64,000 bases of DNA, taken from positions 12,128,001 to 12,192,000 of the forward strand of contig CP086569.2 in the NCBI GenBank assembly GCA_009914755.4. Reading direction: 5' to 3'. The first letter of the stretch is position 1, and each line of letters begins with the position of its first letter. The notes under the pieces are model-generated. The model saw only the letters and a program-made list of their open reading frames with translations. It did not search any database and was not told the origin of the DNA. Positions 1 through 64,000 of this stretch are shown here, piece after piece. The stretch comes from the human T2T-CHM13v2.0 reference genome, Homo sapiens. A program made the position numbers and the translations under genes.

Positions 1-1373
1 AGGAATGGACTCGAAAGAAATGGATTGGAATGGAATGGTCTCCAATGGAATGGACTGGAGTGGAATGGAATCGAATGGAAAGAAAAGAATGGAACGGAAT
101 GGAACGGAAAGGAATAGAATGTTATGGAATCCGATTGGACAGAATGGAATGGAATGCAGTTTTATGAAATGGAGTGGAATAGAGTGGCATCAAAAGGAAT
201 GGAATGGAGTGGACTCCAAAGGAATGGACTCGAAAGGAATGGAGTCGAACCAAATTGAATCAAATGGATTGGAGTCGAACAGAATGGAATGGAATGGAAT
301 GAACTCGACTGGAGTAGAGAGGAATGAAAAGGAATAGAATGGAATGTAATCAAATGGATTGCAAGTGAATGGAATCAAAAATAATAGAAAGGAATGGAGT
401 GTAAAGGGATGATATTGAATTAAATGGAATGGAATGGAATTTAATGGAATGGAGTCGAAGGAATGGACAGGAATGTAATGGACTCCAATGGAATGGAATG
501 GATCTAAATGGATTTGAACAGACTGGAATCGAACGGAATGGAATGCAATGAAATGGAATGGACTCGATCAGAACGGACTGGAGAGGAATGTACACAAATG
601 GAATGGAAACGAAAGGAATGGAATGAAATGGAATGGAATGCAATGGAATTGAAAGGAACGGAATCAAATGGAATGGAATGGAATGGAATGGATTGGAATA
701 GAATGGATTCAAATAAAATAGAATCGATTGCAATGGTATTGAATGGAAGGGACTTGAATGGAATGGAAAGCAATGGAAGATATTGGAATCGAATGGCATC
801 GAATGAAATGGAATGGAACGGAATGGAACGGACCCGAATGGAATGGAATGGACTCAAAGGTAATGGACTCGAATGGAATCGAATGAAATATAATAGACTC
901 GAAAGGAATGGCCTCGAGCGGAATTTATTTGAATAGAATGGAATCAAATGGAATACAATAGTATGGAATGGAATCGAATGGAATGGAATCGAATGGAATG
1001 TAATCAAATGGAATGGAACGGAATTCAATATAATGGAGTAGAATGGAATGCATTGGAAAGGAGCAGAGTGGAATCGAGTGGATTGGAATCCTGTGGAATG
1101 GAATCAAAGGGAACGAAATCGAATTGAATGGACTTGAATGGAATTGAGTCGAAAGGAATTGACTCGAAAGGAATGGACTGGAACAAAAAGGAATCAAATG
1201 GACAGGAATGGAATGGAATGGACTCGAATGGAATGGAGTCAAATGCAAACGCATCGAATGGAATGGATTCAAATGGAATACAATTGAATGGAATAGAAAG
1301 GAAGAGAATGGAATTGTGAATAATGGAAAGATATCGATTGGAATGAAATGGAATGGAAAGGAATTGAATGGAA

Positions 1374-2746
1374 AGGAATGGACTCGAAAGAAATGGATTG
1401 GAATGGAATGGTCTCCAATGGAATGGACTGGAGTGGAATGCAATCGAATGGAAAGAAAAGAATGGAACGGAATGGAACGGAAAGGAATAGAATGTTATGG
1501 AATCCGATTGAACAGAATGGAATGGAATGCAGTTTCATGAAATGGAGTCGAATAGAGTGGCATCAAAAGGAATGGAATGGAGTGGACCCAAAAGGAATGG
1601 AGTCGAAAGGAATGCAGTCGAACCAAATTGAATCAAATGGATTGGAGTCGAAAAGAATGGAAAGGAATGGAATGAACTCGACTGCAGTAGAGAGGAATTA
1701 AAAGGAATAGAATGGAATGTAATCAAATGGATTGCAAGTGAATGGAATCAAAAATAATAGAAAGGAATGGAGTGTAAAGGGATGATATTGAATTAAATGG
1801 AATGGAATGGAATTTAATGGAATGGAGTCGAAGGAATGGACAGGAATGTAATGGACTCCAATGGAATGGAATGGATCAAAATGGATTTGAACAGATTGGA
1901 ATGGAACGGAATGGAATGCAATGAAATGGAATGGACTCCATCAGAACGGACTGGAGAGGAATGTACACAAATGGAATGGAAACGAATGGAATGGAATGAA
2001 ATGGAATGGAATGCAATGGAATTGAAAGGAACGGAATCAAGTGGAATGGAATGGAATGGAATGGATTGGAATAGAATGGATTCAAATAAAATAGAATCGA
2101 TTGCATTGGTATTGAATGGAAGGGACTTGAATGGAATGGAAAGCAATGGAAGATATTGGAATCGAATGGCATCGAATGAAATGGAATGGAACGGAATGGA
2201 ACGGACCCGAATGGAATGGAATGGACTCAAATGTAATGGACTGGAATGGAATCGACTGAAATATAATAGACTCGAAAGGAATGGCCTCGAGCGGAATTTA
2301 TTTGAATAGAATGGAATCAAATGGAATACAATAGTATGGAATGGAATCGAATGGAATGGAATCGAATGGAATGTAATCAAATGGAATGGAACGGAATTCA
2401 ATATAATGGAGTAGAATGGAATGCATTGGAAAGGAGCAGAGTGGAATCGAGTGGATTGGAATCGAGTGGAATGGAATCAAAGGGAACGAAATCGAATTGA
2501 ATGGACCTGAATGGAATTGAGTCGAAAGGAATTGACTCGAAAGGAATGGACTGGAACAAAAAGGAATCAAATGGACAGGAATGGAATGGAATGGACTCGA
2601 ATGGAATGGAGTCAAATGCAAACGCATCGAATGGAATGGATTCAAATGGAATGCAATTGAATGGAATAGAAAGGAAGAGAATGGAATTGTGAGTAATGGA
2701 AAGATATCGATTGGAATGAAATGGAATGGAAAGGAATTGAATGGAA
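1374..2746 (+). repeat. Representative single 1373 bp array-A HOR unit
   Basis: Bounded by consecutive occurrences of the landmark 'aggaatggactcgaaagaaatgg' at 1374 and 2747. Its internal sequence is repeated almost verbatim in the neighbouring units. Confidence 0.85.
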
Positions 2747-5700
2747 AGGAATGGACTCGAAAGAAATGGATTGGAATGGAATGGTCTCCAATGGAATGGA
2801 CTGGAGTGGAATGCAATCGAATGGAAAGAAAAGAATGGAACGGAATGGAACGGAAAGGAATAGAATGTTATGGAATCCGATTGAACAGAATGGAATGGAA
2901 TGCAGTTTCATGAAATGGAGTCGAATAGAGTGGCATCAAAAGGAATGGAATGGAGTGGACCCAAAAGGAATGGAGTCGAAAGGAATGGAGTCGAACCAAA
3001 TTGAATCAAATGGATTGGAGTCGAAAAGAATGGAAAGGAATGGAATGAACTCGACTGCAGTAGAGAGGAATTAAAAGGAATAGAATGGAATGTAATCAAA
3101 TGGATTGCAAGTGAATGGAATCAAAAATAATAGAAAGGAATGGAGTGTAAGGGGATGATATTGAATTAAATGGAATGGAATGGAATTTAATGGAATGGAG
3201 TCGAAGGAATGGACAGGAATGTAATGGACTCCAATGGAATGGAATGGATCAAAATGGATTTGAACAGACTGGAATCGAACGGAATGGAATGCAATGAAAT
3301 GGAATGGACTCGATCAGAACGGACTGGAGAGGAATGTACACAAATGGAATGGAAACGAATGGAATGGAATGAAATGGAAAGGAATGCAATGGAATTGAAA
3401 GGAACGGAATCAAATGGAATGGAATGGAATGGAATGGATTGGAATAGAATGGATTCAAATAAAATAGAATCGATTGCAATGGTATTGAATGGAAGGGACT
3501 TGAATGGAATGGAAAGCAATGGAAGATATTGGAATCGAATGGCATCGAATGAAATGGAATGGAACGGAATGGAACGGACCCGAATGGAATGGAATGGACT
3601 CAAATGTAATGTACTCGAATGGAATCGACTGAAATATAATAGACTCGAAAGGAATGGCCTCGAGCGGAATTTATTTGAATAGAATGGAATGAAATGGAAT
3701 ACAATAGTATGGAATGGAATCGAATGGAATGGAATCGAATGGAATGTAATCAAATGGAATGGAACGGAATTCAATATAATGGAGTAGAATGGAATGCATT
3801 GGAAAGGAGCAGAGTGGAATCAAGTGGATTGGAATCGAGTGGAATGGAATCAAAGGGAACGAAATCGAATTGAATGGACTTGAATGGAATTGAGTCGAAA
3901 GGAATTGACTCGAAAGGAATGGACTGGAACAGAAAGGAATCAAATGGACAGTAATGGAATGGAATGGACTCGAATGGAATGGAGTCAAATGCAAACGCAT
4001 CGAATGGAATGGATTCAAATGGAATGCAATTGAATGGAATAGAAAGGAAGAGAATGGAATTGAGATTAATGGAAAGATATCGATTGGAATGAAATGGAAT
4101 GGAAAGGAATTGAATGGAAAGGAATGGACTCGAAAGAAATGGATTGGAATGGAATGGTCTCCAACGGAATGGACTGGAGTGGAATGGAATCGAATGGAAA
4201 GAAAAGAATGGAACGGAATGGAACGGAAAGGAATAGAATGTTATGGAATCCGATTGGACAGAATGGAATGGAATGCAGCTTCATGAAATAGAGTCGAATA
4301 GAGTGGCATCAAAAGGAATGGAATGGAGTGGACTCAAAAGGAATGGACTCGAAAGGAATGGAGTCGAACCAAATTGAATCAAATGGATTGGAGTCGAACA
4401 GAATGGAATGGAATGGAATGAACTCGACTGGAGTAGAGAGGAATGAAAAGGAATAGAATGGAATGTAATCAAATGGATTGCAAGTGAATGGAATCAAAAA
4501 TAATAGAAATGAATTGAGTGTAAAGGGATGATATTGAATTAAATGGAATGGAATGGAATTTAATGGAATGGAGTCGAAGGAATGGACAGGAATGTAATGG
4601 ACTCCAATGGAATGGAATGGATGAAAATGGATTTGAACAGATTGGAATTGAACGGAATGGAATGCAATGAAATGGAATGGACTCGATCAGAACGGACTGG
4701 AGAGGAATGTACACAAATGGAATGGAAACGATAGGAATGGAATGAAATGGAATGGAATGCAATGGAATTGAAAGGAACGGAATCAAATGGAATGGAATGG
4801 AATGGAATGGATTGGAATAGAATGGATTCAAATAAAATAGAATCGATTGCAATGGTATTGAATGGAAGGGACTTGAATGGAATGGAAAGCAATGGAAGAT
4901 ATAGGAATCGAATGGCATCGAATGAAATGGAATGGAACGGAATGGAACGGACCCGAATGGAATGGAATGGACTCAAATGTAATGGACTCGAATGGAATCG
5001 AATGAAATATAATAGACTCGAAAGGAATGGCCTCGAGCGGAATTTATTTGAATAGAATGGAATGAAATGGAATACAATAGTATGGAATGGAATCGAATGG
5101 AATGGAATGGAATGGAATGTAATCAAATGGAATGGAACGGAATTCAATATAATGGAGTAGAATGGAATGCATTGGAAAGGAGCAGAGTGGAATCAAGTGG
5201 ATTGGAATCGAGTGGAATGGAATCAAAGGGAACGAAATCGAATTGAATGGACTTGAATGGAATTGAGTCGAAAGGAATTGACTCGAAAGGAATGGACTGG
5301 AACAGAAAGGAATCAAATGGACAGGAATGGAATGGAATGGACTCGAATGGAATGGAGTCAAATGCAAACGCATCGAATGGAATGGATTCAAATGGAATGC
5401 AATTGAATGGAATAGAAAGGAAGAGAATGGAATTGAGAGTAATGGAAAGATATCGATTGGAATGAAATGGAATGGAAAGGAATTGAATGGAAAGGAATGG
5501 ACTCGAAAGAAATGGATTGGAATGGAATGGTCTCCAACGGAATGGACTGGAGTGGAATGGAATCGAATGGAAAGAAAAGAATGGAACGGAATGGAACGGA
5601 AAGGAATAGAATGTTATGGAATCCGATTGGACAGAATGGAATGGAATGCAGTTTCATGAAATGGAGTGGAATAGAGTGGCATCAAAAGGAATGGAATGGA

Positions 5701-8700
5701 GTGGACTCCAAAGGAATGGACTCGAAAGGAATGGAGTCGAACCAAATTGAATCAAATGGATTGGAGTCGAACAGAATGGAATGGTATGGAATGAACTCGA
5801 CTGGAGTAGAGAGGAATGAAAAGGAATAGAATGGAAAGTAATCAAATGGATTGCAAGTGAATGGAATCAAAAATAATAGAAAGGAATGGAGTGTAAAGGG
5901 ATGATATTGAATTAAATGGAATGGAATGGAATTTAATGGAATGGAGTCGAAGGAATGGACAGGAATGTAATGGATTCCAATGGAATGGAATGGATCAAAA
6001 TGGATTTGAACAGACTGGAATTGAACGGAATGGAATGCAATGAAATGGAATGGACTCGATCAGAACGGACTGGAGAGGAATGTACACAAATGGAATGGAA
6101 ACGAAAGGAATGGAATGAAATGGAATGGAATGCAATGGAATTGAAAGGAACGGAATCAAATGGAATGGAATGGAATGGAATGGATTGGAATAGAATGGAT
6201 TCAAATAAAATAGAATTGATTGCAATGGTATTGAATGGAAGGGACGAGAATGGAATGGAAAGCAATGGAAGATATTGGAATCGAATGGCATCGAATGAAA
6301 TGGAATGGAACGGAATGGAACGGACCCGAATGGAATGGAATGGACTCAAATGTAATGGACTCGAATGGAATCGAATGAAATATAATAGACTCGAAAGGAA
6401 TGGCCTCGAGCGGAATTTATTTGAATAGAATGGAATCAAATGGAATACAATAGTATGGAATGGAATCGAATGGAATGGAATCGAATGGAATGTAATCAAA
6501 TGGAATGGAACGGAATTCAATATAATGGAGTAGAATGGAATGCATTGGAAAGGAGCAGAGTGGAATCGAGTGGATTGGAATCGAGTGGAATGGAATCAAA
6601 GGGAACGAAATCGAATTGAATGGACTTGAATGGAATTGAGTCGAAAGGAATTGACTCGAAAGGAATGGACTGGAACAAAAAGGAATCAAATGGACAGGAA
6701 TGGAATGGAATGGACTCGAATGGAATGGAGTCAAATGCAAACGCATAGAATGGAATGGATTCAAATGGAATACAATTGAATGGAATAGAAAGGAAGAGAA
6801 TGGAATTGTGAGTAATGGAAAGATATCAATTGGAATGAAATGGAATGGAAAGGAATTGAATGGAAAGGAATGGACTCGAAAGAAATGGATTGGAATGGAA
6901 TGGTCTCCAATGGAATGGACTGGAGTGGAATGGAATCGAATGGAAAGAAAAGAATGGAACGGAATGGAACGGAAAGGAATAGAATGTTATGGAATCCGAT
7001 TGGACAGAATGGAATGGAATGCTGTTTCATGAAATGGAGTCCAATAGAGTGGCATCAAAAGGAATGGAATGGAGTGGACTCAAGAGGAATGGACTCGAAA
7101 GGAATGGAGTCGAACAAAATTGAATCAAATGGATTGGAGTCGAACAGAATGGAATGGAATGGAATGAACTCGACTGGAGTAGAGAGGAATGAAAAGGAAT
7201 AGAATGGAATGTAATCAAATGGATTGCAAGTGAATGGAATCAAAAATAATAGAAAGGAATGGAGTGTAAAGGGATGATATTGAATTAAATGGAATGGAAT
7301 GGAATTTAATGGAATGGAGTCGAAGGAATGGACAGGAATGTAATGGACTCCAATGGAATGGAATGGATCAAAATGGATTTGAACAGATTGGAATAGAACG
7401 GAATCGAATGCAATGAAATGGAATGGACTCGATCAGAACGGACAGGAGAGGAATGTACACAAATGGAATGGAAACGAATGGAATGCAATGAAATGGAATG
7501 GAATGCAATGGAATTGAAATAACGGAATCAAATGGAATGGAATGGAATGGAATGAAATGGATTGGAATAGAATGAATTTAAATAAAATAGAATCGATTGC
7601 AATGGTATTGAATGGAAGGGACTTGAATGGAATGGAAAGCAATGGAAGATATTGGAATCGAATGGCATCGAATGAAATGGAATGGAACGGAATGGAACGG
7701 ACCCGAATGGAATGGAATGGACTCAAATGTAATGGACTCGAATGGAATCGACTGAAATATAATAGACTCGAAAGGAATGGCCTCGAGCGGAATTTATTTG
7801 TATAGAATGGAATCAAATGGAATACAATAGTATGGAATGGAATCGAATGGAATGGAATCGAATGGAATGTAATCAAATGGAATGGAACGGAATTCAATAT
7901 AATGGAGTAGAATGGAATGCATTGGAAAGGAGCAGAGTGGAATCGACTGGATTGGAATCGAGTGGAATGGAATCAAAGGGAACGAAATCGAATTGAATGG
8001 ACTTGAATGGAATTGAGTCGAAAGGAATTGACTCGATAGGAATGGACTGGAACAAAAAGGAATCAAATGGACAGGAATGGAATGGAATGGACTCGAATGG
8101 AATGGAGTCAAATGCAAACGCATCGAATGGAATGGATTCAAATGGAATGCAATTGAATGGAATAGAAAGGAAGAGAATGGAATTGAGAGTAATGGAAAGA
8201 TATCGATTGGAATGAAATGGAATGGAAAGGAATTGAATGGAAAGTAATGGACTCGAAAGAAATGGATTGGAATGGAATGGTCTCCAATGGAATGGACTGG
8301 AGTGGAATGGAATCGAATGGAAAGAAAAGAATGGAACGGAATGGAACGGAAAGGAATAGAATGTTATGGAATCCGATTGGACAGAATGGAATGGAATGCA
8401 GTTTCATGAAATGGAGTCGAATAGAGTGGCATCAAAAGGAATGGAATGGAGTGGACTCAAAAGGAATGGACTCGAAAGGAATGGAGTCGAACCAAATTGA
8501 ATCAAATGGATTGGAGTCGAACAGAATGGAATGGAATGGAATGAACTCGACTGGAGTAGAGAGGAATGAAAAGGAATAGAATGGAATGTAATCAAATGGA
8601 TTGCAAGTGAATGGAATCAAAAATAATAGAAAGGAATGGAGTGTAAAGGGATGATATTGAATTAAATGGAATGGAATGGAATTTAATGGAATGGAGTCGA

Positions 8701-11700
8701 AGGAATGGACAGGAATGTAATGGACTCCAAAGGAATAGAATGGATCAAAATGGATTTGAACAGATTGGAATAGAACGGAATGGAATGCAATGAAATGGAA
8801 TGGACTCGATCAGAACGGACTGGAGAGGAATGTACACAAATGGAATGGAAACGAAAGGAATGGAATGAAATGGAATGGAATGCAATGGAATTGAAAGCAA
8901 CGGAATCAAATGGAATGGAATGGATTGGAATAGAATGGATTGGAATAGAATGGATTCAAATAAAATAGAATCGATTGCAATGGTATTGAATGGAAGGGAC
9001 TTGAATGGAATGGAAAGCAATGGAAGATATTGGAATCGAATGGCATCGAATGAAATGGAATGGAACGGAATGGAACGGACCCGAATGGAATGGAATGGAC
9101 TCAAATGTAATGGACTCGAATGGAATCGACTGAAATATAATAGACTCGAAAGGAATGGCCTCGAGCGGAATTTATTTGAATAGAATGGAATGAAATGGAA
9201 TACAATAGTATGGAATGGAATCGAATGGAATGGAATCGAATGGAATGTAATCAAATTGAATGGAACGGAATTCAATTTAATGGAGTAGAATGGAATGCAT
9301 TGGAAAGGAGCAGAGTGGAATCGAGTGGATTGGAATCGAGTGGAATGGAATCAAAGGGAACGAAATCGAATTGAATGGACTTGAATGGAATTGAGTCGAA
9401 AGGAATTGACTCGAAAGGAATGGACTGGAACAAAAAGGAATCAAATGGACAGGAATGGAATGGAATGGACTCGAATGGAATGGAGTCAAATGCAAACGCA
9501 TCGAATGGAATGGATTCAAATGGAATGCAATTGAATGGAATAGAAAGGAAGAGAATGGAATTGAGAGTAATGGAAAGATATCGATTGGAATGAAATGGAA
9601 TGGAAAGGAATTGAATGGAAAGGAATGGACTCGAAAGAAATGGATTGGAATGGAATGGTCTCCAATGGAATGGACTGGAGTGGAATGGAATCCAATGGAA
9701 AGAAAATAATGGAACGGAATGGAACGGAAAGGAATAGAATGTTATGGAATCCGATTGGACAGAATGGAATGGAATGCAGTTTCATGAAATGGAGTCGAAT
9801 AGAGTGGCATCAAAAGGAATGGAATGGAGTGGACTCAAAAGGAATGGACTCGAAAGGAATGGAGTAGAACCAAATTGAATCAAATGGATTGGGGTCGAAC
9901 AGAATGGAATGGAATGGAATGAACTCGACTGGAGTAGAGAGGAATGAAAAGGAATAGAATGGAATGTAATCAAATGGATTGCAAGTGAATGGAATCAAAA
10001 ATAATAGAAAGGAATGGAGTGTAAAGGGATGATATTGAATTAAATGGAATGGAATGGAATTTAATGGAATGGAGTCGAAGGAATGGACAGGAATGTAATG
10101 GACTCCAATGGAATGGAATGTATCAAAATGGATTTGAACAGATTGGAATGGAACGGAATGGAATGCAATGAAATGGAATGGACTCGATCAGAACGGACTG
10201 GAGAGGAATGTACACAAATGGAATGGAAACGAAAGGAATGGAATGAAATGGAATGGAATGCAATGGAATTGAAAGGAACGGAATCAAATGGAATGGAATG
10301 GAATGGAATGGATTGGAATAGAATGGATTCAAATAAAATAGAATCGATTGGAATGGTATTGAATGGAAGGGACTTGAATGGAATGGAAAGCAATGGAAGA
10401 TATTGGAATCGAATGGCATCGAATGAAATGGAATGGAACGGAATGGAACGGACCCGAATGGAATGGAATGGACTCAAATGTAATGGACTCGAATGGAATC
10501 GACTGAAATATAATAGACTCGAAAGGAATGGCCTCGAGCGGAATTTATTTGAATAGAATGGAATCAAATGGAATACAATAGTATGGAATGGAATCGAATG
10601 GAATGGAATCGAATGGAATGTAATCAAATGGAATGGAACGGAATTCAATATAATGGAGTAGAATGGAATGCATTGGAAAGGAGCAGAGTGGAATCGAGTG
10701 GATTGGAATCGAGTGGAATGGAATCAAAGGGAACGAAATCGAATTGAATGGACTTGAATGGAATTGAGTCGAAAGAAATGGACTCGAAAGGAATGGACTG
10801 GAACAAAAAGGAATCAAATGGACAGGAATGGAATGGAATGGACTCGAATGGAATGGAGTCAAATGCAAACGCATCGAATGGAATGGATTCAAATGGAATG
10901 CAATTGAATGGAATAGAAAGTAAGAGAATGGAATTGAGAGTAATGGAAAGATATCGATTGGAATGAAATGGAATGGAAAGGAATTGAATGGAAAGGAATG
11001 GACTCGAAAGAAATGGGTTGGAATGGAATGGTCTCCAATGGAATGGACTGGAGTGGAATGGAATCGAATGGAATGAAAAGAATGGAACGGAATGGAACGG
11101 AAAGGAATAGAATGTTATGGAATCCGATTGGACAGAATGGAATGGAATGCAGTTTCATGAAATGGAGTCAAATAGAGTGGCATCAAAAGGAATGGAATGG
11201 AGTGGACTCAAGAGGAATGGACTCGAAAGGAATGGAGTCGAACCAAATTGAATCAAATGGATTGGAGTCGAACAGAATGGAATGGAATGGAATGAACTCG
11301 ACTGGAGTAGAGAGGAATGAAAAGGAATAGAATGGAATGTAATCAAATGGATTGCAAGTGAATGGAATCAAAAATAATAGAAAGGAATGGAGTGTAAAGG
11401 GATGATATTGAATTAAATGGAATGGAATGGAATTTAATGGAATGGAGTCGAAGGAATGGACAGGAATGTAATGGACTCCAATGGAATGGAATGGATGAAA
11501 ACGGATTTGAACAGATTGGAATAGAACGGAATGGAATGCAATGAAATGGAATGGACTCGATCAGAACGGACTTTAGAGGAATGTACACAAATGGAATGGA
11601 AACGAACGGAATGCAATGAAATGGAATGGAATGCAATGGAATTGAAAGGAACGTAATCAAATGGAATGGAATGGAATGGAATGGAATGGATTGGAATAGA

Positions 11701-14700
11701 ATGAATTTAAATAAAATAGAATCGATTGCAATGGTATTGAATGGAAGGGACTTGAATGTAATGGAAAGCAATGGAAGATATTGGAATCGAATGGCATCGA
11801 ATGAAATGGAATGGAACGGAATGGAACGGACCCGAATGGAATGGAATGGACTCAAATGTAATGGACTCGAAAGAAATCGACTGAAATATAATAGACTCGA
11901 AAGGAATGGCCTCGAGCGGAATTTATTTGAATAGAATGGAATCAAATGGAATACAATAGTATGGAATGGAATCGAATGGAATGGAATCGAATGGAATGTA
12001 ATCAAATGGAATGGAACGGAATTCAATATAATGGAGTAGAATGGAATGCATTGGAAAGGAGCAGAGTGGAATCGAGTGGATTGGAATCGAGTGGAATGGA
12101 ATCAAAGGGAACGAAATCGAATTGAATGGACTTGAATGGAATTGAGTCGAAAGGAATTGACTGGAAAGGAATGGACTGGAACAAAAAGGAATCAAATGGA
12201 CAGGAATGGAATGGAATGGACTCGAATGGAATGGAGTCAAATGCAAACGCATCGAATGGAATGGATTCAAATGGAATGCAATTGAATGGAATAGAAAGGA
12301 AGAGAATGGAATTGAGAGTAATGGAAAGATATCGATTGGAATGAAATGGAATGGAAAGGAATTGAATGGAAAGGAATGGACTCGAAAGAAATGGATTGGA
12401 ATGGAATGGTCTCCAATGGAATGGACTGGAGTGGAATGGAATCGAATGGAAAGAAAATAATGGAACGGAATGGAACGGAAAAGAATAGAATGTTATGGAA
12501 TCCGATTGGACAGAATGGAATGGAATGCAGTTTCATGAAATGGAGTCGAATAGAGTGGCATCAAAAGGAATGGAATGGAGTGGACTAAAAAGGAATGGAC
12601 TCGAAAGGAATGGAGTCGAACCAAATTGAATCAAATGGATTGGAGTCAAACAGAATGGAATGGAATGGAATGAACTCGACTGGAGTAGAGAGGAATGAAA
12701 AGGAATAGAATGGAATGTAATCAAATGGATTGCAAGTGAATGGAATCAAAAATAATAGAAAGGAATGGAGTGTAAAGGGATGATATTGAATTAAATGGAA
12801 TGCAATGGAATTTAATGGAATGGAGTCGAAGGAATGGACAGGAATGTAATGGACTCCAATGGAATGGAATGGATCAAAATGGATTTGAACAGATTGGAAT
12901 GGAACGGAATGGAATGCAATGAAATGGAATGGACTCGATCAGAACGGACTGGAGAGGAATGTACACAAATGGAATGGAAACGAATGGAATGCAATGAAAT
13001 GGGGTGGAATGCAATGGAATTGAAAGGAACGGAATCAAATGGAATGGAATGGAATGCAATGGATTGGAATAGAATGGATTCAAATAAAATAGAATCGATT
13101 GCAATGGTATTGAATGGAAGGGACTTGAATGGAATGGAAAGCAATGGAAGATATTGGAATCGAATGGCATCGAATGAAATGGAATGGAACGGAATGGAAC
13201 GGACCCGAATGGAATGGAATGGACTCAAATGTAATGGACTCGAATGGAATCGACTGAAATATAATAGACTCGAAAGGAATGGCCTCGAGCGGAATTTATT
13301 TGAATAGAATGGAATCAAATGGAATACAATAGTATGGAATGGAATCGAATGGAATGGAATCGAATGGAATGTAATCAAATGGAATAGAACGGAATTCAAT
13401 ATAATGGAGTAGAATTGAATGCATTGGAAAGGAGCAGAGTGGAATCGAGTGGATTGGAATCGAGTGGAATGGAATCAAAGGGAACGAAATCGAATTGAAT
13501 GGACTTGAATGGAATTGAGTCGAAAGGAATTGACTCGAAAGGAATGGACTGGAACAAAAAGGAATCAAATGGACAGGAATGGAATGGAATGGACTCGAAT
13601 GGAATGGAGTCAAATGCAAACGCATCGAATGGAATGGATTCAAATGGAATGCAATTGAATGGAATAGAAAGGAAGAGAATGGAATTGAGAGTAATGGAAA
13701 GATATCGATTGGAATGAAATGGAATGGAAAGGAAGTGAATGGAAAGGAATGGACTCGAAAGAAATGGGTTGGAATGGAATGGTCTCCAATGGAATGGACT
13801 GGAGTGGAATGGAATCGAATGGAATGAAAAGAATGGAACGGAATGGAACGGAAAGGAATAGAATGTTATGGAATCCGATTGGACAGAATGGAATGGAATG
13901 CAGTTTCATGAAATGGAGTCAAATAGAGTGGCATCAAAAGGAATGGAATGGAGTGGACTCAAGAGGAATGGACTCGAAAGGAATGGAGTCGAACCAAATT
14001 GTATCAAATGGATTGGAGTCGAACAGAATGGAATGGAATGGAATGAACTCGACTGGAGTAGAGAGGAATGAAAAGGAATAGAATGGAATGTAATCAAATG
14101 GATTGCAAGTGAATGGAATCAAAAATAATAGAAAGGAATGGAGTGTAAAGGGATGATATTGAATTAAATGGAATGGAACGGAATTTAATGGAATGGAGTC
14201 GAAGGAATGGACAGGAATGTAATGGACTCCAATGGAATGGAATGTATCAAAATGGATTTGAACAGATTGGAATGGAACGGAATGGAATGCAATGAAATGG
14301 AATGGACTCGATCAGAACGGACTGGAGAGGAATGTACACAAATGGAATGGAAACGAATGGAATGCAATGAAATGGAATGGAATGCAATGGAATTGAAAGG
14401 AACGGAATCAAATGGAATGGAATGGAATGGAATGGCATGGATTGGAATAGAATGAATTTAAATAAAATAGAATCGATTGCAATGGTATTGAATGGAAGGG
14501 ACTTGAGTGGAATGGAAAGCAATGGAAGATATTGGAATCGAATGGCATCGAATGAAATGGAATGGAACGGAATGGAGCGGACCCGAATGGAATGGAATGG
14601 ACTCAAATGTAATGGACTCGAATGGAATCGACTGAAATATAATAGACTCGAAAGGAATGGCCTCGAGCGGAATTTATTTGAATAGAATGGAATCAAATGG

Positions 14701-17700
14701 AATACAATAGTATGGAATGGAATCGAATGGAATGGAATCGAATGGAATGTAATCAAATGGAATGGAACGGAATTCAAAATAATGGAGTAGAATGGAATGC
14801 ATTGGAAAGGAGCAGAGTGGAATCGAGTGGATTGGAATCGAGTGGAATGGAATCCAAGGGAACGAAATCGAATTGAATGGACTTGAATGGAATTGAGTCG
14901 AAAGGAATTGACTCGATAGGAATGGACTGGAACAAAAAGGAATCAAATGGACGGGAATGGAATGGAATGGACTCGAATGGAATGGAGTCAAATGCAAACG
15001 CATCGAATGGAATGGATTCAAATGGAATGCAATTGAATGGAATAGAAAGGAAGAGAATGGAATTGAGAGTAATGGAAAGATACCGATTGGAATGAAATGG
15101 AATGAAAAGGAATTGAATGGAAAGTAATGGACTCGAAAGAAATGGATTGGAATGGAATGGTCTCCAATGGAATGGACTGGAGTGGAATGAAATCGAATGG
15201 AAAGAAAAGAATGGAACGGAATGGAACGGAAGGGAATAGAATGTTATGGAATCCGATTGGACAGAATGGAATGAAATGCAGTTTCATGAAATGGAGTCAA
15301 ATAGAGTGGCATCAAAAGGAATGGAATGGAGTGGACTCAAAAGGAATGGACTCGAAAGGAATGGAGTCGAACCAAATTGAATCGAATGGATTGGAGTCGA
15401 ACAGAATGGAATGGAATGGAATGAACTTGACTGGAGTAGAGAGGAATGAAAAGGAATAGAATGGAATGTAATCAAATGGATTGCAAGTGAATGGAATCAA
15501 AAATAATAGAAAGGAATGGAGTGTAAAGGGATGATATTGAATTAAATGGAATGGAATGGAATTTAATGGAATGGAGTCGAAGGAATGGACAGGAATGTAA
15601 TGGACTCCAATGTAATGGAATTGATGAAAATGGATTTGAACAGATTGGAATCGAACGGAATGGAATGCAATGAAATGGAATGGACTCGATCAGAACGGAC
15701 TGGAGAGGAATGTATACAAATGGAATGGAAACGAAAGGAATGGAATGAAATGGAATGGAATGCAATGGAATTGAAAGGAACGGAATGAAATGGAATGGAA
15801 TGGAATGGAATGGATTGGAATAGAATGGATTCAAATAAAATAGAATCGATTGCAATGGTATTGAATGGAAGGGACTTGAATGGAATGGAAAGCAATGGAA
15901 GATATTGCAATCGAATGGCATCGAATGAAATGGAATGGAACGGAATGGAACGGACCCGAATGGAATGGAATGGACTCAAATGTAATGGACTCGAATGGAA
16001 TCGAATGAAATATAATAGACTCGATAGGAATGGCCTCGAGCGGAATTTATTTGAATAGAATGGAATGAAATGGAAGACAATAGTATGAAATGGAATCGAA
16101 TGGAATGGAATCGAATGGAATGTAATCAAATGGAATGGAACGTAATTCAATATAATGGAGAAGAATGGAATGCATTGGAAAGGAGCAGAGTGGAATCGAG
16201 TGGATTGGAATCGAGTGGAATGGAATCAAAGGGAACGAAATCGAATTGAATGGATTTGAATGGAATTGAGTCGAAAGGAATTGACTCGAAAGGAATGGAC
16301 TGGAACAAAAAGGAATCAAATGGACAGGAATGGAATGGAATGGACTCGAATGGAATGGAGTGAAATGCAAACGAATCGAATGGAATGGATTCAAAGGGAA
16401 TGCAATTGAATGGAATAGAAAGGAAGAGAATGGAATTGAGAGTAATGGAAAGATATCGATTGGAATGAAATGGAATGGAAAGGAATTGAATGGAAAGGAA
16501 TGGACTCGAAAGAAATGGATTGGAATGGAATGGTTTCCAATGGAATGGACTGGAGTGGAATGGAATCGAATGGAAAGAAAAGAATGGAACGGAATGGAAC
16601 GGAAAGGAATAGAATGTTATGGAATCCGATTGGACAGAATGGAATGGAATGCAGTTTCATGAAATGGAGTCGAATAGAGTGGCATCAAAAGGAATGGAAT
16701 GGAGTGGACTAAAAAGGAATGGACTCGAAAGGAATGGAGTCGAACCAAATTGAATCAAATGGATTGGAGTCGAACAGAATGGAATGGAATGGAATGAACT
16801 CGACTGGAGTAGAGAGGAATGAAAAGGAATAGAATGGAATGTAATCAAATGGATTGCAAGTGAATGGAATCAAAAATAATAGAAAGGAATGGAGTGTAAA
16901 GGGATGATATTGAATTAAATGGAATGGAATGGAATTTAATGGAATGGAGTCGAAGGAATGGACAGGAATGTAATGGACTCCAATGGAATGGAATGGATCA
17001 AAATGGATTTGAACAGATTGGAATGGAACGGAATGGAATGCAATGAAATGGAATGGACTCGATCAGAACGGACTGGAGAGGAATGTACACAAATGGAATG
17101 GAAACGAATGGAATGCAATGAAATGGAGTGGAATGCAATGGAATTGAAAGGAACGGAATCAAATGGAATGGAATGGAATGCAATGGATTGGAATAGAATG
17201 GATTCAAATAAAATAGAATCGATTGCAATGGTATTGAATGGAAGGGACTTGAATGGAATGGAAAGCAATGGAAGATATTGGAATCGAATGGCATCGAATG
17301 AAATGGAATGGAACGGAATGGAACGGACCCGAATGGAATGGAATGGACTCAAATGTAATGGACTCGAATGGAATCGACTGAAATATAATAGACTCGAAAG
17401 GAATGGCCTCGAGCGGAATTTATTTGAATAGAATGGAATCAAATGGAATACAATAGTATGGAATGGAATCGAATGGAATGGAATCGAATGGAATGTAATC
17501 AAATGGAATGGAACGGAATTCAATATAATGGAGTAGAATTGAATGCATTGGAAAGGAGCAGAGTGGAATAGAGTGGATTGGAATCGAGTGGAATGGAATC
17601 AAAGGGAACAAAATCGAATTGAATGGACTTGAATGGAATTGAGTCGAAAGGAATTGACTCGAAAGGAATGGACTGGAACAAAAAGGAATCAAATGGACAG

Positions 17701-20614
17701 GAATGGAATGGAATGGACTCGAATGGAATGGAGTCAAATGCAAACGCATCGAATGGAATGGATTCAAATGGAATGCAATTGAATGGAATAGAAAGTAAGA
17801 GAATGGAATTGAGAGTAATGGAAAGATATCGATTGGAATGAAATGGAATGGAAAGGAATTGAATGGAAAGGAATGGACTCGAAAGAAATGGGTTGGAATG
17901 GAATGGTCTCCAATGGAATGGACTGGAGTGGAATGGAATCGAATGGAATGAAAAGAATGGAACGGAATGGAACGGAAAGGAATAGAATGTTATGGAATCC
18001 GATTGGACAGAATGGAATGGAATGCAGTTTCATGAAATGGAGTCAAATAGAGTGGCATCAAAAGGAATGGAATGGAGTGGACTCAAAAGGAATGGACTCG
18101 AAAGGAATGGAGTCGAACCAAATTGAATCGAATGGATTGGAGTCGAACAGAATGGAATGGAATGGAATGAACTCGACTGGAGTAGAGAGGAATGAAAAGG
18201 AATAGAATGGAATGTAATCAAATGGATTGCAAGGGAATGGATTCAAAAATAATAGAAAGGAATGGAGTGTAAAGGGATGATATTGAATTAAATGGAATGG
18301 AATGGAATTTAATGGAATGGAGTCGAAGGAATGGACAGGAATGTAATGGACTCCAATGTAATGGAATGGATGAAAATGGATTTGAACAGATTGGAATCGA
18401 ACGGAATGGAATGCAATGAAATGGAATGGACTCGATCAGAACGGACTGGAGAGGAATGTGTACAAATGGAATGGAAACGAAAGGAATGGAATGAAATGGA
18501 ATGGAATGCAATGGAATTGAAAGGAACGGAATGAAATGGAATGGAATGGAATGGAATGGATTGGAATAGAATGGATTCAAATAAAATAGAATCGATTGCA
18601 ATGGTATTGAATGGAAGGGACTTGAATGGAATGGAAAGCAATGGAAGATATTGGAATCGAATGGCATCGAATGAAATGGAATGGAACGGAATGGAACGGA
18701 CCCGAATGGAATGGAATGGACTCAAATGTAATGGACTCGAATGGAATCGAATGAAATATAATAGACTCGATAGGAATGGCCTCGAGCGTAATTTATTTGA
18801 ATAGAATGGAATGAAATGGAAGACAATAGTATGAAATGGAATCGAATGGAATGGAATCGAATGGAATGTAATCAAATGGAATGGAACGGAATTCAATATA
18901 ATGGAGTAGAATGGAATGCATTGGAAAGGAGCAGAGTGGAATCGAGTGGATTGGAATCGAGTGGAATGGAATCAAAGGGAACGAAATCGAATTGAATGGA
19001 CTTGAATGGAATTGAGTCGAAAGGAATTGACTCGAAAGGAATGGACTGGAACAAAAAGGAATCAAATGGACAGGAATGGAATGGAATGGACTCGAATGGA
19101 ATGGAGTCAAATGCAAACGCATCGAATGGAATGGATTCAAAGGGAATGCAATTGAATGGAATAGAAAGGAAGAGAATGGAATTGAGTGTAATGGAAAGAT
19201 ATCGATTGGAATGAAATGGAATGGAAAGGAATTGAATGGAAAGGAATGGACTCGAAAGAAATGGATTGGAATGGAATGGTCTCCAATGGAATGGACTGGA
19301 GTGGAATGGAATCGAATGGAAAGAAAAGAATGGAACGGAATGGAACGGAAAGGAATAGAATGTTATGGAATCCGATTGGACAGAATGGAATGGAATGCAG
19401 TTTCATGAAATGGAGTCGAATAGAGTGGCATGAAAAGGAATGGAATGGAGTGGACTCAAAAGGAATGGACTCGAAAGGAATGGAGTCGAACCAAATTGAA
19501 TCAAATAGATTGGAGTCGAACAGAATGGAATGGAATGGAATGAACTCGACTGGAGTAGAGAGGAATGAAAAGGAATAGAATGGAATGTAATCAAATGGAT
19601 TGCAAGTGAATGGAATCAAAAATAATAGAAAGGAATGGAGTGTAAAGGGATGATATTGAATTAAATGGAATGGAATGGAATTTAATGGAATGGAGTCGAA
19701 GGAATAGACAGGAATGTAATGGACTCCAATGGAACGGAATGGATCAAAATGGATTTGAACAGATTGGAATCGAACGGAATGGAATGCAATGAAATGGAAT
19801 GGACTCGATCAGAACGGACTGGAGAGGAATGTACACAAATGGAATGGAAACGAAAGGGATGGAATGAAATGGAATGGAATGCAATGGAATTGAAAGGAAC
19901 GGAATCAAATGGAATGGAATGGAATGGAATGGATTGGAATAGAATGGATTCAAATAAAATAGAATCGATTGCAATGGTATTGAATGGAAGGGACTTGAAT
20001 GGAATGGAAAGCAATGGAAGATATTGGAATAGAATGGCATCGAATGAAATGGAATGGAACGGAATGGAACGGACCCGAATGGAATGGAATGGACTCAAAT
20101 GTAATGGACTCGAATGGAATCGACTGAAATATAATAGACTCGAAAGGAATGGCCTCGAGCGGAATTTATTTGAATAGAATGGAATCAAATGGAATACAAT
20201 AGTATGGATTGGAACCGAATGGAATGGAATCGAATGGAATGTAATCAAATGGAATGGAACGGAATTCAATATAATGGAGTAGAATGGAATGCATTGTAAA
20301 GGAGCAGAGTGGAATCGAGTGGATTGGAATAGAGTGGAATGGAATCAAAGGGAACGAAATCGAATTGAATGGACTTGAATGGAATTGAGTCGAAAGGAAT
20401 TGACTCGATAGGAATGGACTGGAACAAAAAGGAATCAAATGGACAGGAATGGAATGGAATGGACTCGAATGGAATGGAGTCAGATACAAACGCATCGAAT
20501 GGAATGGATTCTAATGGAATGCAATTGAATGGAATAGAAAGGAAGAGAATGGAATTGAGTGTAATGGAAAGATATCGATTGGAATGAAATGGAATGGAAA
20601 GGAATTGAATGGAA

Positions 20615-23600
20615 AGGAATGGACTCGAAAGAAATGGATTGGAATGGAATGGTCTCCAATGGAATGGACTGGAGTGGAATGGAATCGAATGGAAAGAAAA
20701 GAATGGAACGGAATGGAATGGAAAGGAATAGAATGTTATGGAATCCGATTGGACAGAATGGAATGGAAAGCAGTTTCATGAAATGGAGTCGAATAGAGTG
20801 GCATCAAAAGGAATGGAATGGAGTGGACTCAAAAGGAATGGTCTCGAAAGGAATGGAGTCGAACCAAATTGAATCAAATGGATAGGAGTCGAACAGAATG
20901 GAATGGAATGGAATGAACTCGACTGGAGTAGAGAGGAATGAAAAGCAATAGAATGGAATGTAATCAAATGGATTGCAAGTGAATGGAATCAAAAATAATA
21001 GAAAGGAATGGAGTGTAAAGGGATGATATTGAATTAAATGGAATGGAATGGAATTTAATGGAATGGAGTCGAAGGAATGGACAGGAATGTAATGGACTCC
21101 AATGGAATGGAATGGATCAAAATGGATTTGAACAGATTGGAATCGAACGGAATGGAATGCAATGAAATGGAATGGACTCGATCAGAACGGACTGGAGAGG
21201 AATGTACACAAATGGAATGGAAACGAAAGGAATGGAATGAAATGGAATGGAATGCAATGGAATTGAAAGCAACGGAATCAAATGGAATGGAATGTATTGG
21301 AATAGAATGGATTGGAATAGAATGGATTCAAATAAAATAGAATCGATTGCAATGGTATTGAATGGAAGGGACTTGAATGGAATGGAAAGCAATGGAAAAT
21401 ATTGGAATTGAATGGCATCGAATGAAATGGAATGGAACGGAATGGAACGGACCCGAATGGAATGGAATGGACTCAAATGTAATGGACTCGAATGGAATCG
21501 ACTGAAATATAATAGACTCGAAAGGAATGGCCTCGAGCGGAATTTATTTGAATAGAATGGAATCAAATGGAATACAATAGTATGGAATGGAATCCAATGG
21601 AATGGAATCGAATGGAATGTAATCAAATGGAATGGAATGGAATTCAATATAATGGAGTAGATTGGAATGCATTGGAAAGGAGCAGAGTGGAATCGAGTGG
21701 ATTGGAATCGAGTGGAATGGAATCAAAGGGAACGAAATCGAATTGAACGGACTTGAATGGAATTGAGTCGAAAGGAATTGACTCGAAAGGAATGGACTGG
21801 AACAAAAAGGAATCAAATGGACAGGAATGGAATGGAATGGACTCGAATGGAATGGAGTCAAATGCAAACGCATCGAATGGAATGGATTCAAATGGAATGC
21901 AATTGAATGGAATAGAAAGGAAGAGAATGGAATTGAGAGTAATGGAAAGATATCGATTGGAATGAAATGGAATGGAAAGGAATTGACTGGAAAGGAATGG
22001 ACTCGAAAGAAATGGATTGGAATGGAATGGTCTCCAATGGAATGGACTGGAGTGGAATGGAATCGAATGGAAAGAAAAGAATGGAACGGAATGGAACGGA
22101 AAGGAATAGAATGTTATGGAATCCGATTGGACAGAATGGAATGGAATGCAGTTTCATGAAATGGAGTCGAATAGAGTGGCATCAAAAGGAATGGAATGGA
22201 GTGGACTCAAAAGGAATGGACTCGAAAGGAATGGAGTCGAACCAAATTGAATCAAATGGATTGGATTCGAACAGAATGGAATGGAATGGAATGAACTCGA
22301 CTGGAGTAGAGAGGAATGAAAAGGAATAGAATGGAATGTAATCAAATGGATTGCAAGTGAATGGAATCAAAAATAATAGAAAGGAATGGAGTGTAAAGGG
22401 ATGATATTGAATTAAATGGAATGGAATGGAATTTAATGGAATGGAGTCGAAGGAATAGACAGGAATGTAATGGACTCCAATGGAATGGAATGGATGAAAA
22501 TGGATTTGAACAGATTGGAATCGAACGGAATGGAATGCAATGAAATGGAATGGACTCGATCAGAACGGACTGGAGAGGAATGTACACAAATGGAATGGAA
22601 ACGAAAGGAATGGAATGAAATGGAATGGAATGCAATGGAATTGAAAGGAACGGAATCAAATGGAATGGAATGGAATGGATTGGAATAGAATGGATTCAAA
22701 TAAAATAGAATCGATTGCAATGGTATTGAATGGAAGGGACTTGAATGGAATGGAAAGCAATGGAAGATATTGGAATCGAATGGCATCGAATGAAATGGAA
22801 TGGAACGGAATGGAACGGACCCGAATGGAATGGAATGGACTCAAATGTAATGGACTCGAATGGAATCGACTGAAATATAATAGACTCGAAAGGAATGGCC
22901 TCGAGCGGAATTTATTTGAATAGAATGGAATCAAATGGAATACAATAGTATGGAATGGAATCGAATGGAATGGAATCGAATGGAATGTAATCAAATGGAA
23001 TGGAACGGAATTCAATATAATGGAGTAGAATGGAATGCATTGGAAAGGAGCACAGTGGAATCGAGTGGAATGGAATCAAAGGGAACGAAATCGAATTGAA
23101 TGGACTTGAATGGAATTACGTCGAAAGGAATTGACTCGAAAGGAATGGACTGGAACAAAAAGGAATCAAATGGACAGGAATGGAATGGAATGGACTCGAA
23201 TGGAATGGAGTCAAATGCAAACGCATCGAATGGAATGGATTCAAATGGAATGCAATTGAATGGAATAGAAAGGAAGAGAATGGAATTGAGAGTAATGGAA
23301 AGATATCGATTGGAATGAAATGGAATGGAAAGGAATTGAATGGAAAGGAATGGACTCGAAAGAAATGGATTGGAATGGAATGGTCTCCAATGGAATGGAC
23401 TGGAGTGGAATGGAATCGAATGGAAAGAAAAGAATGGAACGGAATGGAACGGAAAGGAATAGAATGTTATGGAATCCGATTGGACAGAATGGAATGGAAT
23501 GCAGTTTCATGAAATGGAGTCGAATAGAGTGGCATCAAAAGGAATGGAATGGAGTGGACTCAAAAGGAATGGACTCGAAAGGAATGGAGTCGAACCAAAT

Positions 23601-26096
23601 TAAATCGAATGTATTGGAGTCGAACAGAATGGAATGGAATGGAATGAACTCGACTGGAGTAGAGAGGAATGAAAAGGAATAGAATGGAATGTAATCAAAT
23701 GGATTGCAAGTGAATGGAATCAAAAATAATAGAAAGGAATGGAGTGTAAAGGAATGATATTGAATTAAATGGAATGGAATGGAATTTAATGGAATGGAGT
23801 CGAAGGAATGGACAGGAATGTAATGGACTCCAATGGAATAGAATGGATCAAAATGGATTTGAACAGATTGGAATCGAACGGAATGGAATGCAATGAAATG
23901 GAATGGACTCGATCAGAACGGACTGCAGAGGAATGTACACAAATGGAATGGAAACGAAAGGAATGGAATGAAATGGAATGGAATGCAATGGAATTGAAAG
24001 CAACGGAATCAAATGGAATGGAATGTATTGGAATAGAATGTATTGGAATAGAATGGATTCAAATAAAATAGAATCGATTGCAATGGTATTGAATGGAAGG
24101 GACTTGAATGGAATGGAAAGCAATGGAAGATATTGGAATTGAATGGCATCGAATGAAATGGAATGGAGCGGAATGGAACGGACCCGAATGGAATGGAATG
24201 GACTCAAATGTAATGGACTCGAATGGAATCGACTGAAATATAATAGACTCGAAAGGAATGGCCTCGAGCGGAATTTATTTGTATAGAATGGAATCAAATG
24301 GAATACAATAGTATGGAATGGAATCGAATGGAATGGAATCTAATGGAATGTAATCAAATGGAATGGAATGGAATTCAATATAATGGAGTAGATTGGAATG
24401 CATTGGAAAGGAGCAGAGTGGAATCGTGTGGATTGGAATCGAGTGGAATGGAATCAAAGGGAACGAAATCGAATTGAACGGACTTGAATGGAATTGAGTC
24501 GAAAGGAATTGACTCGAAAGGAATGGACTGGAACAAAAAGGAATCAAATGGACAGGAATGGAATGGAATGGACTCGAATGGAATGGAGTCAAATGCAAAC
24601 GCATCGAATGGAATGGATTCAAATGGAATGCAATTGAATGGAATAGAAAGGAAGAGAATGGAATTGAGAGTAATGGAAAGATATCGATTGGAATGAAATG
24701 GAATGGAAAGGAATTGAATGGAAAGGAATGGACTCGAAAGAAATGGATTGGAATGGAATGGTCTCCAATGGAATGGACTGGAGTGGAATGGAATCGAATG
24801 GAAAGAAAAGAATGGAACGGAATGGAACGGGAAGGAATAGAATGTTATGGAATCCGATTGGACAGAATGGAATGGAATGCAGTTTCATGAAATGGAGTCG
24901 AATAGAGTGGCATCAAAAGGAATGGAATGGAGTGGACTCAAAAGGAATGGACTCGAAAGGAATGGAGTCGAACCAAATTGAATCAAATGGATTGGATTCG
25001 AACAGAATGGAATGGAATGGAATGAACTCGACTGGAGTAGAGAGGAATGAAAAGGAAAAGAATGGAATGTAATCAAATGGATTGCAAGTGAATGGAATCA
25101 AAAATAATAGAAAGGAATGGAGTGTAAAGGGATGATATTGAATTAAATGGAATGGAATGGAATTTAATGGAATGGAGTCGAAGGAATAGACAGGAATGTA
25201 ATGGACTCCAATGGAATGGAATGGATGAAAATGGATTTGAACAGATTGGAATAGAACGGAATCGAATGCAATGAAATGGAATGGACTCGATCAGAACGGA
25301 CTGGAGAGGAATGTACACAAATGGAATGGAAACGAAAGGAATGGAATGAAATGGAATGGAATGCAATGGAATTGAAAGGAACGGAATCAAATGGAATGGA
25401 ATGGAATGGAATGGATTGGAATAGAATGGATTCAAATAAAATAGAATCGATTGCAATGGTATTGAATGGAAGGGACTTGAATGGAATGGAAAGCAATGGA
25501 AGATATTGGAATCGAATGGCATCGAATGAAATGGAATGGAACGGAATGGAACGGACCCGAATGGAATGGAATGGACTCAAATGTAATGGACTCGAATGGA
25601 ATCGACTGAAATATAATAGACTCGAAAGGAATGGCCTCGAGCGGAATTTATTTGAATAGAATGGAATCAAATGGAATACAATAGTATGGAATGGAATCGA
25701 ATGGAATGGAATCGAATGGAATGTAATCAAATGGAATGGAACGGAATTCAATATAATGGAGTAGAATGGAATGCATTGGAAAGGAGCACAGTGGAATCGA
25801 GTGGATTGGAATCGAGTGGAATGGAATCAAAGGGAACGAAATCGAATTGAATGGACTTGAATGGAATTGAGTCGAAAGGAATTGACTCGATAGGAATGGA
25901 CTGGAACAAAAAGGAATCAAATGGACAGGAATGGAATGGAATGGACTCGAATGGAATGGAGTCAGATACAAACGCATCGAATGGAATGGATTCTAATGGA
26001 ATGCAATTGAATGGAATAGAAAGGAAGAGAATGGAATTGAGTGTAATGGAAAGATATCGATTGGAATGAAATGGAATGGAAAGGAATTGAATGGAA
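20615..26096 (+). repeat. Array A super-repeat copy 1: 5482 bp block of four HOR units (1378+1353+1378+1373 bp)
   Basis: The unit-length pattern and unit-specific variants ('DSIGMDW'/'ESDTNAS', 'HSIAFHSS', 'ECIGIEWIGIEWIQIK', and the 20 bp deletion with 'gcacagtgg') recur exactly 5482 bp downstream. Compare pseudo-ORFs at 20369/25851, 20776/26258, 21077/26559 and 23100/28582. Confidence 0.8.
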
Positions 26097-29000
26097 AGGA
26101 ATGGACTCGAAAGAAATGGATTGGAATGGAATGGTCTCCAATGGAATGGACTGGAGTGGAATGGAATCGAATGGAAAGAAAAGAATGGAACGGAATGGAA
26201 CGGAAAGGAATAGAATGTTATGGAATCCGATTGGACAGAATGGAATGGAAAGCAGTTTCATGAAATGGAGTCGAATAGAGTGGCATCAAAAGGAATGGAA
26301 TGGAGTGGACTCAAAAGGAATGGTCTCGAAAGGAATGGAGTCGAACCAAATTGAATCAAATGGATAGGAGTCGAACAGAATGGAATGGAATGGAATGAAC
26401 TCGACTGGAGTAGAGAGGAATGAAAAGCAATAGAATGGAATGTAATCAAATGGATTGCAAGTGAATGGAATCAAAAATAATAGAAAGGAATGGAGTGTAA
26501 AGGGATGATATTGAATTAAATGGAATGGAATGGAATTTAATGGAATGGAGTCGAAGGAATGGACAGGAATGTAATGGACTCCAATGGAATGGAATGGATC
26601 AAAATGGATTTGAACAGATTGGAATGGAACGGAATGGAATGCAATGAAATGGAATGGACTCGATCAGAACGGACTGGAGAGGAATGTACACAAATGGAAT
26701 GGAAACGAAAGGAATGGAATGAAATGGAATGGAATGCAATGGAATTGAAAGCAACGGAATCAAATGGAATGGAATGTATTGGAATAGAATGGATTGGAAT
26801 AGAATGGATTCAAATAAAATAGAATCGATTGCAATGGTATTGAATGGAAGGGACTTGAATGGAATGGAAAGCAATGGAAAATATTGGAATTGAATGGCAT
26901 CGAATGAAATGGAATGGAACGGAATGGAACGGACCCGAATGGAATGGAATGGACTCAAATGTAATGGACTCGAATGGAATCGACTGAAATATAATAGACT
27001 CGAAAGGAATGGCCTCGAGCGGAATTTATTTGAATAGAATGGAATCAAATGGAATACAATAGTATGGAATGGAATCCAATGGAATGGAATCGAATGGAAT
27101 GTAATCAAATGGAATGGAATGGAATTCAATATAATGGAGTAGATTGGAATGCATTGGAAAGGAGCAGAGTGGAATCGAGTGGATTGGAATCGAGTGGAAT
27201 GGAATCAAAGGGAACGAAATCGAATTGAACGGACTTGAATGGAATTGAGTCGAAAGGAATTGACTCGAAAGGAATGGACTGGAACAAAAAGGAATCAAAT
27301 GGACAGGAATGGAATGGAATGGACTCGAATGGAATGGAGTCAAATGCAAACGCATCGAATGGAATGGATTCAAATGGAATGCAATTGAATGGAATAGAAA
27401 GGAAGAGAATGGAATTGAGAGTAATGGAAAGATATCGATTGGAATGAAATGGAATGGAAAGGAATTGACTGGAAAGGAATGGACTCGAAAGAAATGGATT
27501 GGAATGGAATGGTCTCCAATGGAATGGACTGGAGTGGAATGGAATCGAATGGAAAGAAAAGAATGGAACGGAATGGAACGGAAAGGAATAGAATGTTATG
27601 GAATCCGATTGGACAGAATGGAATGGAATGCAGTTTCATGAAATGGAGTCGAATAGAGTGGCATCAAAAGGAATGGAATGGAGTGGACTCAAAAGGAATG
27701 GACTCGAAAGGAATGGAGTCGAACCAAATTGAATCAAATGGATTGGATTCGAACAGAATGGAATGGAATGGAATGAACTCGACTGGAGTAGAGAGGAATG
27801 AAAAGCAATAGAATGGAATGTAATCAAATGGATTGCAAGTGAATGGAATCAAAAATAATAGAAAGGAATGGAGTGTAAAGGGATGATATTGAATTAAATG
27901 GAATGGAATGGAATTTAATGGAATGGAGTCGAAGGAATAGACAGGAATGTAATGGACTCCAATGGAATGGAATGGATGAAAATGGATTTGAACAGATTGG
28001 AATCGAACGGAATGGAATGCAATGAAATGGAATGGACTCGATCAGAACGGACTGGAGAGGAATGTACACAAATGGAATGGAAACGAAAGGAATGGAATGA
28101 AATGGAATGGAATGCAATGGAATTGAAAGGAACGGAATCAAATGGAATGGAATGGAATGGATTGGAATAGAATGGATTCAAATAAAATAGAATCGATTGC
28201 AATGGTATTGAATGGAAGGGACTTGAATGGAATGGAAAGCAATGGAAGATATTGGAATCGAATGGCATCGAATGAAATGGAATGGAACGGAATGGAACGG
28301 ACCCGAATGGAATGGAATGGACTCAAATGTAATGGACTCGAATGGAATCGACTGAAATATAATAGACTCGAAAGGAATGGCCTCGAGCGGAATTTATTTG
28401 AATAGAATGGAATCAAATGGAATACAATAGTATGGAATGGAATCGAATGGAATGGAATCGAATGGAATGTAATCAAATGGAATGGAACGGAATTCAATAT
28501 AATGGAGTAGAATGGAATGCATTGGAAAGGAGCACAGTGGAATCGAGTGGAATGGAATCAAAGGGAACGAAATCGAATTGAATGGACTTGAATGGAATTA
28601 CGTCGAAAGGAATTGACTCGAAAGGAATGGACTGGAACAAAAAGGAATCAAATGGACAGGAATGGAATGGAATGGACTCGAATGGAATGGAGTCAAATGC
28701 AAACGCATCGAATGGAATGGATTCAAATGGAATGCAATTGAATGGAATAGAAAGGAAGAGAATGGAATTGAGAGTAATGGAAAGATATCGATTGGAATGA
28801 AATGGAATGGAAAGGAATTGAATGGAAAGGAATGGACTCGAAAGAAATGGATTGGAATGGAATGGTCTCCAATGGAATGGACTGGAGTGGAATGGAATCG
28901 AATGGAAAGAAAAGAATGGAACGGAATGGAACGGAAAGGAATAGAATGTTATGGAATCCGATTGGACAGAATGGAATGGAATGCAGTTTCATGAAATGGA

Positions 29001-31578
29001 GTCGAATAGAGTGGCATCAAAAGGAATGGAATGGAGTGGACTCAAAAGGAATGGACTCGAAAGGAATGGAGTCGAACCAAATTGAATCGAATGTATTGGA
29101 GTCGAACAGAATGGAATGGAATGGAATGAACTCGACTGGAGTAGAGAGGAATGAAAAGGAATAGAATGGAATGTAATCAAATGGATTGCAAGTGAATGGA
29201 ATCAAAAATAATAGAAAGGAATGGAGTGTAAAGGGATGATATTGAATTAAATGGAATGGAATGGAATTTAATGGAATGGAGTCGAAGGAATGGACAGGAA
29301 TGTAATGGACTCCAATGGAATAGAATGGATCAAAATGGATTTGAACAGATTGGAATCGAACGGAATGGAATGCAATGAAATGGAATGGACTCGATCAGAA
29401 CGGACTGCAGAGGAATGTACACAAATGGAATGGAAACGAAAGGAATGGAATGAAATGGAATGGAATGCAATGGAATTGAAAGCAACGGAATCAAATGGAA
29501 TGGAATGTATTGGAATAGAATGGATTGGAATAGAATGGATTCAAATAAAATAGAATCGATTGCAATGGTATTGAATGGAAGGGACTTGAATGGAATGGAA
29601 AGCAATGGAAGATATTGGAATTGAATGGCATCGAATGAAATGGAATGGAGCGGAATGGAACGGACCCGAATGGAATGGAATGGACTCAAATGTAATGGAC
29701 TCGAATGGAATCGACTGAAATATAATAGACTCGAAAGGAATGGCCTCGAGCGGAATTTATTTGTATAGAATGGAATCAAATGGAATACAATAGTATGGAA
29801 TGGAATCGAATGGAATGGAATCTAATGGAATGTAATCAAATGGAATGGAATGGAATTCAATATAATGGAGTAGATTGGAATGCATTGGAAAGGAGCAGAG
29901 TGGAATCGAGTGGATTGGAATTGAGTGGAATGGAATCAAAGGGAACGAAATCGAATTGAACGGACTTGAATGGAATTGAGTCGAAAGGAATTGACTCGAA
30001 AGGAATGGACTGGAACAAAAAGGAATCAAATGGACAGGAATGGAATGGAATGGACTCGAATGGAATGGAGTCAAATGCAAACGCATCGAATGGAATGGAT
30101 TCAAATGGAATGCAATTGAATGGAATAGAAAGGAAGAGAATGGAATTGAGAGTAATGGAAAGATATCGATTGGAATGAAATGGAATGGAAAGGAATTGAA
30201 TGGAAAGGAATGGACTCGAAAGAAATGGATTGGAATGGAATGGTCTCCAATGGAATGGACTGGAGTGGAATGGAATCGAATGGAAAGAAAAGAATGGAAC
30301 GGAATGGAACGGGAAGGAATAGAATGTTATGGAATCCGATTGGACAGAATGGAATGGAATGCAGTTTCATGAAATGGAGTCGAATAGAGTGGCATCAAAA
30401 GGAATGGAATGGAGTGGACTCAAAAGGAATGGACTCGAAAGGAATGGAGTCGAACCAAATTGAATCAAATGGATTGGATTCGAACAGAATGGAATGGAAT
30501 GGAATGAACTCGACTGGAGTAGAGAGGAATGAAAAGGAAAAGAATGGAATGTAATCAAATGGATTGCAAGTGAATGGAATCAAAAATAATAGAAAGGAAT
30601 GGAGTGTAAAGGGATGATATTGAATTAAATGGAATGGAATGGAATTTAATGGAATGGAGTCGAAGGAATAGACAGGAATGTAATGGACTCCAATGGAATG
30701 GAATGGATGAAAATGGATTTGAACAGATTGGAATAGAACGGAATCGAATGCAATGAAATGGAATGGACTCGATCAGAACGGACTGGAGAGGAATGTACAC
30801 AAATGGAATGGAAACGAAAGGAATGGAATGAAATGGAATGGAATGCAATGGAATTGAAAGGAACGGAATCAAATGGAATGGAATGGAATGGAATGGATTG
30901 GAATAGAATGGATTCAAATAAAATAGAATCGATTGCAATGGTATTGAATGGAAGGGACTTGAATGGAATGGAAAGCAATGGAAGATATTGGAATCGAATG
31001 GCATCGAATGAAATGGAATGGAACGGAATGGAACGGACCCGAATGGAATGGAATGGACTCAAATGTAATGGACTCGAATGGAATCGACTGAAATATAATA
31101 GACTCGAAAGGAATGGCCTCGAGCGGAATTTATTTGAATAGAATGGAATCAAATGGAATACAATAGTATGGAATGGAATCGAATGGAATGGAATCGAATG
31201 GAATGTAATCAAATGGAATGGAACGGAATTCAATATAATGGAGTAGAATGGAATGCATTGGAAAGGAGCACAGTGGAATCGAGTGGATTGGAATCGAGTG
31301 GAATGGAATCAAAGGGAACGAAATCGAATTGAATGGACTTGAATGGAATTGCGTCGAAAGGAATTGACTCGAAAGGAATGGACTGGAACAAAAAGGAATC
31401 AAATGGACAGGAATGGAATGGAATGGACTCGAATGGAATGGAGTCAAATGCAAACGCATCGAATGGAATGGATTCAAATGGAATGCAATTGAATGGAATA
31501 GAAAGGAAGAGAATGGAATTGAGAGTAATGGAAAGATATCGATTGGAATGAAATGGAATGGAAAGGAATTGAATGGAA
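26097..31578 (+). repeat. Array A super-repeat copy 2: 5482 bp block of four HOR units (1378+1353+1378+1373 bp)
   Basis: Same order of unit-length variants and shared diagnostic substitutions as 20615-26096. The 20 bp deletion at ~28550 matches the one at ~23068. Confidence 0.8.
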
Positions 31579-34500
31579 AGGAATGGACTCGAAAGAAATG
31601 GATTGGAATGGAATGGTCTCCAATGGAATGGACTGGAGTGGAATGGAATCGAATGGAAAGAAAAGAATGGAACGGAATGGAACGGAAAGGAATAGAATGT
31701 TATGGAATCCGATTGGACAGAATGGAATGGAATGCAGTTTCATGAAATGGAGTCGAATAGAGTGGCATCAAAAGGAATGGAATGGAGTGGACTCAAAAGG
31801 AATGGACTCGAAAGGAATGGAGTCTAACCAAATTGAATCGAATGGATTGGAGTCGAACAGAATGGAATGGAATGGAATGAACTCGACTGGAGTAGAGAGG
31901 AATGAAAAGGAATAGAATGGAATGTAATCAAATGGATTGCAAGTGAATGGAATCAAAAATAATAGAAAGGAATGGAGTGTAAAGGGATGATATTCAATTA
32001 AATGGAATGGAACGGAATTTAATGGAATGGAGTCGAAGGAATGGACAGGAATGTAATGGACTCCAATGGAATGGAATGTATCAAAATGGATTTGAACAGA
32101 TTGGAATGGAACGGAATGGAATGCAATGAAATGGAATGGACTCGATCAGAACGGACTGGAGAGGAATGTACACAAATGGAATGGAAACGAATGGAATGCA
32201 ATGAAATGGAATGGAATGCAATGGAAGTGAAAGGAGCGGAATCAAATGGAATGGAATGGAATGGAATGGAATGGATTGGAATAGAATGAATTTAAATAAA
32301 ATAGAATCGATTGCAATGGTATTGAATGGAAGGGACTTGAATGGAATGGAAAGCAATGGAAGATATTGGAATCGAATGGCATCGAATGAAATGGAATGGA
32401 ACGGAATGGAACGGACCCGAATGGAATGGAATGGACTCAAATGTAATGGACTCGAATGGAATCGACTGAAATATAATAGACTCGAAATGAATGGCCTCGA
32501 GCGGAATTTATTTGAATAGAATGGAATCAAATGGAATACAATAGTATGGAATGGAATCGAATGGAATGGAATCGAATGGAATGTAATCAAATGGAATGGA
32601 ACGGAATTCAATATAATGGAGTAGAATGGAATGCATTGGAAAGGAGCAGAGTGGAATCGAGTGGATTGGAATCGAGTGGAATGGAATCAAAGGGAACGAA
32701 ATCGAATTGAATGGACTTGAATGGAATTGAGTCGAAAGGAATTGACTCGATAGGAATGGACTGGAACAAAAAGGAATCAAATGGACAGGAATGGAATGGA
32801 ATGGACTCGAATGGAATGGAGTCAAATGCAAACGCATCGAATGGAATGGATTCAAATGGAATGCAATTGAATGGAATAGAAAGGAAGAGAATGGAATTGA
32901 GAGTAATGGAAAGATATCGATTGGAATGAAATGGAATGGAAAGGAATTGAATGGAAAGGAATGGACTCGAAAGAAATGGATTGGAATGGAATGGTCTCCA
33001 ATGGAATGGACTGGAGTGGAATGGAATCGAATGGAAAGAAAAGAATGGAACGGAATGGAACGGAAAGGAATAGAATGTTATGGAATCCGATTGGACAGAA
33101 TGGAATGGAATGCAGTTTCATGAAATGGAGTCGAATAGAGTGGCATCAAATGAATGGAATGGAGTGGACTCAAAAGGAATGGACTCGAAAGGAATGGAGT
33201 CGAACCAAATTGAATCGAATGGATTGGAGTCGAACAGAATGGAATGGAATGGAATGAACTCGACTGGAGTAGAGAGGAATGAAAAGGAATAGAATGGAAT
33301 GTAATCAAATGGATTGCAAGTGAATGGAATCAAAAATAATAGAAAGGAATGGAGTGTAAAGGGATGATATTGAATTAAATGGAATGGAATGGAATTTAAT
33401 GGAATGGAGTCGAAGGAATGGACAGGAATGTAATGGACTCCAATGGAATAGAATGGATCAAAATGGATTTGAACAGATTGGAATCGAACGGAATGGAATG
33501 CAATGAAATGGAATGGACTCGATCAGAACGGACTGGAGAGGAATGTACACAAATGGAATGGAAACGAAAGGAATGGAATGAAGTGGAATGGAATGCAATG
33601 GAATTGAAAGCAACGGAATCAAATGGAATGGAATGTATTGGAATAGAATGGATTGGAATAGAATGGATTCAAATAAAATAGAATCGATTGCAATGGTATT
33701 GAATGGAAGGGTCTTGAATGGAATGGAAAGCAATGGAAGATATTGGAATTGAATGGCATCGAATGAAATGGAATGGAACGGAATGGAACGGACCCGAATG
33801 GAATGGAATGGACTCAAATGTAATGGACTCGAATGGAATCGACTGAAATATAATAGACTCGAAAGGAATGGCCTCGAGCGGAATTTATTTGAATAGAATG
33901 GAATCAAATGGAATACAATAGTATGGAATGGAATCCAATGGAATGGAATCGAATGGAATGTAATCAAATGGAATGGAATGGAATTCAATATAATGGAGTA
34001 GATTGGAATGCATTGGAAAGGAGCAGAGTGGAATCGAGTGGATTGGAATCGAGTGGAATGGAATCAAAGGGAACGAAATCGAATTGAATGGACTTGAATG
34101 GAATTGCGTCGAAAGGAATTGACTCGAAAGGAATGGACTGGAACAAAAAGGAATCAAATGGACAGGAATGGAGTGGAATGGACTCGAATGGAATGGAGTC
34201 AAATGCAAACGCATCGAATGGAATGGATTCAAATGGAATGCAATTGAATGGAATAGAAAGGAAGAGAATGGAATTGAGAGTAATGGAAAGCTATCGATTG
34301 GAATGAAATGGAATGGAAAGGAATTGAATGGAAAGGAATGGACTCGAAAGAAATGGATTGGAATGGAATGGTCTCCAATGGAATGGACTGGAGTGGAATG
34401 GAATCGAATGGAAAGAAAAGAATGGAACGGAATGGAACGGAAAGGAATAGAATGTTATGGAATCCGATTGGACAGAATGGAATGGAATGCAGTTTCATGA

Positions 34501-37500
34501 AATGGAGTGGAATAGAGTGGCATCAAAAGGAATGGAATGGAGTGGACTCAAAAGGAATGGACTCGAAAGGAATGGAGTCGAACCAAATTGAATCAAACGG
34601 ATTGGAGTCGAACAGAATGGAATGGAATGGAATGAACTCGACTGGAGTAGAGAGGAATGAAAAGGAATAGAATGGAATGTAATCAAATGGATTGCAAGTG
34701 AATGGAATCAAAAATAATAGAAAGGAATGGAGTGTAAAGGGATGATATTGAATTAAATGGAATGCAATGGAATTTAATGGAATGGAGTCGAAGGAATGGA
34801 CAGGAATGTAATGGACTCCAATGGAATGGAATGGATCAAAATGGATTTGAATAGATTGGAATGGAACGGAATGGAATGCAATGAAATAGAATGGACTCGA
34901 TCAGAACGGACTGGAGAGGAATGTACACAAATGGAATGGAAACGAAAGGAATGGAATGAAATGGAATGGAATGCAATGGAATTGAAAGCAACGGAATCAA
35001 ATGGAATGGAATGTATTGGAATAGAATGGATTGGAATAGATTGGATTCAAATAAAATAGAATCGATTGCAATGGTATTGAATGGAAGGGACTTGAATGGA
35101 ATGGAAAGCAATGGAAGATATTGCAATTGAATGGCATCGAATGAAATGGAATGGAACGGAATGGAACGGACCCGAATGGAATGGAATGGACTCAAATGTA
35201 ATGGACTCGAATGGAATCGACTGAAATATAATAGACTCGAAAGGAATGGCCTCGAGCGGAATTTATTTGAATAGAATGGAATCAAATGGAATACAATAGT
35301 ATGGAATGGAATCCAATGGAATGGAATCGAATGGAATGTAATCAAATGGAATGGAATGGAATTCAATATAATGGAGTAGATTGGAATGCATTGGAAAGGA
35401 GCAGAGTGGAATCGAGTGGACTGGAATCGAGTGGAATGGAATCAAAGGGAACGAAATCGAATTGAACGGACTTGAATGGAATTGAGTCGAAAGGAATTGA
35501 CTCGAAAGGAATGGACTGGAACAAAAAGGAATCAAATGGACAGGAATGGAATGGAATGGACTCGAATGGAATGGAGTCAAATGCAAACGCATCGAATGGA
35601 ATGGATTCAAATGGAATGCAATTGAATGGAATAGAAAGGAAGAGAATGGAATTGAGAGTAATGGAAAGATATCGATTGGAATGAAATGGAATGGAAAGGA
35701 ATTGAATGGAAAGGAATGGACTCAAAAGAAATGGATTGGAATGGAATGGTCTCCAATGGAATGGACTGGAGTGGAATGGAATCGAATGGAAAGAAAAGAA
35801 TGGAACGGAATGGAACGGAAAGGAATAGAATGTTATGGAATCCGATTGGACAGAATGGAATGGAATGCAGTTTCATGAAATGGAGTCGAATAGAGTGGCA
35901 TCAAAAGGAATGGAATGGACTGGATTCAAAAGGAATGGACTCGAAAGGAATGGAGTCGAACCAAATTGAATCAAATGGATTGGATTCGAACAGAATGGAA
36001 TGGAATGGAATGAACTCGACTGGGGTAGAGAGGAATGAAAAGGAATAGAATGGAATGTAATCAAATGGATTGCAAGTGAATGGAATCAAAAATAATAGAA
36101 AGGAATGGAGTGTAAAGGGATGATATTGAATTAAATGGAATGGAATGGAATTTAATGGAATGGAGTCGAAGGAATGGACAGGAATGTAATGGACTCCAAT
36201 GTAATGGAATGGATCAAAATGGATTTGAACAGATTGGAATCGAACGGAATGGAATGCAATGAAATGGAATGGACTCGATCAGAACGGACTGGAGAGGAAT
36301 GTACACAAATGGAATGGAAACGAAAGGAATGGAATGAAATGGAATGGAATGCAATGGAATTGAAAGGAACGGAATCAAATGGAATGGAATGGAATGGAAT
36401 GGATTGGAATAGAATGGATTCAAATAAAATAGAATCGATTGCAATGGTATTGAATGGAAGGGACTTGAATGGAATGGAAAGCAATGGAAGATATTGGAAT
36501 CGAATGGCATCGAATGAAATGGAATGGAACGGAATGGAACGGACCCGAATGGAATGGAATGGACTCAAATGTAATGGACTCGAATGGAATCGACTGAAAT
36601 ATAATAGACTCGAAAGGAATGGCCTCGAGCGGAATTTATTTGAATAGAATGGAATCAAATGGAATACAATAGTATGGAATGGAATCGAATGGAATGGAAT
36701 CGAATGGAATGTAATCAAATGGAATGGAACGGAATTCAATATAATGGAGTAGAATGGAATGCATTGGAAAGGAGCAGAGTGGAATCGAGTGGATTGGAAT
36801 CGAGTGGAATGGAATCAAAGGGAACGAAATCGAATTGAATGGACTTGAATGGAATTGCGTCGATAGGAATTGACTCGAAAGGAATGGACTGGAACAAAAA
36901 GGAATCAAATGGACAGGAATGGAATGGAATGGACTCGAATGGAATGGAGTCAAATGCAAACGCATCGAATGGAATGGATTCAAATGGAATGCAATTGAAT
37001 GGAATAGAAAGGAAGAGAATGGAATTGAGAGTAATGGAAAGATATCGATTGGAATGAAATGGAATGGAAAGGAATTGAATGGAAAGGAATGGACTCGAAA
37101 GAAATGGATTGGAATGGAATGGTCTCCAATGGAATGGACTGGAGTGGAATGTAATCGAATGGAAAGAAAAGAATGGAACGGAATGGAACGGAATGGAATA
37201 GAATGTTATGGAATCCGATTGGACAGAATGGAATGGAATGCAGTTTCATGAAATGTATTGGAATATAGTGGCATCAAAAGGAATGGAATGGAGTGGACTC
37301 AAAAGGAATGGACTCGAAAGGAATGGAGTCGAACCAAATTGAATCAAATGGATTGCAGTCGAACAGAATGGAATGGAATGGAATGAACTCGACTAGAGTA
37401 GAGAGGAATGAAAAGGAATAGAATGGAATGTAATCAAATGGATTGCAAGTGAATGGAATCAAAAATAATAGAAAGGAATGGAGTGTAAAGAGATGATATT

Positions 37501-37999
37501 GAATTAAATGGAATGGAATGGAATTTAATGGAATGGAGTCGAAGGAATGGACAGGAATGTAATGGACTCCAATGGAATGGAATGGATCAAAATGGATTTG
37601 AATAGATTGGAATGGAACGGAATGGAATGCAATGAAATGGAATGGACTCGATCAGAACGGACTGGAGAGGAATGTACACAAATGGAATGGAAACGAAAGG
37701 AATGGAATGAAATGGAATGGAATGCAATGGAATTGAAAGGAACGGAATCAAATGGAATGGAATGGTATGGAATGGATTGGAATAGAATGGATTCAAATAA
37801 AATAGAATCGATTGCAATGGTATTGAATGGAAGGGACTTGAATGGAATGGAAAGCAATGGAAGATATTGGAATCGAATGGCATCGAATGAAATGGAATGG
37901 AACGGAATGGAACGAACCCGAATGGAATGGAATGGACTCAAATGTAATGGACTCGAATGGAATCGAATGAAATATAATAGACTCGATAGGAATGGCCTC

Positions 38000-38250
38000 G
38001 AGCGGAATTTATTTGAATAGAATGGAATGAAATGGAATACAATAGTATGGAATGGAATCGAATGGAATGGAATCGAATGGAATGTAATCAAATGGAATGG
38101 AACGGAATTCAATATAATGGAGTAGAATGGAATGCATTGGAAAGGAGCAGAGTGGAATCGAGTGGATTGGAATCGAGTGGAATGGAATCAAAGGGAACGA
38201 AATCGAATTGAACGGACTTGAATGGAATTGAGTTGAAAGGAATTGACTCG
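38000..38250 (+). other. In-register transition from array-A-type to array-B-type sequence within shared homologous sequence
   Basis: Upstream (37547-38020) the pseudo-ORF is A-type ('...ESIAMVLNG...'). From ~38218 the diagnostic variants are B-type ('DSNGVESNANAS', 'GMQFNG', 'TPLHSS', later 'MEWSFMK' and the 30 bp deletion). The landmark spacing 37085 to 38458 is still 1373 bp, so no non-satellite junction sequence exists. Confidence 0.65.
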
Positions 38251-39066
38251 AAAGGAATGGACTGGAACAAAAAGGAATCAAATGGACAGGAATGGAATGG
38301 AATGGACTCGAATGGAGTGGAGTCAAATGCAAACGCATCGAATGGAATGGATTCAAATGGAATGCAATTCAATGGAATAGAAAGGAAGAGAATGGAATTG
38401 AGAGTAATGGAAAGATATCGATTGGAATGAAATGGAATGGAAAGGAATTGCATAGAAAGGAATGGACTGGAAAGAAATGGATTGGAATGGAATGCTCTCC
38501 AATGGAATGGACTGGATTGGAATGGAATCGAATGGAATGTAAAGAATGGAACGGAATGGAACGGAAAGGAATAGAATGTTATGGAATCCGATTGGACAGA
38601 ATGGAATGGAATGGAGTTTCATGAAATGGAGTCGAACAGAGTGGCATCAAAAGGAATGGAATGGAATGGAGTGGACTCAAAAGGAATGGACTCGAAAGGA
38701 ATGGAGTCGAACAGAATGGAATGGAATGGAATGAACTCGACTGGAGTAGAGAGGAATGTAAAGGAATAGAATGGAATGTAATCAAATGGATTGCAAGTGA
38801 ATGGAATCAAAAATAATAGAAAGGAATGGAGTGTAAAGAGATGATATTGAATAAAAGGGAATGGAATAGAATTTAATGGAATGGAGTCTCAGGAATGGAC
38901 AGGAATGTAATGGACTCCAATGGAATGGAATGGATCAAAATGGATTTGAACAGATTGGAATCGAACGCAATGGAATGCAATGGAATGGAATGGACTCGAA
39001 TGGAGAAGAGACAAATGGAATGGAAACGAATTCAATGGAATTGAAAAGAATAGAATGGAATGGCCT

Positions 39067-42000
39067 GTAATGGTAAGATACTAAATGGAATGGAATTGAA
39101 TGGAATGTAGTTTAATGGACCCAAATGTAATGCACTCGAATGGAATATACTGAAATAGAATGGAATCGAAAGGAAAGGTCTCAAATGGAATTTCTTCAAT
39201 ATAATGGAATCGAATGGAATGCAATAGAATGGAAAGGAATCGAATGTAATGGAATCAAATAGAATGGACCAGAATGGAATGGACTGCGATAGAACGTACT
39301 GCAGTGTAAAGGATTGAATTCTAATTCATTCAAATGGAATGGAATTGAATGGAATGGAATCCAATGGAATGGATAGGATTGTACTGGAATGGAATAGCAT
39401 GGAATGCAACGGAGTGGAATGGAGTTGAATGAAGTGGAATGGAATCGATTGGAATGGAATCAAATGGAATGGACGGGAATGGAATGGACTGGAAGAGAAC
39501 AGACTCGAATATAATGGATTGCAATGTAATTGATTGAAATGGAATGGAATCAAATGGAATGTAATAAAATTGAAGGGATTGGAGTTCAATGCAATGAAAT
39601 AGAATGGAATGCAAAGGAAAGGAAAGGCACGGAGTGAAATCGAGTGTAATGGAATCGAATGGAATGAAATCGAATGGAATGGACTCAAAAGAAATGGACG
39701 AGGGACAAAACGGAATCGAACTGTTTGGAATCGAATGGAACGGAATGGAATGGAATGGTCTCCATTGGATGGGAGTAGAACGGATTGGAATGAAATGGAA
39801 TGGAAAGGAATAGAATGGAATGGAAAGGAATGGAAGGTAATGGAAAGATATCGAACGGATTGGAAAGGAATGGAATGGACGCTAATGGAATGGAGTGAAA
39901 TTCAACAGAAACGAATGGAATGGACAGGAGTGAAATGGAGTCGAATGTAATTGACTGGAGAGGAATGGGCTCGAAAGGAATGGACTCAAATAGAATGGAC
40001 TGGAATGGATTGTACTCGAATGGAGTGGAAAGGAATAAAATGGATTCCACCAGATTGGAATGGAACAGAATGTAATGGAATGGAATGGAATGCAATGGAA
40101 TGGCTCGAATGGAATGGAGTCGAATGCAATGGAAGAGAAAGGAAAGGAATTGGATGGAATTGAAAGTAATAGAATGAAATGGAGTGCAAAGGAAAGATAT
40201 CGAATGGAATGGATCGAAAAGAAATAGAATGGAATTGACAGGAATGGAATGGAATAGAATGGAATAGACTGGCGTGAAATGAAAACGAATGGAATGGAAA
40301 CGAATGGAATGGAATGGAAAGGAATGGAGTAGAATAAATACTATGGAATGGAATGGAATGGAATGGAATGGAGGCGAAAGGAAAAGAATGGATTGGAATG
40401 TCACCGAATGGAAAGATATGGAATGGAAAGGAATGGATACGAATGGAATGGAATAGAAAGGAACGGAAAGGTAAAGAATGGAATGGAATCGGATAGAATG
40501 GAATGCAATGTAATGGAGTCGAATGGAAAATAATCGAGTAGAATGATATCGAATGGAATGGAATGGAATGGACTCGAATGGAATGTACTCAAATGGATTA
40601 GAATAGAATGGAATGGAACTAAACGTAATGAACTCGAATGGAATGGACACAAATAGAATGGAAGAGAAAGGAATGGTATTGAATGGAATTTATTCGAATA
40701 GAATGGAATTCAATGGAATGCAACAGTGTGGCATGGAATCAAATGGAATGGAATCGAATGGAATGGACCCGAGTGGAATGGACTCACATAGAACAGCCTC
40801 GAATGTAATGGATGACAATGTATTAGATTCGAAAGGACTGAAATCGAATGGAATGTAATCAAATAGAACGGAATTGAATGCATGGAATGGCATAGAAAGT
40901 AATGCAATGGAATGGAATAGACTGGAATGGAATGGAATCGGATGGAATGTAATGAAATGTAATGGAAGGAATGCCATGGAATGGAATGGAATGGAATGCA
41001 ATGGCCCGGTGTATAATGGAGTGCAATGGATTTCAGTGGAATGTAGTCAAAAGGAATGAAATAGAATGGAATTCAATATAATGGAATGGCATCCAATGGC
41101 AAGGAATGGAGCGGACTCCAATGGAAACGACATGAAAGGAATATAATATAATGGAATGGCATTGAACGAAATGGAATGCAATGGGGTTAAAAGGTAAAAT
41201 ATCGAATGGAAAAGAATTGAATGGACTCGAATGGAATATAATGGAATGGAATGGTCTCGAATGGAATGTACTAGAGTTGAATGGAATCGAATGGAATGGA
41301 AAACAATGGAAAGGAAAGGAAGGGAATTGAAAGGAAAGGAATAGAATGGAATGGAATCGGATGGAACAGAATTGAATGGAATGGAAACTAAAGGAATAGA
41401 ATAGAAAGCAATGGCATTGAATGGAATGGAAATGAATGGAATCAGATGGAACAGAAAGGAATGGAATGGCATCGAATGGATTGGAATGGAATGTAATGGA
41501 ATGGAATGGAAAGGAATGGAATGGACTCAAATGGAATGTACTCAAATGGAATAGAATAGAATGGAATAGAAGTAAATATAATGGACTCGAGAGGAATGGA
41601 TTGGAATAAATTGGAATTGAATGTATTGGATTCGAATGGAAAGGAATGGAATGGAATGGAATGGAATGGATTCGAATGGAATGGAACGAATTGGAATGTA
41701 ATTGAATGGAGTCGAAAACAGTAGAAAGAAAAGAAGTTTAATCGAATGATATCGAATGGAATTGAATGGAATGTACGCGAATGGAATGGACTGGAATGGA
41801 ATGGAATGACATACAATGGAATCGAAAGGATTGGAATCGAATGAAATGGAATTGAATGGAATACAAAAGAATAGAAAGGAATGGAGTTTAATGGAAAGAT
41901 ATTAAAGGTAATGGAATGGAATTGAGTGGACACAAATGGAAAGGACTGGAATGGAAAGGACTCGAATGAAATGGACCGCATTAGAATGGACTCGAATGGA

Positions 42001-44552
42001 ACGGATTGGTGTGGAATGATCTCGAATGGATTGGAAACGAATGGAATGGAAAAGAATAGAATGGAATGTAATCAAATGGAACGAAATGTAATGGAATGGA
42101 TTCGACTGGAACAGAATTGAATGGAGTGGAGTGGAATGGAATGGAATGCAATCGAATGGAATGGACACGAATGGAATAGAATGAAATGAAATGGCATAGA
42201 ATGGAATGGAATCAATCGAATGGAATGGAATGGAATGGAATGGAATGGAATGGAATGGAATGGATGGAATGGAATGGCATGGAATGGAATGGAATGGCAT
42301 GGAATGAAATTTATTGGAATGGGATGGGCCCAAAAGTAATGGACTCAAATAAAAGGGACTCAAATAGAATGAATTGTAAAGAAACGGTCTCGAATGTAAT
42401 TTCTTTGAATAGAATGATATTGAACGGAATGCAATAGTATGGAATGGTATCGAATAGAATGGAATGGAATGGAACGGAATGGAGTGCATTTGAACGGACT
42501 CAAATGCAATAAATTGCAATATAATTGATTCAAATGGAATGAAATCGAATAGAATGTAAACAAATGGAATGGAAGGCAATGCAATGGAAAGGAATCGAAT
42601 GAAATGGAATAAATGGGATGGAATCGAATGGAAAGGACGCGAATATAATGGACTGTTAAGGAAAGGTCTCGAATCGAATTTATTCCAATAGAATGGAATC
42701 GAATGGAATGCAATACTATTGAATCGAATCGAATGGAATGGAATTGAATGGAATGGACAGGAATGGAATGAACTGGAAGTGAATGGACAAGAACGTAATA
42801 TACTGCAATGTAATTTATTCAAATGGAATGGAAAGCAATCGAATGGAATGGACGCGATTGCAATGGACTGGAGTGGAATGGACTGAAATGGAATGGAAAC
42901 GAATGTAATGGAATGGAACGGAAAGCAAAGGAATCTACCGGAATGGAATCGAACGGAACAGAAAGGAATGGAATAGAATGGAGTGGAATGGACTCGAATG
43001 GAATGTATTCGAATGTAATGGACCTGAAAGGAATGTAATCCAATGGAATGGAATGGAATGGAATCAAAAGGAATAGAAAGGAATAGAGTGTAATTGAATG
43101 ATATCGAATGGAAGGGAATGGAATGAACTCGAATGGAATGCACTGGAATGGAATGGACTCGATCAGAACGGACTGGAGAGGAATGTACACAAATGGAATG
43201 GAAACGAATGGAATGGAATGCAATGGAATTGAAAGGAACGGAATCAAATGGAATGGAATGGAATGGAATGGATTGGAATAGAATGGATTCAAATAAAATA
43301 GAATCGATTGGAATGGTATTGAATGGAAGGGACTTGAATGGAATGGAAAGCAATGGAAGATATTGGAATCGAATGGCATCGAATGAAATGGAATGGAACG
43401 GAATGGAACGGACCCGAATGGAATGGAATGGACTCAAATGGAATGGACTCGAATGGAATCGACTGAAATATAATAGACTCGAATGGAATGGCCTCGAGCG
43501 GAATTTATTTGAATAGAATGGAATCAAATGGAAAACAATAGTATGGAATGGAATGGAATCGAATGGAATGTAATCAAATGGAATGGAACGGAATTCAATA
43601 TAATGGAGTAGAATGGAATGCATTGGAAAGGAGCAGAGTGGAATCGAGTGGATTGGAATCGAGTGGAATGGAATCAAAGGGAACGAAATCGAATTGAATG
43701 GACTTGAATGGAATTGAGTGGAAAGGAATTGACTCGAAAGGAATGGACTGGAACAAAAAGGAATCAAATGGACAGGAATGGAATGGAATGGACTCGAATG
43801 GAGTGGAGTCAAATACAAACGCATCGAATGGAATGGATTCAAATGGAATGCAATTCAATGGAATAGAAAGGAAGAGAATGGAATTGAGAGTAATGGAAAG
43901 ATATCGATTGGAATGAAATGGAATGGAAAGGAATTGCATGGAAAGGAATGGACTCGAAAGAAATAGATTGGAATGGAATGGTCTCCAATGGAATGGACTG
44001 GAGTGGAATGGAATCGAATGGAATGAAAAGAATGGAACGGAATGGAACGGAAAGGAATAGAATGTTATGGAATCCGATTGGACAGAATGGAATGGAATGG
44101 AGTTTCATGAAATGGAGTCGAATACAGTGGCATCAAAAGAAATGGAATGGAATGGAGTGGACTCAAAAGGAATGGACTCGAAAGGAATGGAGTCGAACAG
44201 AATGGAATGGAATGGAATGAACTCGACTGGAGTAGAGAGGAATGTAAAGGAATAGAATGGAATGTAATCAAATGGATTGCAAGTGAATGGAATCAAAAAT
44301 AATAGAAAGGAATGGAGTGTAAAGGGATGATATTGAATAAAATGGAATGGAATGGAATTTAATGGAATGGAGTCTCAGGAATGGACAGGAATGTAATGGA
44401 CTCCAATGGAATGGAATGGATCAAGATGGATTTGAACAGATTGGAATCGAACGGAATGGAATGCAATGGAATGGAATGGACTCGAATGGAGAAGAGACAA
44501 ATGGAATGGAAACGAATTCAATGGAATTGAAAAGAATAGAATGGAATGGCCT
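39067..44552 (+). repeat. Array B HOR copy 1 (5486 bp)
   Basis: Bounded by the 'ctgtaatggtaagatactaaatgg' landmark at 39065 and 44551. Confidence 0.85.
43120..44470 (+). repeat. Array-A-like ~1.35 kb element embedded in B HOR copy 1; equivalent elements lie at ~48630-49980, ~54121-56040 and ~60160-61530
   Basis: The sequence runs from A-unit offset ~590 ('ggaatggactcgatcagaacggactggagaggaatgtacacaaatgg') through the A unit end, then A offset 0 to ~600, which is a circular permutation of a full A unit. It carries B-specific variants ('ggaatggagtttcatg' for 'ggaatgcagtttcatg', 'atcgattggaatggtattg', 'gtggagtcaaat', 'caattcaatgg') and a ~30 bp deletion of the direct repeat 'ccaaattgaatcaaatggattggagtcgaa'. 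Pseudo-ORFs there match array-A ones, e.g. 43133 versus 12834. Confidence 0.8.
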
Positions 44553-47500
44553 GTAATGGTAAGATACTAAATGGAATGGAATTGAATGGAATGTAGTGGA
44601 ATGGACGCAAATGTAATGCACTCGAATGGAATATACTCAAATAGAATGGAATCGAAAGGAAAGGTCTCAAATGGAATTTATTCAATACAATGGAATCGAA
44701 TGGAATGCAATAGAATGGAAAGGAATCGAATGTAATGGAATCAAATAGAATGGACCAGAATGGAATGGACTGCCATAGAACGGACTGCAGTGTAAAGGAT
44801 TGAATTCAAATTCATTCAAATGGAATGGAATTGAATGGAATGGAATCCAATGGAATGGATAGGATTGTACTGGAATGGAATAGCATGGAATGCAACGGAG
44901 TGGAATGGAGTTGAATGAAGTAGAATGGAATCGATTGGAATGGAATCAAATGGAATGGACGGGAATGGAATGGACTGGAAGAGAACAGACTCGAATATAA
45001 TGGATTGTAATGTAATTGATTCAGATGGAATGGAATCGAATGGAATGTAATAAAATTGAAGGGATTGGAGTCCAATGCAATGAAATAGAATGGAATGCAA
45101 AGGAAAGGAAAGGCACGGAGTGAAATCGAGTGTAATGGAATCGAATGGAATGAAATCGAATGGAATGGACTCAAAAGAAATGGACGAGGGACAAAACGGA
45201 ATCGAACTGATTGGAATCGAATGGAACGGAATGGAATGGAATGGTCTCCATTGGATGGGAGTAGAACGGATTGGAATGAAATGGAATGGAAAGGAATAGA
45301 ATGGAATGGAAAGGAATGGAAGATAATGGAAAGATATCGAACGGATTGGAAAGGAATGGAATGGACGCTAATGGAATGGAGTGGAATTCAACAGAAACGA
45401 ATGGAATGGACTGGAGTGAAATGGAGTCGAATGTAATTGACTGGAGAGGAATGGGCTCGAAAGGAATGGACTCGAATAGAATGGACTGGAATGGATTGTA
45501 CTCTAATGGAGTGGAAAGGAATAAAATGGATTCCACCAGATTGGAATGGAACAGAATGTAATGGAATGGAATGGAATGGAATGGAATGGCACGAATGGAA
45601 TGGAGTCGAATGCAATGGAAGAGAAAGGAAAGGAATTGGATGGAATTGAAAGTAATAGAATTAAATAGAGCGCAAAGGAAAGATATCGAATGGAATGGAT
45701 CGAAAAGAAATAGAATGGAATGGACAGGAATGGAATGGAATAGAATGGAATAGACTGGCGTGAAATGAAAACGAATGGAATGGAAACGAATGGAATGGAA
45801 TGGAAAGGAATGGAGTAGAATAAATACTATGGAATGGAATGGAATGGAATGGAGGCGAAAGGAAAAGAATGGATTGGAATGTCACCGTATGGAAAGATAT
45901 GGACTGGAAAGGAATGGATACGAATGGAATGGAATAGAAAGGAACGGAAAGGTAAAGAATGGAATGGAATCGGATAGAATGGAATGCAATGTAATGGAGT
46001 CGAATGGAAAATAATCGAGTAGAATGATATCGAATGGAATGGAATGGAATGGAATGGACTCGAATGGAATGTACTCAGATGGATTAGAATAGAATGGAAT
46101 GGAACTAAACGTAATGAACTCGAATGGAATGGACACAAATAGAATGGAAGAGAAAGGAATGGTATTGAATGGAATTTATTCGAATAGAATGGAATTCAAT
46201 GGAATGCAACAGTGTGGCATGGAATCAAATGGAATGGAATCGAATGGAAAGGACCCGAGTGGAATGGACTCACATAGAACAGCCTCGAATGTAATGGATG
46301 ACAATGTATTAGATTCGAAAGGACTGAAATCGAATGGAATGTAATCAAATAGAACGGAATTGAATGCATGGAATGGCATAGAAAGTAATGCAATGGAATG
46401 GAATAGACGGCAATGGAATGGAATCGGATGGAGTGTAATGAAATGTAATGGAAGGAATGCCATGGAATGGAATGGAATGGAATGCAATGGGACGGTGTAT
46501 AATGGAGTGCCATGGATTTCAGTGGAATGCAGTCAAAAGGAATGAAATAGAATGGAATTCAATATAATGGAATGGCATCCAATGGCAAGGAATGGAGCAG
46601 ACTCCAGTGGAAACGACAAGAAAGGAATATAATATAATGGAATGGCATTGAACGAAATGGAATGCAATGGAGTTAAAAGGTAAAATATCGAAAGGAAAAG
46701 AATTGAATGGACTCGAATGGAATATAATGGAATGGAATGGATTCGAATGGAATGTACTAGAGTTGTATGGAATCGAATGGAATGGAAAACAATGGAAAGG
46801 AAAGGAAGGGAATTGAAAGGAAAGGAATAGAATAGAATGGAATCGGATGGAACAGAATTAAATGGAATGGAAATTAAAGGAATAGAATAGAAAGGAATGG
46901 CATTGAATGGAATGGAAATGAATGGAATCAGATGGAACAGAAAGGAATGGAATAGAATCGAATGGAATGGCAACGAATGGATTGGAATGGAATGTAATGG
47001 AATGGAATGGAAAGGAATGGAATGGACTCAAATGGAATGTACTCAAATGGAATAGAATAGAATGGAATGGAAGTAAATATAATGGACTCGAGTGGAATGG
47101 ATTGGAATAAATTGGAATTGAATGTATTGGATTCGAATGGAAAGGAATGGAATGGAATGGAATGGAATGGAATGGATTCGAGTGGAATGGAACGAATTGG
47201 AATGTAATTGAATGGAGTCGAAAACAGTAGAAAGAAATAAAGTATAATCGAATGATATCGAATGGAATTGAATGGAATGTACGCAAATGGAATTGACTGG
47301 AATGGAATGGAATGACATGTAATGGAATCGAAAGGAATGGAATCGAATGAAATGGAATTGAATGGAATAGAAAGGAATAGAATGGAATGGAGTTTAATGG
47401 AAAGATATTAAAAGTAATGGAATGGAATTGAGTGGACACAAATGGAATGGACTGGAATGGAAAGGACTCGAATGAAATGGAGCGCATTAGAATGGACTCG

Positions 47501-50060
47501 AATGGAACGGATTGGTGTGGAATTGTCTCGAATGGATTGGAAACGAATGGAATGGAAAAGAATAGAATGGAATGTAATCAAATGGAACGAAATGGAATGG
47601 AATGGATTCGACTGAAACAGAATTAACTGGAGTGGAATTGAATGGAATGGAATGCAATCGAATGGAATGGACACGAATGGAATAGAATGAAATGAAATGG
47701 CATAGAATGGAATGGAATGGAATGGAATGGAATGGAATGGAATGGAATGGAATGGAATGGAATGCATTGGAATGGAATGGAATGGCATGGCATGGAATGG
47801 AATGGCATGGAATGAAATGGATTGGAATGGAATGGGTCCAAAAGTAATGGACTCAAATAAAAGGGACTGAAATAGAATGAATTGTAAAGAAACGGTCTCG
47901 AATGTAATTTATTCGAATAGAATGATATTGAATGGAATGCGATAGTGTAGAATGGTATCGAATAGAATGGAATGGAATGGAACGGAATGGAGTGCATTTG
48001 AACGGACTCAAATGCAATAAATTGCAATATAATTGATTCAAATGGAATGAAATCGAATAGAATGTAAACAAATGGAATGGAAGGCAATGCAATGGAAAGG
48101 AATCGAATGAAATGGAATAAATGGGATGGAATCGAATGGAAAGGACGCGAATATAATGGACTGTTAAGGAAAGGTCTCGAATCGAATTTATTCCAATAGA
48201 ATGGAATCGAATGGAATGCAATACTATTGAATCGAATCGAATGGAATGGAATTGAATGGAATGGACAGGAATGGAATGAACTGGAAGTGAATGGACAAGA
48301 ACGTAATATATTGCAATGTAATTTATTCAAATGGAATGGAAAGCAATCGAATGGAATGGACGCGATTGCAATGGACTGGAGTGGAATGGACTGAAATGGA
48401 ATGGAAACGAATGCAATGGAATGGAAAGGAAAGCAAAGGAATCTACCCGAATGGAATCGAACGGAACAGAAAGGAATGGAATAGAATGGAGTGGAATGGA
48501 CTCGAATGGAATGTATTTGAATGTAATGGACCTGAAAGGAATGTAATCCAATGGAATGGAATTGAATGGAATCAAAAGGAATAGAAAGGAATAGAGTGTA
48601 ATTGAATGATATCGAATGGAAGGGAATGGAATGAAGTCGAATGGAATGCACTGGAATGGAATGGACTCGATCAGAACGGACTGGAGAGGAATGTACACAA
48701 ATGGAATGGAAACGAATGGAATGGAATGAAATGGAATTGAAAGGAACGGAATCAAATGGAATGGAATGGAATGGAATGGATTGGAATAGAATGGATTCAA
48801 ATAAAATAGAATCGATTGGAATGGTATTGAAAGGAAGGGACTTGAATGGAATGGAAAGCAATGGAAGATATTGGAATCTAATGGCATCGAATGAAATGGA
48901 ATGGAACGGAATGGAACGAACCCGAATGGAATAGAATGGACTCAAATGTAATGGACTCGAATGGAATCGACTGAAATATAATAGACTCGAAAGGAATGGC
49001 CTCGAGCGGAATTTATTTGAATAGAATGGAATCAAATGGAAAACAATAGTCTGGAATGGAATGGAATCGAATGGAATGTAATCAAATGGAATGGAACGGA
49101 ATTCAATATAATGGAGTAGAATGGAATGCATTGGAAAGGAGCAGAGTGGAATCGAGTGGATTGGAATCGAGTGGAATGGAATCAAAGGGAACGAAATGGA
49201 ATTGAATGGACTTGAATGGAATTGAGTGGAAAGGAATTGACTCGAAAGGAATGGACTGGAACAAAAAGGAATCAAATGGACAGGAATGGAATGGAATGGA
49301 CTCGAATGGAGTGGAGTCAAATGCAAACGCATCGAATGGAATGGATTCAAATGGAATGCAATTCAATGGAATAGAAAGGAAGAGAATGGAATTGAGAGTA
49401 ATGGAAAGATATCGATTGGAATGAAATGGAATGGAAAGGGATTGCATGGAAAGGAATGGACTCGAAAGAAATGGATTGGAATGGAATGGTCTCCAATGGA
49501 ATGGACTGGAGTGGAATGGAATCGAATGGAATGAAAAGAATGGAACGGAATGGAACGGAAAGGAATAGAATGTTATGGAATCCGATTGGACAGAATGGAA
49601 TGGAATGGAGTTTCATGAAATGGAGTCGAATAAAGTGGCATCAAAAGAAATGGAATGGAATGGAGTGGACTCAAAAGGAATGGACTCGAAAGGAATGGAG
49701 TCGAACAGAATGGAATGGAATGGAATGAACTCGACTGGAGTAGAGAGGAATGTAAAGGAATAGAACGGAATGTAATCAAATGGACTGCAAGTGAATGGAA
49801 TCAAAAATAATAGAAAGGAATAGAGTGTAAAGGGATGATATGGAATAAAATGGAATGGAATGGAATTTAATGGAATGGAGTCTCAGGAATGGACAGGAAT
49901 GTAATGGACTCCAATGGAATGGAATGGATCAAAATGGATTTGAACAGATTGGAATCGAACGCAATGGAATGCAATGGAATGGAATGGACTCGAATGGAGA
50001 AGAGACAAATGGAATGGAAACGAATTCAATGGAATTGAAAAGAATAGAATGGAATGGCGA
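44553..50060 (+). repeat. Array B HOR copy 2 (5508 bp)
   Basis: Bounded by the landmark at 44553 and 50061. Confidence 0.85.
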
Positions 50061-53000
50061 GTAATGGTAAGATACTAAATGGAATGGAATTGAATGGAAT
50101 GTAGTGAAATGGACGCAAATGTAATGCACTCGAAAGGAATATACTCAAATAGAATGGAATCGAAAGGAAAGGTCTCAAATGGAATTTATTCAATACAATG
50201 GAATCGAATGGAATGCAATAGAATGGAAAGGAATCGAATGTAATGGAATCAAATAGAATGGACCAGAATGGAATGGACTGCCATAGAACGGACTGCAGTG
50301 TAAAGGATTGAATTCTAATTCATTCAAATGGAATGGAATTGAATGGAATGGAATCCAATGGAATGGATAGGATTGTACTGGAATGGAATAGCGTGGAATG
50401 CAACGGAGTGGAAAGGAGTTGAATGAAGTGGAATGGAATCGATTGGAATGGAATCAAATGGAATGGACGGGAATGGAATGGACTGGAAGAGAACAGACTC
50501 GAATATAATGGATTGCAATGTAATTGATTCAAATGGAATGGAATCGATTGGAATGTAATAAAATTGAAGGGATTGGAGTTCAATGCAATGAAATAGAATG
50601 GAATGCAAAGGAAACGAAAGGCACGGAGTGAAATCGAGTGTAATGGAATCGAATGGAATGAAATCGAATGGAATGGACTCAAAAGAAATGGACGAGGGAC
50701 AAAACGGAATCAAACTGATTGGAATCGAATGGAACGGAATGGAATGTAATGGTCTCCATTGGATGGGAGTAGAACGGATTGGAATGAAATGGAATGGAAA
50801 GGAATAGAATGGAATGGAAAGGAATGGAAGGTAATGGAAAGATATTGAACGGATTGGAAAGGAATGGAATGGACGCTAATGGAATGGAGTGGAATTCAAC
50901 AGAAACGAATGGAATGGACTGGAGTGAAATGGAGTCGAATGTAATTGACTGGAGAGGAAGGGGCTCGAAAGGAATGGACTCGAATAGAATGGACTGCAAT
51001 GGATTGTACTCGAATGGAGTGGAAAGGAATAAAATGGATTCCACGAGATTTGAATGGAACAGACTGAAATGGAATGGAATGGAATGCAATGGAATGGCTC
51101 GAATGGAATGGAGTCGAATGCAATGGAAGAGAAAGGAAAGGAATTGGACAGAATTGAAAGTAATAGAATTAAATGGAGTGCAAAGGAAAGATATCGAATG
51201 GAATGGATCGAAAAGAAGGAGAATGGAATGCACAGGAATGGAATGTAATAGAATGGAATAGACTGGCGTGCAATGAAAACGAATGGAAGGGAAACGAATG
51301 GAATGGAATGGAAAGGAATGGAGTAGAATAAATACTATGGAATGGAATGGAATGGAATGGAATGGAATGGAGGCAAAAGGAAAAGAATGGATTAGAATGT
51401 CACCGAATGGAAAGATATGGAATGGAAAGGAATGGATACGAATGGAATGGAATAGAAAGGAACGGAAAGGTAAAGAATGGAATGGAATAGGATAGAATGG
51501 AATGCTATGTAATGGAGTCGAATGGAAAATAATCGAGTAGAATGATATCGAATGGAATGGAATGGAATGGAATGGACTCGAATGGAATGTACTCAAATGG
51601 ATTAGAATAGAATGGAATGGAACTAAACGTAATTAACTCGAATGGAATGGGCACAAATAGAATGGAAGAGAAAGGAATGGTATTGAATGGAATTTATCCG
51701 AATAGAATGGAATTCAATGGAATGCAACAGTGTGGCATGGAATCAAATGGAATGGAATCGAATGGAATGGACCCGAGTGGAATGGACTCACATAGAACAG
51801 CCTCGAATGTAATGGATTACAATATATTAGATTCGAAAGGACTGAAATCGAATGGAATGTAAAAAAATAGAACGGAATTGAATGCATGGAATGGCATAGA
51901 AAGTAATGCAATGGAATGGAATAGACTGGAATGGAATGGAATCGGATGGAATGTAATGAAATGTAATGGAAGGAATGCCATGGAATAGAATGGAATGGAA
52001 TGCAATGGGACGGTGTATAATGGAGTGCCATGGATTTCAGAGGAATGCAGTCAAAAGGAATGAAATAGAATGGAATTCAATAAAATGGAATGGCATCCAA
52101 TGGCAAGGAATGGAGCGGACTCCAGTGGAAACGACATGAAAGGAATATAATATAATGGAATGGCATTGAACGAAATGGAAAGCAATGGAGTTAAAAGGTA
52201 AAATATCGAATGGAATAGAATTGAATGGACTCGAATGGAATATAATGGAATGGAATGGATTCGAATGGAATGTACTAGAGTTGTATGGATTCGAATGGAA
52301 TGGAAAACAATGGAAAGAAAGGAAGGGAATTGAAAGGAAAGGAATAGAATGGAATGGAATCGGATGGAACAGAATTGAATGGAATGGAAATTAAAGGAAT
52401 AGAATAGAAAGGAATGGCATTGAATGGAATGGAAATGAATGGAATCAGATGGAACAGAAAGGAATGGAATAGAATCGAATGGAATGGCAACGAACGGATT
52501 GGAATGGAATGTAATGGAATGGAATGGAAAGGAATGGAATGGACTCAAATGGAATGTACTCAAATGGAATAGAATAGAATGGAATGGAAGTAAATATAAT
52601 GGACTCGAGTGGAATGGATTGGAATAAATTGGAATTGAATGTATTGGATTCGAATGGAAAGGAATGGAATGGAATGGAATGGAATGGAATGGATTCGAAT
52701 GGAATGGAACGAATTGGAATGTAATTGAATGGAGTCGAAAACAGTAGAAAGAAATAAAGTATAATCGAATGATATCGAATGGAATTGAATGGAATGTACG
52801 CGAATGGAATGGACTGGAATGGAATGGAATGACATGTAATGGAATCGAAAGGAATGGAATCGAATGAAATGGAATTGAATGGAATAGAAAGGAATAGAAT
52901 GGAATGGAGTTTAATGGAAAGATATTAAAAGTAATGGACTGGAATTGAGTGGACACAAATGGAATGGACTGGAATGGAAAGGACTCGAATGAAATGGAGC

Positions 53001-56000
53001 GCATTAGAATGGACTCGAATGGAACGGATTGGTGTGGAATTGTCTCGAATGGATTGGAAACGAATGGAATGGAAAAGAATAGAATGGAATGTAATCAAAT
53101 GGAACGAAATGGAATGGAATGGATTCGACTGAAACAGAATTAACTGGAGTGGAATTGAATGGAATGGAATGCAATCGAATGGAATGGACACGAATGGAAT
53201 AGAATGAAATGAAATGGCATAGAATGGAATGGAATGGAATGGAATGGAATGGAATGGAATGGATTGGAATGGAATGGAATGGCATGGCATGGAATGGAAT
53301 GGCATGCAATGAAATGGATTGGAATGGAATGGGTCCAAAAGTAATGGACTCAAATAAAAGGGACTGAAATAGAATGAATTGTAAAGAAACGGTCTCGAAT
53401 GTAATTTATTCGAATAGAATGATATTGAATGGAATGCGATAGTATAGAATGGTATCGAATAGAATGGAATGGAATGGAACGGAATGGAGTGCATTTGAAC
53501 GGACTCAAATGCAATAAATTGCAATATAATTGATTCAAATGGAATGAAATCGAATAGAATGTAAACAAATGGAATGGAAGGCAATGCAATGGAAAGGAAT
53601 CGAATGAAATGGAATAAATGGGATGGAATCGAATGGAAAGGACGCGAATATAATGGACTGTTAAGGAAAGGTCTCGAATCGAATTTATTCCAATAGAATG
53701 GAATCGAATGGAATGCAATACTATTGAATCGAATCGAATGGAATGGAATTGAATGGAATGGACAGGAATGGAATGAACTGGAAGTGAATGGAGAAGAACG
53801 TAATATATTGCAATGTAATTTATTCAAATGGAATGGAAAGCAATCGAATGGAATGGACGCGATTGCAATGGATTGGAGTGGAATGGACTGAAATGGAATG
53901 GAAACGAATGTAATGGAATGGAAAGGAAAGCAAAGGAATCTACCGGAATGGAATCGAACGGAAGAGAAAGGAATGGAATAGAATGGAGTGGAATGGACTC
54001 GAATGGAATGTATTCGAATGTAATGGACCTGAAAGGAATGTAATAAAATGGAATGGAATTGAATGGAATCAAAAGGAATAGAAAGGAATAGAGTGTAATT
54101 GAATGATATCGAATGGAAGGGAATGGAATGAAGTCGAATGGAATGCACTGGAATGGAATGGACTCGATCAGAACGGACTGGAGAGGAATGTACAGAAATG
54201 GAATGGAAACGAATGGAATGAAAAGAATGGAACGGAATGGAATGGAAAGGAATAGAATGTTATGGAATCCGATTGAACAGAATGGAATGGAATGCAGTTT
54301 CATGAAATGGAGTCGAATATAGTGGCATCAAAAGGAATGGAATGGAGTGGACTCAAAAGGAATGGACTCGAAAGGAATGGAGTCGAACCAAATTGAATCA
54401 AATGGATTGGAGTCGAACAGAATGGAATGGAATGGAATGAACTCGACTGGAGTAGAGAGGAATGTAAAGGAATAGAATGGAATGTAATCAAATGGATTGC
54501 AAGTGAATGGAATCAAAAATAATAGAAAGGAATGGAGTGTAAAGGGATGATATTGAATTAAATGGAATGGAATGGAATTTAATGGAATGGAGTCGAAGGA
54601 ATGGACAGGAATGTAATGGACTCCAATGGAATGGAATGGATCAAAATGGATTTGAACAGATTGGAATCGAACGGAATGGAATGCAATGAAATGGAATGGA
54701 CTCGATCAGAACGGACTGGAGAGGAATGTACACAAATGGAATGGAAACGAAAGGAATGGAATGAAATGGAATGGAATGCAATGGAATTGAAAGGAACGGA
54801 ATCAAATGGAATGGAATGGAATGGAATGGATTGGAATAGAATGGATTCAAATAAAATAGAATCGATTGGAATGGTATTGAATGGAAGGGACTTGAATGGA
54901 ATGGAAAGCAATGGAAGATATTGGAATCGAATGGCACCGAATGAAATGGAATGGAACGGAATGGAACGGACCCGAATGGAATGGAATGGACTCAAATGTA
55001 ATGGACTCGAATGGAATCGACTGAAATATAATAGACTCGAAAGGAATGGCCTCGAGCGGAATTTATTTGAATAGAATGGAATCAAATGGAATACAATAGT
55101 ATTGAATGGAATGGAATGGAATGGAATCGAATGGAATGTAATCAAATGGAATGGAACGGAATTCAATATAATGGAGTAGAATGGAATGCATTGGAAAGGA
55201 GCAGAGTGGAATCGAGTGGATTGGAATCGAGTGGAATGGAATCAAAGGGAACGAAATCGAATTGAATGGACTTGAATGGAATTGAGTCGAAAGGAATTGA
55301 CTCGAAAGGAATGGACTGGAACAAAAAGGAATCAAATGGACAGGAATGGAATGGAATGGACTCGAATGGAGTGGAGTCAAATGCAAACGCATCGAATGGA
55401 ATGGATTCAAGTGGAATGCAATTGAATGGAATAGAAAGGAAGAGAATGGAATTGAGAGTAATGGAAAGATATCGATTGGAATGAAATGGAATGGAAAGGA
55501 ATTGCATGGAAAGGAATGGACTCGAAAGAAATGGATTGGAATGGAATGGTCTACATTGGAATGGACTGGAGTGGAATGGAATCGAATGGAATGAAAAGAA
55601 TGGAACCGAATGGGACGGAAAAGAATAGAATGTTATGGAATCCGATTGGACAGAATGGAATGGAATGGAGTTTCATGAAATGGAGTCGAATAGAGTGGCA
55701 TCAAAAGGAATGGAATCGAATGGAGTGGACTCAAAAGGAATGGACTCGAAAGGAATGGAGTCGAACAGAATGGAATGGAATGGAATGAACTCGACTGGAG
55801 TAGAGAGGAATGTAAAGGATTAGAATGGAATGTAATCAAATGGATTGCAAGTGAATGGAATCAAAAATAATAGAAAGGAATGGAGTGTAAAGGGATGATA
55901 TTGAATAAATTGGAATGGAATGGAATTTAATGGAATGGAGTCTCAGGAATGGACAGGAATGTAATGGACTCCAATGGAATGGAATGGATCAAAATGGATT

Positions 56001-56120
56001 TGAACAGATTGGAATCGAACGCAATGGAATGCAATGGAATGGAATGGACTCGAATGGAGAAGAGACAAATGGAATGGAAACGAATGCAATGGAATTGAAA
56101 AGAATAGAATGGAATGGCGT
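50061..56120 (+). repeat. Array B HOR copy 3 (6060 bp), a long variant carrying an extra ~568 bp partial A-like unit
   Basis: Bounded by the landmark at 50061 and 56121. The extra length maps to ~54200-54770, where A-unit sequence (offset ~85-650) is present a second time. Confidence 0.8.
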
Positions 56121-59100
56121 GTAATGGTAAGATACTAAATGGAATGGAATTGAATGGAATGTAGTGGAATGGACCCAAATGTAATGCACTCGAATGGAAT
56201 ATACTCAAATAGAATGGAATCGAAAGGAAAGGTCTCAAATGGAATTTATTCAATACAATGGAATCGAATGGAATGCAATAGAATGGAAAGGAATCGAATG
56301 TAATGGAATCAAATAGAATGGACCAGAATGGAATAGACTGCCATAGAACGGACTGCAGTGTAAAGGATTGAATTCAAATTCATTCAAAAGGAATGGAATT
56401 GAATGGAATGGAATCCAATGGAATGGATAGGATTGTACTGGAATGGAATAGCATGGAATGCAACGGAGTGGAATGGAGTTGAATGAAGTGGAATGGAATC
56501 GATTGGAATGGAATCAAATGGAATGGACGGGAATGGAATGGACTGGAAGAGAACAGACTCGAATATAATGGATTGCAATGTAATTGATTCAAATGGAATG
56601 GAATCGAATGGAATGTAATAAAATTGAAGGGATTGGAGTTCAATGCAATGAAATAGAATGGAATGCAAAGGAAAGGAAAGGCACGGAGTGAAATCGAGTG
56701 TAATGGAATCGAATGGAATGAAATCGAATGGAATGGACTCAAAAGAAATGGGCGAGGGACAAAACGGAATCGAACTGATTGGAATCGAATGGAACGGAAT
56801 GGAATGTAATGGTCTCCATTGGATGGGAGTAGAACGGATTGGAATGAAATGGAATGGAAAGGAATAGAATGGAATGGAAAGGAATGGAAGGTAATGGAAA
56901 GATATCGAACGGATTGGAAAGGAATGGAATGGACGCTAATGGAATGGAATGGAATTCAACAGAAACGAATGGAATGGACTGGAGTGAAATGGAGTCGAAT
57001 GTAATTGACTGGAGAGGAATGGACTCGAAAGGAATGGACTCGAATAGAATGGACTGGAAAGGATTGTACTCGAATGGAGTGGAAAGGAATAAAATGGATT
57101 CCACCAGATTGGAATGGAACAGAATGTTATGGAATGGAATGGAATGCAATGGAATGTCTCGAATGGAATGGAGTCGAATGCAATGGAAGAGAAAGGAAAG
57201 GAATTGGATGGAATTGAAAGTAATAGAATTAAATGGAGTGCAAAGGAAAGATATCGAATGGAATGGATCGAAAAGAAATAGAATGGAATGGACAGGAATG
57301 GAATGGAATAGAATGGAATAGACTGGCGTGCAATGAAAACGAATGGAATGGAAACGAATGGAATGGAATGGAAAGGAATGGAGTAGAATAAATACTATGG
57401 AATGGAATGGAATGGAATGGAATGGAGGCGAAAGGAAAAGAATGGATTGGAATGTCACCGAATAGAAAGGTATGGAATGGAAAGGAATGGATACGAATGG
57501 AATGGAATAGAAAGGAACGGAAAGGTAACAATGGAATGGAATCGGATAGAATGGAATGCAATGTAATGGAGTCGAATTGAAAATAATCGAGTAGAATGAT
57601 ATCGAATGGAATGGAATGGAATGGAATGGACTCGAATGGAATATACTCAAATGGATTAGAATAGAATGGAATGGAACTAAACGTAATGAACTCGAATGGA
57701 ATGGACACAAATAGAATGGAAGAGAAAGGAATGGTATTGAATGGAATTTATTCGAATAGAAAGGAATTCAATGGAATGCAACAGTGTGGCATGGAATCAA
57801 ATGGAATGGAATCGAATGGAATGGACCCGAGTGGAATGGACTCACATAGAACAGCCTCGAATGTAATGGATGACAATGTATTAGATTCGAAAGGACTGAA
57901 ATCGAATGGAATGTAATCAAATAGAACGGAATTGAATGCATGGAATGGCATAGAAAGTAATGCAATGGAATGGAATAGAATGGAATGGAATGGAATCGGA
58001 TGGAATGTAATGAAATGTAATGGAAGGAATGCCATGGAATGGAATGGAATGGAATGCAATGGGACGGTGTATAATGGAGTGCCATGGATTTCAGTGGAAT
58101 GTAGTCAAAAGGAATGAAATAGAATGGAATTCAATATAATGGAATGGCATCCAATGGCAAGGAATGGAGCGGACTCCAATGGAAACGACATGAAAGGAAT
58201 ATAATATAATGGAATGGCAATGAACGAAATGGAATGCAATGGGGTTAAAAGGTAAAATATCGAATGGAAAAGAATTGAATGGACTCGAATGGAATATAAT
58301 GGAATGGAATGGACTCGAATGGAATGTACTAGAGTTGAATGGAATCGAATGGAATGGAAAACAATGGAAAGGAAAGGAAGGGAATTGAAAGGAAAGGAAT
58401 AGAATGGAATGGAATCGGATGGAACAGAATTGAATGGAATGGAAACTAAAGGAATAGAATAGAAAGGAATGGCATTGAATGGAATGGAAATGAATGGAAT
58501 CAGATGGAACAGAAAGGAATGGAATGGCATGGAATGGATTGGAATGGAATGTAATGGAATGGAATGGAAAGGAATGGAATGGACTCAAATGGAATGTACT
58601 CAAATGGAATAGAATAGAATGGAATGGAAATAAATATAATGGACTCGAGTGGAATGGATTGGAATAAATTGGAATTGAATGTCTTGGATTCGAATGGAAA
58701 GGAATGGAATGGAATGGAATGGAATGGAATGGAATGGATTCGAATGGAATGGAACGAATTGGAATGTAATTGAATGGAGTCGAAAACAGTAGCAAGAAAA
58801 GAAGTTTAATCGAATGATATCGAATGGAATTGAATGGAATGTACGCGAATGGAATGGACTGGAATGGAATAGAATGACATGTAATGGAATCGAAAGGAAT
58901 GGAATCGAATGAAATGGAACTGAATGGAATAGAAAGGAATAGAATGGAATGGAGTTTAATGAAAGATATTAAAGGTAATGGAATGGAATTGAGTGGACAC
59001 AAATGGAATGGACTGGAATGGAAAGGACTCGAATGAAATGGACCGCATTAGAATGGACTCGAATGGAACGGATTGGTGTGGAATGATCTCGAATGGATTG

Positions 59101-61612
59101 GAAACGAATGGAATGGAAAAGAATAGAATGGAATGTAATCAAATGGAACGAAATGGAATGGAATGGATTCGACTGGAACAGAATTGAATGGAGTGGAGTT
59201 GAATGGAATGGAATGCAATCGAATGGAATGGACACGAATGGAATAGAATGAAATGAAATGGCATAGAATGGAATGGAATGGAATGGAATGGAATGGAATG
59301 GAATGGAATGGCATGGAATGGAATGGAATGGCATGGAATGAAATGGATTGGAATGGGATGGGCCCAAAAGTAATGGACTCAAATAAAAGGGACTCAAATA
59401 GAATGAATTGTAAAGAAACGGTCTCGAATGTAATTTATTCGAATAGAATGATATTGAATGGAATGCAATAGTATGGAATGGTATCGAATAGAATGGAATG
59501 GAATGGAACGGAATGGAGTGCATTTGAACGGACTCAAATGCAATAAATTGCAATATAATTGATTCAAATGGAATGAAATCGAATAGAATGTAAACAAATG
59601 GAATGGAAGGCAATGCAATGGAAAGGAATCCAATGAAATGGAATAAATGGGGTGGAATCGAATGGAAAGGACGCGAATATAATGGACTGTTAAGGAAAGG
59701 TCTCGAATCGAATTTATTCCAATAGAATGGAATCGAATGGAATGCAACACTATTGAATCGAATCGAATGGAATGGAATTGAATGGAATGGACAGGAATGG
59801 AATGAACTGGAAGTGAATGGACAAGAACGTAATATATTGCAATGTAATTTATTCAAATGGAATGGAAAGCAATCGAATGGAATGGACGCGATTGCAATGG
59901 ACTGGAGTGGAATGGACTGAAATGGAATGGAAACGAATGTAATGGAATGGAACGGAAAGCAAAGGAATCTACCGGAATGGAATCGAACGGAACAGAAAGG
60001 AATGGAATAGAATGGAGTGGAATGGACTCGAATGGAATGTATTCGAATGTAATGGACCTGAAAGGAATGTAATCCAATGGAATGGAATTGAATGGAATCA
60101 AAAGGAATAGAAAGGAATAGAGTGTAATTGAATGATATCGAATGGAAGGGAATGGAATGAAGTCGAATGGAATGCACTGGAATGGAATGGACTCGATCAG
60201 AACGGACTGGAGAGGAATGTACACAAATGGAATGGAAACGAATGGAATGGAATGAAATGGAATGGAATGCAACGGAATTGAAAGGAACGGAATCAAATGG
60301 AATGGAATGGAATGGAATGGATTGGAATAGAATGGATTCAAATAAAATAGAATCGATTGGAATGGTATTGAATGGAAGGGACTTGAATGGAATGGAAAGC
60401 AATGGAAGATATTGGAATCGAATGGCATCGAATGAAATGGAATGGAACGGAATGGAACGGACCCGAATGGAATGGAATGGACTCAAATGTAATGGACTCG
60501 AATGGAATCGACTGAAATATAATAGACTCGAAAGGAATGGCCTCGAGCGGAATTTATTTGAATAGAATGGAATCAAATGGAATACAATAGTATTGAATGG
60601 AATCGAATGGAATGGAATCGAATGGAATGTAATCAAATGGAATGGAACGGAATTCAATATAATGGAGTAGAATGGAATGCATTGGAAAGGAGCAGAGTGG
60701 AATCGAGTGGATTGGAATCGAGTGGAATGGAATCAAAGGGAACGAAATCGAATTGAATAGACTTGAATGGAATTGAGTAGAAAGGAATTGACTCGAAAGG
60801 AATGGACTGGAACAAAAAGGAATCAAATGGACAGGAATGGAATGGAATGGACTCGAATGGAGTGGAGTCAAATGCAAACGCATCGAATGGAATGGATTCA
60901 AATGGAATGCAATTGAATGGAATAGAAAGGAAGAGAATGGAACTGAGAGTAACGGAAAGATATCGATTGGAATGAAATGGAATGGAAAGGAATTGCATGG
61001 AAAGGAATGGACTCGAAAGAAATGGATTGGAATGGAATGGTCTCCAATGGAATGGACTGGAGTGGAATGGAATCGAATGGAATGAAAAGAATGGAACGGA
61101 ATGGAACGGAAAAGAATAGAATGCTATGGAATCCGATTGGACAGAATGGAATGGAATGGAGTTTCATGAAATGGAGTCGAATAGAGTGGCATCAAAAGGA
61201 ATGGAATCGAATGGAGTGGAGTCAAAAGGAATGGACTCGAAAGGAATGGAGTCGAACAGAATGGAATGCAATGGAATGAACTCGACTGGAGTAGAGAGGA
61301 ATGTAAAGGAATAGAATGGAATGTAATCAAATGGATTGCAAGTGAATGGAATCAAAAATAATAGAAAGCAATGGAGTGTAAAGGGATGATATTGAATAAA
61401 ATGGAATGGAATGGAATTTAATGGAATGGAGTCTCAGGAATGGACAGGAATGTAATGGACTCCAATGGAATGGAATGGATCAAAACGGATTTGAACAGAT
61501 TGGAATCGAACGCAAAGGAATGAAATGGAATGGAATGGACTCGAATGGAGAAGAGACAAATGGAATGGAAACGAATTCAATGGAATTGAAAGGAATAGAA
61601 TGGAATGACCTG
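56121..61612 (+). repeat. Array B HOR copy 4 (5492 bp)
   Basis: Bounded by the landmark at 56121 and the variant landmark at 61613. Confidence 0.85.
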
Positions 61613-64000
61613 TAATGTTAAGATAGTAAATGGAATGGAATTGAATGGAATGTAGTGGAATGGACCCAAATGTAATGCACTCGAATGGAATATACTCAAA
61701 TAGAATGGAATCGAAAGGAAAGGTCTCAAATGGAATTTATTCAATACAATGGAATCGAATGGAATGCAATAGAATGGAAAGGAATCGAATGTAATGGAAT
61801 CAAATAGAATGGACCAGAATGGAATGGACTGCCATAGAACGGACTGCAGTGTAAAGGATTGAATTCTAATTCATTCAAATGGAATGGAATTGAATGGAAT
61901 GGAATCCAATGGAATGGATAGGATTGTACTGGAATGGAATAGCATGGAATGCAACGGAGTGGAATGGAGTTGAATGAAGTGGAATGGAATCGATTGGAAT
62001 GGAATCAAATGGAATGGACGGGAATGGAATGGACTGGAAGAGAACAGACTCGAATATAATGGATTGCAATGTAATTGATTCAAATGGAATGGAATCGAAT
62101 GGAATGTAATAAAATTGAAGGGATTGGAGTTCAATGCAATGAAATAGAAGGGAATGCAAAGGAAAGGAAAGGCACGGAGTGAAATCGAGTGTAATGGAAT
62201 CGAATGGAATGAAATCGAATGGAATGGACTCAAGAAATGGACGAGGGACAAAACGGAATCGAACTGATTGGAATCGAATGGAACGGAATGTAATGGAATG
62301 GTCTCCATTGGATGGGAGTAGAACGGATTGGAATGAAATGGAATGGAAAGGAATAGAATGGAATGGAAAGGAATGGAAGGTAAAGGAAAGATATCGAACG
62401 GATTGGAAAGGAATGGAATGGACGCTAATGGAATAGAGTGGAATTCAACAGAAACGAATGGAATGGACTGGAGTGAAATGGAGTCGAATGTAATTGACTG
62501 GAGAGGAATGGACTCGAAAGGAATGGACTCGAATAGAATGGAGTGGAATGGATTGTACTCGAATGGAGTGGAAAGGAATAAAATGGATTCCACCAGATTG
62601 GAATGGAACAGAATGTAATGCAATGGAATGGAATGCAATGGAATGGCTCGAATGGAATGGAGTCGAATGCAATGGAAGAGAAAGGAAAGGAATTGGATGG
62701 AATTGAAAGTAATAGAATTAAATGGAGTGCAAAGGAAAGATATCGAATGGAATGGATCGAAAAGAAATTGAATGGAATGGACAGGAATGGAATGGAATAG
62801 AATGGAATAGACTGGCGTGCAATGAAAACGAATGGAATGGAAACGAATGGAATGGAATGGAAAGGAATGGAGTAGAATAAATACTATGGAATGGAATGGA
62901 ATGGAATGGAATGGAATGGAATGGAATGGAGGCGAAAGGAAACGAATGGATTGGAATGTCACCGAATGGAAAGGTATGGAATGGAAAGGAATGGATACGA
63001 ATGGAATGGAATAGAAAGGAACGGAAAGGTAAAGAATGGAATGGAATCGGATAGAATGGAATGCAATGTAATGGAGTCGAATGGAAAATAATCGAGTAGA
63101 ATGATATCGAATGGAATGGAATGGAATGGAATGGACTCGAATGGAATGTACTCAAATGTATTAGAATAGAATGGAATGGAACTAAACGTAATGAACTCGA
63201 ATGGAATGGACACAAATAGAATGGAAGAGAAAGGAATGGTATTGAATGGAATTTATTCGAATAGAATGGAATTCAATGGAATGCAACAGTGTGGCATGGA
63301 ATCCAATGGAATGGAATCGAATGGAATGGACCCGAGTGGAATGGACTCACATAGAACAGCCTCGAATGTAATGGATGACAATGTATTAGATTCGAAAGGA
63401 CTGAAATCGAATGGAATGTAATCAAATAGAACGGAATTGAATGCATGGAATGGCATAGAAAGTAATGCAATGGAATGGAATAGACTGGAATGGAATGGAA
63501 TCGGATGGAATGTAATGAAATGTAATGGAAGGAATGCCATGGAATGGAATGGAATGGAATGCAATGGGACGGTGTATAATGGAGTGCAATGGATTTTAGT
63601 GGAATGTAGTCCAAAGGAATGAAATAGAATGGAATTCAATATAATGGAATGGCATCCAATGGCAAGGAATGGAGCGGACTCCAATGGAAACGACATGAAA
63701 GGAATATAATATAATGGAATGGCATTGAACGAAATGGAATGCAATGGGATTAAAAGGTAAAATATCGAATGGAAAAGAATTGAATGGACTCGAATGGAAT
63801 ATAATGGAATGGAATGGACTCGAATGGAATGTACTAGAGTTGAATGGAATCGAATGGAATGGAAAACAATGGAAAGGAAAGGAAGGGAATTGAAAGGAAA
63901 GGAATAGAATGGAATGGAATCGGATGGAACAGAATTGAATGGAATGGAAACTAAAGGAATAGAATAGAAAGAAATGGCATTGAATGGAATGGAAATGAAT

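What the first reader, a model, noticed from the sequence alone, without database searches (positions are those of the whole stretch)
37900..39100. Seamless junction between a 1.37 kb-HOR array and a 5.5 kb-HOR array, joined through a shared homologous segment
The sequence switches from array-A diagnostic variants to array-B diagnostic variants somewhere between ~38.02 and ~38.22 kb. Unit phase is preserved (37085 to 38458 is still 1373 bp). B-specific non-A sequence begins only at ~38960 ('ggactcgaatggagaagagacaaatgg ... cctgtaatggtaagatactaaatgg'). An in-register junction like this is what unequal homologous exchange between the two arrays would produce, using the A-like element carried inside every B unit. 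I found no insertion, no inversion and no unique sequence at the boundary.
Basis: seen in the sequence. Interest (0 to 1): 0.55.

Follow-up and report, generated by a model that had tools for sequence, protein, structure and literature searches.

The report
Scarless period change in human satellite 3
This is an ordinary change of repeat length inside a human satellite 3 array (probably on the Y chromosome), where a long run of 1.37 kb units meets the same unit-to-spacer boundary that recurs in every 5.5 kb unit downstream.

Summary
The core observation holds. Positions 1-38999 are a run of 1373/1378 bp units (28 full units plus 0.41). From 39000 on, the repeat is 5.5 kb (periods 5486, 5508, 6050, 5491). 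The change is in register, with no insertion, inversion or unique DNA. Two coordinates need correcting. Spacer-specific DNA starts at 39000, not about 38960. There are no fixed A/B markers between 37816 and 38316, so the variant switch lies in that interval, most likely 38214-38316.

Each 5.5 kb unit is one 1.37 kb unit plus a 32 bp overlap plus a 4.13 kb spacer. The unit-to-spacer boundary at 38999/39000 recurs identically five times. The "B-type" variants are a spacer-linked haplotype covering the last 0.7 kb of every spacer-adjacent unit, not a signature unique to the junction.

The window is best read as one composite nested tandem repeat with 28+, 1, 1, 1.41 and 1 units between spacers. 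Human skin-metagenome contigs show the same layout with 1 or 2 units. A published 24-mer assigns the sequence to HSat3A3, a Y-chromosome subfamily. This kind of local change in period is already described for human satellites, so interest is low.

The parts
1..38999 (+). Run of 1.37 kb units ('array A'): 28 full units (1-38457) plus a terminal 0.41 unit. It contains 28 A-A joints, the last at 37605-37660. The left end of the run lies outside the window.
37620..38999 (+). Junction element J: the last unit-plus-32 bp (A-phase 536 round to 567) before the first spacer. It is colinear with the element in each 5.5 kb unit.
38214..38316 (+). Best estimate of the interval where J changes from A-type to spacer-linked (B-type) variants. 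The conservative interval from fixed markers is 37816-38316.
38317..38999 (+). Spacer-linked (B-type) tract of J. B-type bases are at 38317, 38370, 38451, 38538, 38614, 38759, 38853, 38889-90 and 38983. There is a 5 bp GAATG insertion at 38659-38663 and a 30 bp deletion after 38701. In A units those 30 bp are bounded by an 11 bp direct repeat, TGGAGTCGAAC.
38968..38999 (+). Right-hand copy of the 32 bp direct repeat (CAATGGAATGCAATGGAATGGAATGGACTCGA), immediately before the spacer. The left-hand copy follows the spacer in every B unit.
39000..43130 (+). Spacer XY, copy 1 (4131 bp). It is pentamer-derived but resembles A only at background level (~69-70%).
43131..44485 (+). Element B2: one A-like unit plus 32 bp. 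It has 15 bp and 10 bp deletions shared only with B3.
44486..48638 (+). Spacer XY, copy 2 (4153 bp)
48639..49993 (+). Element B3
49994..54135 (+). Spacer XY, copy 3 (4142 bp)
54136..56053 (+). Element B4, holding 1.41 units. A-phase 536-620 is joined out of register (about 54199-54220, at a CGAATGGAA microhomology) to A-type phase 61-1373, then phase 1-567. It contains a true A-A joint at 54659-54714. This explains the 6050 bp period.
56054..60164 (+). Spacer XY, copy 4 (4111 bp)
60165..61544 (+). Element B5
61545..64000 (+). Spacer XY, copy 5 (cut by the end of the window)

Best explanation
The window is one composite nested tandem repeat of human satellite 3. The subfamily is HSat3A3, so it is most likely the pericentromeric block on Yq.

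The repeat has two building blocks: a 1.37 kb unit (A) and a 4.13 kb spacer (XY). Spacers are separated by a variable number of A units. In this window the numbers are 28 or more, 1, 1, 1.41 and 1.

The 'junction' at 38-39 kb is the normal unit-to-spacer boundary, met for the first time after a long run of units.

In the 5.5 kb unit, the 1.37 kb segment is bounded by two near-identical 32 bp direct repeats. Recombination or slippage between them gives exactly the A-A joint. The run then grows and shrinks by in-register unequal exchange, which leaves no scar. If the array is on the male-specific Y, that exchange is between sister chromatids.

The last ~0.7 kb next to each spacer carries a spacer-linked haplotype. 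Crossovers and conversions that homogenise A units cannot replace sequence beyond the last exchange point next to non-homologous DNA. This also covers the first ~0.2 kb after each spacer.

Shown directly: the anatomy, the repeated boundaries, the marker distribution and the variable unit number. Inferred: the direction of events (whether the 5.5 kb unit or the 1.37 kb run came first), the exchange mechanism and the chromosomal location.
For: - The A-like element in every B unit spans A-phase 536 round to 567, which is one unit plus 32 bp. The two 32-mers and the A-A joint are printed.
- Exact boundary counts in the window: unit-to-spacer 5, spacer-to-unit 4, A-A joint 29 (28 in the run and 1 inside B4). 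All have 0 expected by chance.
- If a pre-existing A array had been captured at random, the leftover fraction of a unit would be arbitrary. A fraction as small as 32 of 1373 bp has a chance of only about 2-5%.
- Events separating A from B: 3 in element columns 0-200, 0 in columns 201-701, and 10 in columns 702-1415. In the centre, B-to-A distances (10.8-19) equal A-to-A distances (12.3). In the right part they are 23-28 against 13.5. Under a uniform distribution, zero events in the central 501 bp has P of about 0.003 (my calculation).
- The extra 559 bp in B4 is A-type: it keeps the 30 bp that all B right parts lack, and it scores 440-454 against A units but 380-390 against B right parts.
- In 19 human metagenome contigs that hold the exact 40-mer boundary, the same flanks enclose 1 unit (L002, L003, L004, L010) or 2 units (L006, L009, L014, L015). 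Six more contigs have an A-A joint one unit before the spacer.
- Four contigs have 51-64 bp terminal overlaps, as expected for circular paths through tandem units of 5564, 7571, 8929 and 8939 bp.
Against: - The left end of the A run is outside the window, so nesting of the run inside a 5.5 kb unit is not seen directly.
- Polarity is unresolved. The 30 bp difference looks like a deletion in the B type (11 bp direct repeats flank it in A). That means the spacer-linked haplotype is at least partly derived rather than a relic, so some later exchange among spacer-adjacent copies is needed.
- The metagenome contigs come from short-read assemblies of a high-copy repeat. They can be consensus-like or chimeric. 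None carries J's private variants.
- Only four B elements are available to define 'B-type'.
Confidence: 0.65

Rival explanations
1. Two arrays that already existed separately (1.37 kb and 5.5 kb) were fused by a single unequal homologous crossover. The crossover was between an A unit and the A-like element of a B unit, and the crossover point is the variant switch in J.
For: - J is a clean one-switch mosaic. It is A-type at 37632, 37635 and 37815, and carries A-array minor alleles up to 38213. It is B-type at every marker from 38317 to 38983.
- The mosaic needs 16 events, against 21 for all-B and 29 for all-A.
- The spacer-linked 30 bp deletion appears derived, so J's right part probably did receive sequence from another B unit at some time.
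- The junction is in register and has no scar.
Against: - The mosaic beats 'all-B' by only 5 events. At least 3 of them are sites within 200 bp of where the spacer would otherwise sit.
- The same A-like-then-B-type pattern is present in B4b and B5, and underlies B2 and B3. It is therefore not a signature of an event at J.
- The one-unit-plus-32 bp element, B4 with 1.41 units, and contigs with 2 units show that the arrays are not independent.
Confidence: 0.2
2. The 1.37 kb array came first. A 4.13 kb block of other satellite 3 DNA was inserted into it, with a 32 bp duplication of the target. The segment [unit + spacer] was then amplified as a 5.5 kb unit by unequal exchange between the A units on either side.
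For: - This model gives the same topology, so it also explains the one-unit-plus-32 bp element and the repeated boundaries.
- It fits the apparent polarity of the 30 bp indel, with the A type ancestral.
- It fits variants confined to the unit edges next to the spacer.
- The A unit carries the most common HSat3A3 24-mer, so it is probably the most abundant component.
- Kilobase-scale indels with short overlaps do occur in the spacer: 4.13 kb against 6.2 kb versions.
Against: - It needs an unusual event, a 4 kb insertion with a 32 bp target duplication. The alternative needs only a tandem duplication between short direct repeats.
- No source for the spacer was identified.
- There is no outgroup, so polarity is untested.
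Confidence: 0.3
3. Assembly artefact: a false join of two real arrays through the shared 1.4 kb element.
For: The shared element is 97-99% identical between the arrays and is longer than many read overlaps. No reads are available here.
Against: - J has about 15 private variants on both sides of the switch, and the flanking units are ordinary.
- The arrangement 'A-A joint, one unit, then spacer' is assembled independently in at least 10 contigs from other samples.
- The same arrangement exists inside B4 in this window.
Confidence: 0.04

Closest known systems
Nested tandem repeats (NTRs) of human satellites 2 and 3, with locally varying periodicity (Altemose et al., bioRxiv 10.1101/2021.07.12.452052; T2T-Y, bioRxiv 10.1101/2022.12.01.518724)
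   Same: The DNA is pentamer-derived and organised in kilobase units without discrete monomers. The period changes within one array. Those authors interpret such changes as hyper-local expansion.
   Different: Here the relation between the two periods is resolved to the base. The short unit is the segment of the long unit that lies between two 32 bp direct repeats. I found no published description of this particular junction, but the T2T figures and supplements could not be inspected.
DYZ1 (HSat3A6), the ~3.6 kb nested tandem repeat of Yq12
   Same: It is a Y-linked HSat3 nested repeat. It evolves by unequal exchange and tandem duplication, and sister-chromatid exchange has been observed there.
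   Different: It is a different subfamily. The window carries the HSat3A3 24-mer and none of the HSat3A6 24-mer. The unit sizes also differ: 1.37/5.5 kb against 3.6 kb.
Alpha-satellite higher-order repeats: structural variants and layered expansion
   Same: Variant units differ by whole sub-units. They arise by in-register unequal crossover, leave scarless boundaries and show local homogenisation.
   Different: There is no monomer hierarchy here. The 4.13 kb spacer is not an in-register multimer of the 1.37 kb unit, so 'HOR' does not apply.
Unequal crossing-over model of tandem repeat evolution, with array edges escaping homogenisation (Smith 1976 and later work; from my own knowledge)
   Same: It predicts in-register expansion and contraction. 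It also predicts that repeat copies next to non-homologous DNA keep their own variants. The spacer-adjacent 0.7 kb and 0.2 kb show this pattern.
   Different: This is a general model rather than a family. It does not say whether the short or the long unit came first.

Membership tests
Human satellite 3 (HSat3) | Derived from the pentamer (CATTC)n = (GGAAT)n | tested here: met
   TRF reports periods of 10/15 bp over 2-64000 with consensus GGAATGGAAT. GGAATGGAAT occurs 938 times and its reverse complement 0 times.
HSat3 subfamily A3 (Altemose 2014, PMC4022460, Table 1; chrY-specific) | Carries the subfamily-specific 24-mer CTTTACACTCCATTCCTTTCTATT and not those of other subfamilies | tested here: met
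   The reverse complement occurs 30 times, about once per A unit and in some B elements. The listed 24-mers of 12 other HSat2/3 subfamilies tested occur 0 times. Only one published 24-mer per subfamily was available, so the test is thin.
HSat3 subfamily A3 / Y pericentromeric satellite block (DYZ17 region) | Located on the Y chromosome next to the centromere | not testable with these tools
   No human assembly is searchable here. The location is inferred from the published chrY specificity of HSat3A3 and from the description of HSat3 and DYZ17 arrays distal to DYZ3. The exact 40-mer is found in human skin metagenome contigs, which supports a human origin only.
Nested tandem repeat (NTR) | Long repeat unit built from a diverged simple repeat, not from a whole number of similar monomers | tested here: met
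   Units are 1373/1378 bp and 5486-5508 bp. TRF finds no intermediate period.
Higher-order repeat (HOR) in the alpha-satellite sense | The unit is a whole number of similar-length monomers that are diverged copies of each other | tested here: not met
   5.49 kb is close to 4 x 1373 bp, but tiles of the spacer align to the A unit at scattered offsets and background scores, not at the in-register offset of 567. In-register identity is about 68-70%, which is background.
Junction made by one unequal homologous crossover between two independent arrays | In-register, scarless join inside a shared homologous segment | tested here: met
   The alignment to the A consensus is ungapped through 38665, and homology continues to 38999.
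Junction made by one unequal homologous crossover between two independent arrays | A variant switch that is specific to the junction copy | tested here: not met
   All B elements are A-like in columns 200-700 and B-type from column 702. J differs from them only at three sites within 200 bp of its left end and at private or minor alleles.
Tandem amplification of a segment bounded by short direct repeats | In the progenitor unit the amplified segment is flanked by direct repeats, and the new joint is a recombinant of them | tested here: met
   Left 32-mer: GAATGGAATGCACTGGAATGGAATGGACTCGA. Right 32-mer: [C/G]AATGGAATGCAATGGAATGGAATGGACTCGA. They lie one unit apart. The A-A joint is GAATGGAATGCAATGAAATGGAATGGACTCGA, which is right-type at offset 12 and has one A-specific change at offset 15.
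Tandem amplification of a segment bounded by short direct repeats | The run is flanked on both sides by the progenitor's own flanks | tested here: inconclusive
   The right flank (the spacer) is present at 39000. The left end of the run lies beyond position 1 of the window. Contigs with 2 units do show both flanks.

The most novel reading that the evidence does not exclude
The 1.37 kb periodicity was born from the 5.5 kb unit by recombination between two 32 bp direct repeats, and such births and expansions recur (1, 1.41, 2 and 28+ units between spacers). The array is probably on the non-recombining Y. Each step could therefore be placed on the Y phylogeny, giving a dated, base-resolved record of how a new satellite period arises and how far homogenisation reaches next to a heterology (about 0.2-0.7 kb).
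Probability: 0.4. Interest if true: 0.35.

Novelty: new member of a known kind. Interest (0 to 1): 0.2.

Why it matters
The value is mainly as a clean worked example. It shows to the base how a short satellite period and a long one are related: the short unit is the sub-segment between two 32 bp direct repeats. It also shows that a 'junction between two arrays' in a satellite can simply be a change in the copy number of one component of a composite unit. If the Y location is confirmed, the many complete Y assemblies would allow rates of expansion, contraction and conversion to be measured on a known genealogy. It changes nothing about how satellites are thought to evolve.

Tried and rejected
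- **Is the 5.5 kb unit a diverged tetramer of the 1.37 kb unit?** 4131 bp is close to 3 x 1377, and a 5482 bp super-period exists inside array A. Rejected: spacer tiles match A at scattered offsets and background scores. Two stretches (spacer 1407-1996 and 2205-2800) score slightly above background against A-phase ~530-1230. This was not pursued.
- **Inversion or foreign insert at the boundary.** None found.
- **Do the metagenome contigs represent the same locus as J?** No. None carries J's private variants, and the contigs are consensus-like.
- **Contaminated bacterial and archaeal genomes.** A scan for the boundary 40-mer gave 0 hits.
- **Polarising A/B differences by closeness to the GGAAT motif.** The signals were mixed, so this was abandoned. 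This was by eye only, with no tool result.
- **Published periodicity and structure of HSat3A3/DYZ17.** The review by Altemose (2022, Semin Cell Dev Biol) is not held. The supplements of the two Y-chromosome preprints gave nothing usable.
- **Lax BLAST settings.** They extend alignments at ~69-70% across any satellite 3 sequence and are useless for finding boundaries. Strict settings were needed.
Full report
**What the window is.**
- The whole 64 kb is (GGAAT)n-derived satellite on one strand. TRF reports periods of 10/15 bp over 2-64000.
- GC skew is +0.56 to +0.62 in every 2 kb window. ATTCCATTCC never occurs. There is therefore no inversion anywhere.
- The reverse complement of CTTTACACTCCATTCCTTTCTATT occurs 30 times. 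That 24-mer is listed in Table 1 of Altemose et al. 2014 (PMC4022460) as the most common one specific to HSat3A3, a chrY-specific subfamily. The listed 24-mers of 12 other HSat2/3 subfamilies that I tested occur 0 times.
- An exact 40-mer from the window is present in 19 contigs of human (skin) metagenome assemblies. It is absent from one genome per bacterial or archaeal species.
- The sequence is therefore human satellite 3, most likely from the HSat3/DYZ17 block distal to the Y centromere described. That location is an inference and was not tested.

**Checking the observation.**
- Self-comparison in 1 kb chunks and unit extraction give 28 units of 1373/1377/1378 bp from 1 to 38457, with two 1353 bp variants. 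A repeat with periods 5486, 5508, 6050 and 5491 bp follows.
- Strict alignment to the A consensus shows that 36001-38665 aligns without a gap.
- Homology to A continues to 38999 (A-phase 567).
- There is no insertion, inversion or unique DNA at the boundary. The core observation is real.

**Anatomy of the 5.5 kb unit.**
- In every B unit the A-homologous element begins at A-phase 536 and ends at A-phase 567. That is one full unit plus a 32 bp overlap.
- One search prints the ends. After the spacer comes GAATGGAATGCACTGGAATGGAATGGACTCGA. One unit later, just before the next spacer, comes [C/G]AATGGAATGCAATGGAATGGAATGGACTCGA.
- The A-A joint in the run, GAATGGAATGCAATGAAATGGAATGGACTCGA, is what recombination between these two direct repeats would give, plus one A-specific change at offset 15.
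- Pattern searches confirm the counts. The unit-to-spacer boundary occurs five times, identically, with its first base at 38992, 44478, 49986, 56046 and 61537. The spacer-to-unit boundary occurs four times. The A-A joint occurs 29 times: 28 in the run, the last at 37605-37660, and one at 54659-54714 inside the fourth B unit.
- That unit (B4) explains the 6050 bp period. After 85 bp of its element it jumps out of register, at a short CGAATGGAA microhomology, to A-phase 61. It then continues through a full A-type unit. The extra 559 bp keeps the 30 bp that all B right parts lack, and it matches A units far better than B right parts.
- The window therefore reads as spacers separated by 28+, 1, 1, 1.41 and 1 A units.

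**The variant switch.**
- I aligned 27 overlapping A elements, J (37620-38999) and the four B elements.
- Events that separate all B elements from A are found at columns 12, 15 and 200, next to the left flank.
- They are then found only from column 702 onward. In J coordinates these are 38317, 38451, 38538, 38614, a 5 bp insertion at 38659-63, a 30 bp deletion after 38701, 38759, 38853, 38889-90 and 38983. 38370 is shared with B2 and B3 only.
- None lies in columns 201-701.
- Distances agree. In columns 0-599 the B elements differ from A units by 10.8-19 events, and A units differ from each other by 12.3. In columns 702-1414 the figures are 23-28 against 13.5.
- With 13 events, none in the central 501 of 1415 columns has a probability of about 0.003 under uniformity (my calculation).
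- J is A-type at the three left markers and B-type at every right marker.
- A breakpoint scan gives 16 events for a mosaic, 21 for all-B and 29 for all-A. The plateau is 38060-38316, but its left edge at 38060 comes from tied B-consensus columns. On fixed markers the conservative interval is 37816-38316.
- J also carries alleles otherwise seen only in some A units. 37967A, 37987T and 38029G are shared with A12 and A14. 38213C is shared with A16, A18, A20, A22 and A26. These suggest the switch is in 38214-38316. With only four B elements sampled, this is suggestive only.
- The key point is that the change from A-like to B-type near column 700 is shared by all spacer-adjacent elements. It is a property of the repeated unit, not of the junction.

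**Related sequence from other people.**
- The 19 metagenome contigs were oriented and annotated against the A consensus and the spacer.
- Four contigs have spacer, one unit plus 32 bp, spacer (L002, L003, L004, L010).
- Four have two units plus 32 bp, which is 2778 bp at 99.75-99.9% identity to the A consensus (L006, L009, L014, L015).
- Six more start inside an A unit and show an A-A joint one unit before the spacer.
- L010, L003, L009 and L015 have terminal overlaps of 51-64 bp. These indicate circular assembly paths, meaning tandem units of 5564, 7571, 8929 and 8939 bp.
- The longer forms carry a 6.2 kb spacer with about 1.95 kb that is absent from the window.
- In these contigs the unit next to the spacer is mostly A-type, except for the site 16 bp from the spacer. 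The B-type tract therefore seems to be a local haplotype of the 5.5 kb units in this window.
- Caveat: these are short-read assemblies of a high-copy repeat, so they are consensus-like and possibly chimeric. None carries J's private variants.

**Explanation.**
- The best reading is a single composite nested tandem repeat in which the number of 1.37 kb units between spacers varies. The 38-39 kb junction is the ordinary unit-to-spacer boundary.
- A leftover fraction of only 32 of 1373 bp is expected if the A-A joint arose by recombination or slippage between the two 32 bp repeats of a 5.5 kb unit. It is equally expected if the spacer entered an A array with a 32 bp duplication. It would be a 2-5% coincidence if a random piece of an independent A array had been captured.
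- Runs then expand and contract by in-register unequal exchange, which leaves no scar.
- Variants confined to the 0.2 kb and 0.7 kb next to the spacer fit the known tendency of copies next to non-homologous DNA to escape homogenisation (general model, from my own knowledge).
- Which component came first is unresolved. The 30 bp difference looks like a deletion in the B type, because in A it is bounded by the 11 bp direct repeat TGGAGTCGAAC. This means J's right part shares a derived state with the other B units.
The mechanism class is right, but the picture of two independent arrays and a junction-specific crossover signature is not.
- An assembly artefact cannot be excluded without reads. It is unlikely, given J's private variants on both sides of the switch and the independent contigs with the same arrangement.

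**Comparison with what is known.**
- Altemose et al. (10.1101/2021.07.12.452052) introduced the term nested tandem repeat for kilobase HSat2/3 units. [quoted passage not shown]
- The T2T-Y paper describes the 3.6 kb DYZ1 nested repeat, evolution by unequal exchange, and periodicity scans in 50 kb blocks across the Y.
- The present case is a further example of that kind, resolved to the base.
- It is not an HOR in the alpha-satellite sense. The spacer is not an in-register multimer of the short unit.

**Verdict.** Interest is 0.2.

Noticed in passing
window 20615-31578: There is a very recent four-unit (5482 bp) tandem duplication inside the 1.37 kb run. Units A16-A19 (unit lengths 1378, 1353, 1378, 1373) and A20-A23 differ by only 1-6 alignment columns per unit. 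Typical unit pairs differ by about 30.
   Followed up: partly
window 6866-20614: Units of 1377/1378 bp and 1373 bp mostly alternate here, giving a 2751 bp dimer period. The first five units (1-6865) are all 1373 bp. Mean differences are lower at lags of 2 and 4 units than at odd lags.
   Followed up: partly
window 54136-56053: One 5.5 kb unit holds 1.41 A units. An out-of-register join at a CGAATGGAA microhomology (about 54199-54220) connects A-phase ~620 to phase ~61. The added 559 bp is A-type and creates a genuine A-A joint at 54659-54714.
   Followed up: yes
loci L003, L009, L012, L015 (e.g. L009 6559-8509): Human metagenome contigs carry a longer spacer (~6.2 kb). It has about 1.95 kb that is absent from the window, inserted between window-spacer positions ~2806 and ~2780 with a ~27 bp overlap. 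This gives tandem units of ~7.57 kb (one A unit) and ~8.93 kb (two A units).
   Followed up: partly
window 43131-44485 and 48639-49993: Elements B2 and B3 share a 15 bp and a 10 bp deletion that the other B elements lack. Elsewhere these two 5.5 kb units are 98.5-98.8% identical, so they look like a recent duplicate pair.
   Followed up: no
window 40406-40995 and 41204-41799 (spacer positions 1407-1996 and 2205-2800): Two stretches of the spacer align to A-phase ~530-1230 with scores somewhat above background (185-205 against ~150-176 per 400 bp tile). This may reflect an old relationship between parts of the spacer and the A unit.
   Followed up: no
window 38454-38540: Five private substitutions of the junction unit cluster within 90 bp just right of the switch interval (38454A, 38469G, 38495C, 38517T, 38540T). 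They would serve as markers for tracing this particular junction in other assemblies.
   Followed up: partly
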